Below the pieces are notes generated by a model. The model saw nothing but the letters and a program-made list of their open reading frames with translations. It searched no databases and had not been told where the DNA came from. A DNA stretch of 64,000 bases from an uncultured Pseudomonadales bacterium (GTDB taxonomy: Bacteria > Patescibacteriota > Microgenomatia > UBA1400 > PJMF01), in contig CAZYBC010000004.1 of NCBI GenBank assembly GCA_964645645.1, positions 5,148 through 69,147 on the forward strand, in the 5' to 3' direction. The position numbers and the translations under genes are program-made. This document shows positions 1 through 64,000 of the stretch, piece after piece (positions within the stretch are counted from its first letter, which is position 1; the number at the start of each line of letters is the position of its first letter).

Positions 1-2700
1 AGTGGCATTATTTGGCAAGCTATTTTGCAAGGTGATGGTGATCAACAAGTTACTTTAAATTCTGTTACCGTTACCGCTGAATTAGATAGTACTGCGCCAC
101 CAGTTAATGCCACTGCCGTAACTGTTATTGGAGCTGGTGCAGGTGGCTGGGTAAACACTGAACCAACTATTTCTTGGGCTAGTGGCTCTGACAATGATGG
201 AGGATCAAGAATTCTAGGCTATTGTATTGCTTTAGATGAAGTTAACATTGATTCAGCCAGCAATACACTTAATCCTGCTACCCAAGCTGGTTCTGTCATG
301 GAAGTTGACGGTAGTGTCATTGATGACGGAGTTGAATCGGCAGCTTGTCCATATATTGTTATTGGAAATAGTGTTAATTTAGCCAATATTACAGGTTTAA
401 CTTTAACTTCTGGCAAACAATACTATTTTAGTATTAAAGCTTTAGATAATGCTGGGAATATCTTTTCTGGGAGCAGTGAAGATTATCAAGATTTAGCTAC
501 TTTCAAAATTGATAATACCGCACCTAGCAATCCAGCATATATTTCTTTACCTGGTGATTTTATTGCCACCAAAAGTGCTACTTTATCTTGGCCAATTTCT
601 GGCGGTCAACAAGCCAGCGATGATGCTTCTGGAGTAGCTGGTTTTCAATATCGAATTGGCACCAGCGGCACTTGGTATGGTGATATTCACAATGGCAATC
701 AGAATTCTACTGATCTTCTTACTAATGACGGCAACTATGAATTCACCCAAGCCTATGATTTTGCTAATATTGCCGAAGGGACTAACTTGATCCAATTCCG
801 TACCTATGACAATGCTGGCAATGTTTCTAGTGTTGTCATTACTGGACTTTTAAAAATTAATACCACTGCTCCAAGTGAGCCAGCTAATCTTACAGTTACT
901 CCTAGTACCAATACTGTTAATTCTTTTGCTTTTGATTGGGATGTTCCAGCTACTTATTCTGGTAATATTGATGAATTTACATATTGTTACACTGTTAATA
1001 CCTTACCTTCAGCAACAACCTGTAATTGGACTGCAGCAGGTGTAACAGAATTAACAGCCGATGCTTACGCTACTCAGCCTGGATCAAACGTTTTTTATTT
1101 AGTCAGTAAAAGTGATGCTGGCACAGTTAATTATGAAAACTATGCTTCTATCACCTTTACTGCTAATACTTCTGCACCAAGTATTCCCCAAAACCTAGAC
1201 ATCGCTGATGTAAGCGTCAAAGCTACCAGCTCTTGGAAATTAGCTTTAGCCTGGGAAGCTCCTAGCAGTTTGGGAGCTGGAGTGGAGTACTATCAAGTTT
1301 ATCATTCTACAGATAACAGCACGTTTACTTCAGAATCCACTGTTTATGACATTTCTTATGTTGATACAGGTTTGTCTCAAGTGACCCATTACTATAAAGT
1401 AAGAGCCTGTGATAGCGCTAATAATTGTGGAGCATTTACCTCAGCAGTTTCTCTTTATCCTGATGGAAAATATACTACTTCACCAAGTTTAAATTCTGGA
1501 CCTAGCGCGAGTAATTTAACTACCAAAAAAGCTACGATCAGTTGGACTACTAGCCGTACATCTGACAGTAAAGTTGCTTATGGTCTTAAAAGTGGGAGTT
1601 ATTATGACGAAGAACCTTCTAATTCTAGCCAAGTCACTGATCACTCAATTAAATTAACTAATCTTTCTCCAGGTACTACTTACTACTATAAAGCCAAATG
1701 GACAGATGAAGATGGCAATACTGGCGAATCAGATGAAAAAACCTTTACTACTAATCCAGCTCCTTCTATTTCAGCCGTAGAAGCTACTGACACTGGCTTG
1801 TCTTCTACTTTAATCACTTTCACTGTTAAAAATGCCGTTAAGGCTAAAATTCTTTATGGTAAAACTGCCAATTATGGTGGTTCTCAAGAAGTCACGACAT
1901 CTACGCTAGAATCAACTTACTCAATTAAATTAGAAGATTTGGACGATGATTCAGAATATCACTATAAATTAGTGCTGTTAGATACTGAAAATGCTGAATA
2001 TGAGTTTGAAGACCATGTCTTCCAAACTTTACCTAGACCAAGAATTAGTAACGTTCAAATAGAAGAAATCAAAGGAGCAGCTCAACCAGCTGTATTAGTT
2101 AGTTGGGAATCCAATACAGGCATTTCCAGTATTATCAATTACTACCCAATTGATAATGCTAAGGAAACTCTTAACCAAGTAAATATCGAATTAATTAAAG
2201 GTGAACATCAAATGTTACTAAAAAATTTAAAAGCTGAGACTCAATATCAGATGTATATTAAAGGTGTTGATAAAATTGGTAATGAGGCTGTTTCTAGTTT
2301 AACTACTTTTACCACTGCCACTGATACTCGTCCTCCAGTTATCTATAACCTTAAAATTAGCACAGCTACTCAAGGTGAAGGGGCAGAGGCCCAGGCTCAA
2401 CTTTTAATTTCTTTTGATACCGATGAAGAATCAACTACACAGATTGAATTTGGAGAAGGTAGCCAAGAGACTTATTCTCACCGTACTCAATTAGATACAG
2501 ATTTAACCTTACATCACTTTACAATCGTGCCTAATTTGTCTCCAGCCAAAGTCTATCACTTACGAGCTTTAACTAAAGATAAGGCTGGTAATGAAACTGC
2601 GTCAATTGATAAAGTTATGGTCACTGGTAGAGCAACTGATAATGCCTTAGATTTGGTCATTAATAATTTATTTGAAATATTTGGATTTCTAAGAAAATAA
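1..2700 (+). CDS. Large secreted surface protein with tandem fibronectin-III/Ig-like repeats. It is N-terminally truncated by the window edge, because the frame is open back to position 1. It is a paralog of 35705-38872.
   Basis: Open frame from nt 1. Repeated beta-sandwich-like segments such as SWTTSRTSDSKVAYG and LSPGTTYYYKAKWTDEDGNTG. The C-terminal 400 aa align with the protein on the opposite strand at 35705-38872. Confidence 0.7.
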   Translation, partial: SGIIWQAILQGDGDQQVTLNSVTVTAELDSTAPPVNATAVTVIGAGAGGWVNTEPTISWASGSDNDGGSRILGYCIALDEVNIDSASNTLNPATQAGSVMEVDGSVIDDGVESAACPYIVIGNSVNLANITGLTLTSGKQYYFSIKALDNAGNIFSGSSEDYQDLATFKIDNTAPSNPAYISLPGDFIATKSATLSWPISGGQQASDDASGVAGFQYRIGTSGTWYGDIHNGNQNSTDLLTNDGNYEFTQAYDFANIAEGTNLIQFRTYDNAGNVSSVVITGLLKINTTAPSEPANLTVTPSTNTVNSFAFDWDVPATYSGNIDEFTYCYTVNTLPSATTCNWTAAGVTELTADAYATQPGSNVFYLVSKSDAGTVNYENYASITFTANTSAPSIPQNLDIADVSVKATSSWKLALAWEAPSSLGAGVEYYQVYHSTDNSTFTSESTVYDISYVDTGLSQVTHYYKVRACDSANNCGAFTSAVSLYPDGKYTTSPSLNSGPSASNLTTKKATISWTTSRTSDSKVAYGLKSGSYYDEEPSNSSQVTDHSIKLTNLSPGTTYYYKAKWTDEDGNTGESDEKTFTTNPAPSISAVEATDTGLSSTLITFTVKNAVKAKILYGKTANYGGSQEVTTSTLESTYSIKLEDLDDDSEYHYKLVLLDTENAEYEFEDHVFQTLPRPRISNVQIEEIKGAAQPAVLVSWESNTGISSIINYYPIDNAKETLNQVNIELIKGEHQMLLKNLKAETQYQMYIKGVDKIGNEAVSSLTTFTTATDTRPPVIYNLKISTATQGEGAEAQAQLLISFDTDEESTTQIEFGEGSQETYSHRTQLDTDLTLHHFTIVPNLSPAKVYHLRALTKDKAGNETASIDKVMVTGRATDNALDLVINNLFEIFGFLRK

Positions 2701-2703
2701 GCC

Positions 2704-3447
2704 ATGACTAAAAAAGAAATTCTAACTATCAAAGACGTTACCAAAAATTTTGTCGTGGGCAAACAAAAAATTGAAATTATTAAAAAAGCCTCTTTTACAA
2801 TTTACGAACAAGACTTTGTCATTATCTTTGGCCCTTCTGGTTGTGGTAAAAGCACGTTGCTCCACATTATGTTAGGCTTAGAAGAACCAAGTAGTGGTCA
2901 AGTTAACCTGCTAGGACAAAACTTATACCATTTAGATGAAGATAACCGAGCTGAATTGCGTAAAAAACAAATTGGGATGATTTATCAGCAAGCATTTTGG
3001 ATGCAATCCAGAACTGTTTTACAAAATGTTGCATTTCCTTTAACTCTCTTAGGCAAACCGCGTAGTGTTGCTTATGAACGAGCCTTAGAAAGTTTAAAAT
3101 TAACTGGAATGGACAATTGGCAAAATTATTTTCCAACTGAACTTTCTTCTGGGCAACAACAAAAGGTTTCTTTAGCTAGAGCATTAATTAATAATCCAAC
3201 TTTAATTGTAGCGGACGAACCAACTGGTAACCTAGATAGCGGCTCAAGTTTAGAATTAATGAATTTAATGAATAAACTTAACCACGCTGGTAAAACTATT
3301 ATCATGGTTACTCATGACCTAGAGTTTTTGAAATTTGGAAGTAGAGTAGTAGAAATGAAAGATGGAGAAGTTATTCAAGAATTAACCAATAATCATAGCG
3401 AAATCAAAAAAGCCAGTCAAAATGGCAAAAAACATTTATTAACATGA
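2704..3447 (+). CDS. ABC transporter ATP-binding protein (MacB/LolD-like)
   Basis: Walker [13 protein letters not shown] signature LSSGQQQ, Walker [17 protein letters not shown] stop overlaps the ATG of the next gene. Confidence 0.9.
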   Translation: MTKKEILTIKDVTKNFVVGKQKIEIIKKASFTIYEQDFVIIFGPSGCGKSTLLHIMLGLEEPSSGQVNLLGQNLYHLDEDNRAELRKKQIGMIYQQAFWMQSRTVLQNVAFPLTLLGKPRSVAYERALESLKLTGMDNWQNYFPTELSSGQQQKVSLARALINNPTLIVADEPTGNLDSGSSLELMNLMNKLNHAGKTIIMVTHDLEFLKFGSRVVEMKDGEVIQELTNNHSEIKKASQNGKKHLLT

Positions 3448-5450
3448 AAAATCTCGGTCAAAAATTAATTAAATATTCTTTATCTGCACTTAAAAATTTC
3501 CAGGAAATTTTTATCTTTTTTCTATTATTAAATTGTTTTTTTATCAATCAGCTATTTAGCAAAATTACAAATATAAATAAGTTACCAACTTTGATTAAAC
3601 AAATTGTTCACAATTGTCAGCAGATTGTACTAAAGGTTATGAACAAACTGGATAGAGGAAGCCGTGACAGTATTTCTCAAACTGAGATTATCCAAATTTC
3701 TCTTGAAAATATGTTTGTTAAAACTACCAGAACCGCAATTACAGTAGGAGGTATGAGCATTGCTATTGCCGTGATTGTTTTTTTAGTTTCTATTGGTTAT
3801 GGTTTACAAGATTTAGTTGTTTCTAGAGTTAGTAAATTAGAAGAAATGCAACAAACTGATGTGACTACTGGAGATGTAGGCAACTTATTTATTAATGATG
3901 AAAGCCTCAATGTTTTTTCTGGCATTAATCATGTTAAAGCTGTTTACCCAATTATTTCTTTAGTTGGAAAAGTCAGCATCAAAGAATCAGCCACCGAAGT
4001 AGTCATTAATGGCGTTACAAGCGATTATCTTAAAAACTCTGCTCTTAAAACCAGCAAAGGATATATTTTTGAAAATAAAGATACCACTCAGCCAGTCGCT
4101 GATAAAAAATTAACACTTACTCCTAGCCAAAACGTCGAGCCAGATATAAATGTGCTAATCGGTGAAGTTGAATTTTATCTTGATCAAAATCAATGGTTAG
4201 CAGTTAGAGAAGAACCTCAAAACAATGCCACTATCATTGGCTATACTCAACGCATCAATAGCCGAGCTCAAAATGGAGAAGAAGTCTGGGGAGAAAGTTA
4301 TAATAATGAGGAAACAACTGGCCAAGCTAGTGAGAGCGCTACTGGCCAAAAACTCGGTAAATGGATTAAAAGCGAAGTGGCTCTATGGGAAAAAACTGCT
4401 TGCGATGAAAGTAATTCTGATTGTATTAACGGCCAGTACTTAATGATTAGAGACAATAGCCAACAGCAACTAAAACAGATAGGTTATTTAACTGAAAATA
4501 AATTAACTGCCTATAGTTTAGTCAAACCACTGGGCGCCGAGACCAATAACACCATTAATGAAAACCAAAGCCAATCAATTGATGACCAAATTAAAGAATT
4601 AACTTCTCAAAACAAAGAAGAAGTTAGCAAAACTGAAAAAATAAAATTAAGTGATGAAGCTCAAAAAGAAATTATTGTTAATAATGCCATGGTGCAATTA
4701 TTAGGTGAAAATCTAGATAGCATTCTTAATAAAGAGATTGAAATTACCTTTATAGTTACCAGTGATCTAACCACTGGCCAACAAAATAAAAAAGTTGAAT
4801 CTTTTCCTGCTAAATATAAAGTGATTGGCATTATTAATAATGGCACTAATGCCATGGCTTGGGTACCCTTTACAGATCTACGCTCTTTAGGCATTAATAA
4901 TTATTCTAGTGCTAGAGTCATTTTGGATACAGATAAAAACCTAACAATTGTAAGAACTCAGATTGAGAATATGGGCTATAAAACAAATTCAGTGGCGGAC
5001 ACTGTTACTAAAATAAAAAATCTCTTTACTACTTTTAGAATTACCCTTGCTGCTATTGGAATGGCATCTTTAGGTGTAGCTGCACTGGGAATGTTTAACA
5101 CCTTAACAATTTCACTCTTAGAAAGAACCAGAGAAGTAGGCGTCATGAAAGCCATTGGCATGAAATCTAGAGAAGTTAGAGATTTATTTTTATCAGAATC
5201 AATGATCATGGGTTTTATGAGTGGTATTTTAGGAATTATCATTGGTTTTGTAGCTGGAAAAGTCACTGGTTTATTACTCTCTGTATTTTCACTCACTAAA
5301 GGTTATGGTTTATTGAATATTACTTCATTACCACTTTCTTTTATCTTGATAATTATGTTTTTATCAATTACAGTTGGATTTGTGACTGGTATCTATCCAG
5401 CTAATCGAGCGAAAAAAGTATCAGCATTAAATGCGGTGAGATATGAATGA
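3444..5450 (+). CDS. ABC transporter permease, FtsX/MacB-like, with a large extracytoplasmic domain
   Basis: N-terminal TM segment, about 400-aa soluble domain, then C-terminal FtsX-type TM helices (LLERTREVGVMKAIGM motif). Translationally coupled to the upstream ATPase. Confidence 0.8.
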   Translation: MKNLGQKLIKYSLSALKNFQEIFIFFLLLNCFFINQLFSKITNINKLPTLIKQIVHNCQQIVLKVMNKLDRGSRDSISQTEIIQISLENMFVKTTRTAITVGGMSIAIAVIVFLVSIGYGLQDLVVSRVSKLEEMQQTDVTTGDVGNLFINDESLNVFSGINHVKAVYPIISLVGKVSIKESATEVVINGVTSDYLKNSALKTSKGYIFENKDTTQPVADKKLTLTPSQNVEPDINVLIGEVEFYLDQNQWLAVREEPQNNATIIGYTQRINSRAQNGEEVWGESYNNEETTGQASESATGQKLGKWIKSEVALWEKTACDESNSDCINGQYLMIRDNSQQQLKQIGYLTENKLTAYSLVKPLGAETNNTINENQSQSIDDQIKELTSQNKEEVSKTEKIKLSDEAQKEIIVNNAMVQLLGENLDSILNKEIEITFIVTSDLTTGQQNKKVESFPAKYKVIGIINNGTNAMAWVPFTDLRSLGINNYSSARVILDTDKNLTIVRTQIENMGYKTNSVADTVTKIKNLFTTFRITLAAIGMASLGVAALGMFNTLTISLLERTREVGVMKAIGMKSREVRDLFLSESMIMGFMSGILGIIIGFVAGKVTGLLLSVFSLTKGYGLLNITSLPLSFILIIMFLSITVGFVTGIYPANRAKKVSALNAVRYE

Positions 5451-5454
5451 TGTT

Positions 5455-5670
5455 ATTGATCATAGGCTTTGTAAACACACCGCGAGCGGAATGGTTTACA
5501 AAGCCTATGATCAATAACTTAATTAAACACGCCGCAGGCGGAACGATTTACAAGATCTAATATTAGCTATTCTAGTTAAACGCACCGCAGGCGGAACGAT
5601 TTAGAAAGAACAATACTAAGATCATAACTTGATATTTTTTAAATGCACCGCAAGCGGAATGGTTTAAGCT
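5455..5670 (+). repeat. Tandem array of four REP-like imperfect palindromic units. The 26-nt cores are AAACRCRCCGC-NN-GCGGAAYGRTTTA, starting at 5473, 5525, 5578 and 5641. The first unit is embedded in a longer 22-bp-arm inverted repeat.
   Basis: Direct reading shows cores aaacacaccgcgagcggaatggttta, aaacacgccgcaggcggaacgattta, aaacgcaccgcaggcggaacgattta and aaatgcaccgcaagcggaatggttta. Flanking arms are ttgatcataggctttgtaaac / gtttacaaagcctatgatcaa. Confidence 0.8.
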
Positions 5671-5713
5671 AATTCCTTTATTAAAAAATCAAGTTTAAAA
5701 TAAAACTAGACTT

Positions 5714-6067
5714 ATGAACTTACTTTTTTTTACTTTATCTGCTTTGTTAAGTTATCGTTTTAATAGTTCTTTATCTAGACAAGGACATAAGATTAATAAA
5801 AGAATGCCGTATTTAAAAGTTAAATGTTTTCAGTTTAGTCCTAACATCAAAATTATTCTTAAAAGTAGAACTATTCACCTTCATCATTGGTTTACTTACT
5901 CAATTATTTTAATTATTACCCTTACTTTTAAGGCTGGATTTTTAGATAGCTTATTTTCTCAAGGTTTTTTATTAGGTGGCATTATTCAGGGTTTAACTTT
6001 TCCAGACTGGAAAAAATTTGTCATTAAAAATGAAGAACTTGAATCAAACCGTCAATTAAAACTATGA
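5714..6067 (+). CDS. Hypothetical small membrane protein
   Basis: ORF only, with hydrophobic segments and no recognisable motif. Confidence 0.3.
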   Translation: MNLLFFTLSALLSYRFNSSLSRQGHKINKRMPYLKVKCFQFSPNIKIILKSRTIHLHHWFTYSIILIITLTFKAGFLDSLFSQGFLLGGIIQGLTFPDWKKFVIKNEELESNRQLKL

Positions 6068-6816
6068 ACAATATCTTGATACCTTTATCACTTTCATTTT
6101 TAGCTGGAATCTGTACAGTTTTTGGAAGTTTTATTCTTTTTTTTATTAAAAATTTTAAAAAAAGTTATTTAAGTTTTTTTCTAGGAATTTCTGCTGGATC
6201 AATGATTTACCTTTCCTTTATGGAATTAATGCCAGAATCAGTTACTGAACTCGGCTTTGGACTAGCTAATACAATGTTTTTTTTAGGAATATTATTTATT
6301 GCAATTATAGATTTTATTGTTCCTCATCATTTTATAAACTATTGCTCAAAAAAAGGTATTAAATATAATAAACTGATGCTTTCAGGATTTATGGTTGCTG
6401 TAGCTATAACAATTCATAATTTTCCAGAAGGAATAGCAGTTTTTATGAGCTCATTAGGAAATACTCGTTTTGGCCTTTTAATTGCTTTTGCTACCGCTCT
6501 TCACAATATCCCAGAAGGAGTAGCAGTTGCCACACCAATTTATTTTGCTACTAAAAATAAATTTAAAGCTTTTAGCTATTCACTCCTAGCCGGTATTGCC
6601 GAACCATTAGGAGCCATTATTGCTTTTATTATTTTAAAACCTTATCTTTCCCCAATTTTTTTATCTTATATTTTCGCTTTCATCGCTGGAATAATGATTT
6701 ACATTAGCTTTGATGAATTATTACCATCTTGTTTTAAAAATAGCCAAGAACACACAGCAATTGCTGGTATTATTCTAGGCATGCTAATAATGGTTTTAAG
6801 TTTAAATTTTATTTAA
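6064..6816 (+). CDS. zupT: ZIP-family zinc transporter (ZupT-like)
   Basis: Multi-TM protein with HNFPEGIAV and HNIPEGVAVA metal-binding motifs typical of ZupT. Confidence 0.8.
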   Translation: MNNILIPLSLSFLAGICTVFGSFILFFIKNFKKSYLSFFLGISAGSMIYLSFMELMPESVTELGFGLANTMFFLGILFIAIIDFIVPHHFINYCSKKGIKYNKLMLSGFMVAVAITIHNFPEGIAVFMSSLGNTRFGLLIAFATALHNIPEGVAVATPIYFATKNKFKAFSYSLLAGIAEPLGAIIAFIILKPYLSPIFLSYIFAFIAGIMIYISFDELLPSCFKNSQEHTAIAGIILGMLIMVLSLNFI

Positions 6817-6863
6817 TTTTTTATTTTCTATAACACTAACATTTGATAAATAATACTTGACTT

Positions 6864-6885
6864 TTATTGAATATCTATTCAATAA
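6864..6885. promoter_or_regulatory. Operator-like palindrome TTATTGAATA-tc-TATTCAATAA. It sits between a TTGACT -35-like hexamer (6857-6862) and the likely true start codon at 6893.
   Basis: Perfect 10-bp inverted arms read directly. The same core recurs at 8122-8155. Confidence 0.55.
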
Positions 6886-6892
6886 TGTTATT

Positions 6893-8095
6893 ATGCCCAA
6901 ATCTAAAAAACAACCAAATAATAAATTATTATTTTTACTAACATTCTGCTTAATTTCCCTATTTTTAATCATTTACTTAATTATAAATAAACCAATTTCT
7001 GTTTTTAAAAACTTAGAAAAAAAATCAACTATTAATGGATTGATGATGCTCATTGAGTTTGAAAAAATTGACGGCATTTTACAATGGGAAAAAGAATTAG
7101 ATAGTCGTAATTTAACAGCTCTAGTTAAAGTTCAAAACAATGTTTTAGAAGAATACCCAGAAGTTTTTGAAAGATTAGCCAGCAAAGGTTATGAAATTGC
7201 TGGAGGATACGATAAAGCTGCCTTTTGGGATATGTCTTATGAAGAACAATATAAATATTTAAAAGAAGCACAAGAAATAGTAGAAAAAACAACTCATAAA
7301 AAAATGAAAGTTTTTGGTAGCCGCTATTTTGCTTATGATGAAAACACGCTTAAAGCTGCTGATGAATTAGGTATTGAATATATTTTAGGGAGAGGAACTC
7401 AAGATGTTTTAGCTCTTATTTATGCTCCTCAAGAATATAATATTAAAATTATTTCTGTTACTAATGTTGAAAATGGAGAAATGGGACGGGGTTCGTTATG
7501 CGATTATAGTCTTTGGGCTAGAGGAGCTGATTCAAAAGAATTTGCCCAAATTTTAACAGAAAGTATTGCTAAGAAACCAAAAAACATGATTTTAGTTTCT
7601 CATGCTTATCTGGGTGGGACTAGACTGGAGTGGTGGGAAGAATATAAACAAATCTTAGAATCTGACCAAATATCTTGGGTAGATTTTGATACTTGGGTAA
7701 ATAAACAAAACATTTTAACAATCTCAAATACTGATATTCCAATCAATCGAGAAGTAAAATATGTCCAACCTCAACCAGCTAAGGATATGGAAGAATATGC
7801 TCCAATTCCATCTTTAGAACAGAATGAATTAGTCATATTTCATAATGGATTAGGAGAAATGTGTTTAGAGGCTTTAAAATTTTTTAAACAACATCAAATT
7901 AAATTTATAGAATACTTAAACACAGACAAAAATTTTGCTAACCTACTAGCTAATTATCAAAAAGTATATCCCAATAGTGAAGGTGAATCAGATAGCTACC
8001 AATATTTTCCAGTCATTTTTTACAAAGGAAAAGCTTATTCTGGATTCAACGAAAAAATCAGAAATGAAATCTTAAAAAATTCTTCGAGAAAATAA
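6893..8095 (+). CDS. Hypothetical membrane-anchored protein with a C-terminal glutaredoxin-like segment. The ORF track starts it at a TTG at 6857, but the ATG at 6893 (MPKSKKQ) is the more likely start.
   Basis: N-terminal TM anchor. No catalytic motif recognised. The track start overlaps the promoter and operator. Confidence 0.5.
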   Translation: MPKSKKQPNNKLLFLLTFCLISLFLIIYLIINKPISVFKNLEKKSTINGLMMLIEFEKIDGILQWEKELDSRNLTALVKVQNNVLEEYPEVFERLASKGYEIAGGYDKAAFWDMSYEEQYKYLKEAQEIVEKTTHKKMKVFGSRYFAYDENTLKAADELGIEYILGRGTQDVLALIYAPQEYNIKIISVTNVENGEMGRGSLCDYSLWARGADSKEFAQILTESIAKKPKNMILVSHAYLGGTRLEWWEEYKQILESDQISWVDFDTWVNKQNILTISNTDIPINREVKYVQPQPAKDMEEYAPIPSLEQNELVIFHNGLGEMCLEALKFFKQHQIKFIEYLNTDKNFANLLANYQKVYPNSEGESDSYQYFPVIFYKGKAYSGFNEKIRNEILKNSSRK

Positions 8096-8121
8096 TATCT
8101 CTCTTGACATTTAGCTTCCAT

Positions 8122-8155
8122 ACAATTATATTGAATACTTATTCAATATAATTGT
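8122..8155. promoter_or_regulatory. 34-bp perfect palindrome ACAATTATATTGAATA-ct-TATTCAATATAATTGT. It overlaps the -10 region downstream of a TTGACA hexamer at 8104-8109, upstream of the DUF5320/DUF134 pair.
   Basis: 16-bp perfect inverted arms read directly. It shares the TATTGAATA/TATTCAATA core with 6864-6885. Confidence 0.6.
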
Positions 8156-8178
8156 AAAAATGAAAGGATAAATACAAT

Positions 8179-8370
8179 ATGCCAAGATTTGATAAAACAG
8201 GCCCACAAGGACAAGGTCCAAAAACTGGAAGAGGCATGGGAGAATGCGAAAAAAATGAAAAAAAGACAAAAAGAGGATTTGGAAGATGTTGTGATAAATA
8301 TGGTAGAGGTATGGGGAGATTTGCAGGAAAAAATATTGAGCAAATAGAAGAAAAAAATACTGATGCCTAG
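8179..8370 (+). CDS. DUF5320-family small Gly/Pro-rich protein
   Basis: MPRFDKTGPQGQGPKTGRGMGEC matches the MPRGDGTGPxGxGPxTGRG signature of DUF5320. An AGGA-type RBS lies 8 nt upstream. It is adjacent to a DUF134 gene, as is usual for this family. The antisense ORF 8143-8343 is rejected. Confidence 0.6.
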   Translation: MPRFDKTGPQGQGPKTGRGMGECEKNEKKTKRGFGRCCDKYGRGMGRFAGKNIEQIEEKNTDA

Positions 8371-8641
8371 AAATAAAATCCCCCGTTGTATACAGTTTAA
8401 TTCTAATGTTGTTTATTTTAAACCTCAGGGTATTCCACTAAAAATACTGGAAGAAGTCGTCCTTTTAGTTGAGGAGGTTGAAGCTTTAAGGCTTTACGAG
8501 GTCGATAACTTAAACCAAATAAATGCTGCTGAAAAAATGAAAATCTCACAGCCAACTTTTGCGAGAATCTTAGCTAGTGCAAATAAAAAAATTGCTGAGG
8601 CAATTGTTAAAGGTAAAGCTATTAGGATTTTATATCAATAA
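8363..8641 (+). CDS. DUF134/UPF0251-family putative DNA-binding protein
   Basis: MPRNKIPRCIQFNSNVVYFKPQGIP ... LSQPTFARIL ... GKAIRI matches the UPF0251 pattern (MPRxxKxRxV..P....FKPxGIP, C-terminal HTH). Confidence 0.65.
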   Translation: MPRNKIPRCIQFNSNVVYFKPQGIPLKILEEVVLLVEEVEALRLYEVDNLNQINAAEKMKISQPTFARILASANKKIAEAIVKGKAIRILYQ

Positions 8642-8664
8642 AAATTTGTAAAAATTTTCAATAG

Positions 8665-8700
8665 ACTTACTGCAAAATTTTATTTCGCAGTAAGTTTATT
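8665..8700 (+). terminator. Rho-independent terminator hairpin (ACTTACTGC...GCAGTAAGT) followed by TTATT
   Basis: 9-bp perfect stem read directly, 20 nt after the DUF134 stop. Confidence 0.5.
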
Positions 8701-8830
8701 AATTAAGCCAATCTTTGCCCATAGTTAAAATGAGTAAAACTCTAGCTTATCATAAATGGTTCTGTAGCAAAAAAACCTAGCTATCTGTTTTTTTTCTGTT
8801 TATAATGAGAATAATGCAGGTTTTGAAAAA
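8695..8830 (-). pseudogene. Degraded remnant of the 3' end of a metallophosphoesterase paralog (compare 15418-16098)
   Basis: The reverse complement reads ...FMIS*SFTHFNYGQRLA*, paralleling PLMINPGFTRFNYGQ of 15418-16098. About 70 percent nucleotide identity to 15440-15545, with an internal stop. Confidence 0.5.
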
Positions 8831-11504
8831 AATCTCTATTCCTTTGTGGAAGAAACTAATCATTAGATTTTTGTTATTAGTGGTTCTAACTGGCAACCTT
8901 TATTACTTATCATGGAGATTTAACACTTTATTCTGGACTAATAGAACTTTATCTGGCCTTTTGTTACTGACTGAATTAGTTTTTTTTGCTAATTTTTTAA
9001 TTCATTTTCCAGTTTTATGGCTTAAAAAACCAAAAAATATTTTAACCCAGATACCTAAATTTACTAAAAAATTAGCCATTTTGATTCCTACTTACAATGA
9101 ACCATTAAACATTCTTAGCCAGACCATCGAACAAAGTTTAGCTATAGCAATTCCTCAAAATTTAAAAGTTAAGATTGTGGTATTAGATGACGGCAACCGG
9201 GACTGGCTAAAAAAATATGTTAAGGAGTTAGCCAAAACAACTTCGGTCACTTTGGAATACTTAACTAGAACCGAAAGGTTTGGTTATAAAGCTGGCAACA
9301 TTAACAACTACCTTAAAAGTGTTTGCCAAGAAGATTTTATTTTAGTTTTAGATGCTGATTTTGTTCCTTTCAAAAATATTTTGGAAGAATTTTATCCTTA
9401 CTTAGGTATTGAAAAATTAGGTTTTGTTCAAGCTCCGCAATTTTTTAATAATATTGCTAAAGGTGATCCGTTTGGACAGGATCCTGCTATCTGGTTTTCA
9501 CTTTTACAGGTTGGCAGATATGGTCAAAATGCCTTAATTTGTTGTGGCTCTCCAACTTTATGGTCAGTGCCAGCTCTTCAATCTATTGGCTATATGCAAT
9601 ATAGCGTCACCGAAGACTTTTTAACTGGAGCAATGATTCAATCAAAAGGATGGCAAGCTATTTATTTGCAAAAAGATGTTGCTGAGGGTAAAGCGAGTGA
9701 AGATATTATTGATGTCAAGAAAAAAACTTTACGTTATTCTTCCGGGGCTTTTGAATTTTTTTCTTTTGCCAAAAAGTTATTAGCCAATGGCCATTTGTCT
9801 TTAAGACAACGTTTTTTACATTTTACCTATCCTTTAGCTTTTGTTGCACCTTTACTAACCCCAATTTTAATTGCCATTCCGATTTTATCCATCTTAACAG
9901 GCATTAGCCCTTTTGTTATTGACCAAAGTAGTTACCCTCATTTATTAAGCCAAATTATTGCTTTAATTAGTTTTCAAATTATTTTCTTTTTAGCCGTAGG
10001 TAAAAAAGCTTGGAAATCTTGGCAATTTTATTTAGGAATGTTCCCAGTTTATACAAAAGCGCTGTTACAAACTATCTTTGGTAAAACTGTGTTTCAAGTT
10101 AGTAAAAAAGGCGTCCAAAGTGCCGCGGCTTATGCTCAATTAAAAGCAGTTCGATTACAAATTTTTATTTTATTACTAAGCTGGGTTACCTTTTTTAAAG
10201 GTTTATTACTTTTTAGAGAAAATATTATTAGTATTTCTTTATATCCAGCTCTTTTCTGGTTGTTACTCAATAATTTTCTATTATTTGGCGTAATAAAAGC
10301 TCCTTTGTATTTAAGTTGGCAACAACTATTAACTCAAATTAAAGAACTAGGTAAAAATAAATTAAACTTTTTATTCAATAAAAAATTTGCGTTGATGGCT
10401 TTTATTTTTTTGATTATTGCTGGAGCAGGCAGTATGTGGTTTAGACAACGCTCAGTGCCTAATATAGAAGTTAAAGTACAACAAACAAATCTTAATAAAA
10501 TGAAAAATAACTTAGATTTATTAACAACTAAGTTATCACTTAATGACGACAGACGCTTCCAAACTTTACTATTTTTTACTGATTGGGGTGATAATAAGCG
10601 TGAAGTTGGCCAGGCTAATTTTTATCTTAAAGTTGAACCATCATTAAACTTAGCTTATGAAAATCAACTTGTGCCAATTATTACTTGGGAACCAGTAAAA
10701 AAGAATCTTTTAGGAGAATTTGCCGAAGACATCACTTTAAAAAGTATTAGAGAAGGGCAAAGCGACCAATATTTAATTGGCTGGCGAAATGGTTTGCAAG
10801 AATGGATGGATAAACATCCCGGATACGAAGTGAGAATTAGATTAATGCACGAAATGAACGCTCCAATTGACCGCTACCACTGGAGCCATGTTTCTCCAGC
10901 TGAATATCGAGCCAGTTATGAATATGTTTATAATTTAATTAGCCAAGTTAATGGTAATTTAAAGTGGATGGCAGTTTTCCAAAACTTCACGGCTGATGCT
11001 GGATGGACACAAAAACGAGCTAAAGATTATGACCGTTATATTCCTAATATTCCGGTTGATTATATTGGAATAGATGGTTACAGCAGACCTTTCTTAGCTG
11101 GTAAAGATGGGCCACCTGGAGGAGAAGTTACTCCAGCTCAAGTGTTACCCAGAGCCTTCTTTAAAGCCATGCGAGAAGCTTATCCCCAAGCAAAACTAGT
11201 TATCAGTGAAACAGCTGTCCCATATATGCCTAAAACTGATGAAGCCTTACCTTATCCAGCTGGAGAACTATCTTATCAAATGACAGATCTTGAGCGAGCC
11301 GCGTGGATTAATGACTTTAAAGATTATTTATTAGAGATCGACCAAGATTTTGGACTAGAAGAGATGACCTGGTTTAATGGTAATACTGATTATCATTGGT
11401 CAATTTTTGCCGAACAAGACCAATTAACAATCGCTGCCTTTAAGCAATTAATGTTAGAGTTAAATAAGGCTAAAATTAAAATTGGAATATATCCTGGTGA
11501 ATAA
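8805..11504 (+). CDS. Membrane GT2 processive glycosyltransferase (cellulose/chitin-synthase-like) fused to a C-terminal GH26-like domain
   Basis: GT2 motifs VVLDDGNRD, VLDADFVP, QAPQFF and TED, plus multiple TM helices. The C-terminal 350 aa carry RLMHEMNAPIDRYHW, resembling the GH26 motif of the two downstream genes. The true start may lie downstream of 8805. Confidence 0.65.
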   Translation: MRIMQVLKKISIPLWKKLIIRFLLLVVLTGNLYYLSWRFNTLFWTNRTLSGLLLLTELVFFANFLIHFPVLWLKKPKNILTQIPKFTKKLAILIPTYNEPLNILSQTIEQSLAIAIPQNLKVKIVVLDDGNRDWLKKYVKELAKTTSVTLEYLTRTERFGYKAGNINNYLKSVCQEDFILVLDADFVPFKNILEEFYPYLGIEKLGFVQAPQFFNNIAKGDPFGQDPAIWFSLLQVGRYGQNALICCGSPTLWSVPALQSIGYMQYSVTEDFLTGAMIQSKGWQAIYLQKDVAEGKASEDIIDVKKKTLRYSSGAFEFFSFAKKLLANGHLSLRQRFLHFTYPLAFVAPLLTPILIAIPILSILTGISPFVIDQSSYPHLLSQIIALISFQIIFFLAVGKKAWKSWQFYLGMFPVYTKALLQTIFGKTVFQVSKKGVQSAAAYAQLKAVRLQIFILLLSWVTFFKGLLLFRENIISISLYPALFWLLLNNFLLFGVIKAPLYLSWQQLLTQIKELGKNKLNFLFNKKFALMAFIFLIIAGAGSMWFRQRSVPNIEVKVQQTNLNKMKNNLDLLTTKLSLNDDRRFQTLLFFTDWGDNKREVGQANFYLKVEPSLNLAYENQLVPIITWEPVKKNLLGEFAEDITLKSIREGQSDQYLIGWRNGLQEWMDKHPGYEVRIRLMHEMNAPIDRYHWSHVSPAEYRASYEYVYNLISQVNGNLKWMAVFQNFTADAGWTQKRAKDYDRYIPNIPVDYIGIDGYSRPFLAGKDGPPGGEVTPAQVLPRAFFKAMREAYPQAKLVISETAVPYMPKTDEALPYPAGELSYQMTDLERAAWINDFKDYLLEIDQDFGLEEMTWFNGNTDYHWSIFAEQDQLTIAAFKQLMLELNKAKIKIGIYPGE

Positions 11505-11570
11505 TGATAAATTGCTAGGGGATGTAGTATAATTACATTATTAAACTAATATCATTTTAATAACTCATTT

Positions 11571-12674
11571 GTGAAAAAAATCAAAAATTTACCACTACTA
11601 TTAATTATCACCTTCATCGCTCTAGCTTCTTTGCTTTTGGTTTATTACTTACCTCGTAGTCAAGATACTCGATCTAAAGGTTATACTGAAGAAACATCTG
11701 TCAGCCCACAAACAGTTCTTGAGCCAACTACCACAACTGTAGAAAAAACCAGAGAACCTCTGTACTTAGGCTTTATCGTTAAAACCATTAGTGATCAAGA
11801 CATTAATGATGTTAATCAGCTTAGCAATAATCAAGTCTCCTTAATTGGTTCATATATCCAATGGGGCAATACCGGTAACTCCAAATTTACTCCAGAATTT
11901 TTTCAAGTCTTTAAACGCAGACAGATAACTCCGCTAATTACCTGGGAGCCATGGGATCCCAGCGCTGGTGTTAATCAAAAAAACTATACTTTAAGAAGCA
12001 TCATTAATGGAGATCATGATGAATATATTAGACAATCAGCTCAAGCAATCAAACGCGCAGAAATGCCTGTCTTTTTACGTTTTGCCCATGAAATGAATGG
12101 CAACTGGTACCCATGGAGTGGCACTACAAATGGCAACACAGCTCAAGAATATAAAGCTGCTTGGCAACATGTCGTGGAACTTTTTCGTTCTGAAGAAGTC
12201 ACCAATGTTACCTGGGTCTGGAGTCCTAATTCTGCCAGCTATCCCAACGACCCACTCAATGATTTAGCAGCATATTATCCAGGTGATGATTATGTTGACT
12301 GGGTAGCTTTAGATGGCTTTAATTGGGGCACCAAACAGGCAAGCAGTGGCTGGCAAAGTTTTGACAGCATCTTTCAAGAGTCTTATCTCAAATTAGTCAA
12401 TTTAACTAGCAAGCCAATCATGATTGCAGAAGTTGCTTCTACTGAATTAGGTGGAAATAAAGCTACTTGGATTAAAGAAACTTTAGAACAAAGCTTAAAA
12501 GATAATTATGCTCAAATTAGAGCCGTGGTATTTTTTAACCTAAACAAAGAAACTGATTGGAGAATTGAATCTTCTCCCACCAGCGTCACTCAATTTATTG
12601 AATCACTCAATAGTTTGCCATTTGTTACTAATTTAAATTTACTAAATGGTAAAATTTTAGAACCATCACTTTAA
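11571..12674 (+). CDS. Secreted glycoside hydrolase family 26 (beta-mannanase-like)
   Basis: N-terminal signal/TM segment and RFAHEMNGNWYPWSG. Confidence 0.7.
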   Translation: MKKIKNLPLLLIITFIALASLLLVYYLPRSQDTRSKGYTEETSVSPQTVLEPTTTTVEKTREPLYLGFIVKTISDQDINDVNQLSNNQVSLIGSYIQWGNTGNSKFTPEFFQVFKRRQITPLITWEPWDPSAGVNQKNYTLRSIINGDHDEYIRQSAQAIKRAEMPVFLRFAHEMNGNWYPWSGTTNGNTAQEYKAAWQHVVELFRSEEVTNVTWVWSPNSASYPNDPLNDLAAYYPGDDYVDWVALDGFNWGTKQASSGWQSFDSIFQESYLKLVNLTSKPIMIAEVASTELGGNKATWIKETLEQSLKDNYAQIRAVVFFNLNKETDWRIESSPTSVTQFIESLNSLPFVTNLNLLNGKILEPSL

Positions 12675-12709
12675 ACCTGATTTTTTTAAAAGTTAGGTTA
12701 TAAAAAAGC

Positions 12710-13948
12710 GTGCCAACTAAGAAAAAAACAAAAACTGCCCATTCTGTTTTGCTTAAAGTTTTAGGCTTTTTATTTTTGTTTTCTTTATTCACCCTAAGTT
12801 TTTTTACTGTTGTTTCAATCAATTCCACCAAAAAAAATTATTTATCAAAACATAACGACCTGTTATTAAGTTATCTAAAAAATCCACCTGATAATATTCT
12901 TTTACAAGGTATTACTGGTTCAGCTAGCCTCAATACTTATTACCAGCTTGATTTAACAACTGACAGCAATTTGGCTTATCAACAACTAAAAAATCCACAA
13001 TTAAAGCAAGAACCACCCCAACTAAAACCGCTTACTCCTCCTACTGATTTTTCAGACCGATCAACTTCTGAATTAGGCTTTAAACTTTTACAAGAGTTAC
13101 AAAAATTTGTTAACAACACTCCTTTTTTAAATCAAAATGATGAGCTACGTGATTTTGTTGCCCTCAATAAAAATCAACTCCCTAAAGTGGCAATTATTGG
13201 CCGGTTTCAAAATTGGGCTGATCCGCGCACTAACCGTTTTGACCAATACTTTGTTAATAGTGTTAAAAAAATGGGTGCTATTCCATATATTACTTGGGAA
13301 CCTTGGGCTGAAAAAGAACAAGCCGATCCCAGCAATCAACCAGATTTCCGTTTAGCAAACATTGTTGAAGGTAAATTTGATAAATACATTAAAGAATATG
13401 CCAAAGAAGCAGCTAAGTTTAACTATCCACTTTTTATCCGTTTTGCTCATGAAATGAATGGTCATTGGTATCCTTGGGGAGGGAAAGTTAATCAAAATAC
13501 TCCAGAAGATTACGTGGCTGCTTGGAGACATATTCATCAAATTTTTAAACAAGAAGGTGCTCATAATGTCATCTGGGTTTGGTCGCCTAATGAACCTTAT
13601 GGTGGGGCTTCTAACCAGAATTCAGACTTATTTAATCTTTATTATCCAGGTGATGATTATGTTGATTGGGTGGGTTTTTCTGCCTACAATTGGGGCAATT
13701 ATCGAGAATATGATACTCCACGCACTTTTAAAGAAATCACTGATGCTTCATACCAACTTTTATCACAGTACAACAAACCTCTCATGATCTCAGAAATTAA
13801 TAGTGCTAACATTAATGTGGATAAATTAGCTTGGATAAAAGAAATGAAAAAAACTATTTTGGATTATCCAAAAATAAAAGCAATTGTTTGGTATGAGAGT
13901 GAACAACAAATGCCTTTTAAAATTGAAGAACAACTTTTTTTTCAATAA
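12710..13948 (+). CDS. Secreted glycoside hydrolase family 26 (beta-mannanase-like), paralog of 11571-12674
   Basis: RFAHEMNGHWYPWGG, ITWEPW and YYPGDDYVDWVG are shared with the upstream paralog. Confidence 0.7.
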   Translation: MPTKKKTKTAHSVLLKVLGFLFLFSLFTLSFFTVVSINSTKKNYLSKHNDLLLSYLKNPPDNILLQGITGSASLNTYYQLDLTTDSNLAYQQLKNPQLKQEPPQLKPLTPPTDFSDRSTSELGFKLLQELQKFVNNTPFLNQNDELRDFVALNKNQLPKVAIIGRFQNWADPRTNRFDQYFVNSVKKMGAIPYITWEPWAEKEQADPSNQPDFRLANIVEGKFDKYIKEYAKEAAKFNYPLFIRFAHEMNGHWYPWGGKVNQNTPEDYVAAWRHIHQIFKQEGAHNVIWVWSPNEPYGGASNQNSDLFNLYYPGDDYVDWVGFSAYNWGNYREYDTPRTFKEITDASYQLLSQYNKPLMISEINSANINVDKLAWIKEMKKTILDYPKIKAIVWYESEQQMPFKIEEQLFFQ

Positions 13949-13951
13949 CTT

Positions 13952-15415
13952 ATGAAAAATTTTATAGTAACTAAACTAGCTAAAAAAAAAGAATTAATCT
14001 TTATTTTTTTGCTAACAATTTTAGGCGCTTTACTAAGATTTAATAATTTAGCTAGTAAAGAATTTTGGGAAGACGAAGCTTTTACTGGTATAATTGTCAA
14101 AGAAAATTGGGCTGAAGCTTGGAATTTAACTCTCAATGACACTCATCCACCGTTATATAACATGTTACTAAAAGCATGGGGAGAACTATTTGGTTATACT
14201 GATTTTGCTTTAAGAAGTTTGTCTGTGGTTTTAGGTACTCTGACTATCCCATTAGTTTTTTATTTGGTTAAAAAGCTCCAAAATTTATCTCGCTTAACTC
14301 CTTATTTTGCAGCAATTATCGTTACGGCTAACCCATTTTTAGTTTATTACTCTCAGGAAAGCCGCTCTTATGCCTTATTAGGGTTAGTGACAGTCTTAAC
14401 AACCCTAGCTCTTTACCAAGCCTTAACTCAACCAAAGTTACAATTAAGTAAAAATTGGTTAGCTCTCAGTTTTTTATTAACCTTAGGTATTTTTACTCAT
14501 TATATTTTTTTCTTTACTGTCTTAGGAGTGGGTTTAACTATTTGTAGTTATTGGCTAGCAAATCATCAACTACAATTAAAAAATCTCAAACATTTAGCAC
14601 TCATTACTATTGAAACAAGCTTTTTACCTCTCTTAAGTTTTGCGCTGTGGTGGCCATTATTTAAAACCCAAACCAACGTAGCCAAAGATACCACTGCCTG
14701 GATTCAGCCTGTTAATTTTAGCTATCTAATCAGAGATGCTTATATTGCTTTTTTTGGCTTTAACCAACATTGGGCCAGAATTCTGCCCATCACTGAACCT
14801 TTTGCCATTATTATTTTGTTATTGATTTTCAGCTTGATTATTTATACCCTTATCAAAACTAAAAATAGATTGGCGCTTCTATTTAGTTTTGTCATGAGTA
14901 TCGTCCCAATTTTAGCTATCATCATTGTCTCACTTTATTTTGGCAAACATCTTTTTTTGGAAAGATATTTAATTGGCTTTAATATTTTCTTGCTCATTTT
15001 TATCATTACAATTATTGCCGAAACAGAAAAAAAATTACTGATTTATCCGCTCGTTGGTTTTTATTTATTAATTGCTTGTAACTCTTTATTCAACCCTCAA
15101 GCTGGAGCTGATAAAGCTCAACAAAACTTAGGTTATAGAGAACTAAATAATTACATTAAAAACAGCAATAAAACTTTTGTCTTTGCCGACCCATTTGAAT
15201 TCACCATTGCTAAATATTATTTAGATAAAGAATTTTGGCCTAAAATCAAAGTTTTTGATTACCGCCAAGGATTATGGTATGGCACTTGGTTACTAATAGA
15301 TGACGTAGACTGCGTCAACCCTTGGACTATGAACAATTACCTGGTGGTTAACTATGATCCGTTTAATAGGGGAGAAGCAATCAGGATTAAGGAATTTAAG
15401 CTTTATGAACAGTAA
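13952..15415 (+). CDS. Integral-membrane GT-C glycosyltransferase (GT39/ArnT/PMT-like)
   Basis: About 11 predicted TM helices plus an N-terminal FWEDEAF loop typical of the GT39/ArnT fold. Confidence 0.55.
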   Translation: MKNFIVTKLAKKKELIFIFLLTILGALLRFNNLASKEFWEDEAFTGIIVKENWAEAWNLTLNDTHPPLYNMLLKAWGELFGYTDFALRSLSVVLGTLTIPLVFYLVKKLQNLSRLTPYFAAIIVTANPFLVYYSQESRSYALLGLVTVLTTLALYQALTQPKLQLSKNWLALSFLLTLGIFTHYIFFFTVLGVGLTICSYWLANHQLQLKNLKHLALITIETSFLPLLSFALWWPLFKTQTNVAKDTTAWIQPVNFSYLIRDAYIAFFGFNQHWARILPITEPFAIIILLLIFSLIIYTLIKTKNRLALLFSFVMSIVPILAIIIVSLYFGKHLFLERYLIGFNIFLLIFIITIIAETEKKLLIYPLVGFYLLIACNSLFNPQAGADKAQQNLGYRELNNYIKNSNKTFVFADPFEFTIAKYYLDKEFWPKIKVFDYRQGLWYGTWLLIDDVDCVNPWTMNNYLVVNYDPFNRGEAIRIKEFKLYEQ

Positions 15416-15417
15416 TA

Positions 15418-16098
15418 TTATAAACCTTCATTAATTAAGCTAATCTTTTTATTTTGTATATGAACGCATTGCCCATAGTTAAAGCGAGTAAACCCAGGGT
15501 TTATCATAAGCGGCTCTGTTGAATGTTCTTGAAAATGAGAATGGCCGCAAATTAAATTAAGATTATTTTTTTGAATATATTTTTTAAACTTTTTATTAAC
15601 TTGCGAATAATGTTGCATCAAAAGCTGATGTACAAATTTATTTCCTAAATATTCTCTCGTTGAAGCAAGAGCTCCACCCAATCTAAAATTAGGAAAATTA
15701 AAACGTTCATCGTAGGCCGGTGAAATAGTATTGCCATGGAGAATTAAATATTTTATGCCATCAATGCTAATTTCTAAAGATTCATGTGATTCCTGACAAA
15801 AAATAGCTGGAGTATCTTGCCCTGTGATATATTTTTTATGATCATGATTTCCATAAAAATAGAGTGTGGCTTTTTTTTGCAGCAGGGGAAATAGTCTGTC
15901 TCGCCAGGGAGAAGTTATAAAATCATTCCAGCTTGTAAGCCAAGCATCCCAAAAATCTCCTAACAGCATTACGACATCCGCTTTTTCAATATTCTTTTTA
16001 AGAAATTGAAAAATTCTTTCATTAAATAAGGATGTCAGATGTGTATCTGAAAAAATTACAATTTTTTGATGGTTGGTGTTTATTTCCATGAAGATCAA
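15418..16098 (-). CDS. Calcineurin-like metallophosphoesterase
   Basis: FSDTHL, GDFWD, GNHDH, LHGN and GHSHF metal-ligand motifs. Confidence 0.8.
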   Translation of the reverse strand: MIFMEINTNHQKIVIFSDTHLTSLFNERIFQFLKKNIEKADVVMLLGDFWDAWLTSWNDFITSPWRDRLFPLLQKKATLYFYGNHDHKKYITGQDTPAIFCQESHESLEISIDGIKYLILHGNTISPAYDERFNFPNFRLGGALASTREYLGNKFVHQLLMQHYSQVNKKFKKYIQKNNLNLICGHSHFQEHSTEPLMINPGFTRFNYGQCVHIQNKKISLINEGL

Positions 16099-16662
16099 TT
16101 ACTTTCTCAGCTTCAAAATATAATTTTTCTGTAAAGCTAATTCATCTAACATTGAATGAAGTATTTTGGACTTCTCTTTAATTTCTAATCCTTTTGCAGC
16201 ATCTTGAGCTTTAATGAGTACTTCTTTTAATTCTTCAATTTCCAGAACCGTGGCGGCAATACAGTAATAGCTTTTAGAACGCCCCTCGTTAAACTCGGTT
16301 AACATTTTTTTTAGAATCAGCTCCCTGGCAATTTGGGTCTTCTCAAATTCATTTACCCCAATTTTTTTAATCAAAGCAATGTCATTTTCAAGTTTTTGAT
16401 AACACTTAAATGAATCAACCTTACAACCAAGTGCTCGATGTTTTGCCCATTCCTCACAGGTTTTATTTTCATCACACTCCCAGCAAAATTCGACCTTTTT
16501 TTTCTTAATGGCGCAAGTAATAAATGGGCAACCCACCGCCATTCTTGCTTTACTCTTACAACCTAAACATCGGCTATTTGCCACAGTATTAAAATTTGGA
16601 CAAAGCCGGCAAGAAAGTCCGCATATGCCAATTTCGGGATATTCTGTTTTCATAACTAACAT
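16099..16662 (-). CDS. Cysteine-rich protein (DUF3795-like)
   Basis: CGLSCRLCP, CLGCKS, GCPFITC and CWECDENKTCEEW cysteine clusters. Confidence 0.45.
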   Translation of the reverse strand: MLVMKTEYPEIGICGLSCRLCPNFNTVANSRCLGCKSKARMAVGCPFITCAIKKKKVEFCWECDENKTCEEWAKHRALGCKVDSFKCYQKLENDIALIKKIGVNEFEKTQIARELILKKMLTEFNEGRSKSYYCIAATVLEIEELKEVLIKAQDAAKGLEIKEKSKILHSMLDELALQKNYILKLRK

Positions 16663-16667
16663 TTCTT

Positions 16668-17111
16668 TTACTCAATAATTTTAGTTCCACTCCAGCGAAA
16701 AGGTGAAAAATCAATTTTCAATAAATTTTGAAGAGGAAGAAACATTGGTTTTGGCAGCTCATTCCACTTAAACCAACGCCACTCCTCACATTTTGTTGGT
16801 TCCATAACTTCTGGCTCACCACTTTTACTAGATGCAATCACAAAAACAGTGATGTAATGTTTACCTTCTTTATAAAAAATATCATTAGTATATGGACCGT
16901 ATTGTAAATTTGTAATTTCCAAGCCGACTTCCTCTTTTGTCTCTCTCCTAGCACAATCAGCAATACTTTCATTTATTTCAAGATGACCGCCAGGAAAATT
17001 CCAAGTTCCTTCTCCATGTGAATTTTTGCGTTTACCAAGCAAAACTAAATCATCTCTTATGATAATAACTCCCAATCCTACTTTGGGTCGTCCCTTGAGT
17101 ATAATTGACAT
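16668..17111 (-). CDS. NUDIX hydrolase
   Basis: Nudix box GGHLEINESIADCARRETKEEVGL. Confidence 0.85.
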   Translation of the reverse strand: MSIILKGRPKVGLGVIIIRDDLVLLGKRKNSHGEGTWNFPGGHLEINESIADCARRETKEEVGLEITNLQYGPYTNDIFYKEGKHYITVFVIASSKSGEPEVMEPTKCEEWRWFKWNELPKPMFLPLQNLLKIDFSPFRWSGTKIIE

Positions 17112-17118
17112 AACTTAT

Positions 17119-17313
17119 TTAAATATATAATAAACTACTTCTATCTAGTTTAGTAGATTCGGCAACCTTACTCATGTCTTTAATTTTTGCTACATCACCT
17201 AATGCTTTCGCAATGAGTTTATTATCCCCAGTGGCAAAAGAAACATTGAGATATTCTTTAATATCTTTTTCTGTTTTTAGATAATCAGTGGAACTATATT
17301 TTGTTATTTTCAT
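17119..17313 (-). CDS. Truncated HTH addiction-module antidote-like protein (COG3636-like)
   Basis: LIAKALGDVAKIKDMSKVAESTKLDRSSLLY parallels LIAAALGDIARARGMSQLARDTGLSRESLYKAL of that family. The C-terminal end is missing. Confidence 0.4.
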   Translation of the reverse strand: MKITKYSSTDYLKTEKDIKEYLNVSFATGDNKLIAKALGDVAKIKDMSKVAESTKLDRSSLLYI

Positions 17314-17324
17314 AAATAGATCGC

Positions 17325-17957
17325 TTAATGAGTACTTAGACTTTCAGTAAGCGCCCTACCAATCAATTTTTCTAAAAGAGTTAAATCACCTTCATCACCA
17401 GCTTGCATGGCTTTAAGATATTCCTTCCTATCATCATCTGTTCCGACTTGTATTTCAATAGGTGGTAATTTTAATTTCAGTAAAATAAGCGATGTTAATA
17501 TCCGAGCAGTTCGACCATTGTAGTCTTGAAATGGATGAATAAAGACAAACCTATGTTGAAACCAAGCAAGGAAGCAAACGACCTTATCTATATATTCTGG
17601 ATCATTAGATTTAGGCAAACTATTAAGCTGCGCCTTTAAATCATCTAATAAATTTTTAACCAATTCTGGTATTTGAAAATATGCTGGTGCTTCTTTTCCA
17701 GAATAAGTAACTTGGATAGTTCTAAACTTGCCTGCCCAATCAGGGAAAATCCATTGAAAAGAAATCGCATGGAGTTTAAGAATCAATGAAGTAGTAATTT
17801 CTGTGTTTTTTCTAGACTTGATTAAATCATAAATAAACTCTAAGCCTTTTTTTGTGCCTTCTAACTCAAATTGAAGTAATTTTGTGCGAGGAATAATACC
17901 AAAAGCGGTTTCTTTGAAAGAAGTTGCACCTAGTGGTTTTGTGCTATCAATAGACAT
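17325..17957 (-). CDS. Fic/Doc-family protein (putative AMPylating toxin)
   Basis: Fic motif HPFQDYNGRTAR, a variant of HPFx(D/E)GNGRxxR. Confidence 0.75.
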   Translation of the reverse strand: MSIDSTKPLGATSFKETAFGIIPRTKLLQFELEGTKKGLEFIYDLIKSRKNTEITTSLILKLHAISFQWIFPDWAGKFRTIQVTYSGKEAPAYFQIPELVKNLLDDLKAQLNSLPKSNDPEYIDKVVCFLAWFQHRFVFIHPFQDYNGRTARILTSLILLKLKLPPIEIQVGTDDDRKEYLKAMQAGDEGDLTLLEKLIGRALTESLSTH

Positions 17958-17960
17958 TGT

Positions 17961-18134
17961 TTACTTAAATAACGCATTCACCATCTTGCGAGTAACTGGT
18001 TCACCCTCAAGTTTGGTGGTTCTGAAAATCATCTCAGGCATAGCAGCAAGAAACGCACTTAGTAATGACTTTTTAGTGGTTTTCTTTTTTTTATAGCTAG
18101 TATATGCCTTATGAAGGCGAGATTGCTTTTTCAT
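17961..18134 (-). CDS. Unannotated 57-aa ORF immediately upstream of fic, a putative VbhA-like Fic antitoxin
   Basis: The reverse complement reads MKKQSRLHKAYTSYKKKKTTKKSLLSAFLAAMPEMIFRTTKLEGEPVTRKMVNALFK. It contains TTKLEG, which matches the inhibitory (S/T)xxxE(G/N) motif. Its stop lies 3 nt before the fic ATG. Confidence 0.5.
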   Translation of the reverse strand: MKKQSRLHKAYTSYKKKKTTKKSLLSAFLAAMPEMIFRTTKLEGEPVTRKMVNALFK

Positions 18135-18369
18135 AGCTGAGAGTATTATAGCTCAAAAATCTTGAGGAATCTTTAGAATAAATATTGTGCCAGAATCGTG
18201 CCGCGTATCGTACCAATAAAAGTAAAATTAGTAATTATAATAGATTGGACATATGATGCCAGAAAAATTACTCTTGGAAAACCCTATTTATATGGCTATA
18301 GAAATCCAGAAAATAACATTTTTTGGTTATTTAATGAATGTATAACAGAAATGTTAAATATCGAAATAT

Positions 18370-18910
18370 TAGATAGTTGTGAAGCTCGCCGGGCTAAAGC
18401 CCGGAGCTTCACAGCGGATCTGTGTTTAGTTTGCTGATATACTTGCCTGTATGACAAGCAAGTATCAGGTAGGCTCTCATACTAAACATCGCCTTATTTA
18501 TCACTTCACTTTTATCCCTAAATACCGTAAAGAAATTATTAGAGGAAAGCTTAAAAAAAGACTGATTGAACTCTTTAACGAGTGCGCTTCTGTTAATAAT
18601 TGGTTAATCCTTCAATTGGAAATTCTTTCTGATCACGTCCATTTACTTATTCAACTTAATACTGATGATTCTCCTGCCAAAACTATGCAATTCCTTAAAG
18701 GTGGTTCTTCCATTGTGATCAGAAAAGAATTCCCTGATATCAAAGCTTTCCTCTGGGGTGACTCCTTCTGGGCCGATGGCTATTTTGTGGAAACTATCGG
18801 TATTAAAAATGAAAAAATTATCAGAGCCTACCTGGACTCTCAGCAAACTAAACACTCTAAGCCTCGCATTCACCACCGGGCTTGAAAGCCCGGCGTTCTC
18901 TGCTCAGGCG
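18370..18910 (+). mobile_element. IS200/IS605-family insertion sequence (tnpA only) with subterminal hairpins
   Basis: Left hairpin gaagctcGCCGGGCtaaaGCCCGGagcttc at about 18377-18406. Right hairpin CCGGGCttgaaaGCCCGG at about 18871-18888. The Y1 transposase gene lies between them. Confidence 0.75.
18451..18885 (+). CDS. tnpA: IS200/IS605 Y1 (HUH) transposase TnpA
   Basis: 144 aa with the HUH motif LSDHVHLLI, the typical IS200 TnpA size, and flanking hairpins. Confidence 0.85.
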   Translation: MTSKYQVGSHTKHRLIYHFTFIPKYRKEIIRGKLKKRLIELFNECASVNNWLILQLEILSDHVHLLIQLNTDDSPAKTMQFLKGGSSIVIRKEFPDIKAFLWGDSFWADGYFVETIGIKNEKIIRAYLDSQQTKHSKPRIHHRA

Positions 18911-19286
18911 TTATAGAAAAGTAGGTACTGATTATTTAAGCAATAATACAATTGGATATGCTCACTCAATTATTTTTATAGACGCTCTTATAAAACGAAC
19001 GTCAGAATTATCTGGAAAATCTGAAACAGAGATAAGATATTCATTATATTCTGGGTACTTGAGAGGTGATCACAGTGCACTAAGGGTTTTTAAAGAAACA
19101 TTTGGAGTTAATGCTTTGAGTTATTTATCAATTCTAGATGATTCACATTCATCATGGATGTATATTGAAATAGTTGCAAAAAAATTTGGATTCAAACCTG
19201 ATGAAATAGAACAAATGAAAATAAAAGCACAAGATTATGTCGAAAATAAAAAACCAATTAATATTATGGGAGGAATAATAATATAA
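18882..19286 (+). CDS. Hypothetical protein. The true start is probably internal, because the 5' end overlaps the IS right end.
   Basis: ORF only. Confidence 0.3.
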   Translation: MKARRSLLRRYRKVGTDYLSNNTIGYAHSIIFIDALIKRTSELSGKSETEIRYSLYSGYLRGDHSALRVFKETFGVNALSYLSILDDSHSSWMYIEIVAKKFGFKPDEIEQMKIKAQDYVENKKPINIMGGIII

Positions 19287-19662
19287 AAAGTTTAACCCTT
19301 TTTACAAGTTAAATTTCTCAAAAATTAATCTAGATATCCCATGCAGTCTTGTAATGGGTTCTTGTACAAAAGAGTTAATAAATGGTGATACAAGCGACTG
19401 TGAAGGAGACGTTTATACTACTGAGAGAGGTCAAGATAGATGTATAACAAAAAAGCTAGAAAATTTTGAAGTTACTCAAGATAAACTGATATGGTATGGA
19501 AAAAAACACGATCTTTAGAATAAAAATTTTGGGGTCGGTCACCATACTTAATAAGTAGTAGTTTGATGCAGTCGGTAGAGCGTATTTTAGCAGTGTTTGA
19601 TGATGCGGTGCAGTTTGGGCTGGTATCACTTCGATTGAATGAAATATACAACTTACAACTTA

Positions 19663-21414
19663 CTAGCTATTCTTCGTAAAAAGCACTGGAGTATTTGATT
19701 GCGGGCAAACGCCCTCAATTATGTTTGTTTGAATCACTATGGGCATTGGAAATTCATTTCCCGTTAACAAGGCCTGCCCCCTTTTGAAGGTTGGTAAAAA
19801 TGACAACAACCCTAAAGAACTATCTTGCACCGAATTCTTGATTGCCTCAATATCTCGGTCATTTATTAACCTATGAGCTATGAATGTTCCCATTTGACTT
19901 AATACACCTGCAGGAATATCTGCTGGTCTTTGTGTGCTAAGGCATAAAAAAAGTCCAAATTTTCTAGATTCTTTTGCTAGCTTTGCAAATGCGTCTAGTC
20001 TGTATTCGTTAGAGTATTCATCTTTTACTCGATCACGTTCAAAAATTAGGTGGGCTTCATCTACCATTAACACAACTGGTTTCAATTTAAAATTTTTAAA
20101 TACATCTAACTGCTTCCTCAATCCCTCAAGAAAAAACCTACCGATTGCATTACTAAATATATCCCTAGCATATGCATCAGTCGGAATTTGTGAAACGTCA
20201 AGCAAAAGCAATTTTTCGTTAGAATTATAAAATTCAATAAACTCATTCGCAAACTCTTTTAACTCACTTATCTTCTTAAAACCGAACAAAGTTGAAATAC
20301 CATTCTTAACCCTTAAATTTGATATTCTTCTGACAAGGGATGTGCAATGATCCAGGTGTCCCATATTCTGACCACCCCATAAAGCATAATTTTTTTCACC
20401 TTGTCTTGAACCAAATGCAGCGTCGTATACACACTCATACTCTATCTGCTTCATTAATTTTCCAATATCAAAGTCAGCGTATTCATCTTCGACTTGTTCA
20501 ATATATTGTTCATACAAAGTGTTATATTTTACTTTTTCCAAATTTTCTTTAATTATGTACCCTTCCTTAACAATTTCGGATTCATCTGCAACTTTGGCCA
20601 ACTTAAGACTTCTTATGGCTTGTTGCAAAATTGGTTCTTGAACTTGCCCAGATGGTCTAAAAAGTGCAAATAAATCAGATTCAGTCAACTTCTGATATGG
20701 AAAATTTGTGTCCCCACCTTCTCCAAATTTTAACCTTCGTGTATATGTTTGTTTACCAAATACCTCAAATTCACCATTTGCGTCTATTAATACAATTTTG
20801 GAATTATTTTTTTTAACGAGTTCTTCAATTAATTTTGCTAAGGTATAACTCTTCCCACTACCAGTAGTGCCAACAATTGCACAATGTCTTGATAATAGCG
20901 CGTTTGCAGATACTCTGATTGCTTTAGCTGAATCAGAATCGAGCTTGGCTAGTTCAAGTAGATCTTGAGGCGAATTTTTATCGTTTGTCTTCTTGCCAAA
21001 ATCTTTGATTAATTTTTCTAATAATGTAATTGGACAAGCATAGGCTTTTGCACCTATTTCGGGATATTGCTCTACGCCTGCGCCATTGTTCACTAAACTA
21101 AATGAATCGAAAGATAATTGAAATTCAACGATTGCAACGGGATAAGAATTGCTTTTTTTAATTGCAGAACTGCTTTCATATGAAGAATTTTTATCCTGCA
21201 ATACAACCTTGATAGTTTTCGCTAACAAACCATAACCATGCCCCTCAATCACCACATAATTACCAACGAGTCCACCCTGTAGGATTTCACCATCATAATA
21301 AAATCTATCAAGTAATTTAGGAGATGGGAAACAAACGCTTGCTGTTGTAGGCGTAACAGAAGAAACATATCCAATGAACCGTTCACGATTAAAAGGGGAC
21401 GCCGTCATCTTCAA
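19663..21414 (-). CDS. herA: HerA-like (DUF87) ATPase of a SIR2-HerA anti-phage module
   Basis: Walker A GTTGSGKSYTLAKL, Walker B VVLMVDEAHLIF. About 580 aa. Overlaps the upstream SIR2 gene by 26 nt. Confidence 0.75.
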   Translation of the reverse strand: MKMTASPFNRERFIGYVSSVTPTTASVCFPSPKLLDRFYYDGEILQGGLVGNYVVIEGHGYGLLAKTIKVVLQDKNSSYESSSAIKKSNSYPVAIVEFQLSFDSFSLVNNGAGVEQYPEIGAKAYACPITLLEKLIKDFGKKTNDKNSPQDLLELAKLDSDSAKAIRVSANALLSRHCAIVGTTGSGKSYTLAKLIEELVKKNNSKIVLIDANGEFEVFGKQTYTRRLKFGEGGDTNFPYQKLTESDLFALFRPSGQVQEPILQQAIRSLKLAKVADESEIVKEGYIIKENLEKVKYNTLYEQYIEQVEDEYADFDIGKLMKQIEYECVYDAAFGSRQGEKNYALWGGQNMGHLDHCTSLVRRISNLRVKNGISTLFGFKKISELKEFANEFIEFYNSNEKLLLLDVSQIPTDAYARDIFSNAIGRFFLEGLRKQLDVFKNFKLKPVVLMVDEAHLIFERDRVKDEYSNEYRLDAFAKLAKESRKFGLFLCLSTQRPADIPAGVLSQMGTFIAHRLINDRDIEAIKNSVQDSSLGLLSFLPTFKRGQALLTGNEFPMPIVIQTNIIEGVCPQSNTPVLFTKNS

Positions 21415-22681
21415 TGTCCTCTCTAGCAGGTTCTTTTATTAATATACCTTCATGTCTAGCTTCGAAAGTTTTTTCGGCCTCCTCATCAAAGTTAATTGGA
21501 ATTTCATTAACAAATCTTTGAAAAGTATCAGCAATCAATGTGATGTTATTATTTGTTTGATCACTAATTTTTTTGTTGAACATCGACACAACTTCTTGAG
21601 AAGATTTTTCGTCAGTTATTTTTGGTGATACTATTGCTAATTCGAAATTGAGATTAGACTCCAATGCTTCTAAAACCGCTCGATTGATATGTAGATCACT
21701 AAAACTATAGCCGATAACGAGCAAAACGGTATTTTCCTTTCTTAACGTCTGCTGAAACCTTGACATCATTTCAAAAAATGGCATTTGATAGCTTTGCTCG
21801 AATTTATGATTACTTGGGGGAATTATCATCGGATCATCGCTTGGTGTTTGGAGTCGTATAACTTGCGCTTTGTCTTCTGATCCTTCCCAATCTAAAGAAC
21901 CATGAAGTTTGAATAGTTGAAACACTTTTTCCTCATAATTTTCCTGGTCGTGAATTCTGTGATGTTCTCGTTTGACAATATCTAAGTCGAAATTTGAACC
22001 ATGAAAGACGGGTTTTCTAGTAAATGAAAACCCATCAACAATTGTGGCATTAATCATTTCACCTGCTTGCTCAAATAAAGTATCGTAATTCAATGTATAT
22101 AGCTGTAATCTACGTTTGTTTGAACTGCGAGCAGATATGACACTTTTTAAAAATTTCTTATGTGGTGAATTATCATGTAAAAATAAATTGCATTCACTTT
22201 TAATCGTTTTTATTATTGATTGCTTGACTTCGATGCATAATGATACATTTTCTTTTGTTTCTTGTCGTATATCGTATTCATTAGCTGTAGAATACATCTC
22301 AAGTTTGCTAATGAATCGCTCAAGCTGAAAATTATCTTCTTTTTCATTTAACAAATTTTGAAGAGCAGACACCTTCTTTTCATCAATATTTTTTTTGCAT
22401 TCAACCCAAATTTGCCCAACAGTTTTACCAGTATATTTGGTAGATGTTGTATCTAGGCTCTTGCCTTTTTTATCTAAAGTGATGGATGTGCCAGCTCCAG
22501 TTAATACCACAAAGTTGTCAGCCAACAGCCACTCTTTTAATTTTTGAGATATTTCTTGATATGCTAATTTTATACTCGACTCATCAATATAAGTAGAAAC
22601 ACCATCTGTTAATTTTACTTGGGCTTTTGAATTAGCTTTAATGCCAGTACTTGATTTGATCAGAGATAGAGTATCTCCCAT
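21389..22681 (-). CDS. SIR2-domain protein (NAD+-consuming effector of the SIR2-HerA defense system)
   Basis: Sirtuin-fold motifs VVLTGAGTSI (GAGxS), YTLNYDTLFE (TxNxD) and FKLHGSLDW (catalytic His-Gly). Paired with herA. Confidence 0.7.
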   Translation of the reverse strand: MGDTLSLIKSSTGIKANSKAQVKLTDGVSTYIDESSIKLAYQEISQKLKEWLLADNFVVLTGAGTSITLDKKGKSLDTTSTKYTGKTVGQIWVECKKNIDEKKVSALQNLLNEKEDNFQLERFISKLEMYSTANEYDIRQETKENVSLCIEVKQSIIKTIKSECNLFLHDNSPHKKFLKSVISARSSNKRRLQLYTLNYDTLFEQAGEMINATIVDGFSFTRKPVFHGSNFDLDIVKREHHRIHDQENYEEKVFQLFKLHGSLDWEGSEDKAQVIRLQTPSDDPMIIPPSNHKFEQSYQMPFFEMMSRFQQTLRKENTVLLVIGYSFSDLHINRAVLEALESNLNFELAIVSPKITDEKSSQEVVSMFNKKISDQTNNNITLIADTFQRFVNEIPINFDEEAEKTFEARHEGILIKEPAREDIEDDGVPF

Positions 22682-22713
22682 ATATTCCTCACTATCATTT
22701 GTTAACTATTTAT

Positions 22714-24165
22714 TTAACTCGCTTTCACCAACGATGCCTCCAATTCCTCGAATTGCTCTAAGGCATTACGAAGGTTTTCGGTAATTTCAGCAAGTAATAT
22801 CTCTGGCTCAGGTAGGTTTTCTAAATCTTCAAGCGATTCATCTTTAAGCCAAAAAATGTCCAAGCTCGTATTGTCACGCTTTATCAATTCGTCGTAAGAA
22901 AACATTTTGAAACGGTTGGTTTCAGAGCGTTCATGGCGATTGGTGGGGTTGTAGCAAGCAATGAAGTCCTCAAGGTCTTTTAAGGTCATCATATTTTGTT
23001 TTAAGGTGAAGTGTTTATTGGTTCTAAGATCGTAAAACCAAACCTCTTTTGTCCAAGGGTTTTCACTAGCTGGCTTTTTATCAAAAAAGATCACATTAGC
23101 CTTGACTCCATTGGCGTAAAAAATCCCAGTCGGTAATCGTAGGATGGTATGGACATCATAGTCATGCAGTAGCTTCTTGCGTATCGTTTCACCCGCGCCT
23201 GCTTCAAATAGTACATTGTCAGGAACTACCACCGCAGCACGACCACCAATTTTTAGTAGTGTTTTGATGTGTTGTAAAAAGTTTAATTGTTTGTTGGAAG
23301 TAGTCGCCCAAAAGTCTTCTCGCTCATAGGTTTGTTGTTCAGATTCAACCTCTCCAGCGGTATTGGTAATTTTAATACTGCTTTTTCGCCCGAAAGGTGG
23401 ATTAGTTAATACCAAGTCGAATCTATCGCCAGGGTCAGAAATAAGGCTATCTCCTACAGTTACAGGGCTGTTTTCACCGCCTATGCCATGCAAGAACAAG
23501 TTCATAGCACACAGTCTGGCGGTATTATCGACAATATCCCAGCCTTTAAAGGTGTTATTTCGTACAAACATCTGTTGGTCGATATCAAGCTTATGGTGTT
23601 CGTTTAGGTATTCATTAGTTGCTAGGAAAAATCCACCGGTACCACAAGCCGGATCGCACACCGTTTGGCCTGGTTCTGGTCGCATAACCTCCACCATAGC
23701 TCGAATTAAAGCTCTAGGGGTAAAGTATTGCCCAGCTCCGCTTTTGGTATCTTGGGCATTTCGTTCAAGCAAACCTTCGTAGATTTCACCTTTAACGTCT
23801 ACATCTAAGCCCATCCAAGTTTCACCATCGATCAAACTAACCAATCTTTTTAGTTTTGCAGGGTCTTGAATACGGTTTTGTGATTTACGGAAAATTAGGC
23901 CAAGTAAACCGCCTTCTTTTGAAAGCTCAAGCAAAATATGGCGATATTGTGCTTCAAGGTCAGTACCGTTGAGTTTAATTAAACTAGCCCAATCTAAACC
24001 TTCTGGGATTATTGAGGCTCTTTTGGTTAGCTTTGTTTGTTCATCAGCCATTTTGAGGAATAGAAGATAGGTAAGCTGTTCGACGTAATCGCCATAGCTT
24101 ACTCCGTCATCCAACAAAACAGTGCAAAATCCCCAAACTTTATTTACGATATTTGATTTTGTCAT
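22714..24165 (-). CDS. hsdM: Type I restriction-modification N6-adenine DNA methyltransferase HsdM
   Basis: Motif I VCDPACGTGGFF, motif IV LTNPPFG, HsdM N-terminal domain. Confidence 0.9.
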   Translation of the reverse strand: MTKSNIVNKVWGFCTVLLDDGVSYGDYVEQLTYLLFLKMADEQTKLTKRASIIPEGLDWASLIKLNGTDLEAQYRHILLELSKEGGLLGLIFRKSQNRIQDPAKLKRLVSLIDGETWMGLDVDVKGEIYEGLLERNAQDTKSGAGQYFTPRALIRAMVEVMRPEPGQTVCDPACGTGGFFLATNEYLNEHHKLDIDQQMFVRNNTFKGWDIVDNTARLCAMNLFLHGIGGENSPVTVGDSLISDPGDRFDLVLTNPPFGRKSSIKITNTAGEVESEQQTYEREDFWATTSNKQLNFLQHIKTLLKIGGRAAVVVPDNVLFEAGAGETIRKKLLHDYDVHTILRLPTGIFYANGVKANVIFFDKKPASENPWTKEVWFYDLRTNKHFTLKQNMMTLKDLEDFIACYNPTNRHERSETNRFKMFSYDELIKRDNTSLDIFWLKDESLEDLENLPEPEILLAEITENLRNALEQFEELEASLVKAS

Positions 24166-25307
24166 ACTAATTTCCCTTCAAAAGCTTGTTTTAAAATTGA
24201 TTGCTTAAGTTGATTGGTTTTTATTTTTGTCATTTGTAATAAGTTATTCAAATACGCTACTTTCGAAGATATTTCTTCATATTCTAAGTATGCCTGTTCA
24301 ACTGTTTTTCTTTCTGGTACCGGCACACATATTCTTGCAAGAGTTGATTGACTAATAGTGTTTTGCCCGGCCGATGACACCTTGTTTAGCTGAACAAACT
24401 TTCTCATCTTCGAAGTATTCATATACATCTGTACCCACTCAGCTAGATAAGGTTGTTTTAATCGAAATCGAATAAAATGATCACAGAATGCAATATCACC
24501 ATCTAGCCTATTACATAAAATCATTCGTCCAACAAAATTAGTACTCCCGTTAACACGGATGCACAATAAATCGTTTTCAGATAATTTATATTTTTCAATT
24601 TCGTTTTGATCTAATAAAATTGATCTTGTTTTTGTTAAATCTAATTTTTGGTCACTAATATCTGCCAACCTAACAACAACAGTATTTATTCCTGTTGTCC
24701 CAGAACGTTTGCTAATACCATTTTGAGATAGTTCAAATAATTCAGGAAATGTAATCAAATTTGAACTTGGTTGAACATTGTTAAACAATCTTTCAAGCCA
24801 TGAAGCTCTATATGTTTCTGTTTCTATAATTAATTTTTTTATTTCACCTATATTTACATCAATCACTGAAAACAGCTCTTCAATTTTATCGACGATTTTT
24901 TGTTGGTCATCTATTGGAGGGAGTGGAATTTGTAAGGGTGACAAATTAGTCCGAGTAATTTGCGGCTGTGCTGAACCTGAAATTACTTTTGAAAAATCAG
25001 AGCCTATCAAAGCGTATTTTAAAAACAACTTATTAAGGTTATCAGTTTTTGGTTTTGCAACCATTGAATTACCTGTAATCCACGAAAACGCTTCACTAAA
25101 ATTTATCGTTCCACAAGTTGCCCCACGACAAGTAATACAAACCTGTTCATCTTCATGATTGTATTGGTCATAATATCCTATGACGCCATTAGCGCCATAA
25201 ACCTTATATTTCCCATATTTTAAAATTTGCTTTGATGTAATAGTTTTGGGTTGGTATAAATCACACACATCCCCCAAACTTACTTTTTTATAAATACTAT
25301 TTGTCAT
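24162..25307 (-). CDS. hsdS: Type I R-M specificity subunit HsdS (two target-recognition domains)
   Basis: 381 aa with a two-TRD architecture and conserved central and C-terminal helical repeats. 4-nt overlaps with hsdM and hsdR. Confidence 0.8.
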   Translation of the reverse strand: MTNSIYKKVSLGDVCDLYQPKTITSKQILKYGKYKVYGANGVIGYYDQYNHEDEQVCITCRGATCGTINFSEAFSWITGNSMVAKPKTDNLNKLFLKYALIGSDFSKVISGSAQPQITRTNLSPLQIPLPPIDDQQKIVDKIEELFSVIDVNIGEIKKLIIETETYRASWLERLFNNVQPSSNLITFPELFELSQNGISKRSGTTGINTVVVRLADISDQKLDLTKTRSILLDQNEIEKYKLSENDLLCIRVNGSTNFVGRMILCNRLDGDIAFCDHFIRFRLKQPYLAEWVQMYMNTSKMRKFVQLNKVSSAGQNTISQSTLARICVPVPERKTVEQAYLEYEEISSKVAYLNNLLQMTKIKTNQLKQSILKQAFEGKLV

Positions 25308-28012
25308 ATCACTAAATAACTATTCAATTCATTTGTAATCTGCTCTAGTTGCCCGCCAAACACCTCATGAGCCTTAAAGATACCACCCCTATCTCTGAAT
25401 GGAGGTAACTCAAAACTAGTGATTTCTCCATTAAGCTGAATTGAGCCATTGATTGCCACAAAGTCTTTAATCATTTTAAGCCAAAAAAGTTGATCGTCAG
25501 AAAATTGCATACCTTTGGCATGAGTATCATCCAGCCATTTTTGGAATCGCTCTTCAACTGTAGTGGGGAATGGTTCGAGGTCTTGGGATTTATCTACCGC
25601 AAATCGGACTAAGGAAACAATGTTAGTTAACACTCGATCTGGCCTGGCATTTCTGACCTTTGATTTATACAGCTCTCGATATGCATTCCATAGCTGATCA
25701 TTGGTGAATCTGACATTGGCATGAAGCAACCTATCTCGAAGTTCCTTAATTTCTTGGAAGGTCAAAGCCTGTTTTTTGTACGGCTTGTTAAAGATAATTT
25801 GCAAGGCAGTAATTTCATCTTGATTTTGTTTGATGTACTCCTCAAAACTTTGGACTAATTCTTGTGGGGCGATTGGTTCGGGCTTCGGAACGTCAATCGG
25901 ATTGTCTGGGGATAGGTCAATCACTATTTCATTGCGTTGTTTAATATCGAGCATTAACTGTCTAAAGTCGGGATTATCGAAATAATTTAGAGCCTCTTGT
26001 TTCTGTTGTTGCTTTTGCTCATCAGTGCCAGCTTTGTCAGGGTCGATCACATCTAAAAGTTCGTGAGCCACTTGTTTTAAGGTAACTCCATTATTGGCTT
26101 GTTGTAGTTCGTCTTTATCGGAATCAGATAATGATTGTTCAAATTTGGAAATACGACCAGCCAGAGAGGCAATCCCATCATCATCAATGGTTCTTAGGGC
26201 TGCACTTTCAAGCAAGGATTTGAATGACACAAATGGTTGACGCTCAAGAGTACGAGAATCAGTTTTTACGCTTTCAGTTACCCCAACAGCATCAAAAATT
26301 ACAAATCTGTTTTTGTAATCTGCATCAGGTGTGACAGCTTTAAGGTCATCCTCGCCAATGGTACGAGTCCCTCGACCCTTCATCTGCTCAAAATAAACTC
26401 GGGATTTGACATCACGCATAAAGATCAAGCACTCAAGGGGTTTGATGTCGGTACCAGTCGAAATCATATCAACCGTAACGGCTATACGTGGGAAATATGA
26501 ATTGCGGAAACTTTGAATTAAATCTTCGACGTTTTCGCCTGTTCGGTAGGTAATCTTTTTTGCAAACTGATTTCATTTACCAAATACTTCACGCACGATA
26601 TGAACAATCTCCTCTGCATGGTTATCATCTTTGGCAAAAATCAAAGTTTTGGGAACAGTTTCACGATCAGGGAAAATATCAGGCAACCAGTTTTTGAATA
26701 CTCGTATAACAGTTCTAATCTGATCGGGGGCAACTACACTTCGATCAAGCTGACTAGCTTCATAGGTTAAATCTTCATCTAATTGCTCCCATCTAAGTTT
26801 TCTAGTTTGACGATCACGAACATCAACAAAAGTGCCTTGATTGATGGTATTACCTTGCTCACCAATTTGAGTTTTGATGCGGTATACGTCGTAACCAACG
26901 TTAATTCCATCAGCTACAGCACGTTCATGAGAATACTCCATGATGAGATTGCTATTGAAAAAGCCTACCGTATGTTTTGATGGCGTGGCAGTTAATCCTA
27001 TTAGAGTAGCGTCAAAATACTCAAGGACTTGTCGCCAAAGGTTATAAATAGAGCGATGGCATTCGTCGGTTACAATAAAGTCAAAGGTTTCGATAGGTAG
27101 TTTAGGATTGTATTCAACTGGTGCATTATCTTCGTAACTAAAAGCAGGTGGATTATCAAATTGTGAACCTTCTTCCAATGTTTCATCAAAATCTTGATTT
27201 CCTGAAAGAATTGAGTACATGCGTTGGATGGTGCCAATGCAAACTTTACTAACCGGATCAATGCTGGGGCTTTTAAGATGCTGAACGTTGTATAGCTCGG
27301 TAAACTTGCGGCCATCATCGGGAACGGTAAACTTTTGGAATTCTTTGAGTGTTTGTCTGCCCAAGTTGCCACGATCGACTAAAAATAAAATACGTTTGGC
27401 TTTGCCATATTTAAGCAATCGGTAAATAAACGAAGTAGCAGTAAAAGTTTTACCACTACCTGTGGCCATTTGAAGTAAAGCTCGGGGATCGTCTTTGGCC
27501 AATGATTTTTCAAGATTGGTGATAGCCTCAATCTGACAATCACGAAGGCCAACCACGTTTAATTCTGGGAATTTTTGCAAACGACCTCTGAGGGTTGAGT
27601 CATCTTGCACCCATTCAAGTAATGTTTCTGGTTTATGGAAGGCGAACAAGCGTCTGGATCTAGGTTGTGGATCACGTTCATTTCGAAAAAAAGTTTCTGT
27701 TCCAGTACTTTCGTAAGCAAATGGTAGGTTTTCATCCACCTTGGGTAAATTTGGATCGGTACTGGTAATGTACTTGCCAGATTGTTCGGCAACACCGCTA
27801 AGGGTAGTGCCTGCCGCTTTGGCTTCGACTACACCCACTGCTTTTCGATCAACAAAAAGCATGTAATCGGCTGGTCCTTTTTGGGTTGGAAATTCTCTTA
27901 CAGCAACACCTAATTTTGCTCCTAGATTTAATCTGGAGCGATCTTGAATATCCCATCCTGCCTGGATGAGTAATTTATCGATATCTTGTCGTGCTATTTC
28001 TTCTGGTGTCAT
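25304..28012 (-). pseudogene. hsdR: Type I restriction endonuclease HsdR, interrupted by a single in-frame TGA at 26573-26575
   Basis: N-terminal part 26573-28012 has QMATGSGKTFTA and DECHR. C-terminal part 25304-26572 continues in the same frame straight after the TGA (...REVFGK*NQFAKKITYRTGENVEDL...RIAVTVDMISTGTDIKP...QMKGRGTR) with no other stop or frameshift. Confidence 0.8.
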
Positions 28013-28183
28013 ACATATAGTTTCCTGAAAACTGAAGTACTGACAATTATAGCTCTTAGCCTGGGATAATAAAAGAATACAAGTTTACCTCTAAAAAATA
28101 CCTTTTTTGGGGTGGAGTAAGAGAGGTTGTTAGAAATTTAATTCCTCAGCTCAATCCCTATTTTCTCACACTAACAAGCTTTT

Positions 28184-28226
28184 GAAAAAAAAATAGCTGC
28201 AAAAAGTTGGTCAGACTTTTTGCAGC
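28184..28226 (-). terminator. Rho-independent terminator (GCTGCAAAAAGT-loop-ACTTTTTGCAGC, then T-run on the minus strand)
   Basis: 12-bp perfect stem read directly, followed on the minus strand by TATTTTTTTTT. It lies downstream of 28248-28625. Confidence 0.65.
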
Positions 28227-28247
28227 TTGAAGTGATCTGATACCGCG

Positions 28248-28625
28248 CTACTGTTTTTTACGCCAGTTGCGATACCAGATCATAAATGGCAAACCAATTA
28301 ATAAGGCAGCCCCGCCAGCGAAGTAAAAAATCCAGTGGAAACTGAGTCCCATCTCGATTCCTCCTAAGCCAGCGATTAGAATCAACACAAACCACAACCT
28401 AAATTGCAGGTCTTGATCGTGTTTAACTCTAGCGTCAACTGCTTTTGCTCCCTTCATGCTCAAAGCAAACCACCCACGAATTAACAACCCAACTACGATA
28501 CCTCCCACTGCTGACCGAGCAAAGGGAAAGCTACCACCGTATGGAGTCATTAAAAAAATGAGCGCCGCAAGAGCAGAGAGAACTGAGAAAACGTTCACCT
28601 CCTGCTTTGGTGTCATTTCTAACAC
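28248..28625 (-). CDS. Hypothetical small membrane protein
   Basis: Four hydrophobic segments. Local GC looks higher than the flanking chromosome. Confidence 0.45.
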   Translation of the reverse strand: MLEMTPKQEVNVFSVLSALAALIFLMTPYGGSFPFARSAVGGIVVGLLIRGWFALSMKGAKAVDARVKHDQDLQFRLWFVLILIAGLGGIEMGLSFHWIFYFAGGAALLIGLPFMIWYRNWRKKQ

Positions 28626-28728
28626 CTCCTTAGTTGCCGTAAGATTTGCTTTGCGCTAACGCATCGCCACAGCAACTAATAATTATTATATCAAGTAAAA
28701 GCTTAAAAGTAAATATTATAGGATATTG

Positions 28729-28805
28729 GGGTGGCTGACGAGACTTGAACTCGCGACCTCCGCTTTCACAGAGCGGCGCTCTAAACCAACTGAGCTACAA
28801 CCACC
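28729..28805 (-). tRNA. tRNA-His (anticodon GTG)
   Basis: Reverse complement GGTGGTTGTAGCTCAGTTGGTTTAGAGCGCCGCTCTGTGAAAGCGGAGGTCGCGAGTTCAAGTCTCGTCAGCCACCC. 8-bp acceptor stem with an encoded G-1, D-arm, CT-GTG-AA anticodon loop, TTCAAGT T-loop. Confidence 0.8.
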
Positions 28806-28881
28806 ATATAAATGTTAACTGATTAATTTCAGCTAACTTTATTTTTAAAAAAGTCTAAAAGATTTTTCTAAGACTTTTCTG

Positions 28882-28955
28882 TACGCCAAGTAGGACTCGA
28901 ACCTGCGACCTACTGCTTAGAAGGCAGTCGCTCTATCCAGCTGAGCTATTGGCGC
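28882..28955 (-). tRNA. tRNA-Arg (anticodon TCT)
   Basis: Reverse complement GCGCCAATAGCTCAGCTGGATAGAGCGACTGCCTTCTAAGCAGT...TTCGAGTCC...TTGGCGTA. Cloverleaf with a CT-TCT-AA anticodon loop. There is one T-stem mismatch and a G1:U72 pair. Confidence 0.7.
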
Positions 28956-29038
28956 GTGTTTAGGTTAAATAACTAAAAAGCATTTAACCTGCATATTTTC
29001 TCAGAAAAACGTGTTTTTTTCTACTGTTAAATAAAAAC

Positions 29039-29626
29039 TTACTGATTAGCTTCTCCTAGCACAAACCCTTTAGCCTGCCCAAATTGCAAAAAACCATTAA
29101 AATCTAATTTTGTATTACTAATTTTAGAATCAGCAAAATTAGTTCTAAGAATGCTAGCACCACTTAAATCTGCCTTAGCCAAAATGCAATTTTCAAAGCT
29201 GGCTCCATCTAATTTAGCCAAAGAAAAATTAGCTTCTGACAGATCACATTTCATAAAGATACTATTACTCAAATCGCTTTTAGAAAAATTAGTTTTTTGT
29301 AATTTAGCCATTACTTTTAAATTTTTATCTCCAGATTTTAGTTTGTAAAAAATAGCGTTTTCAATTAAACATTCTTCAAAACTGCATTCCTTAAAGTTAA
29401 CTTCGGAAAAATCTAAATAACTTAATTTTGATTCTACAAATTTGCAAAATTCAAAAGCACTCATATCAAAAACCACTTCACTAAAATCACAATTCTGAAA
29501 AACGCAGTGCTTAAAAAATGACAGTCTTAAATTGACCTTACTAAATTTACAGTCAATAAAATTATCTTTTTCAAAATTTTCTCCGCTGAGTTCTGAAATA
29601 TTAAATTGTTTATGACGATAAAACAT
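29039..29626 (-). CDS. Pentapeptide-repeat protein
   Basis: Tandem A(D/N)LSxA pentapeptides (ADLSGASILRTNFADSKISNTKLD). Confidence 0.75.
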   Translation of the reverse strand: MFYRHKQFNISELSGENFEKDNFIDCKFSKVNLRLSFFKHCVFQNCDFSEVVFDMSAFEFCKFVESKLSYLDFSEVNFKECSFEECLIENAIFYKLKSGDKNLKVMAKLQKTNFSKSDLSNSIFMKCDLSEANFSLAKLDGASFENCILAKADLSGASILRTNFADSKISNTKLDFNGFLQFGQAKGFVLGEANQ

Positions 29627-29674
29627 AAGACTATAATATCACTCTTTTATACGCTATAATATCAGGTTACCTTT

Positions 29675-31870
29675 ATGCCATTTCAATTAGTTTCACCCTT
29701 CCAACCCACCGGCGATCAACCTCAAGCTATTGAGGCATTGACTGCTAAAATTCAAGCCGGTAATCGCCACCAAACTTTGTTAGGTGTTACTGGGTCGGGG
29801 AAGACTTTTACCATGGCAAATATTATTGCAAAGACGCAAAAGCCAACTTTAATTATTGCTCATAATAAAACTTTGGCTGCTCAGCTTTATCAGGAATTCC
29901 GCGATTTTTTCCCCAATAATGCCGTTAGCTATTTTGTCTCTTACTACGATTATTATCAGCCAGAAGCTTACATTCCCACCACTGATACTTATATCGAAAA
30001 AGAGGCCCAGATTAATGATGAAATTGATAAGCTACGTTTAGCTAGTACAACCAATTTAATGACCCGCGACGATGTGATTATCATTGCCAGTGTGTCCTGT
30101 ATTTATAACCTTGGTTCACCGGTTGAATATGGTCAATACATGATGGAATTGATTGAAGGGGAAATTATCGCTCGTGAGAGTTTACTAATTCAACTAAGTA
30201 ATATGCAATACGAACGCTCCAGCGCTGAATTACGCCGTGGGACTTATCGTTTGAGAGGGGACACGATTCAAATTTGGCCTGCTTATCAAGATACAGCCCT
30301 CAATCTTGACACTTTAGCCAATCAAATTGTCAGTATTGATGAAATTGATCCAATTTCTGGTCAAATTACTCCGGACAGTCGGGCTTTTCAAGCCCAAACC
30401 GGTCATCTCAAACGTTATGTTTTATATCCAGCTAAACATTATCTTATTAATCCCAAAAACCAGGCTGATTCCATTAAAGAAATTGAGCAAGATTTGATTG
30501 ATCGGGTAGCTCAACTTACCCAAGCTGGTAAAACCCTTGAGGCTTACCGCTTAAAACAAAAAGTTAGTTATGACTTAGAAATGATTAAAGAATTTGGTTT
30601 TGTGAATGGCATTGAAAACTATTCACGCTATTTTGACGGCCGAGAGCCAGGATCCGCCCCTTTTACTTTGCTGGAATATTTCCGCGAAAACCGCCGCCGC
30701 TTTGGCAAAACTGCTGATGGTCAAGCAGACACTTTCTTAACCATTATTGATGAAAGCCATATCAGTGTGCCGCAAATTCGGGGTATGTATAACGGCGACC
30801 AAGCCCGCAAAAAAACCCTGATTGATTACGGTTTCCGCTTGCCCAGTGCTTTGGATAACCGCCCGTTACAATTTCAAGAATTTTTAGCTAATAATGATCA
30901 ATTTTTATATGTCAGCGCCACCCCCAATGATTGGGAGGTTCAGCAGAGTGGAGGAGAAGAGCAAATTGTAGAACAACTCATTCGTCCCACAGGCTTGCTA
31001 GATCCACAATTAGAAGTCCGCTCCAGTAAAAATCAAATTGAAGATTTAGTTTGGGAAGTAGTTTTGCGCAAACAACGTGGCCAACGGGCTATCGTCACCA
31101 CCTTAACTAAAAAAATGGCTGAGGTTTTAACTGACTATCTGAATGACGAACAAAAAATTAAAAAATTAATCGCCCATCACCTAAAAAATAATCCAGAATT
31201 ATCCGCTGATAATTTAGCTCTACCCAAAGTCGCTTATCTACACTCTGATGTTGAAACCTTAGAACGCTCTGATATTTTAACTTCATTGCGTAAAGGTGAA
31301 TATGACGTGGTGGTTGGGATTAACTTGCTGCGTGAAGGTTTAGATTTACCAGAAGTCACTTTAGTAGCAATTTTAGACGCTGATAAAGAAGGATTTTTGC
31401 GCAGCGCCACTTCTTTGATTCAAACCATCGGCCGGGCCGCTCGTCATGATCAAGGCATGGCCATTCTTTATGCAGAAAAAATTACCAGATCAATGCAAAT
31501 TGCTATTGATGAGACCAAACGCAGACGACAAATTCAACTCGAATATAACCAAGAACATGGCATTACGCCGGCCACGATTATTAAACCAATCCGAGACCGA
31601 ATGGTAGAGAAAAAAGAAGACAATGACTATGAAACCATTGGCCAAAATTCATCAGCTAAGTCTGCCAACAAAAAACCCAAGAAACCATTGTTAGTTTATC
31701 TATCTAAAAAAGAAGCTGTTGATCTAAATAATTTTGATCCCACTAGTTTTACCCCAGGAGAAAAAAATCGGCTGGCTAAACTGTTGAAAACCAAAATGCA
31801 CCAAGCCGCTGATGATTTAGATTTTGAACTAGCGGCAATTATTAGGGATAGCTTAAGCAAAATAGAATAG
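29675..31870 (+). CDS. uvrB: Excinuclease ABC subunit B
   Basis: LGVTGSGKTF Walker A, UvrB helicase motifs, C-terminal UVR domain. Confidence 0.95.
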   Translation: MPFQLVSPFQPTGDQPQAIEALTAKIQAGNRHQTLLGVTGSGKTFTMANIIAKTQKPTLIIAHNKTLAAQLYQEFRDFFPNNAVSYFVSYYDYYQPEAYIPTTDTYIEKEAQINDEIDKLRLASTTNLMTRDDVIIIASVSCIYNLGSPVEYGQYMMELIEGEIIARESLLIQLSNMQYERSSAELRRGTYRLRGDTIQIWPAYQDTALNLDTLANQIVSIDEIDPISGQITPDSRAFQAQTGHLKRYVLYPAKHYLINPKNQADSIKEIEQDLIDRVAQLTQAGKTLEAYRLKQKVSYDLEMIKEFGFVNGIENYSRYFDGREPGSAPFTLLEYFRENRRRFGKTADGQADTFLTIIDESHISVPQIRGMYNGDQARKKTLIDYGFRLPSALDNRPLQFQEFLANNDQFLYVSATPNDWEVQQSGGEEQIVEQLIRPTGLLDPQLEVRSSKNQIEDLVWEVVLRKQRGQRAIVTTLTKKMAEVLTDYLNDEQKIKKLIAHHLKNNPELSADNLALPKVAYLHSDVETLERSDILTSLRKGEYDVVVGINLLREGLDLPEVTLVAILDADKEGFLRSATSLIQTIGRAARHDQGMAILYAEKITRSMQIAIDETKRRRQIQLEYNQEHGITPATIIKPIRDRMVEKKEDNDYETIGQNSSAKSANKKPKKPLLVYLSKKEAVDLNNFDPTSFTPGEKNRLAKLLKTKMHQAADDLDFELAAIIRDSLSKIE

Positions 31871-31882
31871 TACAATATTGAT

Positions 31883-32083
31883 ATGTATAATTGGAACATA
31901 GACACTACTAAATTAAAGAAAAATCCTGATGAATACGCTAAATTTATTTTAGAACAAAGAATTAATTTTGGACTAAATGGTAAAAAACTTTCATTAAAAA
32001 ACCTTAAAAAATACTGGAACGAGTTAGATATTGATTTGGCAAAAAAAAATTATTTACAAAAAATTATATGGCCTCAATCTTAA
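31883..32083 (+). CDS. Small hypothetical protein overlapping the start of the downstream nucleotidyltransferase gene. It could be a cognate antitoxin.
   Basis: 66-aa ORF with a 16-nt overlap with 32068-32724. Confidence 0.3.
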   Translation: MYNWNIDTTKLKKNPDEYAKFILEQRINFGLNGKKLSLKNLKKYWNELDIDLAKKNYLQKIIWPQS

Positions 32084-32724
32084 CTAAACAACAAAAATTA
32101 GCTTTAAAACTTATTGCACAAACGCAACTTGCTTCATTTTTTTATTTTTCTGGTGGAACAGCTTTAGCACATTATTATTTACGACATCGCAAATCAGAAG
32201 ATTTAGATTTTTTTTGCGAAAATGAATTTGATCCACAACAAATTACGATCATTTTAAAAAGTATTCAAAATAAACTCAAGTTTAATGAATTTGATTTTCA
32301 AAATAGTTTTAACCGAAATTTATATTTTTTAAAATTTGATGATAATTATGTTTTAAAACTTGAATTTACTTATTATCCTTTTCAACAAATTGAAAAACCT
32401 TCAAAAAAAGATAATTTATTAATAGATAGTCCAATTGACATCGCTACTAACAAATTATTCACCATTGTCCAAAAACCCAGAGGTAGAGATTATTATGATT
32501 TGTATTATTTAATTGATAAATATGGCTACCAAATTGAAGATTTACGCATGAAAGCTAAGATTAAATTTGATTGGCATATTGATCCATTACAATTAGCTTC
32601 TAGGTTAAATGAAGTTGACCTAAAATTAGATGATCCAATTCTTTTAAAAAAAATCAATAAGAAAAAATTGATTAATTTTTTTCAAAATGAAGCCATAAAA
32701 TTAAGCAAAAAAATTTTAGATTGA
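32068..32724 (+). CDS. AbiEii/DUF1814-like nucleotidyltransferase (third copy)
   Basis: FSGGTALAHYYL...RKSEDLDFF matches the GGTAL...RxSxDLDF signature shared with 39125-39823 and 43443-44201. Confidence 0.55.
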   Translation: MASILTKQQKLALKLIAQTQLASFFYFSGGTALAHYYLRHRKSEDLDFFCENEFDPQQITIILKSIQNKLKFNEFDFQNSFNRNLYFLKFDDNYVLKLEFTYYPFQQIEKPSKKDNLLIDSPIDIATNKLFTIVQKPRGRDYYDLYYLIDKYGYQIEDLRMKAKIKFDWHIDPLQLASRLNEVDLKLDDPILLKKINKKKLINFFQNEAIKLSKKILD

Positions 32725-32754
32725 GATAATTTTTACACCACCTTTTTTATTTAC

Positions 32755-32897
32755 TTTGCCATTCCGCCTGCGGCGTATTTAATTAGGAAATTAGTAATAC
32801 ACTTTGTAAACCATTCAAACGAAGCTTGTTGCGTTTAATTAAGCTGTTGATGTAAACCATTCCACCTGTGGTGTGTTTACAAAGCCTATGATCAATA
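32755..32897 (-). repeat. Tandem array of three REP-like units of the same family as 5455-5670, in reverse orientation, at the 3' end of the second FtsX-like permease gene
   Basis: Reverse complement gives aaatacgccgcaggcggaatgg (32759-32780), a degenerate middle copy (32808-32836) and ttgatcataggctttgtaaacacaccacaggtggaatggtttac (32852-32897). The last is near-identical to 5455-5500 except ccgcgagcgg becomes ccacaggtgg. Confidence 0.75.
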
Positions 32898-32900
32898 GAC

Positions 32901-34922
32901 CTATTCATATCTCAACGCATTTAATGCTGAAATTTTGGTGGCTCTTTTAGCAGGATAATGACCAGTTAAAATTCCCACAATGGTTGATAAAAACATTACA
33001 GAAATAACAAAAGTAAAAGGAATTACTGAGACATCAACTAAACCAACTCCCTTTACCACAGCTACACTGGATAAAGCCAAACTCAATAATTTTCCTGCGC
33101 TATAACCAATCATCAATCCCAATAAGCCCCCATAAAAACCCATAATCATCGATTCGGTTAAAAATAATTCTTTTACTTCTGCAGATTTCATGCCCATTGC
33201 TTTCATCAAACCTACTTCACGGGTTCTCTCTAATAAAGACACCGTTAAAGTATTAAACATCCCCAAAGTAGCAACTGCTAAAGCCACCATCCCCACTATC
33301 CCTAAAACTAATCTAAAAGTAGCAAACAAATTATTAATCTGAGCAACTGTATCAACTACTGAAACTGTCCCATAACCCATTGATTCAATCGCCGATCTAA
33401 CATTAGCCAACTGATTTTTTTCTTTGACAATAATTTTAATTTGAGACATGCGATTAATGCCCAAAGACCTCAATTCCACAAAAGGAACATAAACTACAGG
33501 CGTATCTTCTTCTGGAGTAACTCCTACAATTTTGTAAGTGGTGGGGGCAGATTCAATTCTTTCTGTTTCTCCCTCAACCAAATTACCAATTGCCACAAAA
33601 GTTAAAGTGATTTCTTGACCGACAGCTTGATTTTCAGCTAAACCGATGACATTTAACACTGCTTTGTTAACTACTGCTTCTCGTAAAGAATTTTTATTGA
33701 GCTCTACAACCTTAATTTTGTTATTTATGGGCATATTAGCCGAACTACTAGCCAAATTAACAATTGGCAAAGTGCCATCAGCTTTAGTAACGCCTAACAC
33801 TTTGGCTGACTCATTGACTGTAATTGGAGAAAGCCAAGCCGTATAACCCTCTTTTATTAATTGTTTGCCAGCTTCATCTCTAAGAGGAATATATTGCCCA
33901 TCTTCACAATCTTGGTCAACCACGGCTAAAGCATTTACCTCGGTTTTTTCTGCCTCAGTTTTAACGCAAGTTTGATTTTTCCACAAAGTAAATTCTGCCT
34001 TAATCCAAAAAGCAGTGTTTGTTGGTAAACTATCTTCTGGACCAGCATAATCGGCATAATGATCACCTAAAACTTGACTGCCATTTTGAGTCTCAGCTAC
34101 TTTTTTAGTGTAACCTAATACCGAACTTTGAGTAGAGGATTCACTACGCACTCTCAGCCACTCACCCTCTTTAATACTAAAAGTTAAAAGCTCAGCGCTA
34201 TCACTAGCTTGCTGAGTTTGACCAGTAATATCAGTAGTAATAATCTTGCTTGATTTTGGTGAAGTAGAACTAACTAAATCATCACTCACAAAAATTTGGC
34301 CGTGAATGGGCTGAATAGCTGAGCTTTTTAAATAATCGGTGGTAACTCCATAAACTGCTAAATCTGAAACAGAATTTTGATAAGAAATTTTACCAACAAC
34401 ACTGATTAAGGGGAGTGTAGCCTTAATTTGTGGCATATCTTTTAAACTAGCCAGCAATGATTCATTTAAAGCAGTTTCTTCACTTAACCCAGGTAAAATT
34501 TCTGCTTGTTCAAGCTCTTCCAACCGAGCCACTCGTGAAGTAACTAAATTTTCTAAACCATAACCAACTGAGACTAAAAAAACAATAAAAGCAATACTAA
34601 TGGCCATCCCGCCAATCGTGACCATGGTTCTGGTTTTTTTAACCTGCATATTGCGGAATGACAATTCAATTAAATAAGATCGGCTTAAAGTTTTTTGCTG
34701 ATTTTTTTCTAAAAAATCCAAAGTTTTTTCATAAAATTTATCAAATTGACCGGCCAAAGAGAGAACAGGTTTTAACCAAAAATAATCTTTTTTAATAGCT
34801 AATAAAAGATTAAAAACAATCTTAAGAGAATATAAAACCACCATTAACATAAAGCTGGCAAGATTTTTAAATCTAAATAACAACATCTTTAACCAGTTGT
34901 TTATTTTTTTCCAAATGATCAT
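32901..34922 (-). CDS. ABC transporter permease, FtsX/MacB-like (paralog of 3444-5450)
   Basis: Same architecture and C-terminal FtsX TM block (LLERTREVGLMKAMGM) as 3444-5450. Confidence 0.8.
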   Translation of the reverse strand: MIIWKKINNWLKMLLFRFKNLASFMLMVVLYSLKIVFNLLLAIKKDYFWLKPVLSLAGQFDKFYEKTLDFLEKNQQKTLSRSYLIELSFRNMQVKKTRTMVTIGGMAISIAFIVFLVSVGYGLENLVTSRVARLEELEQAEILPGLSEETALNESLLASLKDMPQIKATLPLISVVGKISYQNSVSDLAVYGVTTDYLKSSAIQPIHGQIFVSDDLVSSTSPKSSKIITTDITGQTQQASDSAELLTFSIKEGEWLRVRSESSTQSSVLGYTKKVAETQNGSQVLGDHYADYAGPEDSLPTNTAFWIKAEFTLWKNQTCVKTEAEKTEVNALAVVDQDCEDGQYIPLRDEAGKQLIKEGYTAWLSPITVNESAKVLGVTKADGTLPIVNLASSSANMPINNKIKVVELNKNSLREAVVNKAVLNVIGLAENQAVGQEITLTFVAIGNLVEGETERIESAPTTYKIVGVTPEEDTPVVYVPFVELRSLGINRMSQIKIIVKEKNQLANVRSAIESMGYGTVSVVDTVAQINNLFATFRLVLGIVGMVALAVATLGMFNTLTVSLLERTREVGLMKAMGMKSAEVKELFLTESMIMGFYGGLLGLMIGYSAGKLLSLALSSVAVVKGVGLVDVSVIPFTFVISVMFLSTIVGILTGHYPAKRATKISALNALRYE

Positions 34923-35701
34923 TGCTGTAATTTTTCTCCTCGTTTTGTATTATGAATATTTTTTTTAAAATATTCACTGGGATTTGTAGCTTGAGAAATA
35001 ATTTTGCCATCAAACATTTCTAAACTCCGAGAAGCATAATCTAAATATTCCAAATCGTGAGTCACCATAATCACTGTTTTACCTTGCCGATGTAAATTAG
35101 CCAGCAATTTCATCAACTCTTGACCAGATTTAAAATCTAAATTACCAGTTGGCTCATCCGCAATGATTAAATCTGGATTAGTCACCATCGCTCTAGCTAA
35201 AGCCACGCGTTGTTGTTGTCCGCTAGATAACTCTGTAGGGATATAATCTTGCCAATCGGTCATGCCTACTAAATCTAAAACCGCCAAAGCCTTTACGGCA
35301 GCCTCTTTGGCTTTCATGCCGCTTAAACGCAATGGAAACATCACATTTTCTTTAACCGTTAAAGCTTTTACCCAGTTGGGCTGCTGATAAACCATGCCAA
35401 TGTAATATTTTCTTAAATCAGATAGGCCATCTTCATCAAGGCTATCATATAAAGATTGACCTTTAAATAAAACTTTGCCATGAGTAGGTTTTTCCAAGCC
35501 CAATAAAATATGCAATAAGGTAGATTTACCACAACCTGATGGCCCAAAAATTACTAAAAATTCGCCAGCTTTTACGACTAAATTAATATCCATTAAAATA
35601 GGCGTGGCTTGAGCTTTCACAAAAAAAGTTTTATCTATATTAATCGCTTCAAGCACAGGGCGATTAGATTTTGCTGGTAGAGTCTTATTCATTTCAATCA
35701 T
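34919..35701 (-). CDS. ABC transporter ATP-binding protein (paralog of 2704-3447, roughly 55 percent identical by eye)
   Basis: [37 protein letters not shown]. Confidence 0.9.
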
Positions 35702-35704
35702 TGA

Positions 35705-38700
35705 TTATTCCTTAATAATTCGCAAAAAACTAAACGCTGAACTTAAATTTTCCATCACTAAATCAAAAGCTGAGCGAGTGGCTTTGGGCGCAATCGTAGC
35801 CATATCAATACTGAGCGCTTCATTCCCAGCTGCGTCTTTAGAAATAGCTCTTAAGTGATAAACCTGGCTAGGCGTAAGACCAGAAATAATTACCGAGTGA
35901 TTAAGAGTTAAATTGCCATCTTCTTGAGTTTTTTGACCATAACTTGTCCCAGTGCCTTCTCCATATTCTACTTGGGTAGTAGCTGGCTCATCAGTCGTCC
36001 AAGAGACTACCAGTTGAGCTTTTACTTGACCAGCCGCAAAACCAACTGGCGGAATAGTGCCACCAATTACTTTCAACCCAATAATTTGTGATGGTCGAGT
36101 ATCAGTAGCCGTCGTAAACACAAAAGTATCAGAAGAAGCTTCATTGCCAGCTTTATCCAAGCCTTTTACTAGTAGATTATATTGTTGAGAAGGCAAAAAG
36201 CCAGAAATAGTCATCTCTCGATTACCAGCCAACAACTCCACATCAACTTGATCTTTAGCCAGACTGGGTTGACCAACTGGATAATAGCTAACAATTGCTG
36301 AAGTCGGCGTATTGACTGTCCAACTAACTAAAATGGTAGTTTGAGAAGTGCCGGCTACTTCTTGCAAACTCACATTCGTAATCCTTGGTCTAGGCATGGT
36401 AGTAAAAGTTAAAGCCTGACCTTCATACTCATAACCTTCGCTATCAAAAGTATTAATTTTGTAATAATAAGTAGTGCCATCTTCCAGACCAGATAACTCA
36501 GTGGTCACTATATTAGCCGTGGTAGAAGTAGCCACCTCTTTTAAACCACCAAAGGCCGTACTTTTACCATAATAAATTTTAACGCTACTTGCTCCACTAA
36601 CAGTATATTTAATGATGGCACTGCTTAGGCCAATTTGAGTAGCTTGAGGATCTGTGACTGAAGGCGCCGCTTGAGTGGTAAAACGCTTTTCACTACTTGT
36701 ACCAGTGTTACCGTCTTCATCAGTCCACTTCACTTTATAATAATAGACTGTACCTGGAGACAAATTAGTTAAATTAATAGTGTGGTCAGTCACTTGAGAA
36801 GCATTAGATGGTTCTTCGGTAAAATAACTTCCTGAACTAGTGCCAAAAGACACTTTAGAATCACTGTTTCTACTAGTTGTCCAAACAATTTTAGCTTTTC
36901 TGGTAGTCACCGAGCTTTCACTGGGGCCAGAAGTTAAACTAGCCGCCTCAGTATAAGTGCCTTTGGGAGTAAGAGTAACCGCATTGGTATAGGAAGGACT
37001 AGCCGTTGATTCGCTAGAAGTATCACTTGTGCCAATCCGCCAATAATACTGCCTTGATTCGCCAACAGTATCCACATAAGCTGTCCCGCTGGTGGTAGTA
37101 ACAGTAGTCCAAATAGAACCATCGGTTGACCTTTGCACTGTATAGGTTAAGGTACCAGTGCCTTGGTAAGTAGGATGATTCCAAGCTAAAGAAGCCCGCC
37201 ATAAAGAAGCAGATTTAATTGATGCATCAGCCACACTTAAATCTTTGGCTGGATCTGGCATAGTAGAGTTTAAAGTAAAAGTGCCAGCAATATAGTTACT
37301 AGGAGAATAGTTATCTCCGTCATCCACCGCCACTACTCGCACGGTATTGCTCCCTTTTTGCACGCCAGCTAATTCGCTAGCTGATAAACTGGTGCCAGTA
37401 ATAGGGATATAAGTGGCTGAATTAGAAGTTAAAGTGCTCAAAGTTGAAGGCGGAGTAGTATTAATCATGTAGTAATAACTAGCAATCGTTTGCCCATCCG
37501 CCGGCGTAGCCGCTGGCCAGGAAAGAGCAAAAGAATTGCTCGTGCTAGTGGTTGGCGTAATCGTCACCACTGCATCACCAGCAAAAACTGGAGCATCTCC
37601 TCCATAAGCCAAATTCCCAGTTCTATAAGTAGAAGGGGAAGAAACATTGCCAGCTAAATCAACCGTTCTAAAAGAAATAATATTATCACCAATCACTAAA
37701 TAATCACCATCACGAGCTTGAGTTAAATAAAGCGGTTGCTCATAAGCAGCGGGGATATAAGAAATGCCCAATAAAGCATGCGTGCTGGTGCCAAGCCAAT
37801 CACCACTATTATTAAGCATGTATTGCCACCCCAAAACTGCCGAGTGGACATCACTACTAGCTGCACTGCCACTGGTAGGCCAAGAAAAATTCATGTCCAC
37901 AATGTTATTAAATGTTCCAGAAGCAGGATTAATATAGGACACATTAGTCGGCGCAGTATTATCAAAAATAAAACTAAAAGTGGCCATACTGGTGTTATAA
38001 GTATTACCAGCATTATCAATGGCTTTAATATTCAAATGATAAGTGGTGCCATTCACAAAACTACTGGATAAATAATCACCAGCAGATAAATCTAAAACCT
38101 CACTAGCCACAATAAACATACAATCAGTGCCAAGCGTAGAAACTGGAGAATTGGTGAGCAGGCCCGCGGTACCAGATTGCGTTAAATGATTGCCAGGATC
38201 AGCACTAGCTGAAGTACCAAGATACAAACAATAACCTTTTAAGTCTGATCCACCCACATTATCAGCCCCAGCACTCCAGGTAAAATAAGGTTCAGTACTA
38301 TTAGAATAACCAGCCTCTGGAATAGTGTGGCCAGCCACGGCTGACTTCATCACAATGGCGGAGGCATTAGTGGCAGGCTCAGTAATATCAGTGCTGTAGT
38401 CAGCAATACTCACCCCAGGGCTAGTAAAATTTAACCAGCCCACATCTTCACTAAAAGCATAACCACTTAAAGTGCCAGTACTCAGGTTAATCGTTACCGC
38501 ACTATTGTAATTGCTGAAATCAATATAAGCGCCAGTTGCTACCACTAAGGCTTTACCAGCTAAAATCCCGGTATCTGGATCATAAGTGACTGGCCCTTGC
38601 GGATTATCAGTTTCACCAAAAGCCACCCAACCCACATCTTCACTAAACACATAGCCCTCAAAATTGTGGGCAATCATATTAATCCGGACATTAGAATTGT

Positions 38701-38872
38701 AATTATCAAAATCTAAAAAAACACTAGTGTTTGCTGCTACGGCCTTACCAGAGATAGCAAAGCTAGAAGCATAAACCAAAGGATGAAAACTTTTTAGCAC
38801 TAAAAGACCAGCCAGCACTAAACTAACTAACGGCAAAAACTTCTTGGCAGAGTTTAGCTTAAACTTTAACAC
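35705..38872 (-). CDS. Large secreted Fn3/Ig-like-repeat surface protein (1055 aa) with a signal peptide. Paralog of 1-2700.
   Basis: N-terminal signal peptide. The C-terminal 450 aa align with the 25-2700 protein (SWTTSRNSDSKVSFG, LSPGTVYYYKVKWTDEDGNTG). Confidence 0.75.
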   Translation of the reverse strand: MLKFKLNSAKKFLPLVSLVLAGLLVLKSFHPLVYASSFAISGKAVAANTSVFLDFDNYNSNVRINMIAHNFEGYVFSEDVGWVAFGETDNPQGPVTYDPDTGILAGKALVVATGAYIDFSNYNSAVTINLSTGTLSGYAFSEDVGWLNFTSPGVSIADYSTDITEPATNASAIVMKSAVAGHTIPEAGYSNSTEPYFTWSAGADNVGGSDLKGYCLYLGTSASADPGNHLTQSGTAGLLTNSPVSTLGTDCMFIVASEVLDLSAGDYLSSSFVNGTTYHLNIKAIDNAGNTYNTSMATFSFIFDNTAPTNVSYINPASGTFNNIVDMNFSWPTSGSAASSDVHSAVLGWQYMLNNSGDWLGTSTHALLGISYIPAAYEQPLYLTQARDGDYLVIGDNIISFRTVDLAGNVSSPSTYRTGNLAYGGDAPVFAGDAVVTITPTTSTSNSFALSWPAATPADGQTIASYYYMINTTPPSTLSTLTSNSATYIPITGTSLSASELAGVQKGSNTVRVVAVDDGDNYSPSNYIAGTFTLNSTMPDPAKDLSVADASIKSASLWRASLAWNHPTYQGTGTLTYTVQRSTDGSIWTTVTTTSGTAYVDTVGESRQYYWRIGTSDTSSESTASPSYTNAVTLTPKGTYTEAASLTSGPSESSVTTRKAKIVWTTSRNSDSKVSFGTSSGSYFTEEPSNASQVTDHTINLTNLSPGTVYYYKVKWTDEDGNTGTSSEKRFTTQAAPSVTDPQATQIGLSSAIIKYTVSGASSVKIYYGKSTAFGGLKEVATSTTANIVTTELSGLEDGTTYYYKINTFDSEGYEYEGQALTFTTMPRPRITNVSLQEVAGTSQTTILVSWTVNTPTSAIVSYYPVGQPSLAKDQVDVELLAGNREMTISGFLPSQQYNLLVKGLDKAGNEASSDTFVFTTATDTRPSQIIGLKVIGGTIPPVGFAAGQVKAQLVVSWTTDEPATTQVEYGEGTGTSYGQKTQEDGNLTLNHSVIISGLTPSQVYHLRAISKDAAGNEALSIDMATIAPKATRSAFDLVMENLSSAFSFLRIIKE

Positions 38873-39124
38873 TAAGATAAGAATAGCAAAAAAGAGGCTG
38901 TGATAGCAAGCTGAAAAACTGTTTTGTTTTATCTGGCAATAAAGTCTAAATAATTATCTTTATTTATTGTTTGAAAGTGTGAATTTGGATAATTATCTGT
39001 CCAAGCTTGTGGTAACTTTGCAGTATTTTTACTTAACTTAAATTCAAAACAAACTGAATTAGCGTTAATTCCGCTTGTCTATGATCCGAAATAGCGCCAA
39101 TTCCGCTTATGGAGCTATTTAAAA

Positions 39125-39823
39125 TTATTTTTCATTGCTTTCTTTTCGCAATTGCAATAAAGAAATAGTCTCTTCTCGCAACTTAGCTCTAGCCCAATCC
39201 TTCTGCCCTTCAGTCAATAATTCACCTGACCCATCCAAAATATTGCGGTTATTCATTTTTTCTAATTTTTTAATACATTTTTCTACTAACGTATCGAAAG
39301 GCATCTCTGCTCGCTGTTCTACAATTTTTTTATTAATTAAAAAACGATTTTTCAAAAAAAACCAAACATCATAAATGTCTCGGCTAGTTTTGCCCATCCG
39401 TTCATACATAGCCATTAATTTATGAGCAAACATATCCTCAGCAACCATCACCAGCATCGACATCCCAAGATAAGTTTTTATTTCATATTTTGAGCCAAAA
39501 TGTCTACGATTGATTTCTATCTTAATATTGTGAGCCTTATCTTGATATGAAAGTAAGCAAAATAAATTATGACGTTTTTTATATGAATCTTTAAGTTGCC
39601 CGTATTTTTTCACAATCTCTACCACTCGCTCAAAAACTAAAGCTTCTTTGTCATCATCCAATAAATCAAAATCAAGATCAACTGAAAATCGATCTAAGCC
39701 ATAAAACATTAACAAAGCTGTTCCGCCTTTAAATCCCAAAAAAGGTGAAATAGTGGTATCAGAATAAATATTTTTCAGAATTTGAAACAAAATAGTTTTA
39801 TGAATTACAATATCAAATGTCAT
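39125..39823 (-). CDS. abiEii: AbiEii-family nucleotidyltransferase toxin (type IV TA / abortive infection)
   Basis: FKGGTALLMFYGLDRFSVDLDF (GGTAL...RFSxDLDF). 4-nt overlap with the upstream abiEi. Confidence 0.7.
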   Translation of the reverse strand: MTFDIVIHKTILFQILKNIYSDTTISPFLGFKGGTALLMFYGLDRFSVDLDFDLLDDDKEALVFERVVEIVKKYGQLKDSYKKRHNLFCLLSYQDKAHNIKIEINRRHFGSKYEIKTYLGMSMLVMVAEDMFAHKLMAMYERMGKTSRDIYDVWFFLKNRFLINKKIVEQRAEMPFDTLVEKCIKKLEKMNNRNILDGSGELLTEGQKDWARAKLREETISLLQLRKESNEK

Positions 39824-40401
39824 AAATTAGATACCTTTTTAAATAAAGACTGCACTTTTTTTTCTAGACTTTTATTTTCATATAATGGTAATAATTGAAA
39901 TATTTTTTTCCAATCAAGCGCTCTTAAATTATCAAAATGATAATCAGTGCTATGATACAAAATGTCCAAAAATGATCTTTCTTTGGTGGCAATAGAAACA
40001 CCATTTGTTTGTTGAATTCCAATGGAATTAGCTAAGATAGCACTTTTTACTTTTCGATATGAATAAATTTGCCCATCAATAATAATTTTTCTACTTAAAT
40101 AAGACGCAACCGTAATCACTGTTTGATATTGGAAGATTAAACCTTCTTTTGCCAAAACAGTTTCAAAACTAACATAAGAGGGTAAAAATATTCTAGTGGC
40201 TAGTTCTAATTTGTTATAATTTTTGTCTTTGACGTAGATGCCTTTGCGCAATCGATAAAGCTGGCCTTTTTTAACATAATAATTTAAACGAACTCTAGCA
40301 GATGTTGTATCATCATCCTGCCACAATAAAGCCAAGTCTTTTAAAGTAAAGACTGTTTTATTTAATCTTAAAATAATATCTAAATAATTACCTTTTTGCA
40401 T
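39820..40401 (-). CDS. abiEi: AbiEi-family antitoxin / transcriptional regulator
   Basis: Size, position upstream of and overlapping abiEii, and an N-terminal wHTH-like segment. Confidence 0.6.
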   Translation of the reverse strand: MQKGNYLDIILRLNKTVFTLKDLALLWQDDDTTSARVRLNYYVKKGQLYRLRKGIYVKDKNYNKLELATRIFLPSYVSFETVLAKEGLIFQYQTVITVASYLSRKIIIDGQIYSYRKVKSAILANSIGIQQTNGVSIATKERSFLDILYHSTDYHFDNLRALDWKKIFQLLPLYENKSLEKKVQSLFKKVSNL

Positions 40402-40404
40402 ATT

Positions 40405-40443
40405 TTGAACTGTAAGTTAGGTTTAACCTAACCTACAGTTCAA
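40405..40443. promoter_or_regulatory. 39-bp near-perfect palindrome abutting the abiEi start codon (TTGAACTGTAAGTTAGGTT-t-AACCTAACCTACAGTTCAA). Candidate AbiEi autoregulatory operator or RBS-sequestering hairpin.
   Basis: 19-bp arms with one mismatch, read directly. Confidence 0.5.
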
Positions 40444-40719
40444 AATATATGCTTAATTAAAATCACTGTCAAGCAGCAGCTAGATAAAATAGATGCACTT
40501 GGAAAAAAATTTCTTTATGATAATTAAGCTCTAACATAAAGTGGCCAGATTTTTAAACAGCTATGCTATTTAGCTACAGCTATTAAAAGAGAAGTTTAAT
40601 AAATTAAAAGGCGATTTACTTACCTATTTTTTAGGTATAAATAACCCACTTTTTTTATCTAAAAACCAGCTAAAATACTTAGCTTTACGATAAGAAAGTC
40701 TACAAAGTAAATCTTTTTT

Positions 40720-40865
40720 AGCCAATTATTGGTCTGGCACGACTAACACCACTAATACTAATAACGCTTGGTACACTAATCTAAGCAATGGCAACACGAA
40801 CAACAATACCAAGACTACAGCTACATATTCATTTCGGTGTGTGTTTTAGTCTAAGGACTTTTAAA
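40720..40865 (+). other. DGR template repeat (TR)
   Basis: 146 bp matching the reverse complement of 42462-42607, with differences only at 13 TR adenines. Located immediately upstream of avd. Confidence 0.92.
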
Positions 40866-40872
40866 GAAAACT

Positions 40873-41229
40873 ATGTTTTATCAAAGCATGCCACTTTATC
40901 TAGAGCTGATTAACTTACTCAAGTTAGAATATAAGCTAAATAAAAATATTGCCAAACAATATCGTTATTCTTTGGGAGAAAAAATTATTGATTTAACCTG
41001 GCAAATGCTGGATTTATTTATTGAAGTTCAACATTTAAGCAACATTTCAAACTCTAATAAAACAGCTCTCATTAAAACAATGATTGCTGATCATGAAAAA
41101 TTGCAATTACGGCTCAGATTTTTAGGAGAATTGCAACTAATTTCTCTTAAACAACAAGCTCAATTGCTTGCTCATACAACGGCTATTGGCAAAATGCTGG
41201 GCAGCTGGCTAAAACATGTCCCAAAATAA
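40873..41229 (+). CDS. avd: DGR accessory variability determinant (Avd, four-helix-bundle family)
   Basis: 118 aa, helical, bAvd-like layout. Lies directly between the TR and the RT and overlaps the RT by 14 nt. Confidence 0.75.
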   Translation: MFYQSMPLYLELINLLKLEYKLNKNIAKQYRYSLGEKIIDLTWQMLDLFIEVQHLSNISNSNKTALIKTMIADHEKLQLRLRFLGELQLISLKQQAQLLAHTTAIGKMLGSWLKHVPK

Positions 41230-42400
41230 AACTAGCACAATTTTTACTTATCAAAAAATTCTTAAAGCTTATTTTTTCTGCCGAAAACATAAGCGTCAAG
41301 CTCTGAGTGCTTTGGCTTATGAACTAAACTTTGAGAAAAATCTTGGTCAATTGATAGAGCAGCTACAAAATAAAACCTATCAACCCCAAAGTGCGGTTTA
41401 TTTTATTGTTACCAAACCAAAACCTAGGGAAATTTTTGCCAGTGAATTTGGAGATAGAATTACCCATCATTTGCTTATTAACGAAGTAGAAAAAATCTGG
41501 GAAAAAGACATTTTCATCACTGATTCTTATGCTTGTAGAAAGGGCAAAGGCCACCATTTTGCCCTCCAAAGAGTGAAAAACTTAGCTAAAAAGTATCGAT
41601 ATTATGGCCAATTTGATATTAGTAATTTTTTCTCTAGTATTGATAAAAATATTTTATTTGAAATTTTTGCCAAAGTTATAAAAACACAAGCAAAACCAGA
41701 ATTCTGGAAAAATAATCTTTTATGGCTAACTAAAATAATTATTTTTTCTGATCCCACCCAAGATTTTTTTTATAAAGGCAATCAAAAATTAAAAAAATTA
41801 GTGCCAGCACAAAAGTCATTATTTAATCAAGAACCAGAAATTGGCTTGCCGATTGGCAATCTAAGTAGCCAATTTCTGGCTAATGTTTATCTTAATGAAC
41901 TAGATCAATTTGTAAACAAAAAGCTTAAAATAACCGCCTACGCTAGGTACGTTGATGACTTTTTAATCTTTAGTAATTCAAAAACTAAAGTTATTCAAGC
42001 CAGAAATCAAATTAAAGAATTTTTAAAAACTGAACTCAAATTAACCTTGCATCCTAAAAAACAGCAAATTCAAACTACTTGGCATGGCATTCCTTTTGTT
42101 GGCTACTTTATTAAGCCAGGTGGAGCGCAAGTTAGAAGAAATGTGGTAAAAACTCTTAAAAATAAATTGTTTTATGCCCAAAAACTCAAAAATTTACCCC
42201 AAATCATTACCTCTTTAAATTCTTATTATGGCCATTTTATTCATGCTAATTCATATCGCTTAAGAAAACACCTTTTTAAACAACATCTAAGTCAAGAATT
42301 TCATCAGTATCTGTGGGTAAAAGGTCATTACCAATCTTTTTGGCCAACTAAAAAGTTTTTTGCTAAAGGAAAAAATCTTTCCTTTAGCAAAAAAAAATAA
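41216..42400 (+). CDS. DGR reverse transcriptase
   Basis: RT motifs SYACRKGKGHHFAL (motif 2-like), LPIGNLSSQFLANVYLNELD (motif B') and YVDDFLIF (YxDD). 394 aa, typical for DGR RTs. Confidence 0.9.
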   Translation: MSQNKTSTIFTYQKILKAYFFCRKHKRQALSALAYELNFEKNLGQLIEQLQNKTYQPQSAVYFIVTKPKPREIFASEFGDRITHHLLINEVEKIWEKDIFITDSYACRKGKGHHFALQRVKNLAKKYRYYGQFDISNFFSSIDKNILFEIFAKVIKTQAKPEFWKNNLLWLTKIIIFSDPTQDFFYKGNQKLKKLVPAQKSLFNQEPEIGLPIGNLSSQFLANVYLNELDQFVNKKLKITAYARYVDDFLIFSNSKTKVIQARNQIKEFLKTELKLTLHPKKQQIQTTWHGIPFVGYFIKPGGAQVRRNVVKTLKNKLFYAQKLKNLPQIITSLNSYYGHFIHANSYRLRKHLFKQHLSQEFHQYLWVKGHYQSFWPTKKFFAKGKNLSFSKKK

Positions 42401-42411
42401 AAAAACTCAAA

Positions 42412-42463
42412 CCCGCCTTTGGCGGGAATAAAAACCTAAGTTTCAGATTCTGAAACTTAGGTT
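42412..42463. terminator. Two adjacent hairpins (CCCGCCtttGGCGGG and AACCTAAGTTTCAGAttcTGAAACTTAGGTT) between the convergent RT and target genes
   Basis: Perfect stems read directly. The second hairpin lies immediately 3' of the VR on the target sense strand. Confidence 0.6.
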
Positions 42464-42607
42464 TAAAAGGCCTTAGACTAAAACACACACCGAAATGAAT
42501 ATGTAGCTGTAGTCTTGGTAAGGTTGTACGTGACGCCACTGCTTAGATGAGTGTACCAAGCGTTATTAGTAACAGTGGTGGAAGTCGTGCCAGACCAATA
42601 AGTGGCT
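42462..42607 (-). other. DGR variable repeat (VR), covering the last 42 codons and the stop of the target gene
   Basis: See TR. VR codons T,S,V,H,S,V,Y,L correspond to TR AAT/AAC codons. Confidence 0.92.
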
Positions 42608-43371
42608 GCACTATTACTTAAAAACTCAGCTGAGCCATCTATATAGGCCATCATCAACTCTTTTTGATAAGGCAAGCGCCAACCAGTACCTAAAGCTTCA
42701 CAGCCGGTTTTACTACTAATTAGTTTTACACACTTACAAGCCACATCGCCATGAGCAACACAAGAGCCAGGATTCTCCGCTGAACCAGGCTGAGCACAAT
42801 TATTCGCCGTAAACCAATTCGCCGCACTACTAATTCTAGCCGACCAGACTAAGCCAGTGTTGGCATCCTGCTTTTCTGCTTGAGCATTACTAGTATTACA
42901 GTAAGTATTCGCTTCATTACAAGTGGTCCAGCTAGCCAGATAACTCCCAGTTGGTAAAGTAGTAGCATCATGAATCCCGCCCACACTCTGTGGATAATCT
43001 GCATTTCCGCCATTATATGTACCATTAGCCTTAGCATCATTAAAAGTTCCTCTGGCAGCCGCATTAATTCTATTCCAGTAAGCCCCCCAATCTCCCCAGG
43101 ACCCAGCGGCCGTACTACCATAATCTAAAGTTGTTAAAGCATCAGCGAGTTGTTTTAAACGAGAATCAGCCTCAGATTCTGGAGAAGAACCTGTCTGTTC
43201 GGCGCGAATAATTTTAATTTGCCGGTTAAGACTCAGCCCTACCAAAACTAAAAACCCCACGGACAAAACTAACTGCCACGAAAAAATTTTTTGGCTTCTT
43301 ACAAATAGCAAGCGGATTTTTTGAAAAAATTTCATACTAATAATATGACGGATTAGAGAATGAGGTGTCAA
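42478..43371 (-). CDS. DGR target protein: secreted or membrane-anchored DUF1566 / C-type-lectin-fold (FGE-like) protein with the VR at its C-terminus
   Basis: GWRLPYQKELMMAY (DUF1566 WRLPT.EL motif), N-terminal hydrophobic anchor, C-terminal ...YSFRCVF typical of DGR CLec-fold targets. Confidence 0.85.
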   Translation of the reverse strand: MTPHSLIRHIISMKFFQKIRLLFVRSQKIFSWQLVLSVGFLVLVGLSLNRQIKIIRAEQTGSSPESEADSRLKQLADALTTLDYGSTAAGSWGDWGAYWNRINAAARGTFNDAKANGTYNGGNADYPQSVGGIHDATTLPTGSYLASWTTCNEANTYCNTSNAQAEKQDANTGLVWSARISSAANWFTANNCAQPGSAENPGSCVAHGDVACKCVKLISSKTGCEALGTGWRLPYQKELMMAYIDGSAEFLSNSAATYWSGTTSTTVTNNAWYTHLSSGVTYNLTKTTATYSFRCVF

Positions 43372-43380
43372 GACTTAGTA

Positions 43381-43433
43381 AGTATAGCCTAATTAAACCA
43401 TTCCGCTTGCGGTGTGTTTAATAAGGCTATACT
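43381..43433. repeat. Single REP-like element with 11-bp flanking arms (agtatagcct...aaggctatact)
   Basis: Core aaaccattccgcttgcggtgtgttta is the reverse complement of aaacacaccgcaagcggaatggttt. Confidence 0.7.
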
Positions 43434-43442
43434 TACCAAGAT

Positions 43443-44201
43443 TTATACCGTTGTAATACTCTCAAATGGCAGGCTTTTGATAAGTTCCTCAATCTGACTG
43501 TCATCTACCTGCTTGGAATAGTAAATCTGGCCCATTTCCTGCTCTTTTTCAGTAGCAATTACCTTCCAGTTGGTTTGGATACTGGCTTTAGTAATTGGTC
43601 GGCGAATTTCCTTTTGCCGGACATATGAAATAATTTCATCCAAATCCAGCTGGTACTTTTCCAAAAGTAAGTAGATATCATAGAAATCTCGATAACGAGC
43701 CCGATCACTCATAGCTCGGATTTTCTCAGCACAGACTTCTCTGATATCCATAACAGACACTTTAAAATCTACACCCCAGACATTGTGATAAACCATCGTT
43801 TGAGGTGTAAGTAACACATTTTGCAAGAAGTCGATTTCTACCTTGAGCGAATTGGGCTGAATAAGTGGTCCCATATACTGAAGTTTTTCAAACTTAATTG
43901 TGGCATTAGAAAGATAGTCCTTTTTTATACTCAGATAATCAATATTATCAAAAATTTCCCTAATTTCTTCAAGTGACAACTGTGTTTTATTTGAAGAAAA
44001 ATCTAAATCCTCAGAAAAACGATATTGATCCAAATAACAGTGATGAAGGGCTGTGCCACCCTTAAAAATAAGATTTTTGCCAATTTTAGAAGCGGCAATA
44101 ATCTGCATTACCAGAGCTAAGAAATAATCCTTCTCAGCAATATGTAAAGGATAACGCAAACTTTTACGATTGATAATTTCAAGTTGTTGTCTAGTAAGCA
44201 T
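43443..44201 (-). CDS. abiEii: AbiEii-family nucleotidyltransferase toxin (second copy)
   Basis: IFKGGTALHHCYLDQYRFSEDLDF. Confidence 0.7.
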   Translation of the reverse strand: MLTRQQLEIINRKSLRYPLHIAEKDYFLALVMQIIAASKIGKNLIFKGGTALHHCYLDQYRFSEDLDFSSNKTQLSLEEIREIFDNIDYLSIKKDYLSNATIKFEKLQYMGPLIQPNSLKVEIDFLQNVLLTPQTMVYHNVWGVDFKVSVMDIREVCAEKIRAMSDRARYRDFYDIYLLLEKYQLDLDEIISYVRQKEIRRPITKASIQTNWKVIATEKEQEMGQIYYSKQVDDSQIEELIKSLPFESITTV

Positions 44202-44206
44202 AGGGT

Positions 44207-44989
44207 TTATTTAACTGACTGATATTTATCAAAATAAGCATCATAATATAATCGCCATTTGGCATTAAACTTAGTATCTCCAAAAATCATCAGGTGAGTA
44301 CCTTTTAACTTAACTTGATTATAAAGATCACTAGAATCAATTCCTAAAAGATCAAATAAGAAACCAAATATCTTAATGGTAACTAAAGACATCTTACCTA
44401 AATACTCAATCATTCTTTGTATATCAAGTGAACTTTTATACAATGAGAGCTTTTCCACAACCAAATCAACAGTATATTTGCTTTTATGGAATTGAATCAT
44501 ATCAATTAAGGCTTTTTCAGCCGTGGCCATACGCACTGTCTTATTATCTATAATTACCTCTTCCCAACCAAAAAACCATTTATCCAATACTTTTACAAAG
44601 CTATACTCGGCTGACTGCAATTGCACCGTCTTATACTGCACCTGAGAGATTGAAATAGTTTTGTTGGTTAGTTGGTCAAACATGCCATGATAAGCTAAAG
44701 CTGACTCAAAAGAGATGTAAGAATCTTTAACTAAAAGATTGGCAACGACATAGGGCGAGAGAGATAAAAATCCACGGTTGCTCAGGTCAGAGATGGCATA
44801 CAAACCTTTTTTTACCCGAATCAGCCAGCCGTTGTGGGTTAATTTAACAATTACCTTTTTTGTCCTCTGCTGGTTCCACAATCCCTCAGCCTGGCTATAA
44901 ATCTGCTCAGAAGTCACAATTTGGCCATGTTTGACGATCAGATTCTCTAGAAGCATGCTTTGATTGGTGTTTAGAATAGTTTGTTTCAT
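44207..44989 (-). CDS. abiEi: AbiEi-family antitoxin (second copy)
   Basis: 260 aa, upstream of abiEii. Two-domain layout resembling 39820-40401 over the N-terminal domain. Confidence 0.6.
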   Translation of the reverse strand: MKQTILNTNQSMLLENLIVKHGQIVTSEQIYSQAEGLWNQQRTKKVIVKLTHNGWLIRVKKGLYAISDLSNRGFLSLSPYVVANLLVKDSYISFESALAYHGMFDQLTNKTISISQVQYKTVQLQSAEYSFVKVLDKWFFGWEEVIIDNKTVRMATAEKALIDMIQFHKSKYTVDLVVEKLSLYKSSLDIQRMIEYLGKMSLVTIKIFGFLFDLLGIDSSDLYNQVKLKGTHLMIFGDTKFNAKWRLYYDAYFDKYQSVK

Positions 44990-45281
44990 ATAGCTTAAGT
45001 ACCCTTTTATGGGAACTATCTACTTATAGATTAAACAATTCTAATAAACTTGTCAAGAATCCACATCAGAAAATACTTTTATTTAAGATTATCTGATTGA
45101 GCTCGACAAATCATAAATCAACAGGTTCAGACATATTTATGGGTTCAACAATGATATCTCCATGCCGATTTTTAAATACTCTAAAAATTTCGTCTACAAA
45201 TTAGAAATTCAATTACTATAATTACAAACTAGCCACTTTATGAATTTTAGGATTAAATAAAATTTTATTAATCTATTACAC

Positions 45282-45328
45282 ATAGTTTCACTAAATCATT
45301 CCACTTGTAGTGCATTTAGTGAGACTAT
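45282..45328. repeat. Diverged REP-like element upstream of uvrA
   Basis: atagtttcactAAATCATTCCACttgtaGTGCATTTagtgagactat. The inner palindrome CAC..GTG replaces CCGC..GCGG. Confidence 0.55.
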
Positions 45329-45445
45329 ATATAAAGGTAGATTTTTCCAAACAAAACCCATATAATATACTTTCGCCAAAAATGCTGTGGGCGCAGAAAA
45401 TTCTGCCAACCTCATCAAATTAAAAAGCTGGCGAAATCACAATAA

Positions 45446-48400
45446 ATGTCAAAAACAAACCCTGCCAATTCTAACGCCAAAAAAACTAAGACCGCTTCAC
45501 CAGAGCCGGTTTCTCCTAACACTCACATTATTGTCACCGGGGCGCGTGAGCATAACCTCGCTAACATCAATTTAACCATTCCCAAAAACCAGCTGGTGGT
45601 TTTTACTGGCTTATCTGGTAGCGGCAAAAGTTCTTTAGCTTTTGATACTTTATACGCTGAAGGTCAACGTCGCTACGTGGAATCTTTAAGCTCTTATGCT
45701 CGCCAGTTTTTAGGGGGGATGAAAAAGCCAGCGGTTGATCAAATTGATGGGCTATCACCAGCTATTTCTATTGATCAAAAAACAACTTCACATAATCCTC
45801 GTTCTACCGTGGGCACGATTACTGAAATTTACGATTATTTGCGCTTACTTTTTGCTAGAGTGGGGCATCCTCATTGTCCAGAATGTGGTCAAGAAATTGC
45901 TAGCCAAAGTATTGATCAGATTGTTAATCAAGCTTTAAATAAAATTGAAGATCAGCTGAACCAAACTCAGCAACCGGCCAAACTCTTTATCCTTTCGCCA
46001 GTGGTTAAAAATCGTAAAGGGGAATTTTCTAGCTTATTAGCTTCATTACAAAAAAAAGGGTTTATTCGGGCTAGAATTGATGGCAATGTTTATGATTTGC
46101 GTCAAGAATTAAACCTCATTAAAACCAATAAACATAATATTGAAATTATTGTTGATCGGTTGATAATCAGTAAGCAACAAATGCGCGATGAGGCTGAACT
46201 CAAAACCATTAAAAGCCGGCTTAATCAATCTTTTGAAGAAGCGCTAAAACTGACTGATGGTTTAGCAATGATTAGTTTTATTTTAGATCAAAGTTTTGAT
46301 TTTCCAGAAAAACCGACTGACTTCAAAGACATTTTGTTCAGTGAAAAACTAGCTTGTAGTAATTGTGGCATTTCCATCAAAGAGCTAGAACCAAGAATGT
46401 TTTCTTTTAACTCTCCAGATGGCGCTTGTCCAGTTTGTCATGGTTTAGGTTCAATTTTAAAAATTGATCCTGATAAAATTTTAGCGTCAGATTTAACACT
46501 CAGCGAAGGGGCAATTATTCCTTTTGCCACTACTTTGGCTAGAGAAGGCTGGTGGACTAGATTAATCAAAACAGTGGTAGAAGATGCTGGTTATGATTTT
46601 CGTAAAACTCCATTTAAAGACATGAGTGAACAATTTCAGCAAGTGTTGTTATATGGTTCCAAAAAAATTTATGATGTAACTGGCGAAAATCGTTTTGGCC
46701 AAATGACCACTATTCAACAACAATTTGAAGGTTTTCTCAAAAATCTCGAAAGACGCTATCAAGAAACTAACAGTGATTTTATGCGTCACGAAATTGAACG
46801 CTACATGCGTAAAGAAACTTGCCAAGCTTGTTTGGGTGATCGGCTCAAGCCAGAATCTTTGGCAGTATATATTGATCATCAAAATATTGCTGATGTCAGT
46901 AAATTGCCCATTTCTCAGGCGCTAAAATGGATAGAAACTTTGCAAAAGCAAGATATTCTTAATCCTAAAGAAAAAGCCATTGCTCAATCAATTCTCAAAG
47001 AAATTCTCGCTCGTTTAAATTTTTTAACTTCGGTTGGTCTTAATTATTTAAACTTAGCTAGAGAAGCCGCCACCTTAGCCGGTGGTGAAGCTCAGCGGAT
47101 TCGCTTAGCATCTCAAATTGGCACTGGTCTAACTGGCGTGTTATATATTTTGGATGAACCGACCATTGGTTTACACCAACGTGACAATCATCAACTCATT
47201 AACACGCTCAAAAATCTGCGTGACAAAGGTAATAGTGTGATGGTGGTAGAGCATGACCGTGACTTAATGTTAGAAAGTGATTATTTGTTTGATTTTGGCC
47301 CAGAAGCTGGCAAAAATGGCGGCCAGGTAGTCGCTTTTGGGACACCCGAAGAAGTTTTAGCTAGTAAAAATTCTTTAACGGCTAAATATTTAGCCCGTAA
47401 AAAAGATGTTCTTAGAGAAAGACTCTCCGTTAATCTTAAGCCTCAAGAATTATCCGGCATTAAAACTGCCAGCCAAACTCAACAAGCCATTAAAATCAAA
47501 GGTGCTAATAAACATAACCTTAAAGGTTTAGATGTTGAATTGCCGTTAGGTAAATTAATTTGTATTACTGGTATTTCTGGTTCTGGAAAATCTACGCTTT
47601 TGCATGACACGCTTTATGCTAATTTAGCTGATAAGCTTGGCAAAAAAGTTGACGAAAAGCCAGGTTTTGTACAGGAATTTATTGTACCAGATTTGGTTAA
47701 ACGAGTTAGCTTAATTGACCAAAGTCCCATTGGTAAAACACCACGTTCTAATCCAGCTACTTACACAAAAATTTTTGATTACATTCGCAAAATTTTTGTA
47801 AATACTAAAGAAGCGCAAGTGCGCGGTTATAACCTTAGCCGCTTTAGCTTTAATGTCAAAGGTGGTCGTTGTGAAGCTTGCCAAGGTGACGGTCAGCTTA
47901 AAATTGAAATGCAGTTTTTACCTGATGTTTATGTCACTTGTGATGTTTGTCACGGCAAACGTTATAACAGCGAAACTTTGCAAGTTACCTATCAAGAAAA
48001 AAATATTGCCGAAGTTTTAAACATGGAAGTCGCTCAAGCTTACGAATTTTTTAAGAATCATGCCACTTTACGCCATAAACTCAAAACCCTCATTGACGTT
48101 GGTTTAGGTTATATCGAATTAGGTCAACCTGCGCCAACGCTCAGCGGCGGTGAAGCTCAGCGGGTGAAGTTAGCCAAAGAACTGGCGACCAAAAGTTATG
48201 ACCATACCATCTATTTACTTGATGAACCAACCACTGGTTTACACTTTGCCGATATTCAAAAACTACTCAATGTTTTAAGCCAACTTGTAGCTCAAGGCAA
48301 CACCGTAATTGTGATTGAACACAATCTCGACATTATTAAAAATGCTGATTGGATTATTGATTTAGGCCCAGAAGGTGGTGAGGCCGGTGGTGAAATTGTG

Positions 48401-48490
48401 GCCGTAGGGACACCAGAGCAAGTAGCACAAAATCCTAATTCCTTTACTGGCTATTATCTAAAACAAGAACTAGAACTAATGAAAAAATAG
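45446..48490 (+). CDS. uvrA: Excinuclease ABC subunit A
   Basis: Two ABC ATPase modules (GLSGSGKSSLAFDT, GISGSGKSTLLHDT), zinc-finger Cys clusters, LSGGEAQR signature motifs. Confidence 0.95.
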   Translation: MSKTNPANSNAKKTKTASPEPVSPNTHIIVTGAREHNLANINLTIPKNQLVVFTGLSGSGKSSLAFDTLYAEGQRRYVESLSSYARQFLGGMKKPAVDQIDGLSPAISIDQKTTSHNPRSTVGTITEIYDYLRLLFARVGHPHCPECGQEIASQSIDQIVNQALNKIEDQLNQTQQPAKLFILSPVVKNRKGEFSSLLASLQKKGFIRARIDGNVYDLRQELNLIKTNKHNIEIIVDRLIISKQQMRDEAELKTIKSRLNQSFEEALKLTDGLAMISFILDQSFDFPEKPTDFKDILFSEKLACSNCGISIKELEPRMFSFNSPDGACPVCHGLGSILKIDPDKILASDLTLSEGAIIPFATTLAREGWWTRLIKTVVEDAGYDFRKTPFKDMSEQFQQVLLYGSKKIYDVTGENRFGQMTTIQQQFEGFLKNLERRYQETNSDFMRHEIERYMRKETCQACLGDRLKPESLAVYIDHQNIADVSKLPISQALKWIETLQKQDILNPKEKAIAQSILKEILARLNFLTSVGLNYLNLAREAATLAGGEAQRIRLASQIGTGLTGVLYILDEPTIGLHQRDNHQLINTLKNLRDKGNSVMVVEHDRDLMLESDYLFDFGPEAGKNGGQVVAFGTPEEVLASKNSLTAKYLARKKDVLRERLSVNLKPQELSGIKTASQTQQAIKIKGANKHNLKGLDVELPLGKLICITGISGSGKSTLLHDTLYANLADKLGKKVDEKPGFVQEFIVPDLVKRVSLIDQSPIGKTPRSNPATYTKIFDYIRKIFVNTKEAQVRGYNLSRFSFNVKGGRCEACQGDGQLKIEMQFLPDVYVTCDVCHGKRYNSETLQVTYQEKNIAEVLNMEVAQAYEFFKNHATLRHKLKTLIDVGLGYIELGQPAPTLSGGEAQRVKLAKELATKSYDHTIYLLDEPTTGLHFADIQKLLNVLSQLVAQGNTVIVIEHNLDIIKNADWIIDLGPEGGEAGGEIVAVGTPEQVAQNPNSFTGYYLKQELELMKK

Positions 48491-48600
48491 CTTGACTGCA
48501 CAATAGAGGTCAACTGAACGGCTAAAAAAACTAGAAATGTGTCGGGATTTTTGTCGAGATACTCTTTCGTCAGTTTCTTTTCTCTAGTATATTAAACTTA

Positions 48601-50514
48601 ATGACATTAAATTTTAAAAAAATTATCTTTGCTTTAGGCCTTACTTTTTTTTGTGCAAGTCAGTGTTTTGTTCATCCGCTACCGATTTCCGCCCAAGAAA
48701 ATCCTGTTCCAGAACCAACCCAACAGCCAGCCAGTGAACAAAATTTTGATACTAGCTTAACCACCATCTACACCGTCAATAAAAATGGCCAAACTTATGT
48801 AGAGCATCAATTTAAAATCAAAAATTTATCCCCAGAATATTACATTAACAAATATGGCCTCCAACTAAACAGCACTTCTATTGATAACATTAAAATTTAC
48901 CATCAAAATAAAGAACTTACTCCAGAAGTCACTAAAACCAACAAGGAAACTAGCATCGGCATTAGCTTGAGCGAAAAAGTTGTTGGAGAAGGAAAAATTA
49001 ATCAGCTTAAAATTAGCTATACGGATCCAGATGTCGCTCAAATTAATGGTCAAGTTTTAGAAATCAATATCCCTAAATTAGCTGATGCTAGCAAATACAA
49101 CCAACGGGATGTCAAATTAATTACACCAATTTATTATGGCTACCCTCAACGGGTTAATCTTACTAACTATGCGAATAGTCTTGATAATCAACAAGTAATT
49201 ACCTATTTTGCCAACCCTGGTGGAGAAGCCATTTCCGCACTCTTTGGCAATCAGCAGATTTACCAACTTAAAGCTGACTACTACTTAAATAACAATACTA
49301 GCAATCCTGGCTTAACTCAGATTGCTTTGCCACCAGATACCCCTTGGCAAAAAATTAATTACCAAGTTTTAGAACCGTTACCAGACGATTTTAAACTTGA
49401 TCAGGATGGTAATTGGATTGCTACTTATAAACTAGCTCCAGCTACCAGTATGACTGTTAAAATTCAGGCTTTAGTCAAAGTTAGCATTAATCAAGATCCC
49501 AATATTCCTGTGATTAGCCCAGGCAAAGAACATCTAGCCACCGCCAAACCTTGGCCAGTAGACAATGGCCAAATTAAAGATCTAGCTAAAACTTATAATT
49601 CTCCTAAAACTATCTATCAATACAGCATTGATACCTTAGATTACACCACCAAAGATTTGAGTAAAAAAATTGATCGTTTAGGGACGATGGAAGCGCTGAA
49701 CAACCCTACTGATGCTACCTGCCAAGAATTTACTGACTTATTTATTACTTTAGCCAGAGCCAATAATATTCCAGCCAGAAGATTAACTGGTTATGCTTAT
49801 TCTAATAACGAAAAGCTTAAACCCCTCAGTCTTAATCAAGACATTTTGCATGCTTGGCCAGAATATTGGGATGAAACTAAAAAAAATTGGATCAGCGTTG
49901 ATCCAACCTGGGAAGATACTACTGGCGGAATTGATTACTTTAATCAATTTGACTTAAACCATTTAGTCTTTGCCATTAATGGAGTAGACAGTAATCTACC
50001 TTATCCTGCTGGAGCATATAAAGAAGAGAGCAATCACGGTAAAACCGTAGAAGTCAGTTTTGCTCAAGATTTTCCAGTCATGCTACCCAAATTTGATTTA
50101 AAACTAGAACCAAGAGAACAGCCGTTTTCTTTGTTACCGGGTCTATATTATTTAACCCTTACTAACCAAACTGGTCAGGCTTGGTATAATTTAGACTTAG
50201 ATTTTGAAAGTGAAGCTGCCATTTTAATTGAAAACAGCTTTAATATTGATGCTTTTACGCTGCTACCTTTCCAAAATCTACAATTACCAGTCATTATTTA
50301 TAATCAAAATGGATGGAAACTCTCAGATACTCAATTAAACATTTTACTTAAATACAATCATGAAACCAAAGTCCAGCAACAATACCAAATTAAAACCGCA
50401 CCCAAGCTCCACCACTTTATCTACAACCCAGTCTTCTTGGCTAGCTTGGTCATCGGTGGTCTCATCGTTACCCTCATCGCCGGGAGTATATTGGTTTTTA
50501 GACGGAAAAAATAG
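48601..50514 (+). CDS. Secreted transglutaminase-like cysteine protease-fold protein with a C-terminal TM anchor
   Basis: Signal peptide, transglutaminase core CQEFTDLFITLARANNIPARRLTGYAY, C-terminal hydrophobic helix then RRKK. Confidence 0.65.
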   Translation: MTLNFKKIIFALGLTFFCASQCFVHPLPISAQENPVPEPTQQPASEQNFDTSLTTIYTVNKNGQTYVEHQFKIKNLSPEYYINKYGLQLNSTSIDNIKIYHQNKELTPEVTKTNKETSIGISLSEKVVGEGKINQLKISYTDPDVAQINGQVLEINIPKLADASKYNQRDVKLITPIYYGYPQRVNLTNYANSLDNQQVITYFANPGGEAISALFGNQQIYQLKADYYLNNNTSNPGLTQIALPPDTPWQKINYQVLEPLPDDFKLDQDGNWIATYKLAPATSMTVKIQALVKVSINQDPNIPVISPGKEHLATAKPWPVDNGQIKDLAKTYNSPKTIYQYSIDTLDYTTKDLSKKIDRLGTMEALNNPTDATCQEFTDLFITLARANNIPARRLTGYAYSNNEKLKPLSLNQDILHAWPEYWDETKKNWISVDPTWEDTTGGIDYFNQFDLNHLVFAINGVDSNLPYPAGAYKEESNHGKTVEVSFAQDFPVMLPKFDLKLEPREQPFSLLPGLYYLTLTNQTGQAWYNLDLDFESEAAILIENSFNIDAFTLLPFQNLQLPVIIYNQNGWKLSDTQLNILLKYNHETKVQQQYQIKTAPKLHHFIYNPVFLASLVIGGLIVTLIAGSILVFRRKK

Positions 50515-51820
50515 AGTTTTATACGTTGGTAAAGCCAAAAATTTAAAAAAACGTTTACAAAACTATACTCAGCTTAAACGTCTATCACCGCGCATCAAAG
50601 ACATGGTGCATACGGCGGTTAAATTGCAGTGGGAAGTTTTAGAAAGTGAACTAGAAGCTTTGTTAATTGAAGCGGAATTAATTCGCCTGCATCAGCCAGC
50701 TTTTAATATTTTACTCAAAGATGACAAAACTCCACTTTATTTAGTCATTACTGATGAAACTTATCCACGTCTTTTACGGATTCGCAAAAAAGAAATTCCC
50801 CAATACCAAAACCGCGGTAAAATTTTAGGCCCTTACCAAAGTAGTTATAAACTCAATGAAGTATTAAAAATAGCTCGCCGGATTTTTCCCTGGTGCGACG
50901 AAGCTGGCAAAAAAACTCATTTTTCTACCAACCAGCCAACACCCAAAGCCTGTTTTTATTACCATCTGCAACTGTGTTCTGGAGCCTGTATCGGCAAAGT
51001 TTCTTCAGCAGATTATCAAGCCATGATTAAACAACTCACTTTGTTTTTACAAGGCAAGAAAAAAAACGTGGTTAAAAACATGACTACCCAGATGAAAGAT
51101 TTAGCTGATCAACTCAAATTTGAACAAGCTAATCAAATTAAACTTCAGTTAGCCATGATTGAAGAAGTCACCAGCCATAATTACCACCTTAAACCAGAAT
51201 TAATTTTACCAGCGCTCAATCAAAATCAAGCCCAACACGCTTTGCTGCATCTTTATAAAATCCTCGCAACTCACTTAAATTTACCCAAAAATTACCAATT
51301 TCACCGCATGGAAGGCTATGACGTTAGCAACATTATGGGCAAAAATGCCAGCGTTTCCATGGTGGTTTTTGAGGACGGTCAGCCAGCCAAAGACCAATAT
51401 CGACTTTTTAATATCAAAACTCTTGATACACCCAATGATTACCAGATGATGAAAGAAGCCCTCACTCGCCGTCAAAATCATTCCGAATGGCCTTGGCCTA
51501 ATCTAATTATTATGGATGGGGGAAAAGGGCAAGTACGCTCGGCGTTAAGTGTTTGGAAAAACACCAATACACCCATTATTGGCTTAGTAAAACACCCAGA
51601 CCGCGTGGTAATTCCAAGCCGAGTGGAAAGTATGGTCGGGAATACCACCGGGGCTATTGGCTCCGACAAATCCAAGCGACTCAAAATTACTTGGCAAGTG
51701 ATCAAACTCCCAACAGATCATCCCAGCTTAAAACTTTTGGAACAGGTGCGGGATGAATCACATCGTTTTGCAAAAAAGCAACATATGAAATTGAGAAATA
51801 AGAGTTTTATTGAAGAGTAA
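50360..51820 (+). CDS. uvrC: Excinuclease ABC subunit C. The true start is probably downstream, for example the in-frame GTG at 50456, because the track start overlaps the preceding gene by 155 nt.
   Basis: GIY-YIG motif PGVYWFLDGKNRVLYVGKAKNLKKRL, UvrC central and RNaseH-like domains. Confidence 0.85.
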   Translation: MKPKSSNNTKLKPHPSSTTLSTTQSSWLAWSSVVSSLPSSPGVYWFLDGKNRVLYVGKAKNLKKRLQNYTQLKRLSPRIKDMVHTAVKLQWEVLESELEALLIEAELIRLHQPAFNILLKDDKTPLYLVITDETYPRLLRIRKKEIPQYQNRGKILGPYQSSYKLNEVLKIARRIFPWCDEAGKKTHFSTNQPTPKACFYYHLQLCSGACIGKVSSADYQAMIKQLTLFLQGKKKNVVKNMTTQMKDLADQLKFEQANQIKLQLAMIEEVTSHNYHLKPELILPALNQNQAQHALLHLYKILATHLNLPKNYQFHRMEGYDVSNIMGKNASVSMVVFEDGQPAKDQYRLFNIKTLDTPNDYQMMKEALTRRQNHSEWPWPNLIIMDGGKGQVRSALSVWKNTNTPIIGLVKHPDRVVIPSRVESMVGNTTGAIGSDKSKRLKITWQVIKLPTDHPSLKLLEQVRDESHRFAKKQHMKLRNKSFIEE

Positions 51821-51902
51821 GCCAACCTAGCTTGCCAACCCCACTACAGCTGTTCTAAACTTTAAAATAGTTACTTACTGCAAAATAAAAAATATAACCT
51901 CT

Positions 51903-52268
51903 ATGAAAATCCTTAAATCTATTCTTATCACCGGCCTCAGCATTGCTTTATTAGCTTATCTTTTGCCAACAGTTTCTTATCAAAATTTAACTGCCCTAAT
52001 TCTAGCCAGCATTGTACTGACTTTACTGAATAAAATTGTTAAACCAATTTTAAAAATTCTATTTTTACCAGTTAATATTGTCACTTTAGGTCTATTTTCT
52101 TGGGTAATTAATTTAGCCTTACTAGCTTTGGCCACTTATTTAGTGCCTGGTTTCCAAATTAAAGCCATGGTGCTTTTTGGCCAACCAATCGGCTGGTTGG
52201 GTTCTTTATTTATCACTTCTTTTTTGATTGCCATTGCCCAAAGTTTTATTGGCTTATTTATTAAATAA
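51903..52268 (+). CDS. Small 4-TM membrane protein (DUF360/YvlD-like)
   Basis: Four hydrophobic helices, 121 aa. Confidence 0.45.
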   Translation: MKILKSILITGLSIALLAYLLPTVSYQNLTALILASIVLTLLNKIVKPILKILFLPVNIVTLGLFSWVINLALLALATYLVPGFQIKAMVLFGQPIGWLGSLFITSFLIAIAQSFIGLFIK

Positions 52269-52373
52269 CAGCGCTCCCAAGAGCTAAAAAACCTTTTAGA
52301 TAAAATTTTTTGATTAAACTTCTCTAAAGCCTGGTAACTACCATCACCGCTTAAAAATTGCTATAATGTTAGT

Positions 52374-53384
52374 ATGAAAATTCGTCATTTATTGTTTGTA
52401 TTATGTTTACCTCTAGTTACTAGCCTCGCTAGTAGCCAAAAAGTCTGGGCTCAAACCACCGAGCAAGTCGCTGTAGAACAAGCCCAAGTTGCTCCTACCA
52501 AAAAACCTACTTTAGACACTGTCGAAATTGAAATTTTAGATCATGATGTACAAGCTACTTTATCAGCCACTCAAGAAGCTACAGGAGAAACTAAATTGGC
52601 TTCTCCTTCCGCTGAAGTAGTCCAAAAAATTCAAGAAAAAAAAGACGAGGATATTACTGAAACTGGGGGCAAACAAAAAAGCAAATTAGTCACTTATATT
52701 GAAGAACATCCACCCGGACCATTAAGTTGGAATAACTTTTTATTGCATGCCTTAATTAAGGCAATTGAGAAAGGTTTACCAGCCAACCTTGTGGTTTTGT
52801 TATTGCTCTTTCCTTTAATTGCTTCTCTTATTGCGGTCTCCAGACATATTTTGGGCTTGCAAGGTTTTGGTATTTATATCCCCGCAGTTTTATCCGTAGC
52901 CTTTGTATCCACAGGAATTTTTAATGGGGTAATTATCTTTTTAGCAGTGCTAATTTTTGCCACTTTAACCAGATTCCTAATCAAAAAACTCAAATTACCA
53001 TATTTACCTAGAACTGCCATGTTATTGTGGGGAGTTTCAATTTTAGTCTTAGGTTTATTAGTTTTATCTTCCCAATTTAATATTTTAGACTTATTAAGCA
53101 TTAATATTTTTCCAATCTTAATTATCATGTTGTTAACAGAAAATTTCATGGAATCTCAGCTATTTAATAGTCAAAAAGAAGCCTTAAAACTTACTTTTGA
53201 AACTTTATTAATTGCGGTTTCTTGTGCTGTTTTGATTAGCCAAGATGCTGTACAAATGTTTGTTATTTTAAGACCAGAATTAACCCTCATTGGCACAGCC
53301 GTCCTTAACTACATGATTGGTAAATATACCGGCTTAAGACTTTTGGAATATCTCCGCTTTAGTCAAATCATTAACAACAAATAA
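52374..53384 (+). CDS. Signal-peptide protein with an extracytoplasmic domain followed by a multi-TM domain. Candidate membrane partner of the ATP-grasp/QEGLA cluster.
   Basis: N-terminal signal peptide, about 100-aa soluble region, then 6-7 TM helices. Confidence 0.45.
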   Translation: MKIRHLLFVLCLPLVTSLASSQKVWAQTTEQVAVEQAQVAPTKKPTLDTVEIEILDHDVQATLSATQEATGETKLASPSAEVVQKIQEKKDEDITETGGKQKSKLVTYIEEHPPGPLSWNNFLLHALIKAIEKGLPANLVVLLLLFPLIASLIAVSRHILGLQGFGIYIPAVLSVAFVSTGIFNGVIIFLAVLIFATLTRFLIKKLKLPYLPRTAMLLWGVSILVLGLLVLSSQFNILDLLSINIFPILIIMLLTENFMESQLFNSQKEALKLTFETLLIAVSCAVLISQDAVQMFVILRPELTLIGTAVLNYMIGKYTGLRLLEYLRFSQIINNK

Positions 53385-53386
53385 CT

Positions 53387-54667
53387 ATGCTCAAAGCTAA
53401 CACCATTTTGGGCATGAATGCTCGAAATCAACTCTACACGACTCTTAATTCCAAAAAGGCACGTAGTATTTGTTCGTCAAAATATGCTACTAAAATTCTA
53501 TTGACTAATAAAAATATTCCCACTGCTCAAATCTATGCCGTAATGGCTACCTCTGAGGATATTAATGAATTTGATTGGTCAACTTTAACTACCAACTTCG
53601 TGATTAAACCAACCAACGGCAATGCGGGTAAAGGGGTAATCGCATTTAGAAAATATTCCGAAAAAGGTCATTATTGGCTAGATACGCTAAGAAGAAAGTG
53701 GACCCTGGATGATCTAAAATTACATTGTTTTGATATTTTGGAAGGGCAATATAGCACTTATGGTTCTAACCACAAAATTATTATTGAAGAGCGTGTCCCT
53801 ATTCATCCTAAATTGCTTAAATATTCCAGCCAAGGTACGCCAGATATTAGAATCATTGTTTTTAATAGTGTGCCAGTGATGGCAATGATGCGTTTACCTA
53901 CCTTAGAATCAGAAGGTCGAGCTAATTTATCTCAGGGAGCAATTGGTTTAGGGATTGATCTAGCTACGGGATTGACTACTCACGCCATTATCCATAAAAA
54001 CCAGGTTATCAAATATCTACCTGGTACAGAAAAAAAATTAATTGGCATTAAAATTCCTTTTTGGCAAAAATTACTTTTAACCGCCGTGCAAGCTTCTCAT
54101 GCCGCAGATTTATCTTTTGCCGGCATTGATTTATTTGTTCACAAAGAAAAAGGGCCAATGGTGGTAGAACTTAATTCTAATCCTGGGTTGTCTATTCAAA
54201 ATGCTAATGATGCTGGCTTAAGACGCCGTTTGCAAAGAGTAGAGGATCTCAACGTTCTTAATGCTGAACATGGCGTCAGAATCGGCCAAGCTTTATTTGC
54301 CGAACACTACGCTGACCAAATTGTAGCTGAAGAAGGCATTAAAATTATTCAAGCTAAAGAAGAAATTAGCCTTTTTGACAGCCAAAATCATCCTCATAAA
54401 GTCAATGCTTTAATTAACACTGGCCGACAACAAAGTGTCGTAGCCTTTGATTTAATGGAAGATCTCAATTTAATTGAAATCGATGATCCTTTATGGTTTA
54501 ACACTTCCCGCGAAGAAGGCAAAATTCCAATTGTAGAAATTAAAATTAAACTTAAACAACGAACTATTAAAACAACTGCCATTGTTTCTAAAAGATTAAA
54601 TCGCAAAAAATGTAAAATTGAGATTGGCAGACATGATTTAGCTGGCTTTTTAATTAAAGCACTGTAA
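53387..54667 (+). CDS. ATP-grasp ligase, alpha-L-glutamate-ligase-related (RimK-like) family
   Basis: N-terminal ILGMNARNQLY motif of the RimK-related family. ATP-grasp core FVIKPTNGNAGKGV. Confidence 0.65.
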   Translation: MLKANTILGMNARNQLYTTLNSKKARSICSSKYATKILLTNKNIPTAQIYAVMATSEDINEFDWSTLTTNFVIKPTNGNAGKGVIAFRKYSEKGHYWLDTLRRKWTLDDLKLHCFDILEGQYSTYGSNHKIIIEERVPIHPKLLKYSSQGTPDIRIIVFNSVPVMAMMRLPTLESEGRANLSQGAIGLGIDLATGLTTHAIIHKNQVIKYLPGTEKKLIGIKIPFWQKLLLTAVQASHAADLSFAGIDLFVHKEKGPMVVELNSNPGLSIQNANDAGLRRRLQRVEDLNVLNAEHGVRIGQALFAEHYADQIVAEEGIKIIQAKEEISLFDSQNHPHKVNALINTGRQQSVVAFDLMEDLNLIEIDDPLWFNTSREEGKIPIVEIKIKLKQRTIKTTAIVSKRLNRKKCKIEIGRHDLAGFLIKAL

Positions 54668-54710
54668 ATCTGATTGTCTATTAAAAAAATCAGATTTTAG
54701 AAAATTATTT

Positions 54711-55649
54711 ATGGGTCTAATCCGTGATTTAACACCACTCAATCTGCTTACTGAAAAACAAAAATTTTTTGCCGATACAACTTACAACCCACAATTTAAA
54801 TACATTAGAAAATTTAGCAAGGCTGAGCTTTATCAATATGGTTTTCCTAAAGCTAAATTAGTAGCTTTTGCCGAAATGATCCTCAAAAAATATCCCGGAA
54901 GAACTATTTCCAATCGTGAAATATTATCTAAAACTTACATCAAACAACAAATTACAGATCTATTTCAAAAATTAGGTTTAACTAAAATTCCCATTTATTT
55001 TTCTACAGATTTTTCTTTTAGTGCCATGCTATCTAGCGAAGGCTTATTTTTTAGAGAACCGGTTTTTTTAAGTAAAGAAGAATTAATTTCTAAACTCAAC
55101 CATGAAATTCAAACTCATTTGTTAAGAAGAATTAATCATCAACACTTTTTTGGCAAAAAAATTAAAATTGAAGACGAAGTAGAATTTAAAAAAACTGAAG
55201 AAGGTTTAGCTGTCCTTAACTACTACATTCAGAAAAAAAATAAATTTAGCCGTAAATCATTTGTCAGTTACTATTCTGTATATCTAACTCAAAAATATTC
55301 TTTTGCCAAAAGCTTTGCTATTCTTAGAAGTTATCAAGTTAATGAAAAAATGGCTTGGAATCTTTTAGTCCAAAAAAAACGAGGTTTAGAAGATACTAGC
55401 CAGCCCGGTGGTTTTACCAAAGATTTAGTTTATCTAGAAGGCATGGTCAAAGTTGCCAAATGGCTATTAAAAAACCAAACCCCCAATTTGTTATATGCTG
55501 GTAGAATAAGTTTAAAACAAGCCGATCAACTAAAAAACACCATTGATCAAAAACAAATTTTACTGCCTACTTTTTTAGCTGATCAAAAATTTTATCTTAA
55601 CCAAATTAAAAAAATTGTTGAAGCCAATCACTTAGATGAACTTTTTTAA
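54711..55649 (+). CDS. QEGLA-motif (DUF1704) family protein, predicted carboxypeptidase-like
   Basis: TEEGLAV matches the family's QEGLA motif. Gene context with the RimK-related ligase matches the known conserved neighbourhood. Confidence 0.55.
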   Translation: MGLIRDLTPLNLLTEKQKFFADTTYNPQFKYIRKFSKAELYQYGFPKAKLVAFAEMILKKYPGRTISNREILSKTYIKQQITDLFQKLGLTKIPIYFSTDFSFSAMLSSEGLFFREPVFLSKEELISKLNHEIQTHLLRRINHQHFFGKKIKIEDEVEFKKTEEGLAVLNYYIQKKNKFSRKSFVSYYSVYLTQKYSFAKSFAILRSYQVNEKMAWNLLVQKKRGLEDTSQPGGFTKDLVYLEGMVKVAKWLLKNQTPNLLYAGRISLKQADQLKNTIDQKQILLPTFLADQKFYLNQIKKIVEANHLDELF

Positions 55650-55651
55650 CT

Positions 55652-56635
55652 ATGCCACAAAATTCTCAAATCCCAAACTTAGACGCCAGCGCCAGAATTA
55701 TTAGTGAAGAAGCACAAAAAAGAGGCATTCATTGCAGCTATTTTGAGCATCGCAACTTAATCTTAATGGAAAAAAATGGTCAACAATGGTATACCTGCGG
55801 ATCAAGAACCTCTTTTCAATCCTCAGTGGGTCTAACTATTGCTAACAACAAAAGTTTAACCAAAAAAATACTTAATCGTTTTGACTTACCAACTGCCAAA
55901 GCAGTTAGAGTTAATCAACAGAGCGACCTAGTCCAAATCAAAAATTTACAATTTCCTTTAGTAATGAAACCCATTGATGGCGCTCATGGCAGTGGGGTAG
56001 TGGTTGGCCTAAAAACCTATCAAGAAGCTGAAGCTGCTTGGCAAGCTAATCCTAAAATTATGATTTTTGAAGAAACTCTCCAAGGCATAGAATATCGCGT
56101 TGTCTGTATTGATTATAAATTTACAGCCGCCGCTTTCCGCAAACCAGCTCATGTAATAGGAGATGGCCAGCAAACCATCGCTCAACTCATTGCAGAAAAA
56201 AACCAACACCCATGGCGCTCTGAAGGCCATCAAGGTAATTTAACTAAAATCATGGTTGATGATCTAGTCACAGCCAACCTGGCCGAACAAAATTTCAAAG
56301 TAGATGATGTGCCAGCCAAAGACAGCTATGTCTTTTTACGTAAAACTGCTAACCTTTCTACAGGCGGTGAAGCTTGGGATGTAACTGATGAAGTCTGCCC
56401 AGAAAACATTGCCCTATTTGAAAAAATTGCCCGTTGCTGTGATTTAAATACCATCGGGATTGATATCATGTGCCAAACTTTAACTACCCCCATTACTCAG
56501 CAAGCCCAAGCTGGAGTAATTGAAGTTAATGCTTCACCTGGTTTAAGAATGCATCATTATCCTATTAAAGGCAAAGCTAGAAATGTAGCTGGACAAATTT
56601 TAGATATGGTAGAAAAGTATGTCCTAATTAAATAG
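55652..56635 (+). CDS. Second ATP-grasp ligase (RimK/cyanophycin-synthetase-like)
   Basis: LVMKPIDGAHGSGVVVG ATP-grasp nucleotide-binding segment. A ligase-type C-terminal half. Confidence 0.6.
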   Translation: MPQNSQIPNLDASARIISEEAQKRGIHCSYFEHRNLILMEKNGQQWYTCGSRTSFQSSVGLTIANNKSLTKKILNRFDLPTAKAVRVNQQSDLVQIKNLQFPLVMKPIDGAHGSGVVVGLKTYQEAEAAWQANPKIMIFEETLQGIEYRVVCIDYKFTAAAFRKPAHVIGDGQQTIAQLIAEKNQHPWRSEGHQGNLTKIMVDDLVTANLAEQNFKVDDVPAKDSYVFLRKTANLSTGGEAWDVTDEVCPENIALFEKIARCCDLNTIGIDIMCQTLTTPITQQAQAGVIEVNASPGLRMHHYPIKGKARNVAGQILDMVEKYVLIK

Positions 56636-56697
56636 TTCTTAACTTCAAAGATGTTCTTTTTCTTTAAATATGTTACTATATACAAGTAACTCAAACT

Positions 56698-57951
56698 ATG
56701 AAAAAGTCATTCATTCTTCTCACCCTTACTGCCTTTGTTAGTTTGTTAATTGCCAGCTTTGGCTTAGCTAAACCAGCTTTAGCTTTACAATGTTTAGAGG
56801 AACGCAATCACACTCCTAGCACTAGTAACATTGAAGGCACTTATCTTTTTTACTGTAACCAACTTTCTTGTACTCATAGCCCAGATGCTAATAATAATGA
56901 TGTTTATGCTTTACGTTGTGATAGCAGTAATGCTGTTTATTACACTTACCGTTCTGGCAAAATTACAGATCAATGTGCCATTTTCCCAACTGGAGCAGGG
57001 GGTTATCACTATTTACCTACCGGCCAAGCTTGTGAATGTTTAGCTTATCAAATTGACTGGATGAGCAGAAATAGCAGCAATAATTTAGTTAATGTTGGTT
57101 GGACCATGGACGATGCTCCTCAAAGTAGCTGCGCTATTACCCTCACTCCTACGCCAACCATCAGCAAAACTCCAACTCCCACAAAAACTCCCACTCCAAC
57201 TAAAACTCCTACCCCTACCAAGACACCAACTCCTAGCTTAACTCCTACGCCAACTACTAAACCTCATTCTAGCTCTTGTGATGATCTTAATATTATTAGT
57301 GGCAACGATTCTTTAGTCCCAGCTACAGTTAAATTTGAAGCCAAGGCCAGTGATAGTGATAATTTAATCAGGAAATATAAATTCTATTTTGGCGATGGCG
57401 ATAGTGAAGAAAGCTATTCCAACCAAATCAGTCACTATTATGATGTCTCTGGTACTTTTACTGCCAGAGTAGAAATTCAAGATAGCCAATCTAACTGGCA
57501 AACCAGCAGTGCTTGCACCGCTAGTGTCACTATTAAATCCTCAGAAGTAGAAAGCCATAAATCAGCTTGTAGCGATCTTTTTATTACCGCCGGTAACTAT
57601 AGTTATGCGCCTACCACCATTAATTTCACAATCAATGGTTATGATAACAAAGGAAATTTGCAAGCTTATCGAATTAATTATGGTGATAATCAGCAAGAAG
57701 AACTTAGTTATAATACCTTTAGTCATTATTATGCTCAGGCTGGTACTTACACCGTTTCTGCCTATGTTAAAGATTCTCATGGTAATTGGTTAGGCGGAAG
57801 CAATGGCTGTGTCAAATCAGTGACTATTAAAAATCACGTTTTAACTCGCCAACCAGAAACCGGTGCTAACTTATTAGTTTCTGGTTTAAGCCTTATGTCT
57901 GGCATCAGTGGTTTGATCCTTAGCTATCTAAAGAAACGCTTTAAAGCCTAA
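56698..57951 (+). CDS. Secreted cell-surface protein with a Pro-Thr repeat linker and two PKD-like domains. It has a C-terminal sortase-type sorting signal (QPETG, hydrophobic span, KKRFKA).
   Basis: Signal peptide, (TPTPTK)n at about 57140-57265, PKD-like FYFGDGDSEE...HYY motifs, C-terminal LTRQPETGANLLVSGLSLMSGISGLILSYLKKRFKA. Confidence 0.65.
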   Translation: MKKSFILLTLTAFVSLLIASFGLAKPALALQCLEERNHTPSTSNIEGTYLFYCNQLSCTHSPDANNNDVYALRCDSSNAVYYTYRSGKITDQCAIFPTGAGGYHYLPTGQACECLAYQIDWMSRNSSNNLVNVGWTMDDAPQSSCAITLTPTPTISKTPTPTKTPTPTKTPTPTKTPTPSLTPTPTTKPHSSSCDDLNIISGNDSLVPATVKFEAKASDSDNLIRKYKFYFGDGDSEESYSNQISHYYDVSGTFTARVEIQDSQSNWQTSSACTASVTIKSSEVESHKSACSDLFITAGNYSYAPTTINFTINGYDNKGNLQAYRINYGDNQQEELSYNTFSHYYAQAGTYTVSAYVKDSHGNWLGGSNGCVKSVTIKNHVLTRQPETGANLLVSGLSLMSGISGLILSYLKKRFKA

Positions 57952-57985
57952 TTCATTTAGTCGAATTTAGGCTTTAACTAAAAAC

Positions 57986-58618
57986 ATGAAAGTGTTAAGC
58001 AAAATCCCTGCTTGGGTACCACTAGCGTTAGCAGGCATCTTCATCATTTGGTTGTTGAATACTTTTGTGCCGATTATTATAGTGGAAAGCCGCTACCAAA
58101 TTCAAAAATTCTTCCGTGAACAACTTAAAATTACTAGTTTAAAAGAACTGTTTGTGCCAGACTTTAGCGCCTTTAGTGACATTGGCTCTAGTTATAAAGA
58201 TTTTGGCCTGTATATCCCCAGCATTTATCTTAATGAACCAATCATTGCTAATGTCGATGCCAATAACAAAAAAAACTATCAACAGGCACTCAAACAAGGC
58301 ATCGCCCATGCCGCCGGGACGCCATTACCAGGCAATAGCGGACTTGGCTATTACTTTGCCCATTCTTCTAGTGCTGGCTTAATTTCTGCCAAAAGTGCTG
58401 TGTTTTATCTTTTAGGTAAATTAAAAGCCGGCGATCTTGTTTACATCTGGCACAACAATCAAAAGTTTACTTACCAAGTCACTCAAACTCAGATCACCCC
58501 TGCCAACCAAACTGATTTTCTTACAGCCCATTATGAACAAGAAACCATTGTCCTACAAACCTGTTGGCCAATAGGAACTAACCACCAACGCTTGTTGGTC
58601 TTTGCGCAAAGGCAATAA
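57986..58618 (+). CDS. Sortase-family transpeptidase
   Basis: N-terminal TM anchor, catalytic TLxTC-like VLQTCWP, downstream Arg, His in GIAHAAG. Confidence 0.6.
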   Translation: MKVLSKIPAWVPLALAGIFIIWLLNTFVPIIIVESRYQIQKFFREQLKITSLKELFVPDFSAFSDIGSSYKDFGLYIPSIYLNEPIIANVDANNKKNYQQALKQGIAHAAGTPLPGNSGLGYYFAHSSSAGLISAKSAVFYLLGKLKAGDLVYIWHNNQKFTYQVTQTQITPANQTDFLTAHYEQETIVLQTCWPIGTNHQRLLVFAQRQ

Positions 58619-58669
58619 AAACTAGGCTTAAAAAAGAGAGTTTTTAGGCCAAAAAAATAAAAGGAAAAA

Positions 58670-58843
58670 ATGGCAAAAAATAGAGTAAAAGAACCTATAA
58701 TTCCAAAAAAAGAATCTAATCTCGCTCAAAAAATAGCTGATTGGATATTAAATAATGCACCAGGTCTTTTTCTTTCTTTGATTAATCAAGATTCAATTGA
58801 AGCTTATGAAGATCCTAATCTTAAATATCAAAAAAAGAAGTAA
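58670..58843 (+). CDS. Unannotated 57-aa ORF with an AGGA-type RBS. Possibly a small hypothetical protein.
   Basis: aaaggaaaaaATG context. Translation MAKNRVKEPIIPKKESNLAQKIADWILNNAPGLFLSLINQDSIEAYEDPNLKYQKKK. Confidence 0.3.
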   Translation: MAKNRVKEPIIPKKESNLAQKIADWILNNAPGLFLSLINQDSIEAYEDPNLKYQKKK

Positions 58844-58869
58844 ACCCCAAAATAAAACCCTCCACTTAA

Positions 58870-59391
58870 ATGCCAACCTCCAAAGAACAACTCACACCAG
58901 ACCAACAAAGACTGCTTAAACAACGAAATCTTTCAGCACCAGCTGAAACACTTATTATTCAAGCTTTGCTAAGTGGAAATCCTCGCAAAATCCAAGCAGC
59001 AAAAGCCTTGCTTTCTGGTCACGCCTCATTACTAGACTTATGTTTAAATCAGCTCCCTGAGGAACCTTTAGAAAATTTTTGTCTAGCTGTCAATCAAGGC
59101 CTTTACGACGAAGCCATCGTGGCGCAAATGCAGGCTGATTTTCCTCATCTAACTAGAAGCTATTTAAAATTAAACCAGCCAGATTTTATAGGCATAGATA
59201 AAAGTTTACTGATACGCAGTATTCAGGCTGTTTTCCAAACTATTTATCCAAGAAGAACTTATCACAATCTTTTATCTAGATCAGCTAACGATCTTCACCA
59301 ATTTATTGAACCGAACGCAATAAACAGAATTGTACAGTTATTTAAATCCAGAGCCACTGATAGAGGAAATATGTCCCAAGCCAAAAAATAG
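58870..59391 (+). CDS. Hypothetical protein
   Basis: ORF only. Confidence 0.35.
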   Translation: MPTSKEQLTPDQQRLLKQRNLSAPAETLIIQALLSGNPRKIQAAKALLSGHASLLDLCLNQLPEEPLENFCLAVNQGLYDEAIVAQMQADFPHLTRSYLKLNQPDFIGIDKSLLIRSIQAVFQTIYPRRTYHNLLSRSANDLHQFIEPNAINRIVQLFKSRATDRGNMSQAKK

Positions 59392-59475
59392 CGTTCATTT
59401 TGCAAACCCCATAATCTTTTTTTTAGTCCATCATTAAAAGCACTTATAGCTTTATTTATCCAACCTATCTGTGGA

Positions 59476-60300
59476 TTGTCTAAATTAAGTTTTTTTTATA
59501 TAAATGGGCCTAAGATGACTACTTCCCAAAATCCCACTACTATCAAATATCTTACTAAAGATAATTTTAAAGAACTTAGCGAAAACTTTCTTACTAAAGA
59601 TGACTTTAAAGAACTGAGCAAAAACTTTCTTACTAAGAATGATTTTAAAGAACTTAGTAAAAACTTTGTTACTAAAGATTACCTTAAAGAACTGAGCAAA
59701 AACTTTGTTACCAAAGACTATCTTAAAGAGTTTGGTAAAAACCTAATTTGTGAGCTTGATAAAAAATTTGTTACTAAAAAAGAATTTAAAGAATTTAGCA
59801 CAGAAATTACTACCAACTACATTACTAGAACTGAACTTTATGAATTTGGTACAGAAGTTACTAATACTATTTTAGCTGGAGTAGACAGAATCGTAGATAG
59901 AATTGATCATAGATTTTATAAAATCGAAGACAAACTAGGCAGAACTGAAGAAAGCCTAGATCAATTAACAGAGAGAGTAGATCTCTTAGAGCCTAGAATT
60001 GATAAATTAGAAAAAGATCAAGTCATTTATGCTAACAAATTAAATAATTTATCTAAAAATGTAAACGAATTAAATATTAAATTTAAAAAATTAGACAAAA
60101 AAACTACTAATGTAGATAAACTCCTTGCTAACTTAGATAAAAAAATTTTCAATGTAGATACGCAACTTACCTATTTAGAAAATAGAATTGTTCATTTAGA
60201 TAAAAAAACCAGTAACATAAGCACTAAACTCAAGTCTCAAATTAAACAACATCTAAAACTTAAAGAACAATTCAAATTTTTACATCCTAGCTTTGCTTAA
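59476..60300 (+). CDS. Coiled-coil protein with five tandem 13-aa (39-nt) repeats KD(N/D)FKELS(E/K)NF(L/V)T
   Basis: 39-nt period tandem repeats at about 59557-59751 read directly. The remainder is heptad-like (LDKKxxNVD repeats). Confidence 0.55.
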   Translation: MSKLSFFYINGPKMTTSQNPTTIKYLTKDNFKELSENFLTKDDFKELSKNFLTKNDFKELSKNFVTKDYLKELSKNFVTKDYLKEFGKNLICELDKKFVTKKEFKEFSTEITTNYITRTELYEFGTEVTNTILAGVDRIVDRIDHRFYKIEDKLGRTEESLDQLTERVDLLEPRIDKLEKDQVIYANKLNNLSKNVNELNIKFKKLDKKTTNVDKLLANLDKKIFNVDTQLTYLENRIVHLDKKTSNISTKLKSQIKQHLKLKEQFKFLHPSFA

Positions 60301-60402
60301 GATTTTAGTTTCGCCACTTTGCCCACCACTTTCTTAGCACTCAAAACTTCATTCTGCTAATTGCCCCTTTTCAAGCTCCAGCACACTAGCTAAAATAGAA
60401 CT

Positions 60403-62961
60403 ATGAATCCAAACCAATTCACTACCAAAGCCGCCCAAGCTTTACAGGAGGCTTTTCAACTCGCTAATAAAGTTCAAGATAGCCAACTCACACCTTGGCA
60501 TTTACTCTACGTCTTGATTAAGCAACCAGATGGCTTAATTCCTACCTTGTTACAAAAATTAGAGCAAGACCCTCAAGCCTTAGCCCAACAAGTTCAAGAT
60601 AAATTACGGCAATTGCCTAAACTAGCTACCGCTAGTGAGGTTTATCCTTCCGCCCAACTTAACCAAGTGCTGAGTCAAGCCGAAACTCAAGCAGCTAAAT
60701 TAAAAGATGAATATTTAAGCACTGAGCATCTTTTTTTAGCCTTGCTTGAACAGCCAGAAATTAGCCAGCTTCTTAAGCTAAAACCACAACAAGTGTTAGC
60801 AGTGCTCAAAACAATCCGCGGTAACCAAAAAGTTACTGATCAAGATCCGGAAAATAAATATCAGGCCTTAGAAAAGTATACCCAAAATTTTACTCAATTA
60901 GCCAGAGAAGGAAAAATTGACCCAGTTATTGGGCGTGATGCAGAAATCAGACGGATTACTCAAATTTTATCTCGCCGCACCAAAAATAATCCTGTGCTAG
61001 TCGGTGAACCAGGCACTGGTAAAACTGCCATTGTAGAAGGTCTAGCCAGAAAAATTATTGATAATGACGTTCCAGATGCTTTAAAAAATAAAACCATTCT
61101 TAACCTCGACATGGGGGCTTTGATTGCCGGAGCTAAATATCGCGGGGAATTTGAAGATCGGCTCAAAGCCGTGATTAAAGAAATTGAAAAAAGTGATAGC
61201 CAACTTATTCTTTTTATTGATGAACTACACACCATTGTGGGAGCCGGGGCTAGCGAGGGTAGTACCGATGCTGGTAACTTACTCAAACCAGCTTTAGCCC
61301 GTGGCACTTTACGAACCATTGGCGCCACTACCTTAAAAGAATATCGCAAATATATTGAAAAAGATGCCGCTTTAGAACGGCGTTTCCAGCCAGTAATGGT
61401 AGAAGAGCCTAGCTTAGAAGACGCTATTTCCATTTTGCGAGGCATCAAAGAAAAATACGAAGCCCACCATGGCGTCAGAATTCGTGACAATGCCATTGTA
61501 GCCGCGGTTAATTTGTCTGATCGCTACATTACTGATCGTTTTTTGCCAGATAAAGCCATTGATCTGATGGATGAAGCTGCCAGTGCCATTCGCATCGAAA
61601 TTGATAGCAAGCCTACCGTGATTGACCAGCTAGAAAGAAAGATTCGCCAACTAGAAATTGAAAAGCAAGCTCTCAAAAAAGAAAAAGATCAAGCTAGCCA
61701 AGATCGGCTCAAGGCAATTGATAAAGAACTGAGTGAACTCAAAGAACAACATCAACAACTAGATTTGCATTGGCAAAATGAGAAAAAAATCATTGACCAA
61801 ATCAAGCAAGCTAGCAAAAAAATAGATCAACTTCGTGAGGAAGCTAAAATTGCTGAACGCAACTATGATTTAGAAAAAGTTGCCAAAATTAACTATGGCG
61901 AAATTCCAGAATTAGAAAAAAGCCTTAAAGCCAGTAAACAAGAACTTACTAAACTGCAAAAAGATCGACAAATTCTTAAAGAAGAAGTCACTGCCGAAGA
62001 CATTGCCAGTGTTGTTGCGCGCTGGACTGGTATTCCAGTAGAAAGAATGCTCAAAAGTGAAACTGACAAGCTCGTTAACTTAGAAGCTGAGTTAGCCAAG
62101 CAAGTAGTCGGTCAAGAAACAGCAGTTAAAGCTGTCGCCAATGCTATCCGCCGCAATAAAGCTGGGCTGGGCGATCTTGATCGCCCCATTGGTTCGTTTA
62201 TTTTTCTTGGACCAACTGGAGTAGGGAAGACTCAATTAGCCAAAACTTTGGCTGGTTTTCTCTTTAACGATGAAAAAATGATCATCCGCATTGATATGAG
62301 CGAATACATGGAAAAACACAGTGTCGCTCGTTTGGTTGGTTCGCCACCAGGATATGTGGGTTATGAAGAAGGTGGGCAACTCACCGAAGCAGTGCGCCGG
62401 CATCCTTACAGTGTCATTTTATTTGACGAAATTGAAAAAGCTCATCCGGATGTTTTTAATATTCTGCTTCAAATTTTGGACGATGGCCGCCTCACTGATA
62501 GCAAAGGTCGTACGGTAAACTTCAAAAATACCATCATTATTATGACCTCCAACTTAGGTAGCGATCTTATTAGCCAATTTAAAGACAAACCAGCTAAACA
62601 AGAAGAAGCTATTCAACAATTGTTGCGTCAAACCTTTAAACCTGAATTTTTGAATCGGGTGGACGAAACTATTATTTTCCAACAGCTTAGCCAAGAACAA
62701 ATTAAAGCTATTGTTAAATTGCAGCTAGAAGAAATTAAACAACGGCTGGCTAAAAAGCAACTTAGCCTAAATGTTACTGACGCCGCAGTTGATTATTTTG
62801 CGCAAACTGGCTTTGACCCAGTTTTTGGAGCTAGACCATTAAAAAGACTCATTCAAAAAGAAATCTTAGATCAACTATCTTTGGAATTAATTGAAGGTAA
62901 AATTCAGGATGGTCAGACAATTAAATTGGATTATAATAACAAAAAACTACAATTTGTATGA
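60403..62961 (+). CDS. clpB: ATP-dependent chaperone ClpB
   Basis: Two AAA+ modules ([30 protein letters not shown]), long coiled-coil M-domain, Clp N-domain. Confidence 0.95.
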
Positions 62962-62985
62962 TACAATATTGAGGTTATTTAGGAT

Positions 62986-63059
62986 GGGTGTGTAGCTCAG
63001 TTGGTTAGAGCGCTATCCTGATAAGATAGAGGTCCTTGGTTCGAGTCCAAGCACACCCA
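62986..63059 (+). tRNA. tRNA-Ile (anticodon GAT)
   Basis: GGGTGTGTAGCTCAGTTGGTTAGAGCGCTATCCTGATAAGATAGAGGTCCTTGGTTCGAGTCCAAGCACACCCA. Perfect cloverleaf with a CT-GAT-AA anticodon loop. Confidence 0.9.
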
Positions 63060-63230
63060 CTACCAAATAAAACCAAGTCTAAATTTCATCCCTCAAAACC
63101 TCTTTTTTGATATAATTAGCAATAAAAAGCTATATTTTTATGGATAAAATATTAGACTTGAAAATTAGCAGTCACTAAGATAGAATGCTAAAGTTAATAA
63201 ATAAGCAAAAAGATTGATATACAGGAATAA

Positions 63231-64000
63231 ATGAAAGATAACAAAAAAGATCAAAATACATCAAAAACTAACGATAAAACTTCTGCAGACCTCAAGGCTA
63301 CAGAAGAAAAGCTTGATCAAGTCATTGATCGTCTAAAAAAAATGGCTAAAAAAAGCGCTAAGCTAGCTGCCACAGCTGCTGTTAATTCTTCAACACCCCA
63401 ACCAATAACTGCTCAAGCAATTAAACCTCAAGCTAAAGAAAAACCAGCTACCCCTAAACTTAATTTACCTGAACCATTACTCACGCTACCAGTTATTCCG
63501 GTCCGTGAAGGTGTGCTTTTCCCCAGTACTGAATCAATTTTAACCTTTGGCAGAGAGATTTCTAAAAAAGCTTTACTCAATGCTGCTCATAATAAAAATT
63601 ATGTCGTCTTAGTCACTCAAAAAAGAGCCAATCTTAAAAATCCTCAGCCCAATGATCTTTATCAGGTTGGCACTTTAGCGATTATTGAACGAAGCATTAA
63701 AAATGAAGATACGATTAGTGCTTTAGTCCGTGGCATTAGCCGAGTAAAAATTCTTAATTTTGTTCAATTAGCGCCAATGATGATGGCCCAAGTAGTTAAA
63801 ATCAAAGAAATCCTCACTAGAGATGATGAGCTCATGGCTTTAAGCAGCCATTTACAAAAATTATTCCGCGAAATTGTTCAATTAGGCAAACCAGTTGAGT
63901 TTCTAAGCTTTATGAAACTAATGAGTGGGGTTAACGAAGGCGAGCTGGCTGACCAAATTGCTAGTACTTTAGACCTTAAAACCGCGCAACGTCAACAACT
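63231..64000 (+). CDS. lon: Lon protease, N-terminal part. The gene continues beyond the window.
   Basis: ATG at 63231, open to the window end. Lon N-domain pattern LPVIPVREGVLFPSTESILTFGREIS. Confidence 0.7.
   Translation, partial: MKDNKKDQNTSKTNDKTSADLKATEEKLDQVIDRLKKMAKKSAKLAATAAVNSSTPQPITAQAIKPQAKEKPATPKLNLPEPLLTLPVIPVREGVLFPSTESILTFGREISKKALLNAAHNKNYVVLVTQKRANLKNPQPNDLYQVGTLAIIERSIKNEDTISALVRGISRVKILNFVQLAPMMMAQVVKIKEILTRDDELMALSSHLQKLFREIVQLGKPVEFLSFMKLMSGVNEGELADQIASTLDLKTAQRQQ

What the first reader, a model, noticed from the sequence alone, without database searches (positions are those of the whole stretch)
40720..43371. Complete diversity-generating retroelement with textbook adenine-specific TR/VR divergence
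Template repeat and variable repeat:
- The 146-bp template repeat (40720-40865) aligns base for base with the reverse complement of the 3' end of the convergent gene 42478-43371 (VR 42462-42607).
- All 13 mismatches sit at TR adenines and none elsewhere: aa>tc, aa>gt, a>c, a>g, aa>gt, a>t, aa>ct, a>c.
- In the target reading frame every mutated site lies in a TR AAT/AAC codon. TR reads N,N,N,N,N,N,N,N,N; VR reads T,S,V,H,S,V,Y,L, with one N kept.
- This is the defining signature of DGR mutagenic homing.

Locus composition:
- An Avd-like 118-aa gene and a 394-aa RT (YVDD box) sit between TR and VR.
- The target has the DUF1566 WRLP..EL motif and ends ...FRCVF, typical of CLec-fold DGR targets.
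- It has an N-terminal membrane or signal anchor, so it is probably surface-displayed.

This is the strongest non-housekeeping system in the window.
Basis: seen in the sequence. Interest (0 to 1): 0.9.

Follow-up and report, generated by a model that had tools for sequence, protein, structure and literature searches.

The report
Diversity-generating retroelement with upstream primer RNA
This is a complete and probably working diversity-generating retroelement in a tiny uncultured (Patescibacteria) bacterium that rewrites the tip of a lectin-like surface protein; the element is an ordinary member of a well-known class, but its template is preceded by a conserved folded RNA that seems to carry the priming site, which in the only studied model lies after the template.

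Summary
TR 40720-40865 (+) and VR 42462-42607 (-) align without gaps over 146 nt, and all 13 mismatches fall on TR adenines (P about 4e-7).

- **Components:** the RT is of the DGR type: its best solved relative is the Bordetella-phage bRT, and it carries IGNLSSQ and YVDD. An Avd gene overlaps the RT start. The target is a membrane-anchored Lcl_C/DUF1566 protein with a modelled C-type-lectin fold.
- **Activity:** near-identical relatives from other metagenomes keep the TR and differ almost only at TR-adenine positions of the VR, so the lineage is active.
- **Host:** Patescibacteria, judged from UvrA homologues.
- **Corrections:** the TR has 11 AAY codons (8 changed). The 13th mismatch lies after the stop codon and is fixed in all 14 clade TR/VR pairs examined. 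The target probably starts at ATG 43335.

As a DGR this is a new member of a known kind.

The added finding is a conserved structured RNA directly 5' of the TR (40541-40719), found in 27 instances. It holds a strand complementary to the TR 3' end, a GCG linker and a helix abutting the TR start. These elements occur in the same order as the primer strand and stop duplex of the Bordetella "Sp" RNA, but upstream of the TR. No Rfam family matches it.

The parts
40519..40524 (+). Possible -10 box (GATAAT) of the leader-TR-avd-RT transcript
   Evidence: A TATAAT/TATTAT-like box lies 18-25 nt upstream of the conserved GGCCAG in the window and its relatives (alignment A7). It was not picked up by the sigma-70 scan. 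Inferred, low confidence.
40541..40719 (+). Conserved structured leader RNA directly 5' of the TR. P1 strand GGCCAG 40543-40548 may pair with TR 40729-40734. P2 40551-40561/40579-40588, with P2a 40565-67/40573-75. Primer strand UUAAAAG 40604-40610. Linker GCG 40611-13. P3 5' strand 40614-40621. P4 hairpin 40622-40636. Window-specific inserted hairpin 40668-40684. P3 3' strand 40705-40712.
   Evidence: RNAalifold on 11 loci gave 17 pairs with compensatory changes. Pair counts: 93.6% paired against 81.5% shuffled; on 27 instances, 92.6% against 64.8%. Covariance models R1 and R2 find it 5' of the TR in the loci where a TR was mapped, and nowhere in 366 kb of more distant DGR loci. No Rfam family matches.
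40720..40865 (+). Template repeat (TR). It lies in no ORF of 50 aa or more. Changed adenines span 40725-40806. The 3' limit of information transfer lies between 40843 and 40857. A40857 is the fixed TR-specific adenine. CUUUUAA 40858-40864 is complementary to leader 40604-40610.
   Evidence: alignment; no ORF; L002 shares non-A changes and a 3-nt deletion in both TR and VR up to 40843; leader pairing.
40873..41229 (+). avd, the accessory variability determinant (118 aa). It overlaps the RT start by 14 nt. A possible hairpin spans its start codon (40872-40890).
   Evidence: Pfam bAvd PF22296 at 50.9 bits against a cut-off of 40. NCBIfam DivGenRetAVD at 48.8 bits, below its cut-off of 80. The hairpin has only weak covariation.
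41216..42400 (+). DGR reverse transcriptase (394 aa). IGNLSSQ is at nt 41852-41872 and YVDD at nt 41948-41959.
   Evidence: Best PDB hit is 8ub7, the Bordetella-phage bRT, at E 9.2e-30. Pfam RVT_1. Scores for group II intron, retron and Drt models are all far below their cut-offs. There are 5920 homologues with E<1e-10; among the named ones in the top 120 are Microgenomates-group MAGs.
42356..42394 (.). 18-bp palindrome inside the last codons of the RT
   Evidence: Terminator-like scan. Its function is not established.
42412..42426 (.). GC hairpin CCCGCC-AAA-GGCGGG followed by a T run on the - strand. Probably the terminator of the target gene.
42432..42464 (.). 15-bp stem with a 3-nt loop, starting at the last bases of the TR/VR homology. 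It sits where the hairpin/cruciform that promotes homing sits in the Bordetella and Legionella DGRs.
   Evidence: The 86-nt stretch 42400-42485, which holds this hairpin and the GC hairpin 42412-42426, folds at dG -21.1 kcal/mol with z -7.4. In most clade relatives read, a hairpin, usually GC-rich, follows within about 10 nt of AGGCCTTTA.
42462..42607 (-). Variable repeat (VR). Its last 16 nt (42462-42477) lie after the stop codon and form the candidate IMH. This includes the palindrome AGGCCT at 42468-42473, which the TR lacks (AGGACT).
42478..43335 (-). Target gene (285 aa). It has an N-terminal basic stretch plus a hydrophobic helix (membrane anchor), a cysteine-rich region and a C-terminal Lcl_C/DUF1566 C-type-lectin-fold domain that ends in the VR.
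43342..43371 (-). Promoter-like site of the target gene (TTGACA, 18 nt, CATATT), ending 7 nt before ATG 43335
   Evidence: 10 of 12 matches. A consensus match only.

Best explanation
The locus is a complete, chromosomal and probably active diversity-generating retroelement of the Patescibacteria (CPR) type.

**Proposed mechanism**
1. One transcript starts about 10 nt upstream of 40541 and carries a structured leader, the TR, avd and the RT gene (inferred).
2. Avd and the RT form a complex on this RNA (by homology with Bordetella phage BPP-1).
3. cDNA synthesis begins at the 3' end of the TR, where the TR tail CUUUUAA (40858-40864) pairs with the leader strand UUAAAAG (40604-40610). It then runs back through the TR. 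It stops at helix P3, which abuts the TR start. The pairing and the helix are supported by covariation; priming and stopping are inferred by analogy with the BPP-1 TR:Sp primer duplex and cPRT-stop duplex.
4. The RT copies all bases faithfully except adenines (signature shown; chemistry inferred from conserved R71, I213 and Q219).
5. The cDNA replaces the VR at the 3' end of the convergent target gene. The 3' limit of replacement lies between 40843 and 40857 (TR coordinates) and is marked by the fixed AGGCCT/AGGACT difference and the adjacent hairpin (comparative evidence).

**Outcome**
Eleven AAY codons in the ligand-binding face of a membrane-anchored C-type-lectin-fold surface protein can be varied. 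In principle this allows about 15^11, or 9e12, sequences.
For: - **A-specific divergence:** all 13 of 13 mismatches are at TR adenines, P 3.8e-7. There is a single VR in the window.
- **RT:** DGR type. It has the [I/V/L]GxxxSQ motif and the residues shown to promote A-mutagenesis (PMC7826257).
- **Avd:** above the Pfam cut-off.
- **Target:** CLec fold.
- **Hairpin next to the VR:**
- **Directional TR-to-VR transfer:** in sister locus L002 (94% identical), non-adenine substitutions and a 3-nt deletion of the TR are mirrored in the VR.
- **Ongoing diversification in the clade:** L085 and L086 come from different metagenomes and are 99.6% identical over 4231 nt. Of their 16 differences, about 15 are in the VR at TR-adenine positions, and their TRs are identical. 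L083 and L084 behave likewise.
- **Conserved layout:** the order TR-avd-RT with a convergent target is kept in almost all clade loci examined, L093 being the exception.
- **Leader structure and covariation:**
- **Primer-strand pairing with the TR 3' end:** within the close clade, 80/91 cells pair against 56/91 or fewer when slid. Across 22 loci the longest cognate complementary run averages 8.05 nt against 6.12 for non-cognate pairs, and no permutation of 5000 reaches that. Runs reach 14 bp and end 3 nt before P3 in 11 of 22 loci.
- **P3 and the TR start:** the P3 3' strand ends 0-19 nt before the start of TR/VR homology.
- **Element order:** stem-loop, primer strand, 2-3 nt, stop strand, stem-loop, unpaired A-rich stretch. 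This matches the BPP-1 Sp RNA.
- **Resident element:** the GC content of the element equals that of the window, 35.3% against 35.4%.
Against: - No read-level data were available, so VR heterogeneity in this organism itself is not shown. The second assembly of the same VR (L001) is identical.
- Activity is inferred from intact parts and from relatives.
- The priming role of the leader rests on covariation and analogy only.
- Shuffle tests of the primer duplex in single loci are not significant on their own, because the sequences are AT-rich.
- In two distant loci (L010, L017) a second copy of the P3 5' strand also lies 3' of the TR, so a BPP-1-like upstream:downstream duplex is an alternative there.
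- The predicted first template base, A40857, is never seen transferred, since the VR always has C there. This needs the extra assumption that the cDNA's 5' end is not incorporated.
- The NCBIfam Avd model scores below its cut-off.
- No promoter was found by the consensus scan.
Confidence: 0.9

Rival explanations
1. A fossil DGR. The parts look intact, but the element no longer diversifies in this organism, and the TR/VR differences record past events only.
For: Only one VR allele is seen for this genome, in two assemblies. There is no expression or read data. Wu et al. (PMC5758913) advise caution when inferring that DGRs found in genomic sequences are functional.
Against: All ORFs are full length with catalytic and signature residues intact. 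The TR keeps all 11 AAY codons. The leader, the primer pairing, the IMH-like difference and the hairpin are all intact. The closest relatives show very recent VR turnover with unchanged TRs, and TR-to-VR transfer occurred after the split from L002.
Confidence: 0.1
2. The conserved RNA 5' of the TR is a regulatory 5' leader and not the primer/stop RNA. It might be an attenuator, an Avd or RT autoregulatory site, or a stabilising structure. The true Sp equivalent would then lie 3' of the TR, inside the avd coding sequence.
For: A hairpin spans the avd start codon directly after the TR, where Handa et al. place putative Avd-binding stem-loops in many DGRs. In L010 and L017 a strand able to pair with the segment upstream of the TR also exists 3' of the TR. 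No biochemical data exist.
Against: - The avd-start hairpin shows one compensatory change and at least two uncompensated disruptions.
- The leader keeps its position directly 5' of the TR whatever the order and orientation of avd, RT and target. It occurs as leader-TR-avd-RT, RT-leader-TR and leader-TR-RT, and with the RT inverted. In L090 it is duplicated together with the TR. This fits a part of the template RNA better than a gene regulator.
- The strand just 5' of P3 covaries with the TR 3' end.
- The TR/VR homology starts at the foot of P3.
Confidence: 0.25
3. This is not a DGR. The repeat is an ordinary duplicated gene fragment, and the RT belongs to a group II intron, a retron or an abortive-infection/defence system linked to the neighbouring AbiE genes.
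For: AbiEii/AbiEi pairs flank the locus on both sides. Weak NCBIfam similarities exist to group II, retron, Drt and AbiA RT models.
Against: All those models score far below their cut-offs: 114 against 300, 62 against 235, and 54 against 200. The bRT match is 15 orders of magnitude better than any other RT in the PDB. Mismatches fall only at adenines. No Rfam family reached its gathering score anywhere in the window apart from three tRNAs, and only chance-level matches (E 0.06 or higher) were found across the locus. The AbiE pairs sit at different positions, or are absent, in relatives.
Confidence: 0.01

Closest known systems
Bordetella phage BPP-1 DGR (mtd-avd-TR-Sp-brt)
   Same: - It has the same parts: a DGR-clade RT, Avd, a TR/VR pair with adenine-only divergence, a VR at the 3' end of a C-type-lectin-fold ligand-binding protein, a TR/VR discriminator at the 3' end (IMH/IMH*) and a hairpin after the VR.
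- The RNA elements are equivalent and in the same order: stem-loop, primer strand pairing with the TR 3' end, 2-3 nt, a strand of the duplex that abuts the TR 5' end, a short stem-loop and unpaired adenosines.
   Different: - The gene order is leader-TR-avd-RT, and the target is convergent on the other strand.
- There is no spacer between TR and RT. The primer and stop elements lie 5' of the TR instead of 3', in the order leader-template-RT; to my knowledge this is the msr-msd-RT order of retrons.
- The stop duplex forms within the leader rather than between segments on either side of the TR.
- The Rfam RT-10 motif, the BPP-1 spacer, gives no match.
- The IMH is AT-rich with a single fixed difference, not a GC-rich 14-mer.
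- The element is cellular, not phage-borne.
Patescibacteria (CPR) DGRs as catalogued by Wu et al. 2018 (CPR set, architecture B3) and Roux et al. 2021 (DGR clade 2)
   Same: - The host lineage agrees: UvrA is 73% identical to Ca. Woesebacteria and 68-69% to Ca. Pacebacteria.
- The location is cellular, and no close relatives were found in IMG/VR.
- The TR lies upstream of avd and the RT.
- RT relatives at 57-67% identity are named Microgenomates or Patescibacteria.
   Different: I could not confirm that the exact sub-architecture (TR-avd-RT all on one strand, single convergent target) is one of the 48 listed, because the supplementary tables are not held. Neither paper describes a structured RNA 5' of the TR.
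Legionella pneumophila DGR target LdtA and the DUF1566/CLec2 target class (category d of Wu et al.)
   Same: The VR overlaps a DUF1566 (Lcl_C) match, the protein is surface-exposed, and the diversified C-terminus ends ...RCV(R/F) (PMC5758913).
   Different: The anchor here is an N-terminal transmembrane helix in a bacterium of a phylum generally regarded as lacking an outer membrane, not an outer-membrane lipoprotein. No sequence-level PDB match was found.
Legionella Lcl C-terminal domain (PDB 8q4e) and Bdellovibrio Bd2740 C-terminal domain (8oks)
   Different: Sequence identity is only 16-25%.
Retrons (msr-msd-RT)
   Same: The topology of the RNA is the same. A structured RNA with the priming region lies 5' of the template. 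A duplex forms between a strand just 5' of the priming nucleotide and the sequence just 3' of the template start. The RT gene lies downstream (general retron knowledge; PMC8867640).
   Different: The RT is not of the retron type: NF038233 scores 62 bits against a cut-off of 235. The cDNA is used to rewrite a gene, there is an Avd partner, and there is no known effector.

Membership tests
Diversity-generating retroelement (DGR) | Reverse transcriptase of the DGR clade with the [I/V/L]GxxxSQ motif in place of QGxxxSP, and a catalytic YxDD box | tested here: met
   The best PDB relative is bRT 8ub7 at E 9.2e-30, against 5e-14 or weaker for other RT classes. IGNLSSQ is at residues 213-219 and YVDD at 245-248 (motif definition from PMC7826257).
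Diversity-generating retroelement (DGR) | A TR/VR pair whose differences fall (almost) only at TR adenines | tested here: met
   13 of 13 mismatches are at TR adenines, P 3.8e-7.
Diversity-generating retroelement (DGR) | The VR lies inside a protein-coding target gene, usually at its 3' end, and the TR is not translated | tested here: met
   The VR covers the last 42 codons plus 16 nt after the stop codon of the 285-aa gene. No ORF of 50 aa or more covers the TR.
Diversity-generating retroelement (DGR) | Variable residues encoded by AAY codons and displayed on a C-type-lectin (or Ig) fold | tested here: met
   There are 11 AAY codons. The modelled domain matches Lcl_C and C-type-lectin domains, and also TvpA and Mtd. 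Surface exposure of the individual variable residues was not measured.
Diversity-generating retroelement (DGR) | Accessory protein (Avd in most DGRs) next to the RT | tested here: met
   Pfam bAvd scores 50.9 bits against a cut-off of 40, and the gene overlaps the RT start. The NCBIfam equivalog falls below its cut-off, and there is no PDB sequence match.
Diversity-generating retroelement (DGR) | IMH in the VR and a non-identical IMH* in the TR that mark the 3' limit of mutagenesis | tested here: inconclusive
   A fixed difference, AGGCCT in the VR against AGGACT in the TR, lies directly 3' of the transfer limit in all 14 clade TR/VR pairs examined, the window included. Its function cannot be tested here. 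There is no GC-rich 14-mer.
Diversity-generating retroelement (DGR) | Inverted repeat (hairpin/cruciform) just downstream of the VR (present in about a third of DGRs) | tested here: met
   A 15-bp stem lies at 42432-42464; the 86-nt stretch that holds it folds with z -7.4. Hairpins are present in most relatives.
Diversity-generating retroelement (DGR) | Ongoing mutagenic retrohoming (VR variants within a population, TR invariant) | tested here: inconclusive
   This is shown for close clade members, L085/L086 and L083/L084, and TR-to-VR transfer since the split from L002 is shown. For this genome only one allele is available, and no reads could be examined.
Diversity-generating retroelement (DGR) | Adenine-mutagenic cDNA synthesis by RT-Avd on the TR RNA | not testable with these tools
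   This requires biochemistry or cDNA sequencing.
Bordetella-phage-type DGR RNA (TR followed by spacer Sp; Rfam RT-10) | [quoted passage not shown] | tested here: not met
   Only 7 nt separate the TR from the avd start codon. No match to RT-10 or to any RT-n motif reached threshold; the only near hit was RT-14 at 22 bits against a gathering score of 48. Equivalent elements lie 5' of the TR instead.
Group II intron | RT/maturase above the model cut-off, plus intron RNA domains | tested here: not met
   TIGR04416 scores 114 bits against a cut-off of 300. No intron RNA family was found.
Retron | A retron-type RT with msr/msd RNA | tested here: not met
   NF038233 scores 62 bits against a cut-off of 235. 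The RNA order resembles that of retrons, but the RT clade, the Avd partner and the TR/VR pair are those of a DGR.

The most novel reading that the evidence does not exclude
A large lineage of DGRs uses a second, so far undescribed organisation of the DGR RNA. The lineage includes this Patescibacteria clade and relatives in MAGs labelled Omnitrophota, Desulfobacteraceae and Treponema.

- The strand that pairs with the TR 3' end (and so the priming nucleotide), the stop duplex, its stem-loop and the A-rich stretch sit in a structured leader 5' of the template. In Bordetella phage they sit in a spacer 3' of it.
- The order is therefore that of a retron (primer RNA, template, RT).
- The leader and the TR form one portable module. 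It keeps its arrangement whatever the order and orientation of avd, RT and target, and it can be duplicated as a unit (L090).
Probability: 0.4. Interest if true: 0.65.

Novelty: new member of a known kind. Interest (0 to 1): 0.4.

Why it matters
As a DGR the locus adds little. Such elements are common in Patescibacteria, and the target class (DUF1566, C-type lectin fold) is known.

It is nevertheless a clean and compact example. It has a single target, 11 AAY codons and a membrane-anchored lectin-fold protein, in an organism thought to live attached to other cells. Rapid variation of a surface binder is plausible biology for attachment to hosts or evasion of phages.

The wider value lies in the RNA:
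- How cDNA synthesis is primed and stopped has been worked out for one phage element only.
- Many DGRs have no spacer between TR and RT in which the known elements could sit.
- The leader described here gives a concrete, testable answer for a large group of them. It names specific nucleotides to mutate: 40604-40613, P3, and 40857-40864.
- It also suggests an evolutionary link in RNA layout between DGRs and retrons.
- A compact leader-TR module that is independent of gene order could be useful for engineering targeted mutagenesis systems.

Tried and rejected
- **Exact look-up of the RT:** it found no contig. The target look-up worked instead.
- **PDB sequence searches:** nothing useful for the target or for Avd. 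For the target, fold comparison was needed.
- **RNAduplex between the whole leader and the TR 3' region:** it gave inconsistent, loop-ridden duplexes and was dropped.
- **Per-locus shuffle tests of the primer duplex:** not significant on their own because the sequences are AT-rich. The permutation across loci was used instead.
- **Hairpin over the avd start codon:** considered as the Sp or Avd-binding equivalent. It has one synonymous compensatory change (L093) against uncompensated disruptions (L085, L090a), so it is left open.
- **Pairing P1 (leader GGCCAG with TR CUGGUC):** it is compatible in most loci. It shows no double changes, because the TR side is fixed by the Trp-Ser codons, so it is unproven.
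- **Viral collections:** the RT search found no relatives. The 46 matches to the leader motif AAAGGCGATTCNNTCACC were all chance, with 0 covariance-model hits.
- **Rfam:** no family matches the leader, either at the gathering thresholds or at E<=1 to 10. There was only a chance-level RT-14 match downstream of the RT.
- **Literature:** Paul et al. 2017 (PMC5436926) and the supplementary tables of Wu et al. are not held. I therefore could not check whether this exact architecture or the leader has been noted there.
- **Sigma-70 consensus scan:** it found no + strand promoter upstream of the leader.
- **Additional targets:** none in the window.

Full report
**1. The observation**

The window contains one long inverted repeat that involves the region: 40720-40865 on the + strand and 42462-42607 on the - strand. 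It is 146 nt long, ungapped and 91% identical.

There are 13 mismatches, and in every one the + strand copy has an adenine. That copy has 51 A in 146 nt, so the chance that all 13 fall on A is 3.8e-7. Scoring only the 90 non-adenine positions of the TR core against the whole window on both strands gives 90/90 for the VR and at most 44/90 elsewhere. There is therefore one VR and one target in these 64 kb.

Twelve mismatches hit first or second positions of eight AAY codons in the frame of the convergent gene, giving N>T, S, V, H, S, V, Y, L.

- The TR has 11 AAY codons. Eight are changed and three are kept.
- The 13th mismatch (A40857 against C at 42470) lies after the stop codon. It recurs unchanged in all 14 clade TR/VR pairs examined, the window included. 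It is a fixed TR/VR discriminator, not a mutagenesis product.
- The TTG at 43371 that opens the maximal ORF is the first half of a -35-like TTGACA. The -10 ends 7 nt before ATG 43335, and the 285-aa product from that ATG is the form on record.

**2. The proteins**

*RT.* The 394-aa ORF 41216-42400 matches Pfam RVT_1. Among solved structures it matches the Bordetella-phage DGR reverse transcriptase best (8ub7, E 9.2e-30). Group II intron, retron and other RTs reach only 5e-14 or worse.

In that alignment bRT R74 and I181 correspond to R71 and I213. These are the two residues shown to promote adenine misincorporation. The DGR signature [I/V/L]GxxxSQ is IGNLSSQ (213-219), and the catalytic box is YVDD.

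NCBIfam models for group II intron, retron, Drt and AbiA RTs all score far below their cut-offs.

*Avd.* The 118-aa ORF 40873-41229 overlaps the RT start by 14 nt. It passes Pfam's cut-off for bAvd (50.9 against 40 bits). It stays below the NCBIfam equivalog cut-off and has no sequence match in the PDB.

*Target.* The target matches Pfam Lcl_C (DUF1566) above cut-off. It has 186 homologues, almost all with the same domain and the same build: a basic and hydrophobic N-terminus, a conserved AEQSGSSPESG segment, eight conserved cysteines, and a C-terminal WRLP...YWS...RCV(R/F) module that holds the VR.

- Bdellovibrio Bd2740, intimin/invasin and many C-type lectin domains;

The C-type-lectin fold is thus confirmed at the level of a confident model.

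**3. Host and setting**

UvrA, encoded 2 kb away, is 73% identical to a Candidatus Woesebacteria protein and 68-69% to Candidatus Pacebacteria proteins. The named relatives of the RT and the target are from Microgenomates or Patescibacteria. The GC content of the element equals that of the window. No close RT relative exists in the viral collection.

The element is therefore a resident chromosomal DGR of a Patescibacteria bacterium. This is the group in which cellular DGRs are known to abound (PMC5758913; PMC8144416, DGR clade 2).

It lies between two features:
- an operon for a 1055-aa FN3-repeat surface protein with a MacB-type ABC transporter, which is syntenic in relatives L087 and L088;
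- uvrA, with an AbiEi/AbiEii pair on each side of the DGR.

**4. Evidence that the mechanism operates**

*Sister locus.* A contig from another sample (L002) is 94.4% identical over 2.9 kb. Differences between the two loci peak in the VR, at 28 per 100 nt. Relative to the window, the L002 TR carries several non-adenine substitutions and a 3-nt deletion. The L002 VR carries the same changes. This is the signature of directional TR-to-VR copying after the two lineages split. It also places the 3' limit of transfer between 40843 and 40857.

*Clade relatives.* In the next clade (RT 59-67% identical), L085 and L086 come from different metagenomes and are 99.6% identical over 4231 nt. Of their 16 differences, about 15 lie in the VR at TR-adenine positions, and the TRs are identical. 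L083 and L084 behave the same way. The lineage is therefore diversifying now.

*This genome.* Only one VR allele is available (L001 is identical), so activity here is inferred and not shown.

**5. Architecture**

A TR/VR scanner run on 82 related loci found adenine-biased pairs in 57. Most have the canonical order: VR, then TR just upstream of the RT.

Almost all members of the window's own clade share its layout (L002, L003, L083-L088, L091, L092, L095-L097). The TR lies directly upstream of avd, followed by avd-RT, with the target convergent on the other strand. L093 is the exception, with its target on the same strand.

The RT-to-VR distance varies from 12 nt to 2.6 kb, because unrelated cassettes are inserted there. 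These are DUF6922+AbiEii, an AbiEi/AbiEii pair about 43% identical to the pair that sits upstream of the TR in the window, and an AAA_14/DUF4143 ATPase.

Wu et al. report that TR-upstream architectures dominate their CPR set. I could not verify the exact sub-type, because the supplements are not held.

**6. The 3' end of the repeats**

After the stop codon, all 14 clade TR/VR pairs examined (the window included) read AGGACTTT in the TR and AGGCCTTT in the VR. The VR version creates the palindrome AGGCCT.

In the window a 15-bp hairpin starts at the last bases of the homology. A GC hairpin with a T run follows it, and then an 18-bp palindrome inside the RT's last codons. The stretch 42400-42485, which holds the first two hairpins, folds at dG -21.1 kcal/mol with z -7.4.

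In most relatives read, a hairpin, usually GC-rich, follows within about 10 nt of AGGCCTTTA. This matches the place and kind of the IMH and cruciform elements known from Bordetella and Legionella. The sequence here is AT-rich.

**7. A conserved structured RNA 5' of the TR**

Only 7 nt separate the TR from the avd start codon. The 140-nt spacer (Sp) that primes and controls reverse transcription in Bordetella phage therefore has no room at its usual place.

The 180 nt upstream of the TR are conserved in the clade. RNAalifold on 11 loci predicts the following, and 17 of the predicted pairs show compensatory changes:
- a long hairpin P2 (window 40551-40588);
- a helix P3 (40614-40621 with 40705-40712) that encloses a hairpin P4 of variable sequence (40622-40636);
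- a possible pairing P1 of the leader's 5' GGCCAG with TR CUGGUC.

*Pair counts.* For P2 and P3, 93.6% of cells pair against 81.5% in shuffles, 13 of 20 pairs show double changes, and slid registers give 37-52%.

*Covariance model R1.* A model built from these 11 sequences finds the element in every clade locus. It finds it twice in L090, each copy followed by its own TR-like repeat, with the layout leader-TR-avd-leader-TR'-RT. In more distant loci (L004, L008, L023, L052) the hit ends 1-8 nt before the TR that the independent scanner had located. In L004 and L023 that TR lies on the strand opposite the RT. No hit occurs in 366 kb of still more distant DGR loci.

*Covariance model R2.* A second model adds L007, L011, L013 and L014 (order RT-leader-TR). 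It also adds L010, L017 and L045 (leader-TR-RT, in MAGs labelled Omnitrophota and Desulfobacteraceae), L068 (Treponema), L044 and L005.

*All 27 instances.* 92.6% of cells pair against 64.8% in shuffles, and 156 cells have double changes against 44. The caveat is that this alignment is fitted to the model.

*Databases.* No Rfam family reaches threshold on the leader, including the RT-1 to RT-19 motifs of Weinberg et al., of which RT-10 is the BPP-1 spacer.

**8. What the leader probably does**

The cryo-EM work on the Bordetella element describes the order of Sp elements:
- an Avd-binding stem-loop;
- a primer strand (Sp 47-56) that pairs with TR 118-129 directly 3' of the first copied base;
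- two nucleotides;
- a strand (Sp 59-70) that pairs with the segment just 5' of the TR to form the "cPRT stop" duplex, where cDNA synthesis ends;
- a short stem-loop;
- unpaired adenosines.

The leader shows the same order: P2 stem-loop, a single-stranded stretch ending in UUAAAAG (40604-40610), the nearly invariant GCG (40611-13), the P3 5' strand, the P4 stem-loop and an A-rich unpaired stretch. The P3 3' strand follows, and it ends 7 nt before the TR.

*Primer pairing in the close clade.* UUAAAAG is complementary to CUUUUAA (40858-64), the TR tail directly 3' of the fixed A40857. The pairing holds in 63/65 cells for 5 bp and in 80/91 for 7 bp. Slid registers give 56/91 or fewer. There are compensatory U:A to C:G, A:U and G:C changes.

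*Primer pairing in distant loci.* The sequences are entirely different but remain complementary and in the same geometry:

| Locus | Leader strand | TR 3' strand | Length |
|---|---|---|---|
| L007 | AAAAUCUAUU | AAUAGAUUUU | 10 bp |
| L014 | UGCGAGUUGUAAAU | AUUUACAACUCGUG | 14 bp |
| L045 | AAACAUUGU | AUAAUGUUU | 9 bp |
| L052 | AAAUAUUGU | AUAAUGUUU | 9 bp |
| L068 | GCUUUUGUGUAAAA | UUUUACACAAAAGC | 14 bp |
| L004 | UAUUUAAAG | CUUUAAAUA | 9 bp |

*Statistics across 22 loci.* The longest cognate run averages 8.05 nt against 6.12 for non-cognate combinations. No permutation of 5000 reaches the observed value. In 11 loci the run ends exactly 3 nt before P3.

*P3 and the TR start.* The TR/VR homology starts 0-19 nt after the P3 3' strand. 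This is what one expects if P3 is where cDNA synthesis stops.

*Conclusion.* I conclude that the leader is the functional counterpart of Sp, rearranged so that primer and stop elements precede the template. That is the order seen in retrons (msr, msd, RT).

What is shown is a conserved structure, its constant position 5' of the TR, and covariation of the primer strand with the TR 3' end. What is inferred is priming from the leader, the identity of the priming nucleotide (G40610 or G40611), A40857 as the first template base, and stopping at P3.

*A difficulty.* The VR always has C opposite A40857, so the first cDNA nucleotide is apparently not transferred.

*Alternative.* The leader could be a regulatory 5' leader, with the true Sp inside avd. 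This is not excluded. It fits the data less well, because the leader follows the TR, not the genes, through every rearrangement.

**9. Comparison and verdict**

The locus meets every testable defining feature of a DGR. It belongs with the Patescibacteria DGRs and the DUF1566/CLec2 target class typified by Legionella LdtA.

It differs from the Bordetella model in gene order, target orientation, IMH composition and the placement of the RNA control elements. It is neither a group II intron nor a retron by the RT models. The flanking AbiE pairs are separate cassettes.

As a DGR it is a new member of a known kind and is not surprising to a specialist. The leader RNA is the part worth following up, since I found no description of it in Rfam 15 or in the papers I could search. 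Paul et al. 2017 and the final published form of Handa et al. could not be read.

Overall interest is 0.4. If the leader-priming model is right and undescribed (probability about 0.4), it would deserve about 0.65.

Noticed in passing
window 39125-40401 (-) and 43443-44989 (-); L085 3161-4029, L088 5329-6595: Two AbiEi/AbiEii (type IV toxin-antitoxin) pairs flank the DGR. They are only 24-29% identical to each other. In relatives, AbiE-type cassettes sit at a different place, between the RT and the target. The L088 pair is about 43% identical to the window's upstream pair. An AAA_14/DUF4143 ATPase occupies that slot in L087. The DGR locus looks like a recurrent landing site for small defence or addiction cassettes.
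   Followed up: partly
window 5468-5669, 32755-32889, 43375-43430, 45292-45328: A REP-like palindromic element of about 35-60 nt (core TAAACCATTCCGCYTGCGGTGTGTTTA inside a longer hairpin) occurs in at least nine copies. Two of them bracket the second AbiE pair. No Rfam family reached its gathering score there.
   Followed up: no
window 25-5450 (+) and 32901-38872 (-): There are two paralogous operons in inverted orientation, about 27 kb apart. Each encodes a giant FN3/Pur_ac_phosph_N-repeat secreted protein (891 or more aa, and 1055 aa), an ABC ATPase and a MacB/FtsX permease. They are 71-74% identical at the DNA level in parts. The second operon is the conserved upstream neighbour of the DGR in L087 and L088.
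   Followed up: partly
window 40406-40440: A perfect 14-bp-arm palindrome (GAACTGTAAGTTAGGTTTAACCTAACCTACAGTTC) lies between a strong -strand promoter-like site (TTGACA 40472 ... TATATT 40444) and the AbiEi start codon. It may be an operator for AbiEi autoregulation.
   Followed up: no
L090 1945-2990: This related DGR has two complete leader+TR modules, in the order leader-TR-avd-leader-TR'-RT. The two TRs differ at many positions, which suggests two templates served by one RT.
   Followed up: partly
L005 566-1020: In this relative the loop of leader hairpin P4 (16-bp stem CGCCCCCCACCACTTTT/AAAAGTGGTGGGGGGC) holds an insertion of about 270 nt. On reading, the insertion appears to encode a small ORF that looks GIY-YIG-like; no family search was run on it. 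The P3 3' strand still lies next to the TR.
   Followed up: no
L010 and L017, about 20-30 nt after the TR/VR homology end: In these leader-TR-RT loci a second copy of the P3 5' strand (GCUUAC / GCUCAC) lies 3' of the TR. It could pair with the same segment upstream of the TR, as in Bordetella phage. This may reflect alternative conformations or an evolutionary intermediate between the two RNA layouts.
   Followed up: no
downstream of the VR in L091-L097 and L003 (e.g. L096 about 1600-1690); window 42400-42431: T-tract motifs of the form TTTGG/TTTGA repeat with roughly 10-nt spacing after the post-VR hairpin in many relatives. They resemble phased A-tracts and might bend the DNA at the homing site.
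   Followed up: no
window 42336-42461 (+): There is a sub-threshold Rfam match to RT-14 RNA (22.4 bits, gathering score 48.1, E 3.9) over the three hairpins between the RT and the VR. It is probably chance.
   Followed up: no
L083-L086 flanks: The clade DGRs in L083-L086 sit next to ArdC-like, Replic_Relax and TraG/VirD4-like genes. They may therefore ride on a conjugative or integrative element in Patescibacteria, unlike the window's chromosomal setting.
   Followed up: no
window 59545-59802: A 39-nt (13-codon) tandem repeat occurs in at least five copies, at 65-87% identity to the reference copy, within a coding region.
   Followed up: no
L083 2340-2487: The VR of L083 carries two 3-nt insertions relative to its TR. 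The VR of L084, which has the same TR, does not. This is an example of length variation arising during homing.
   Followed up: no
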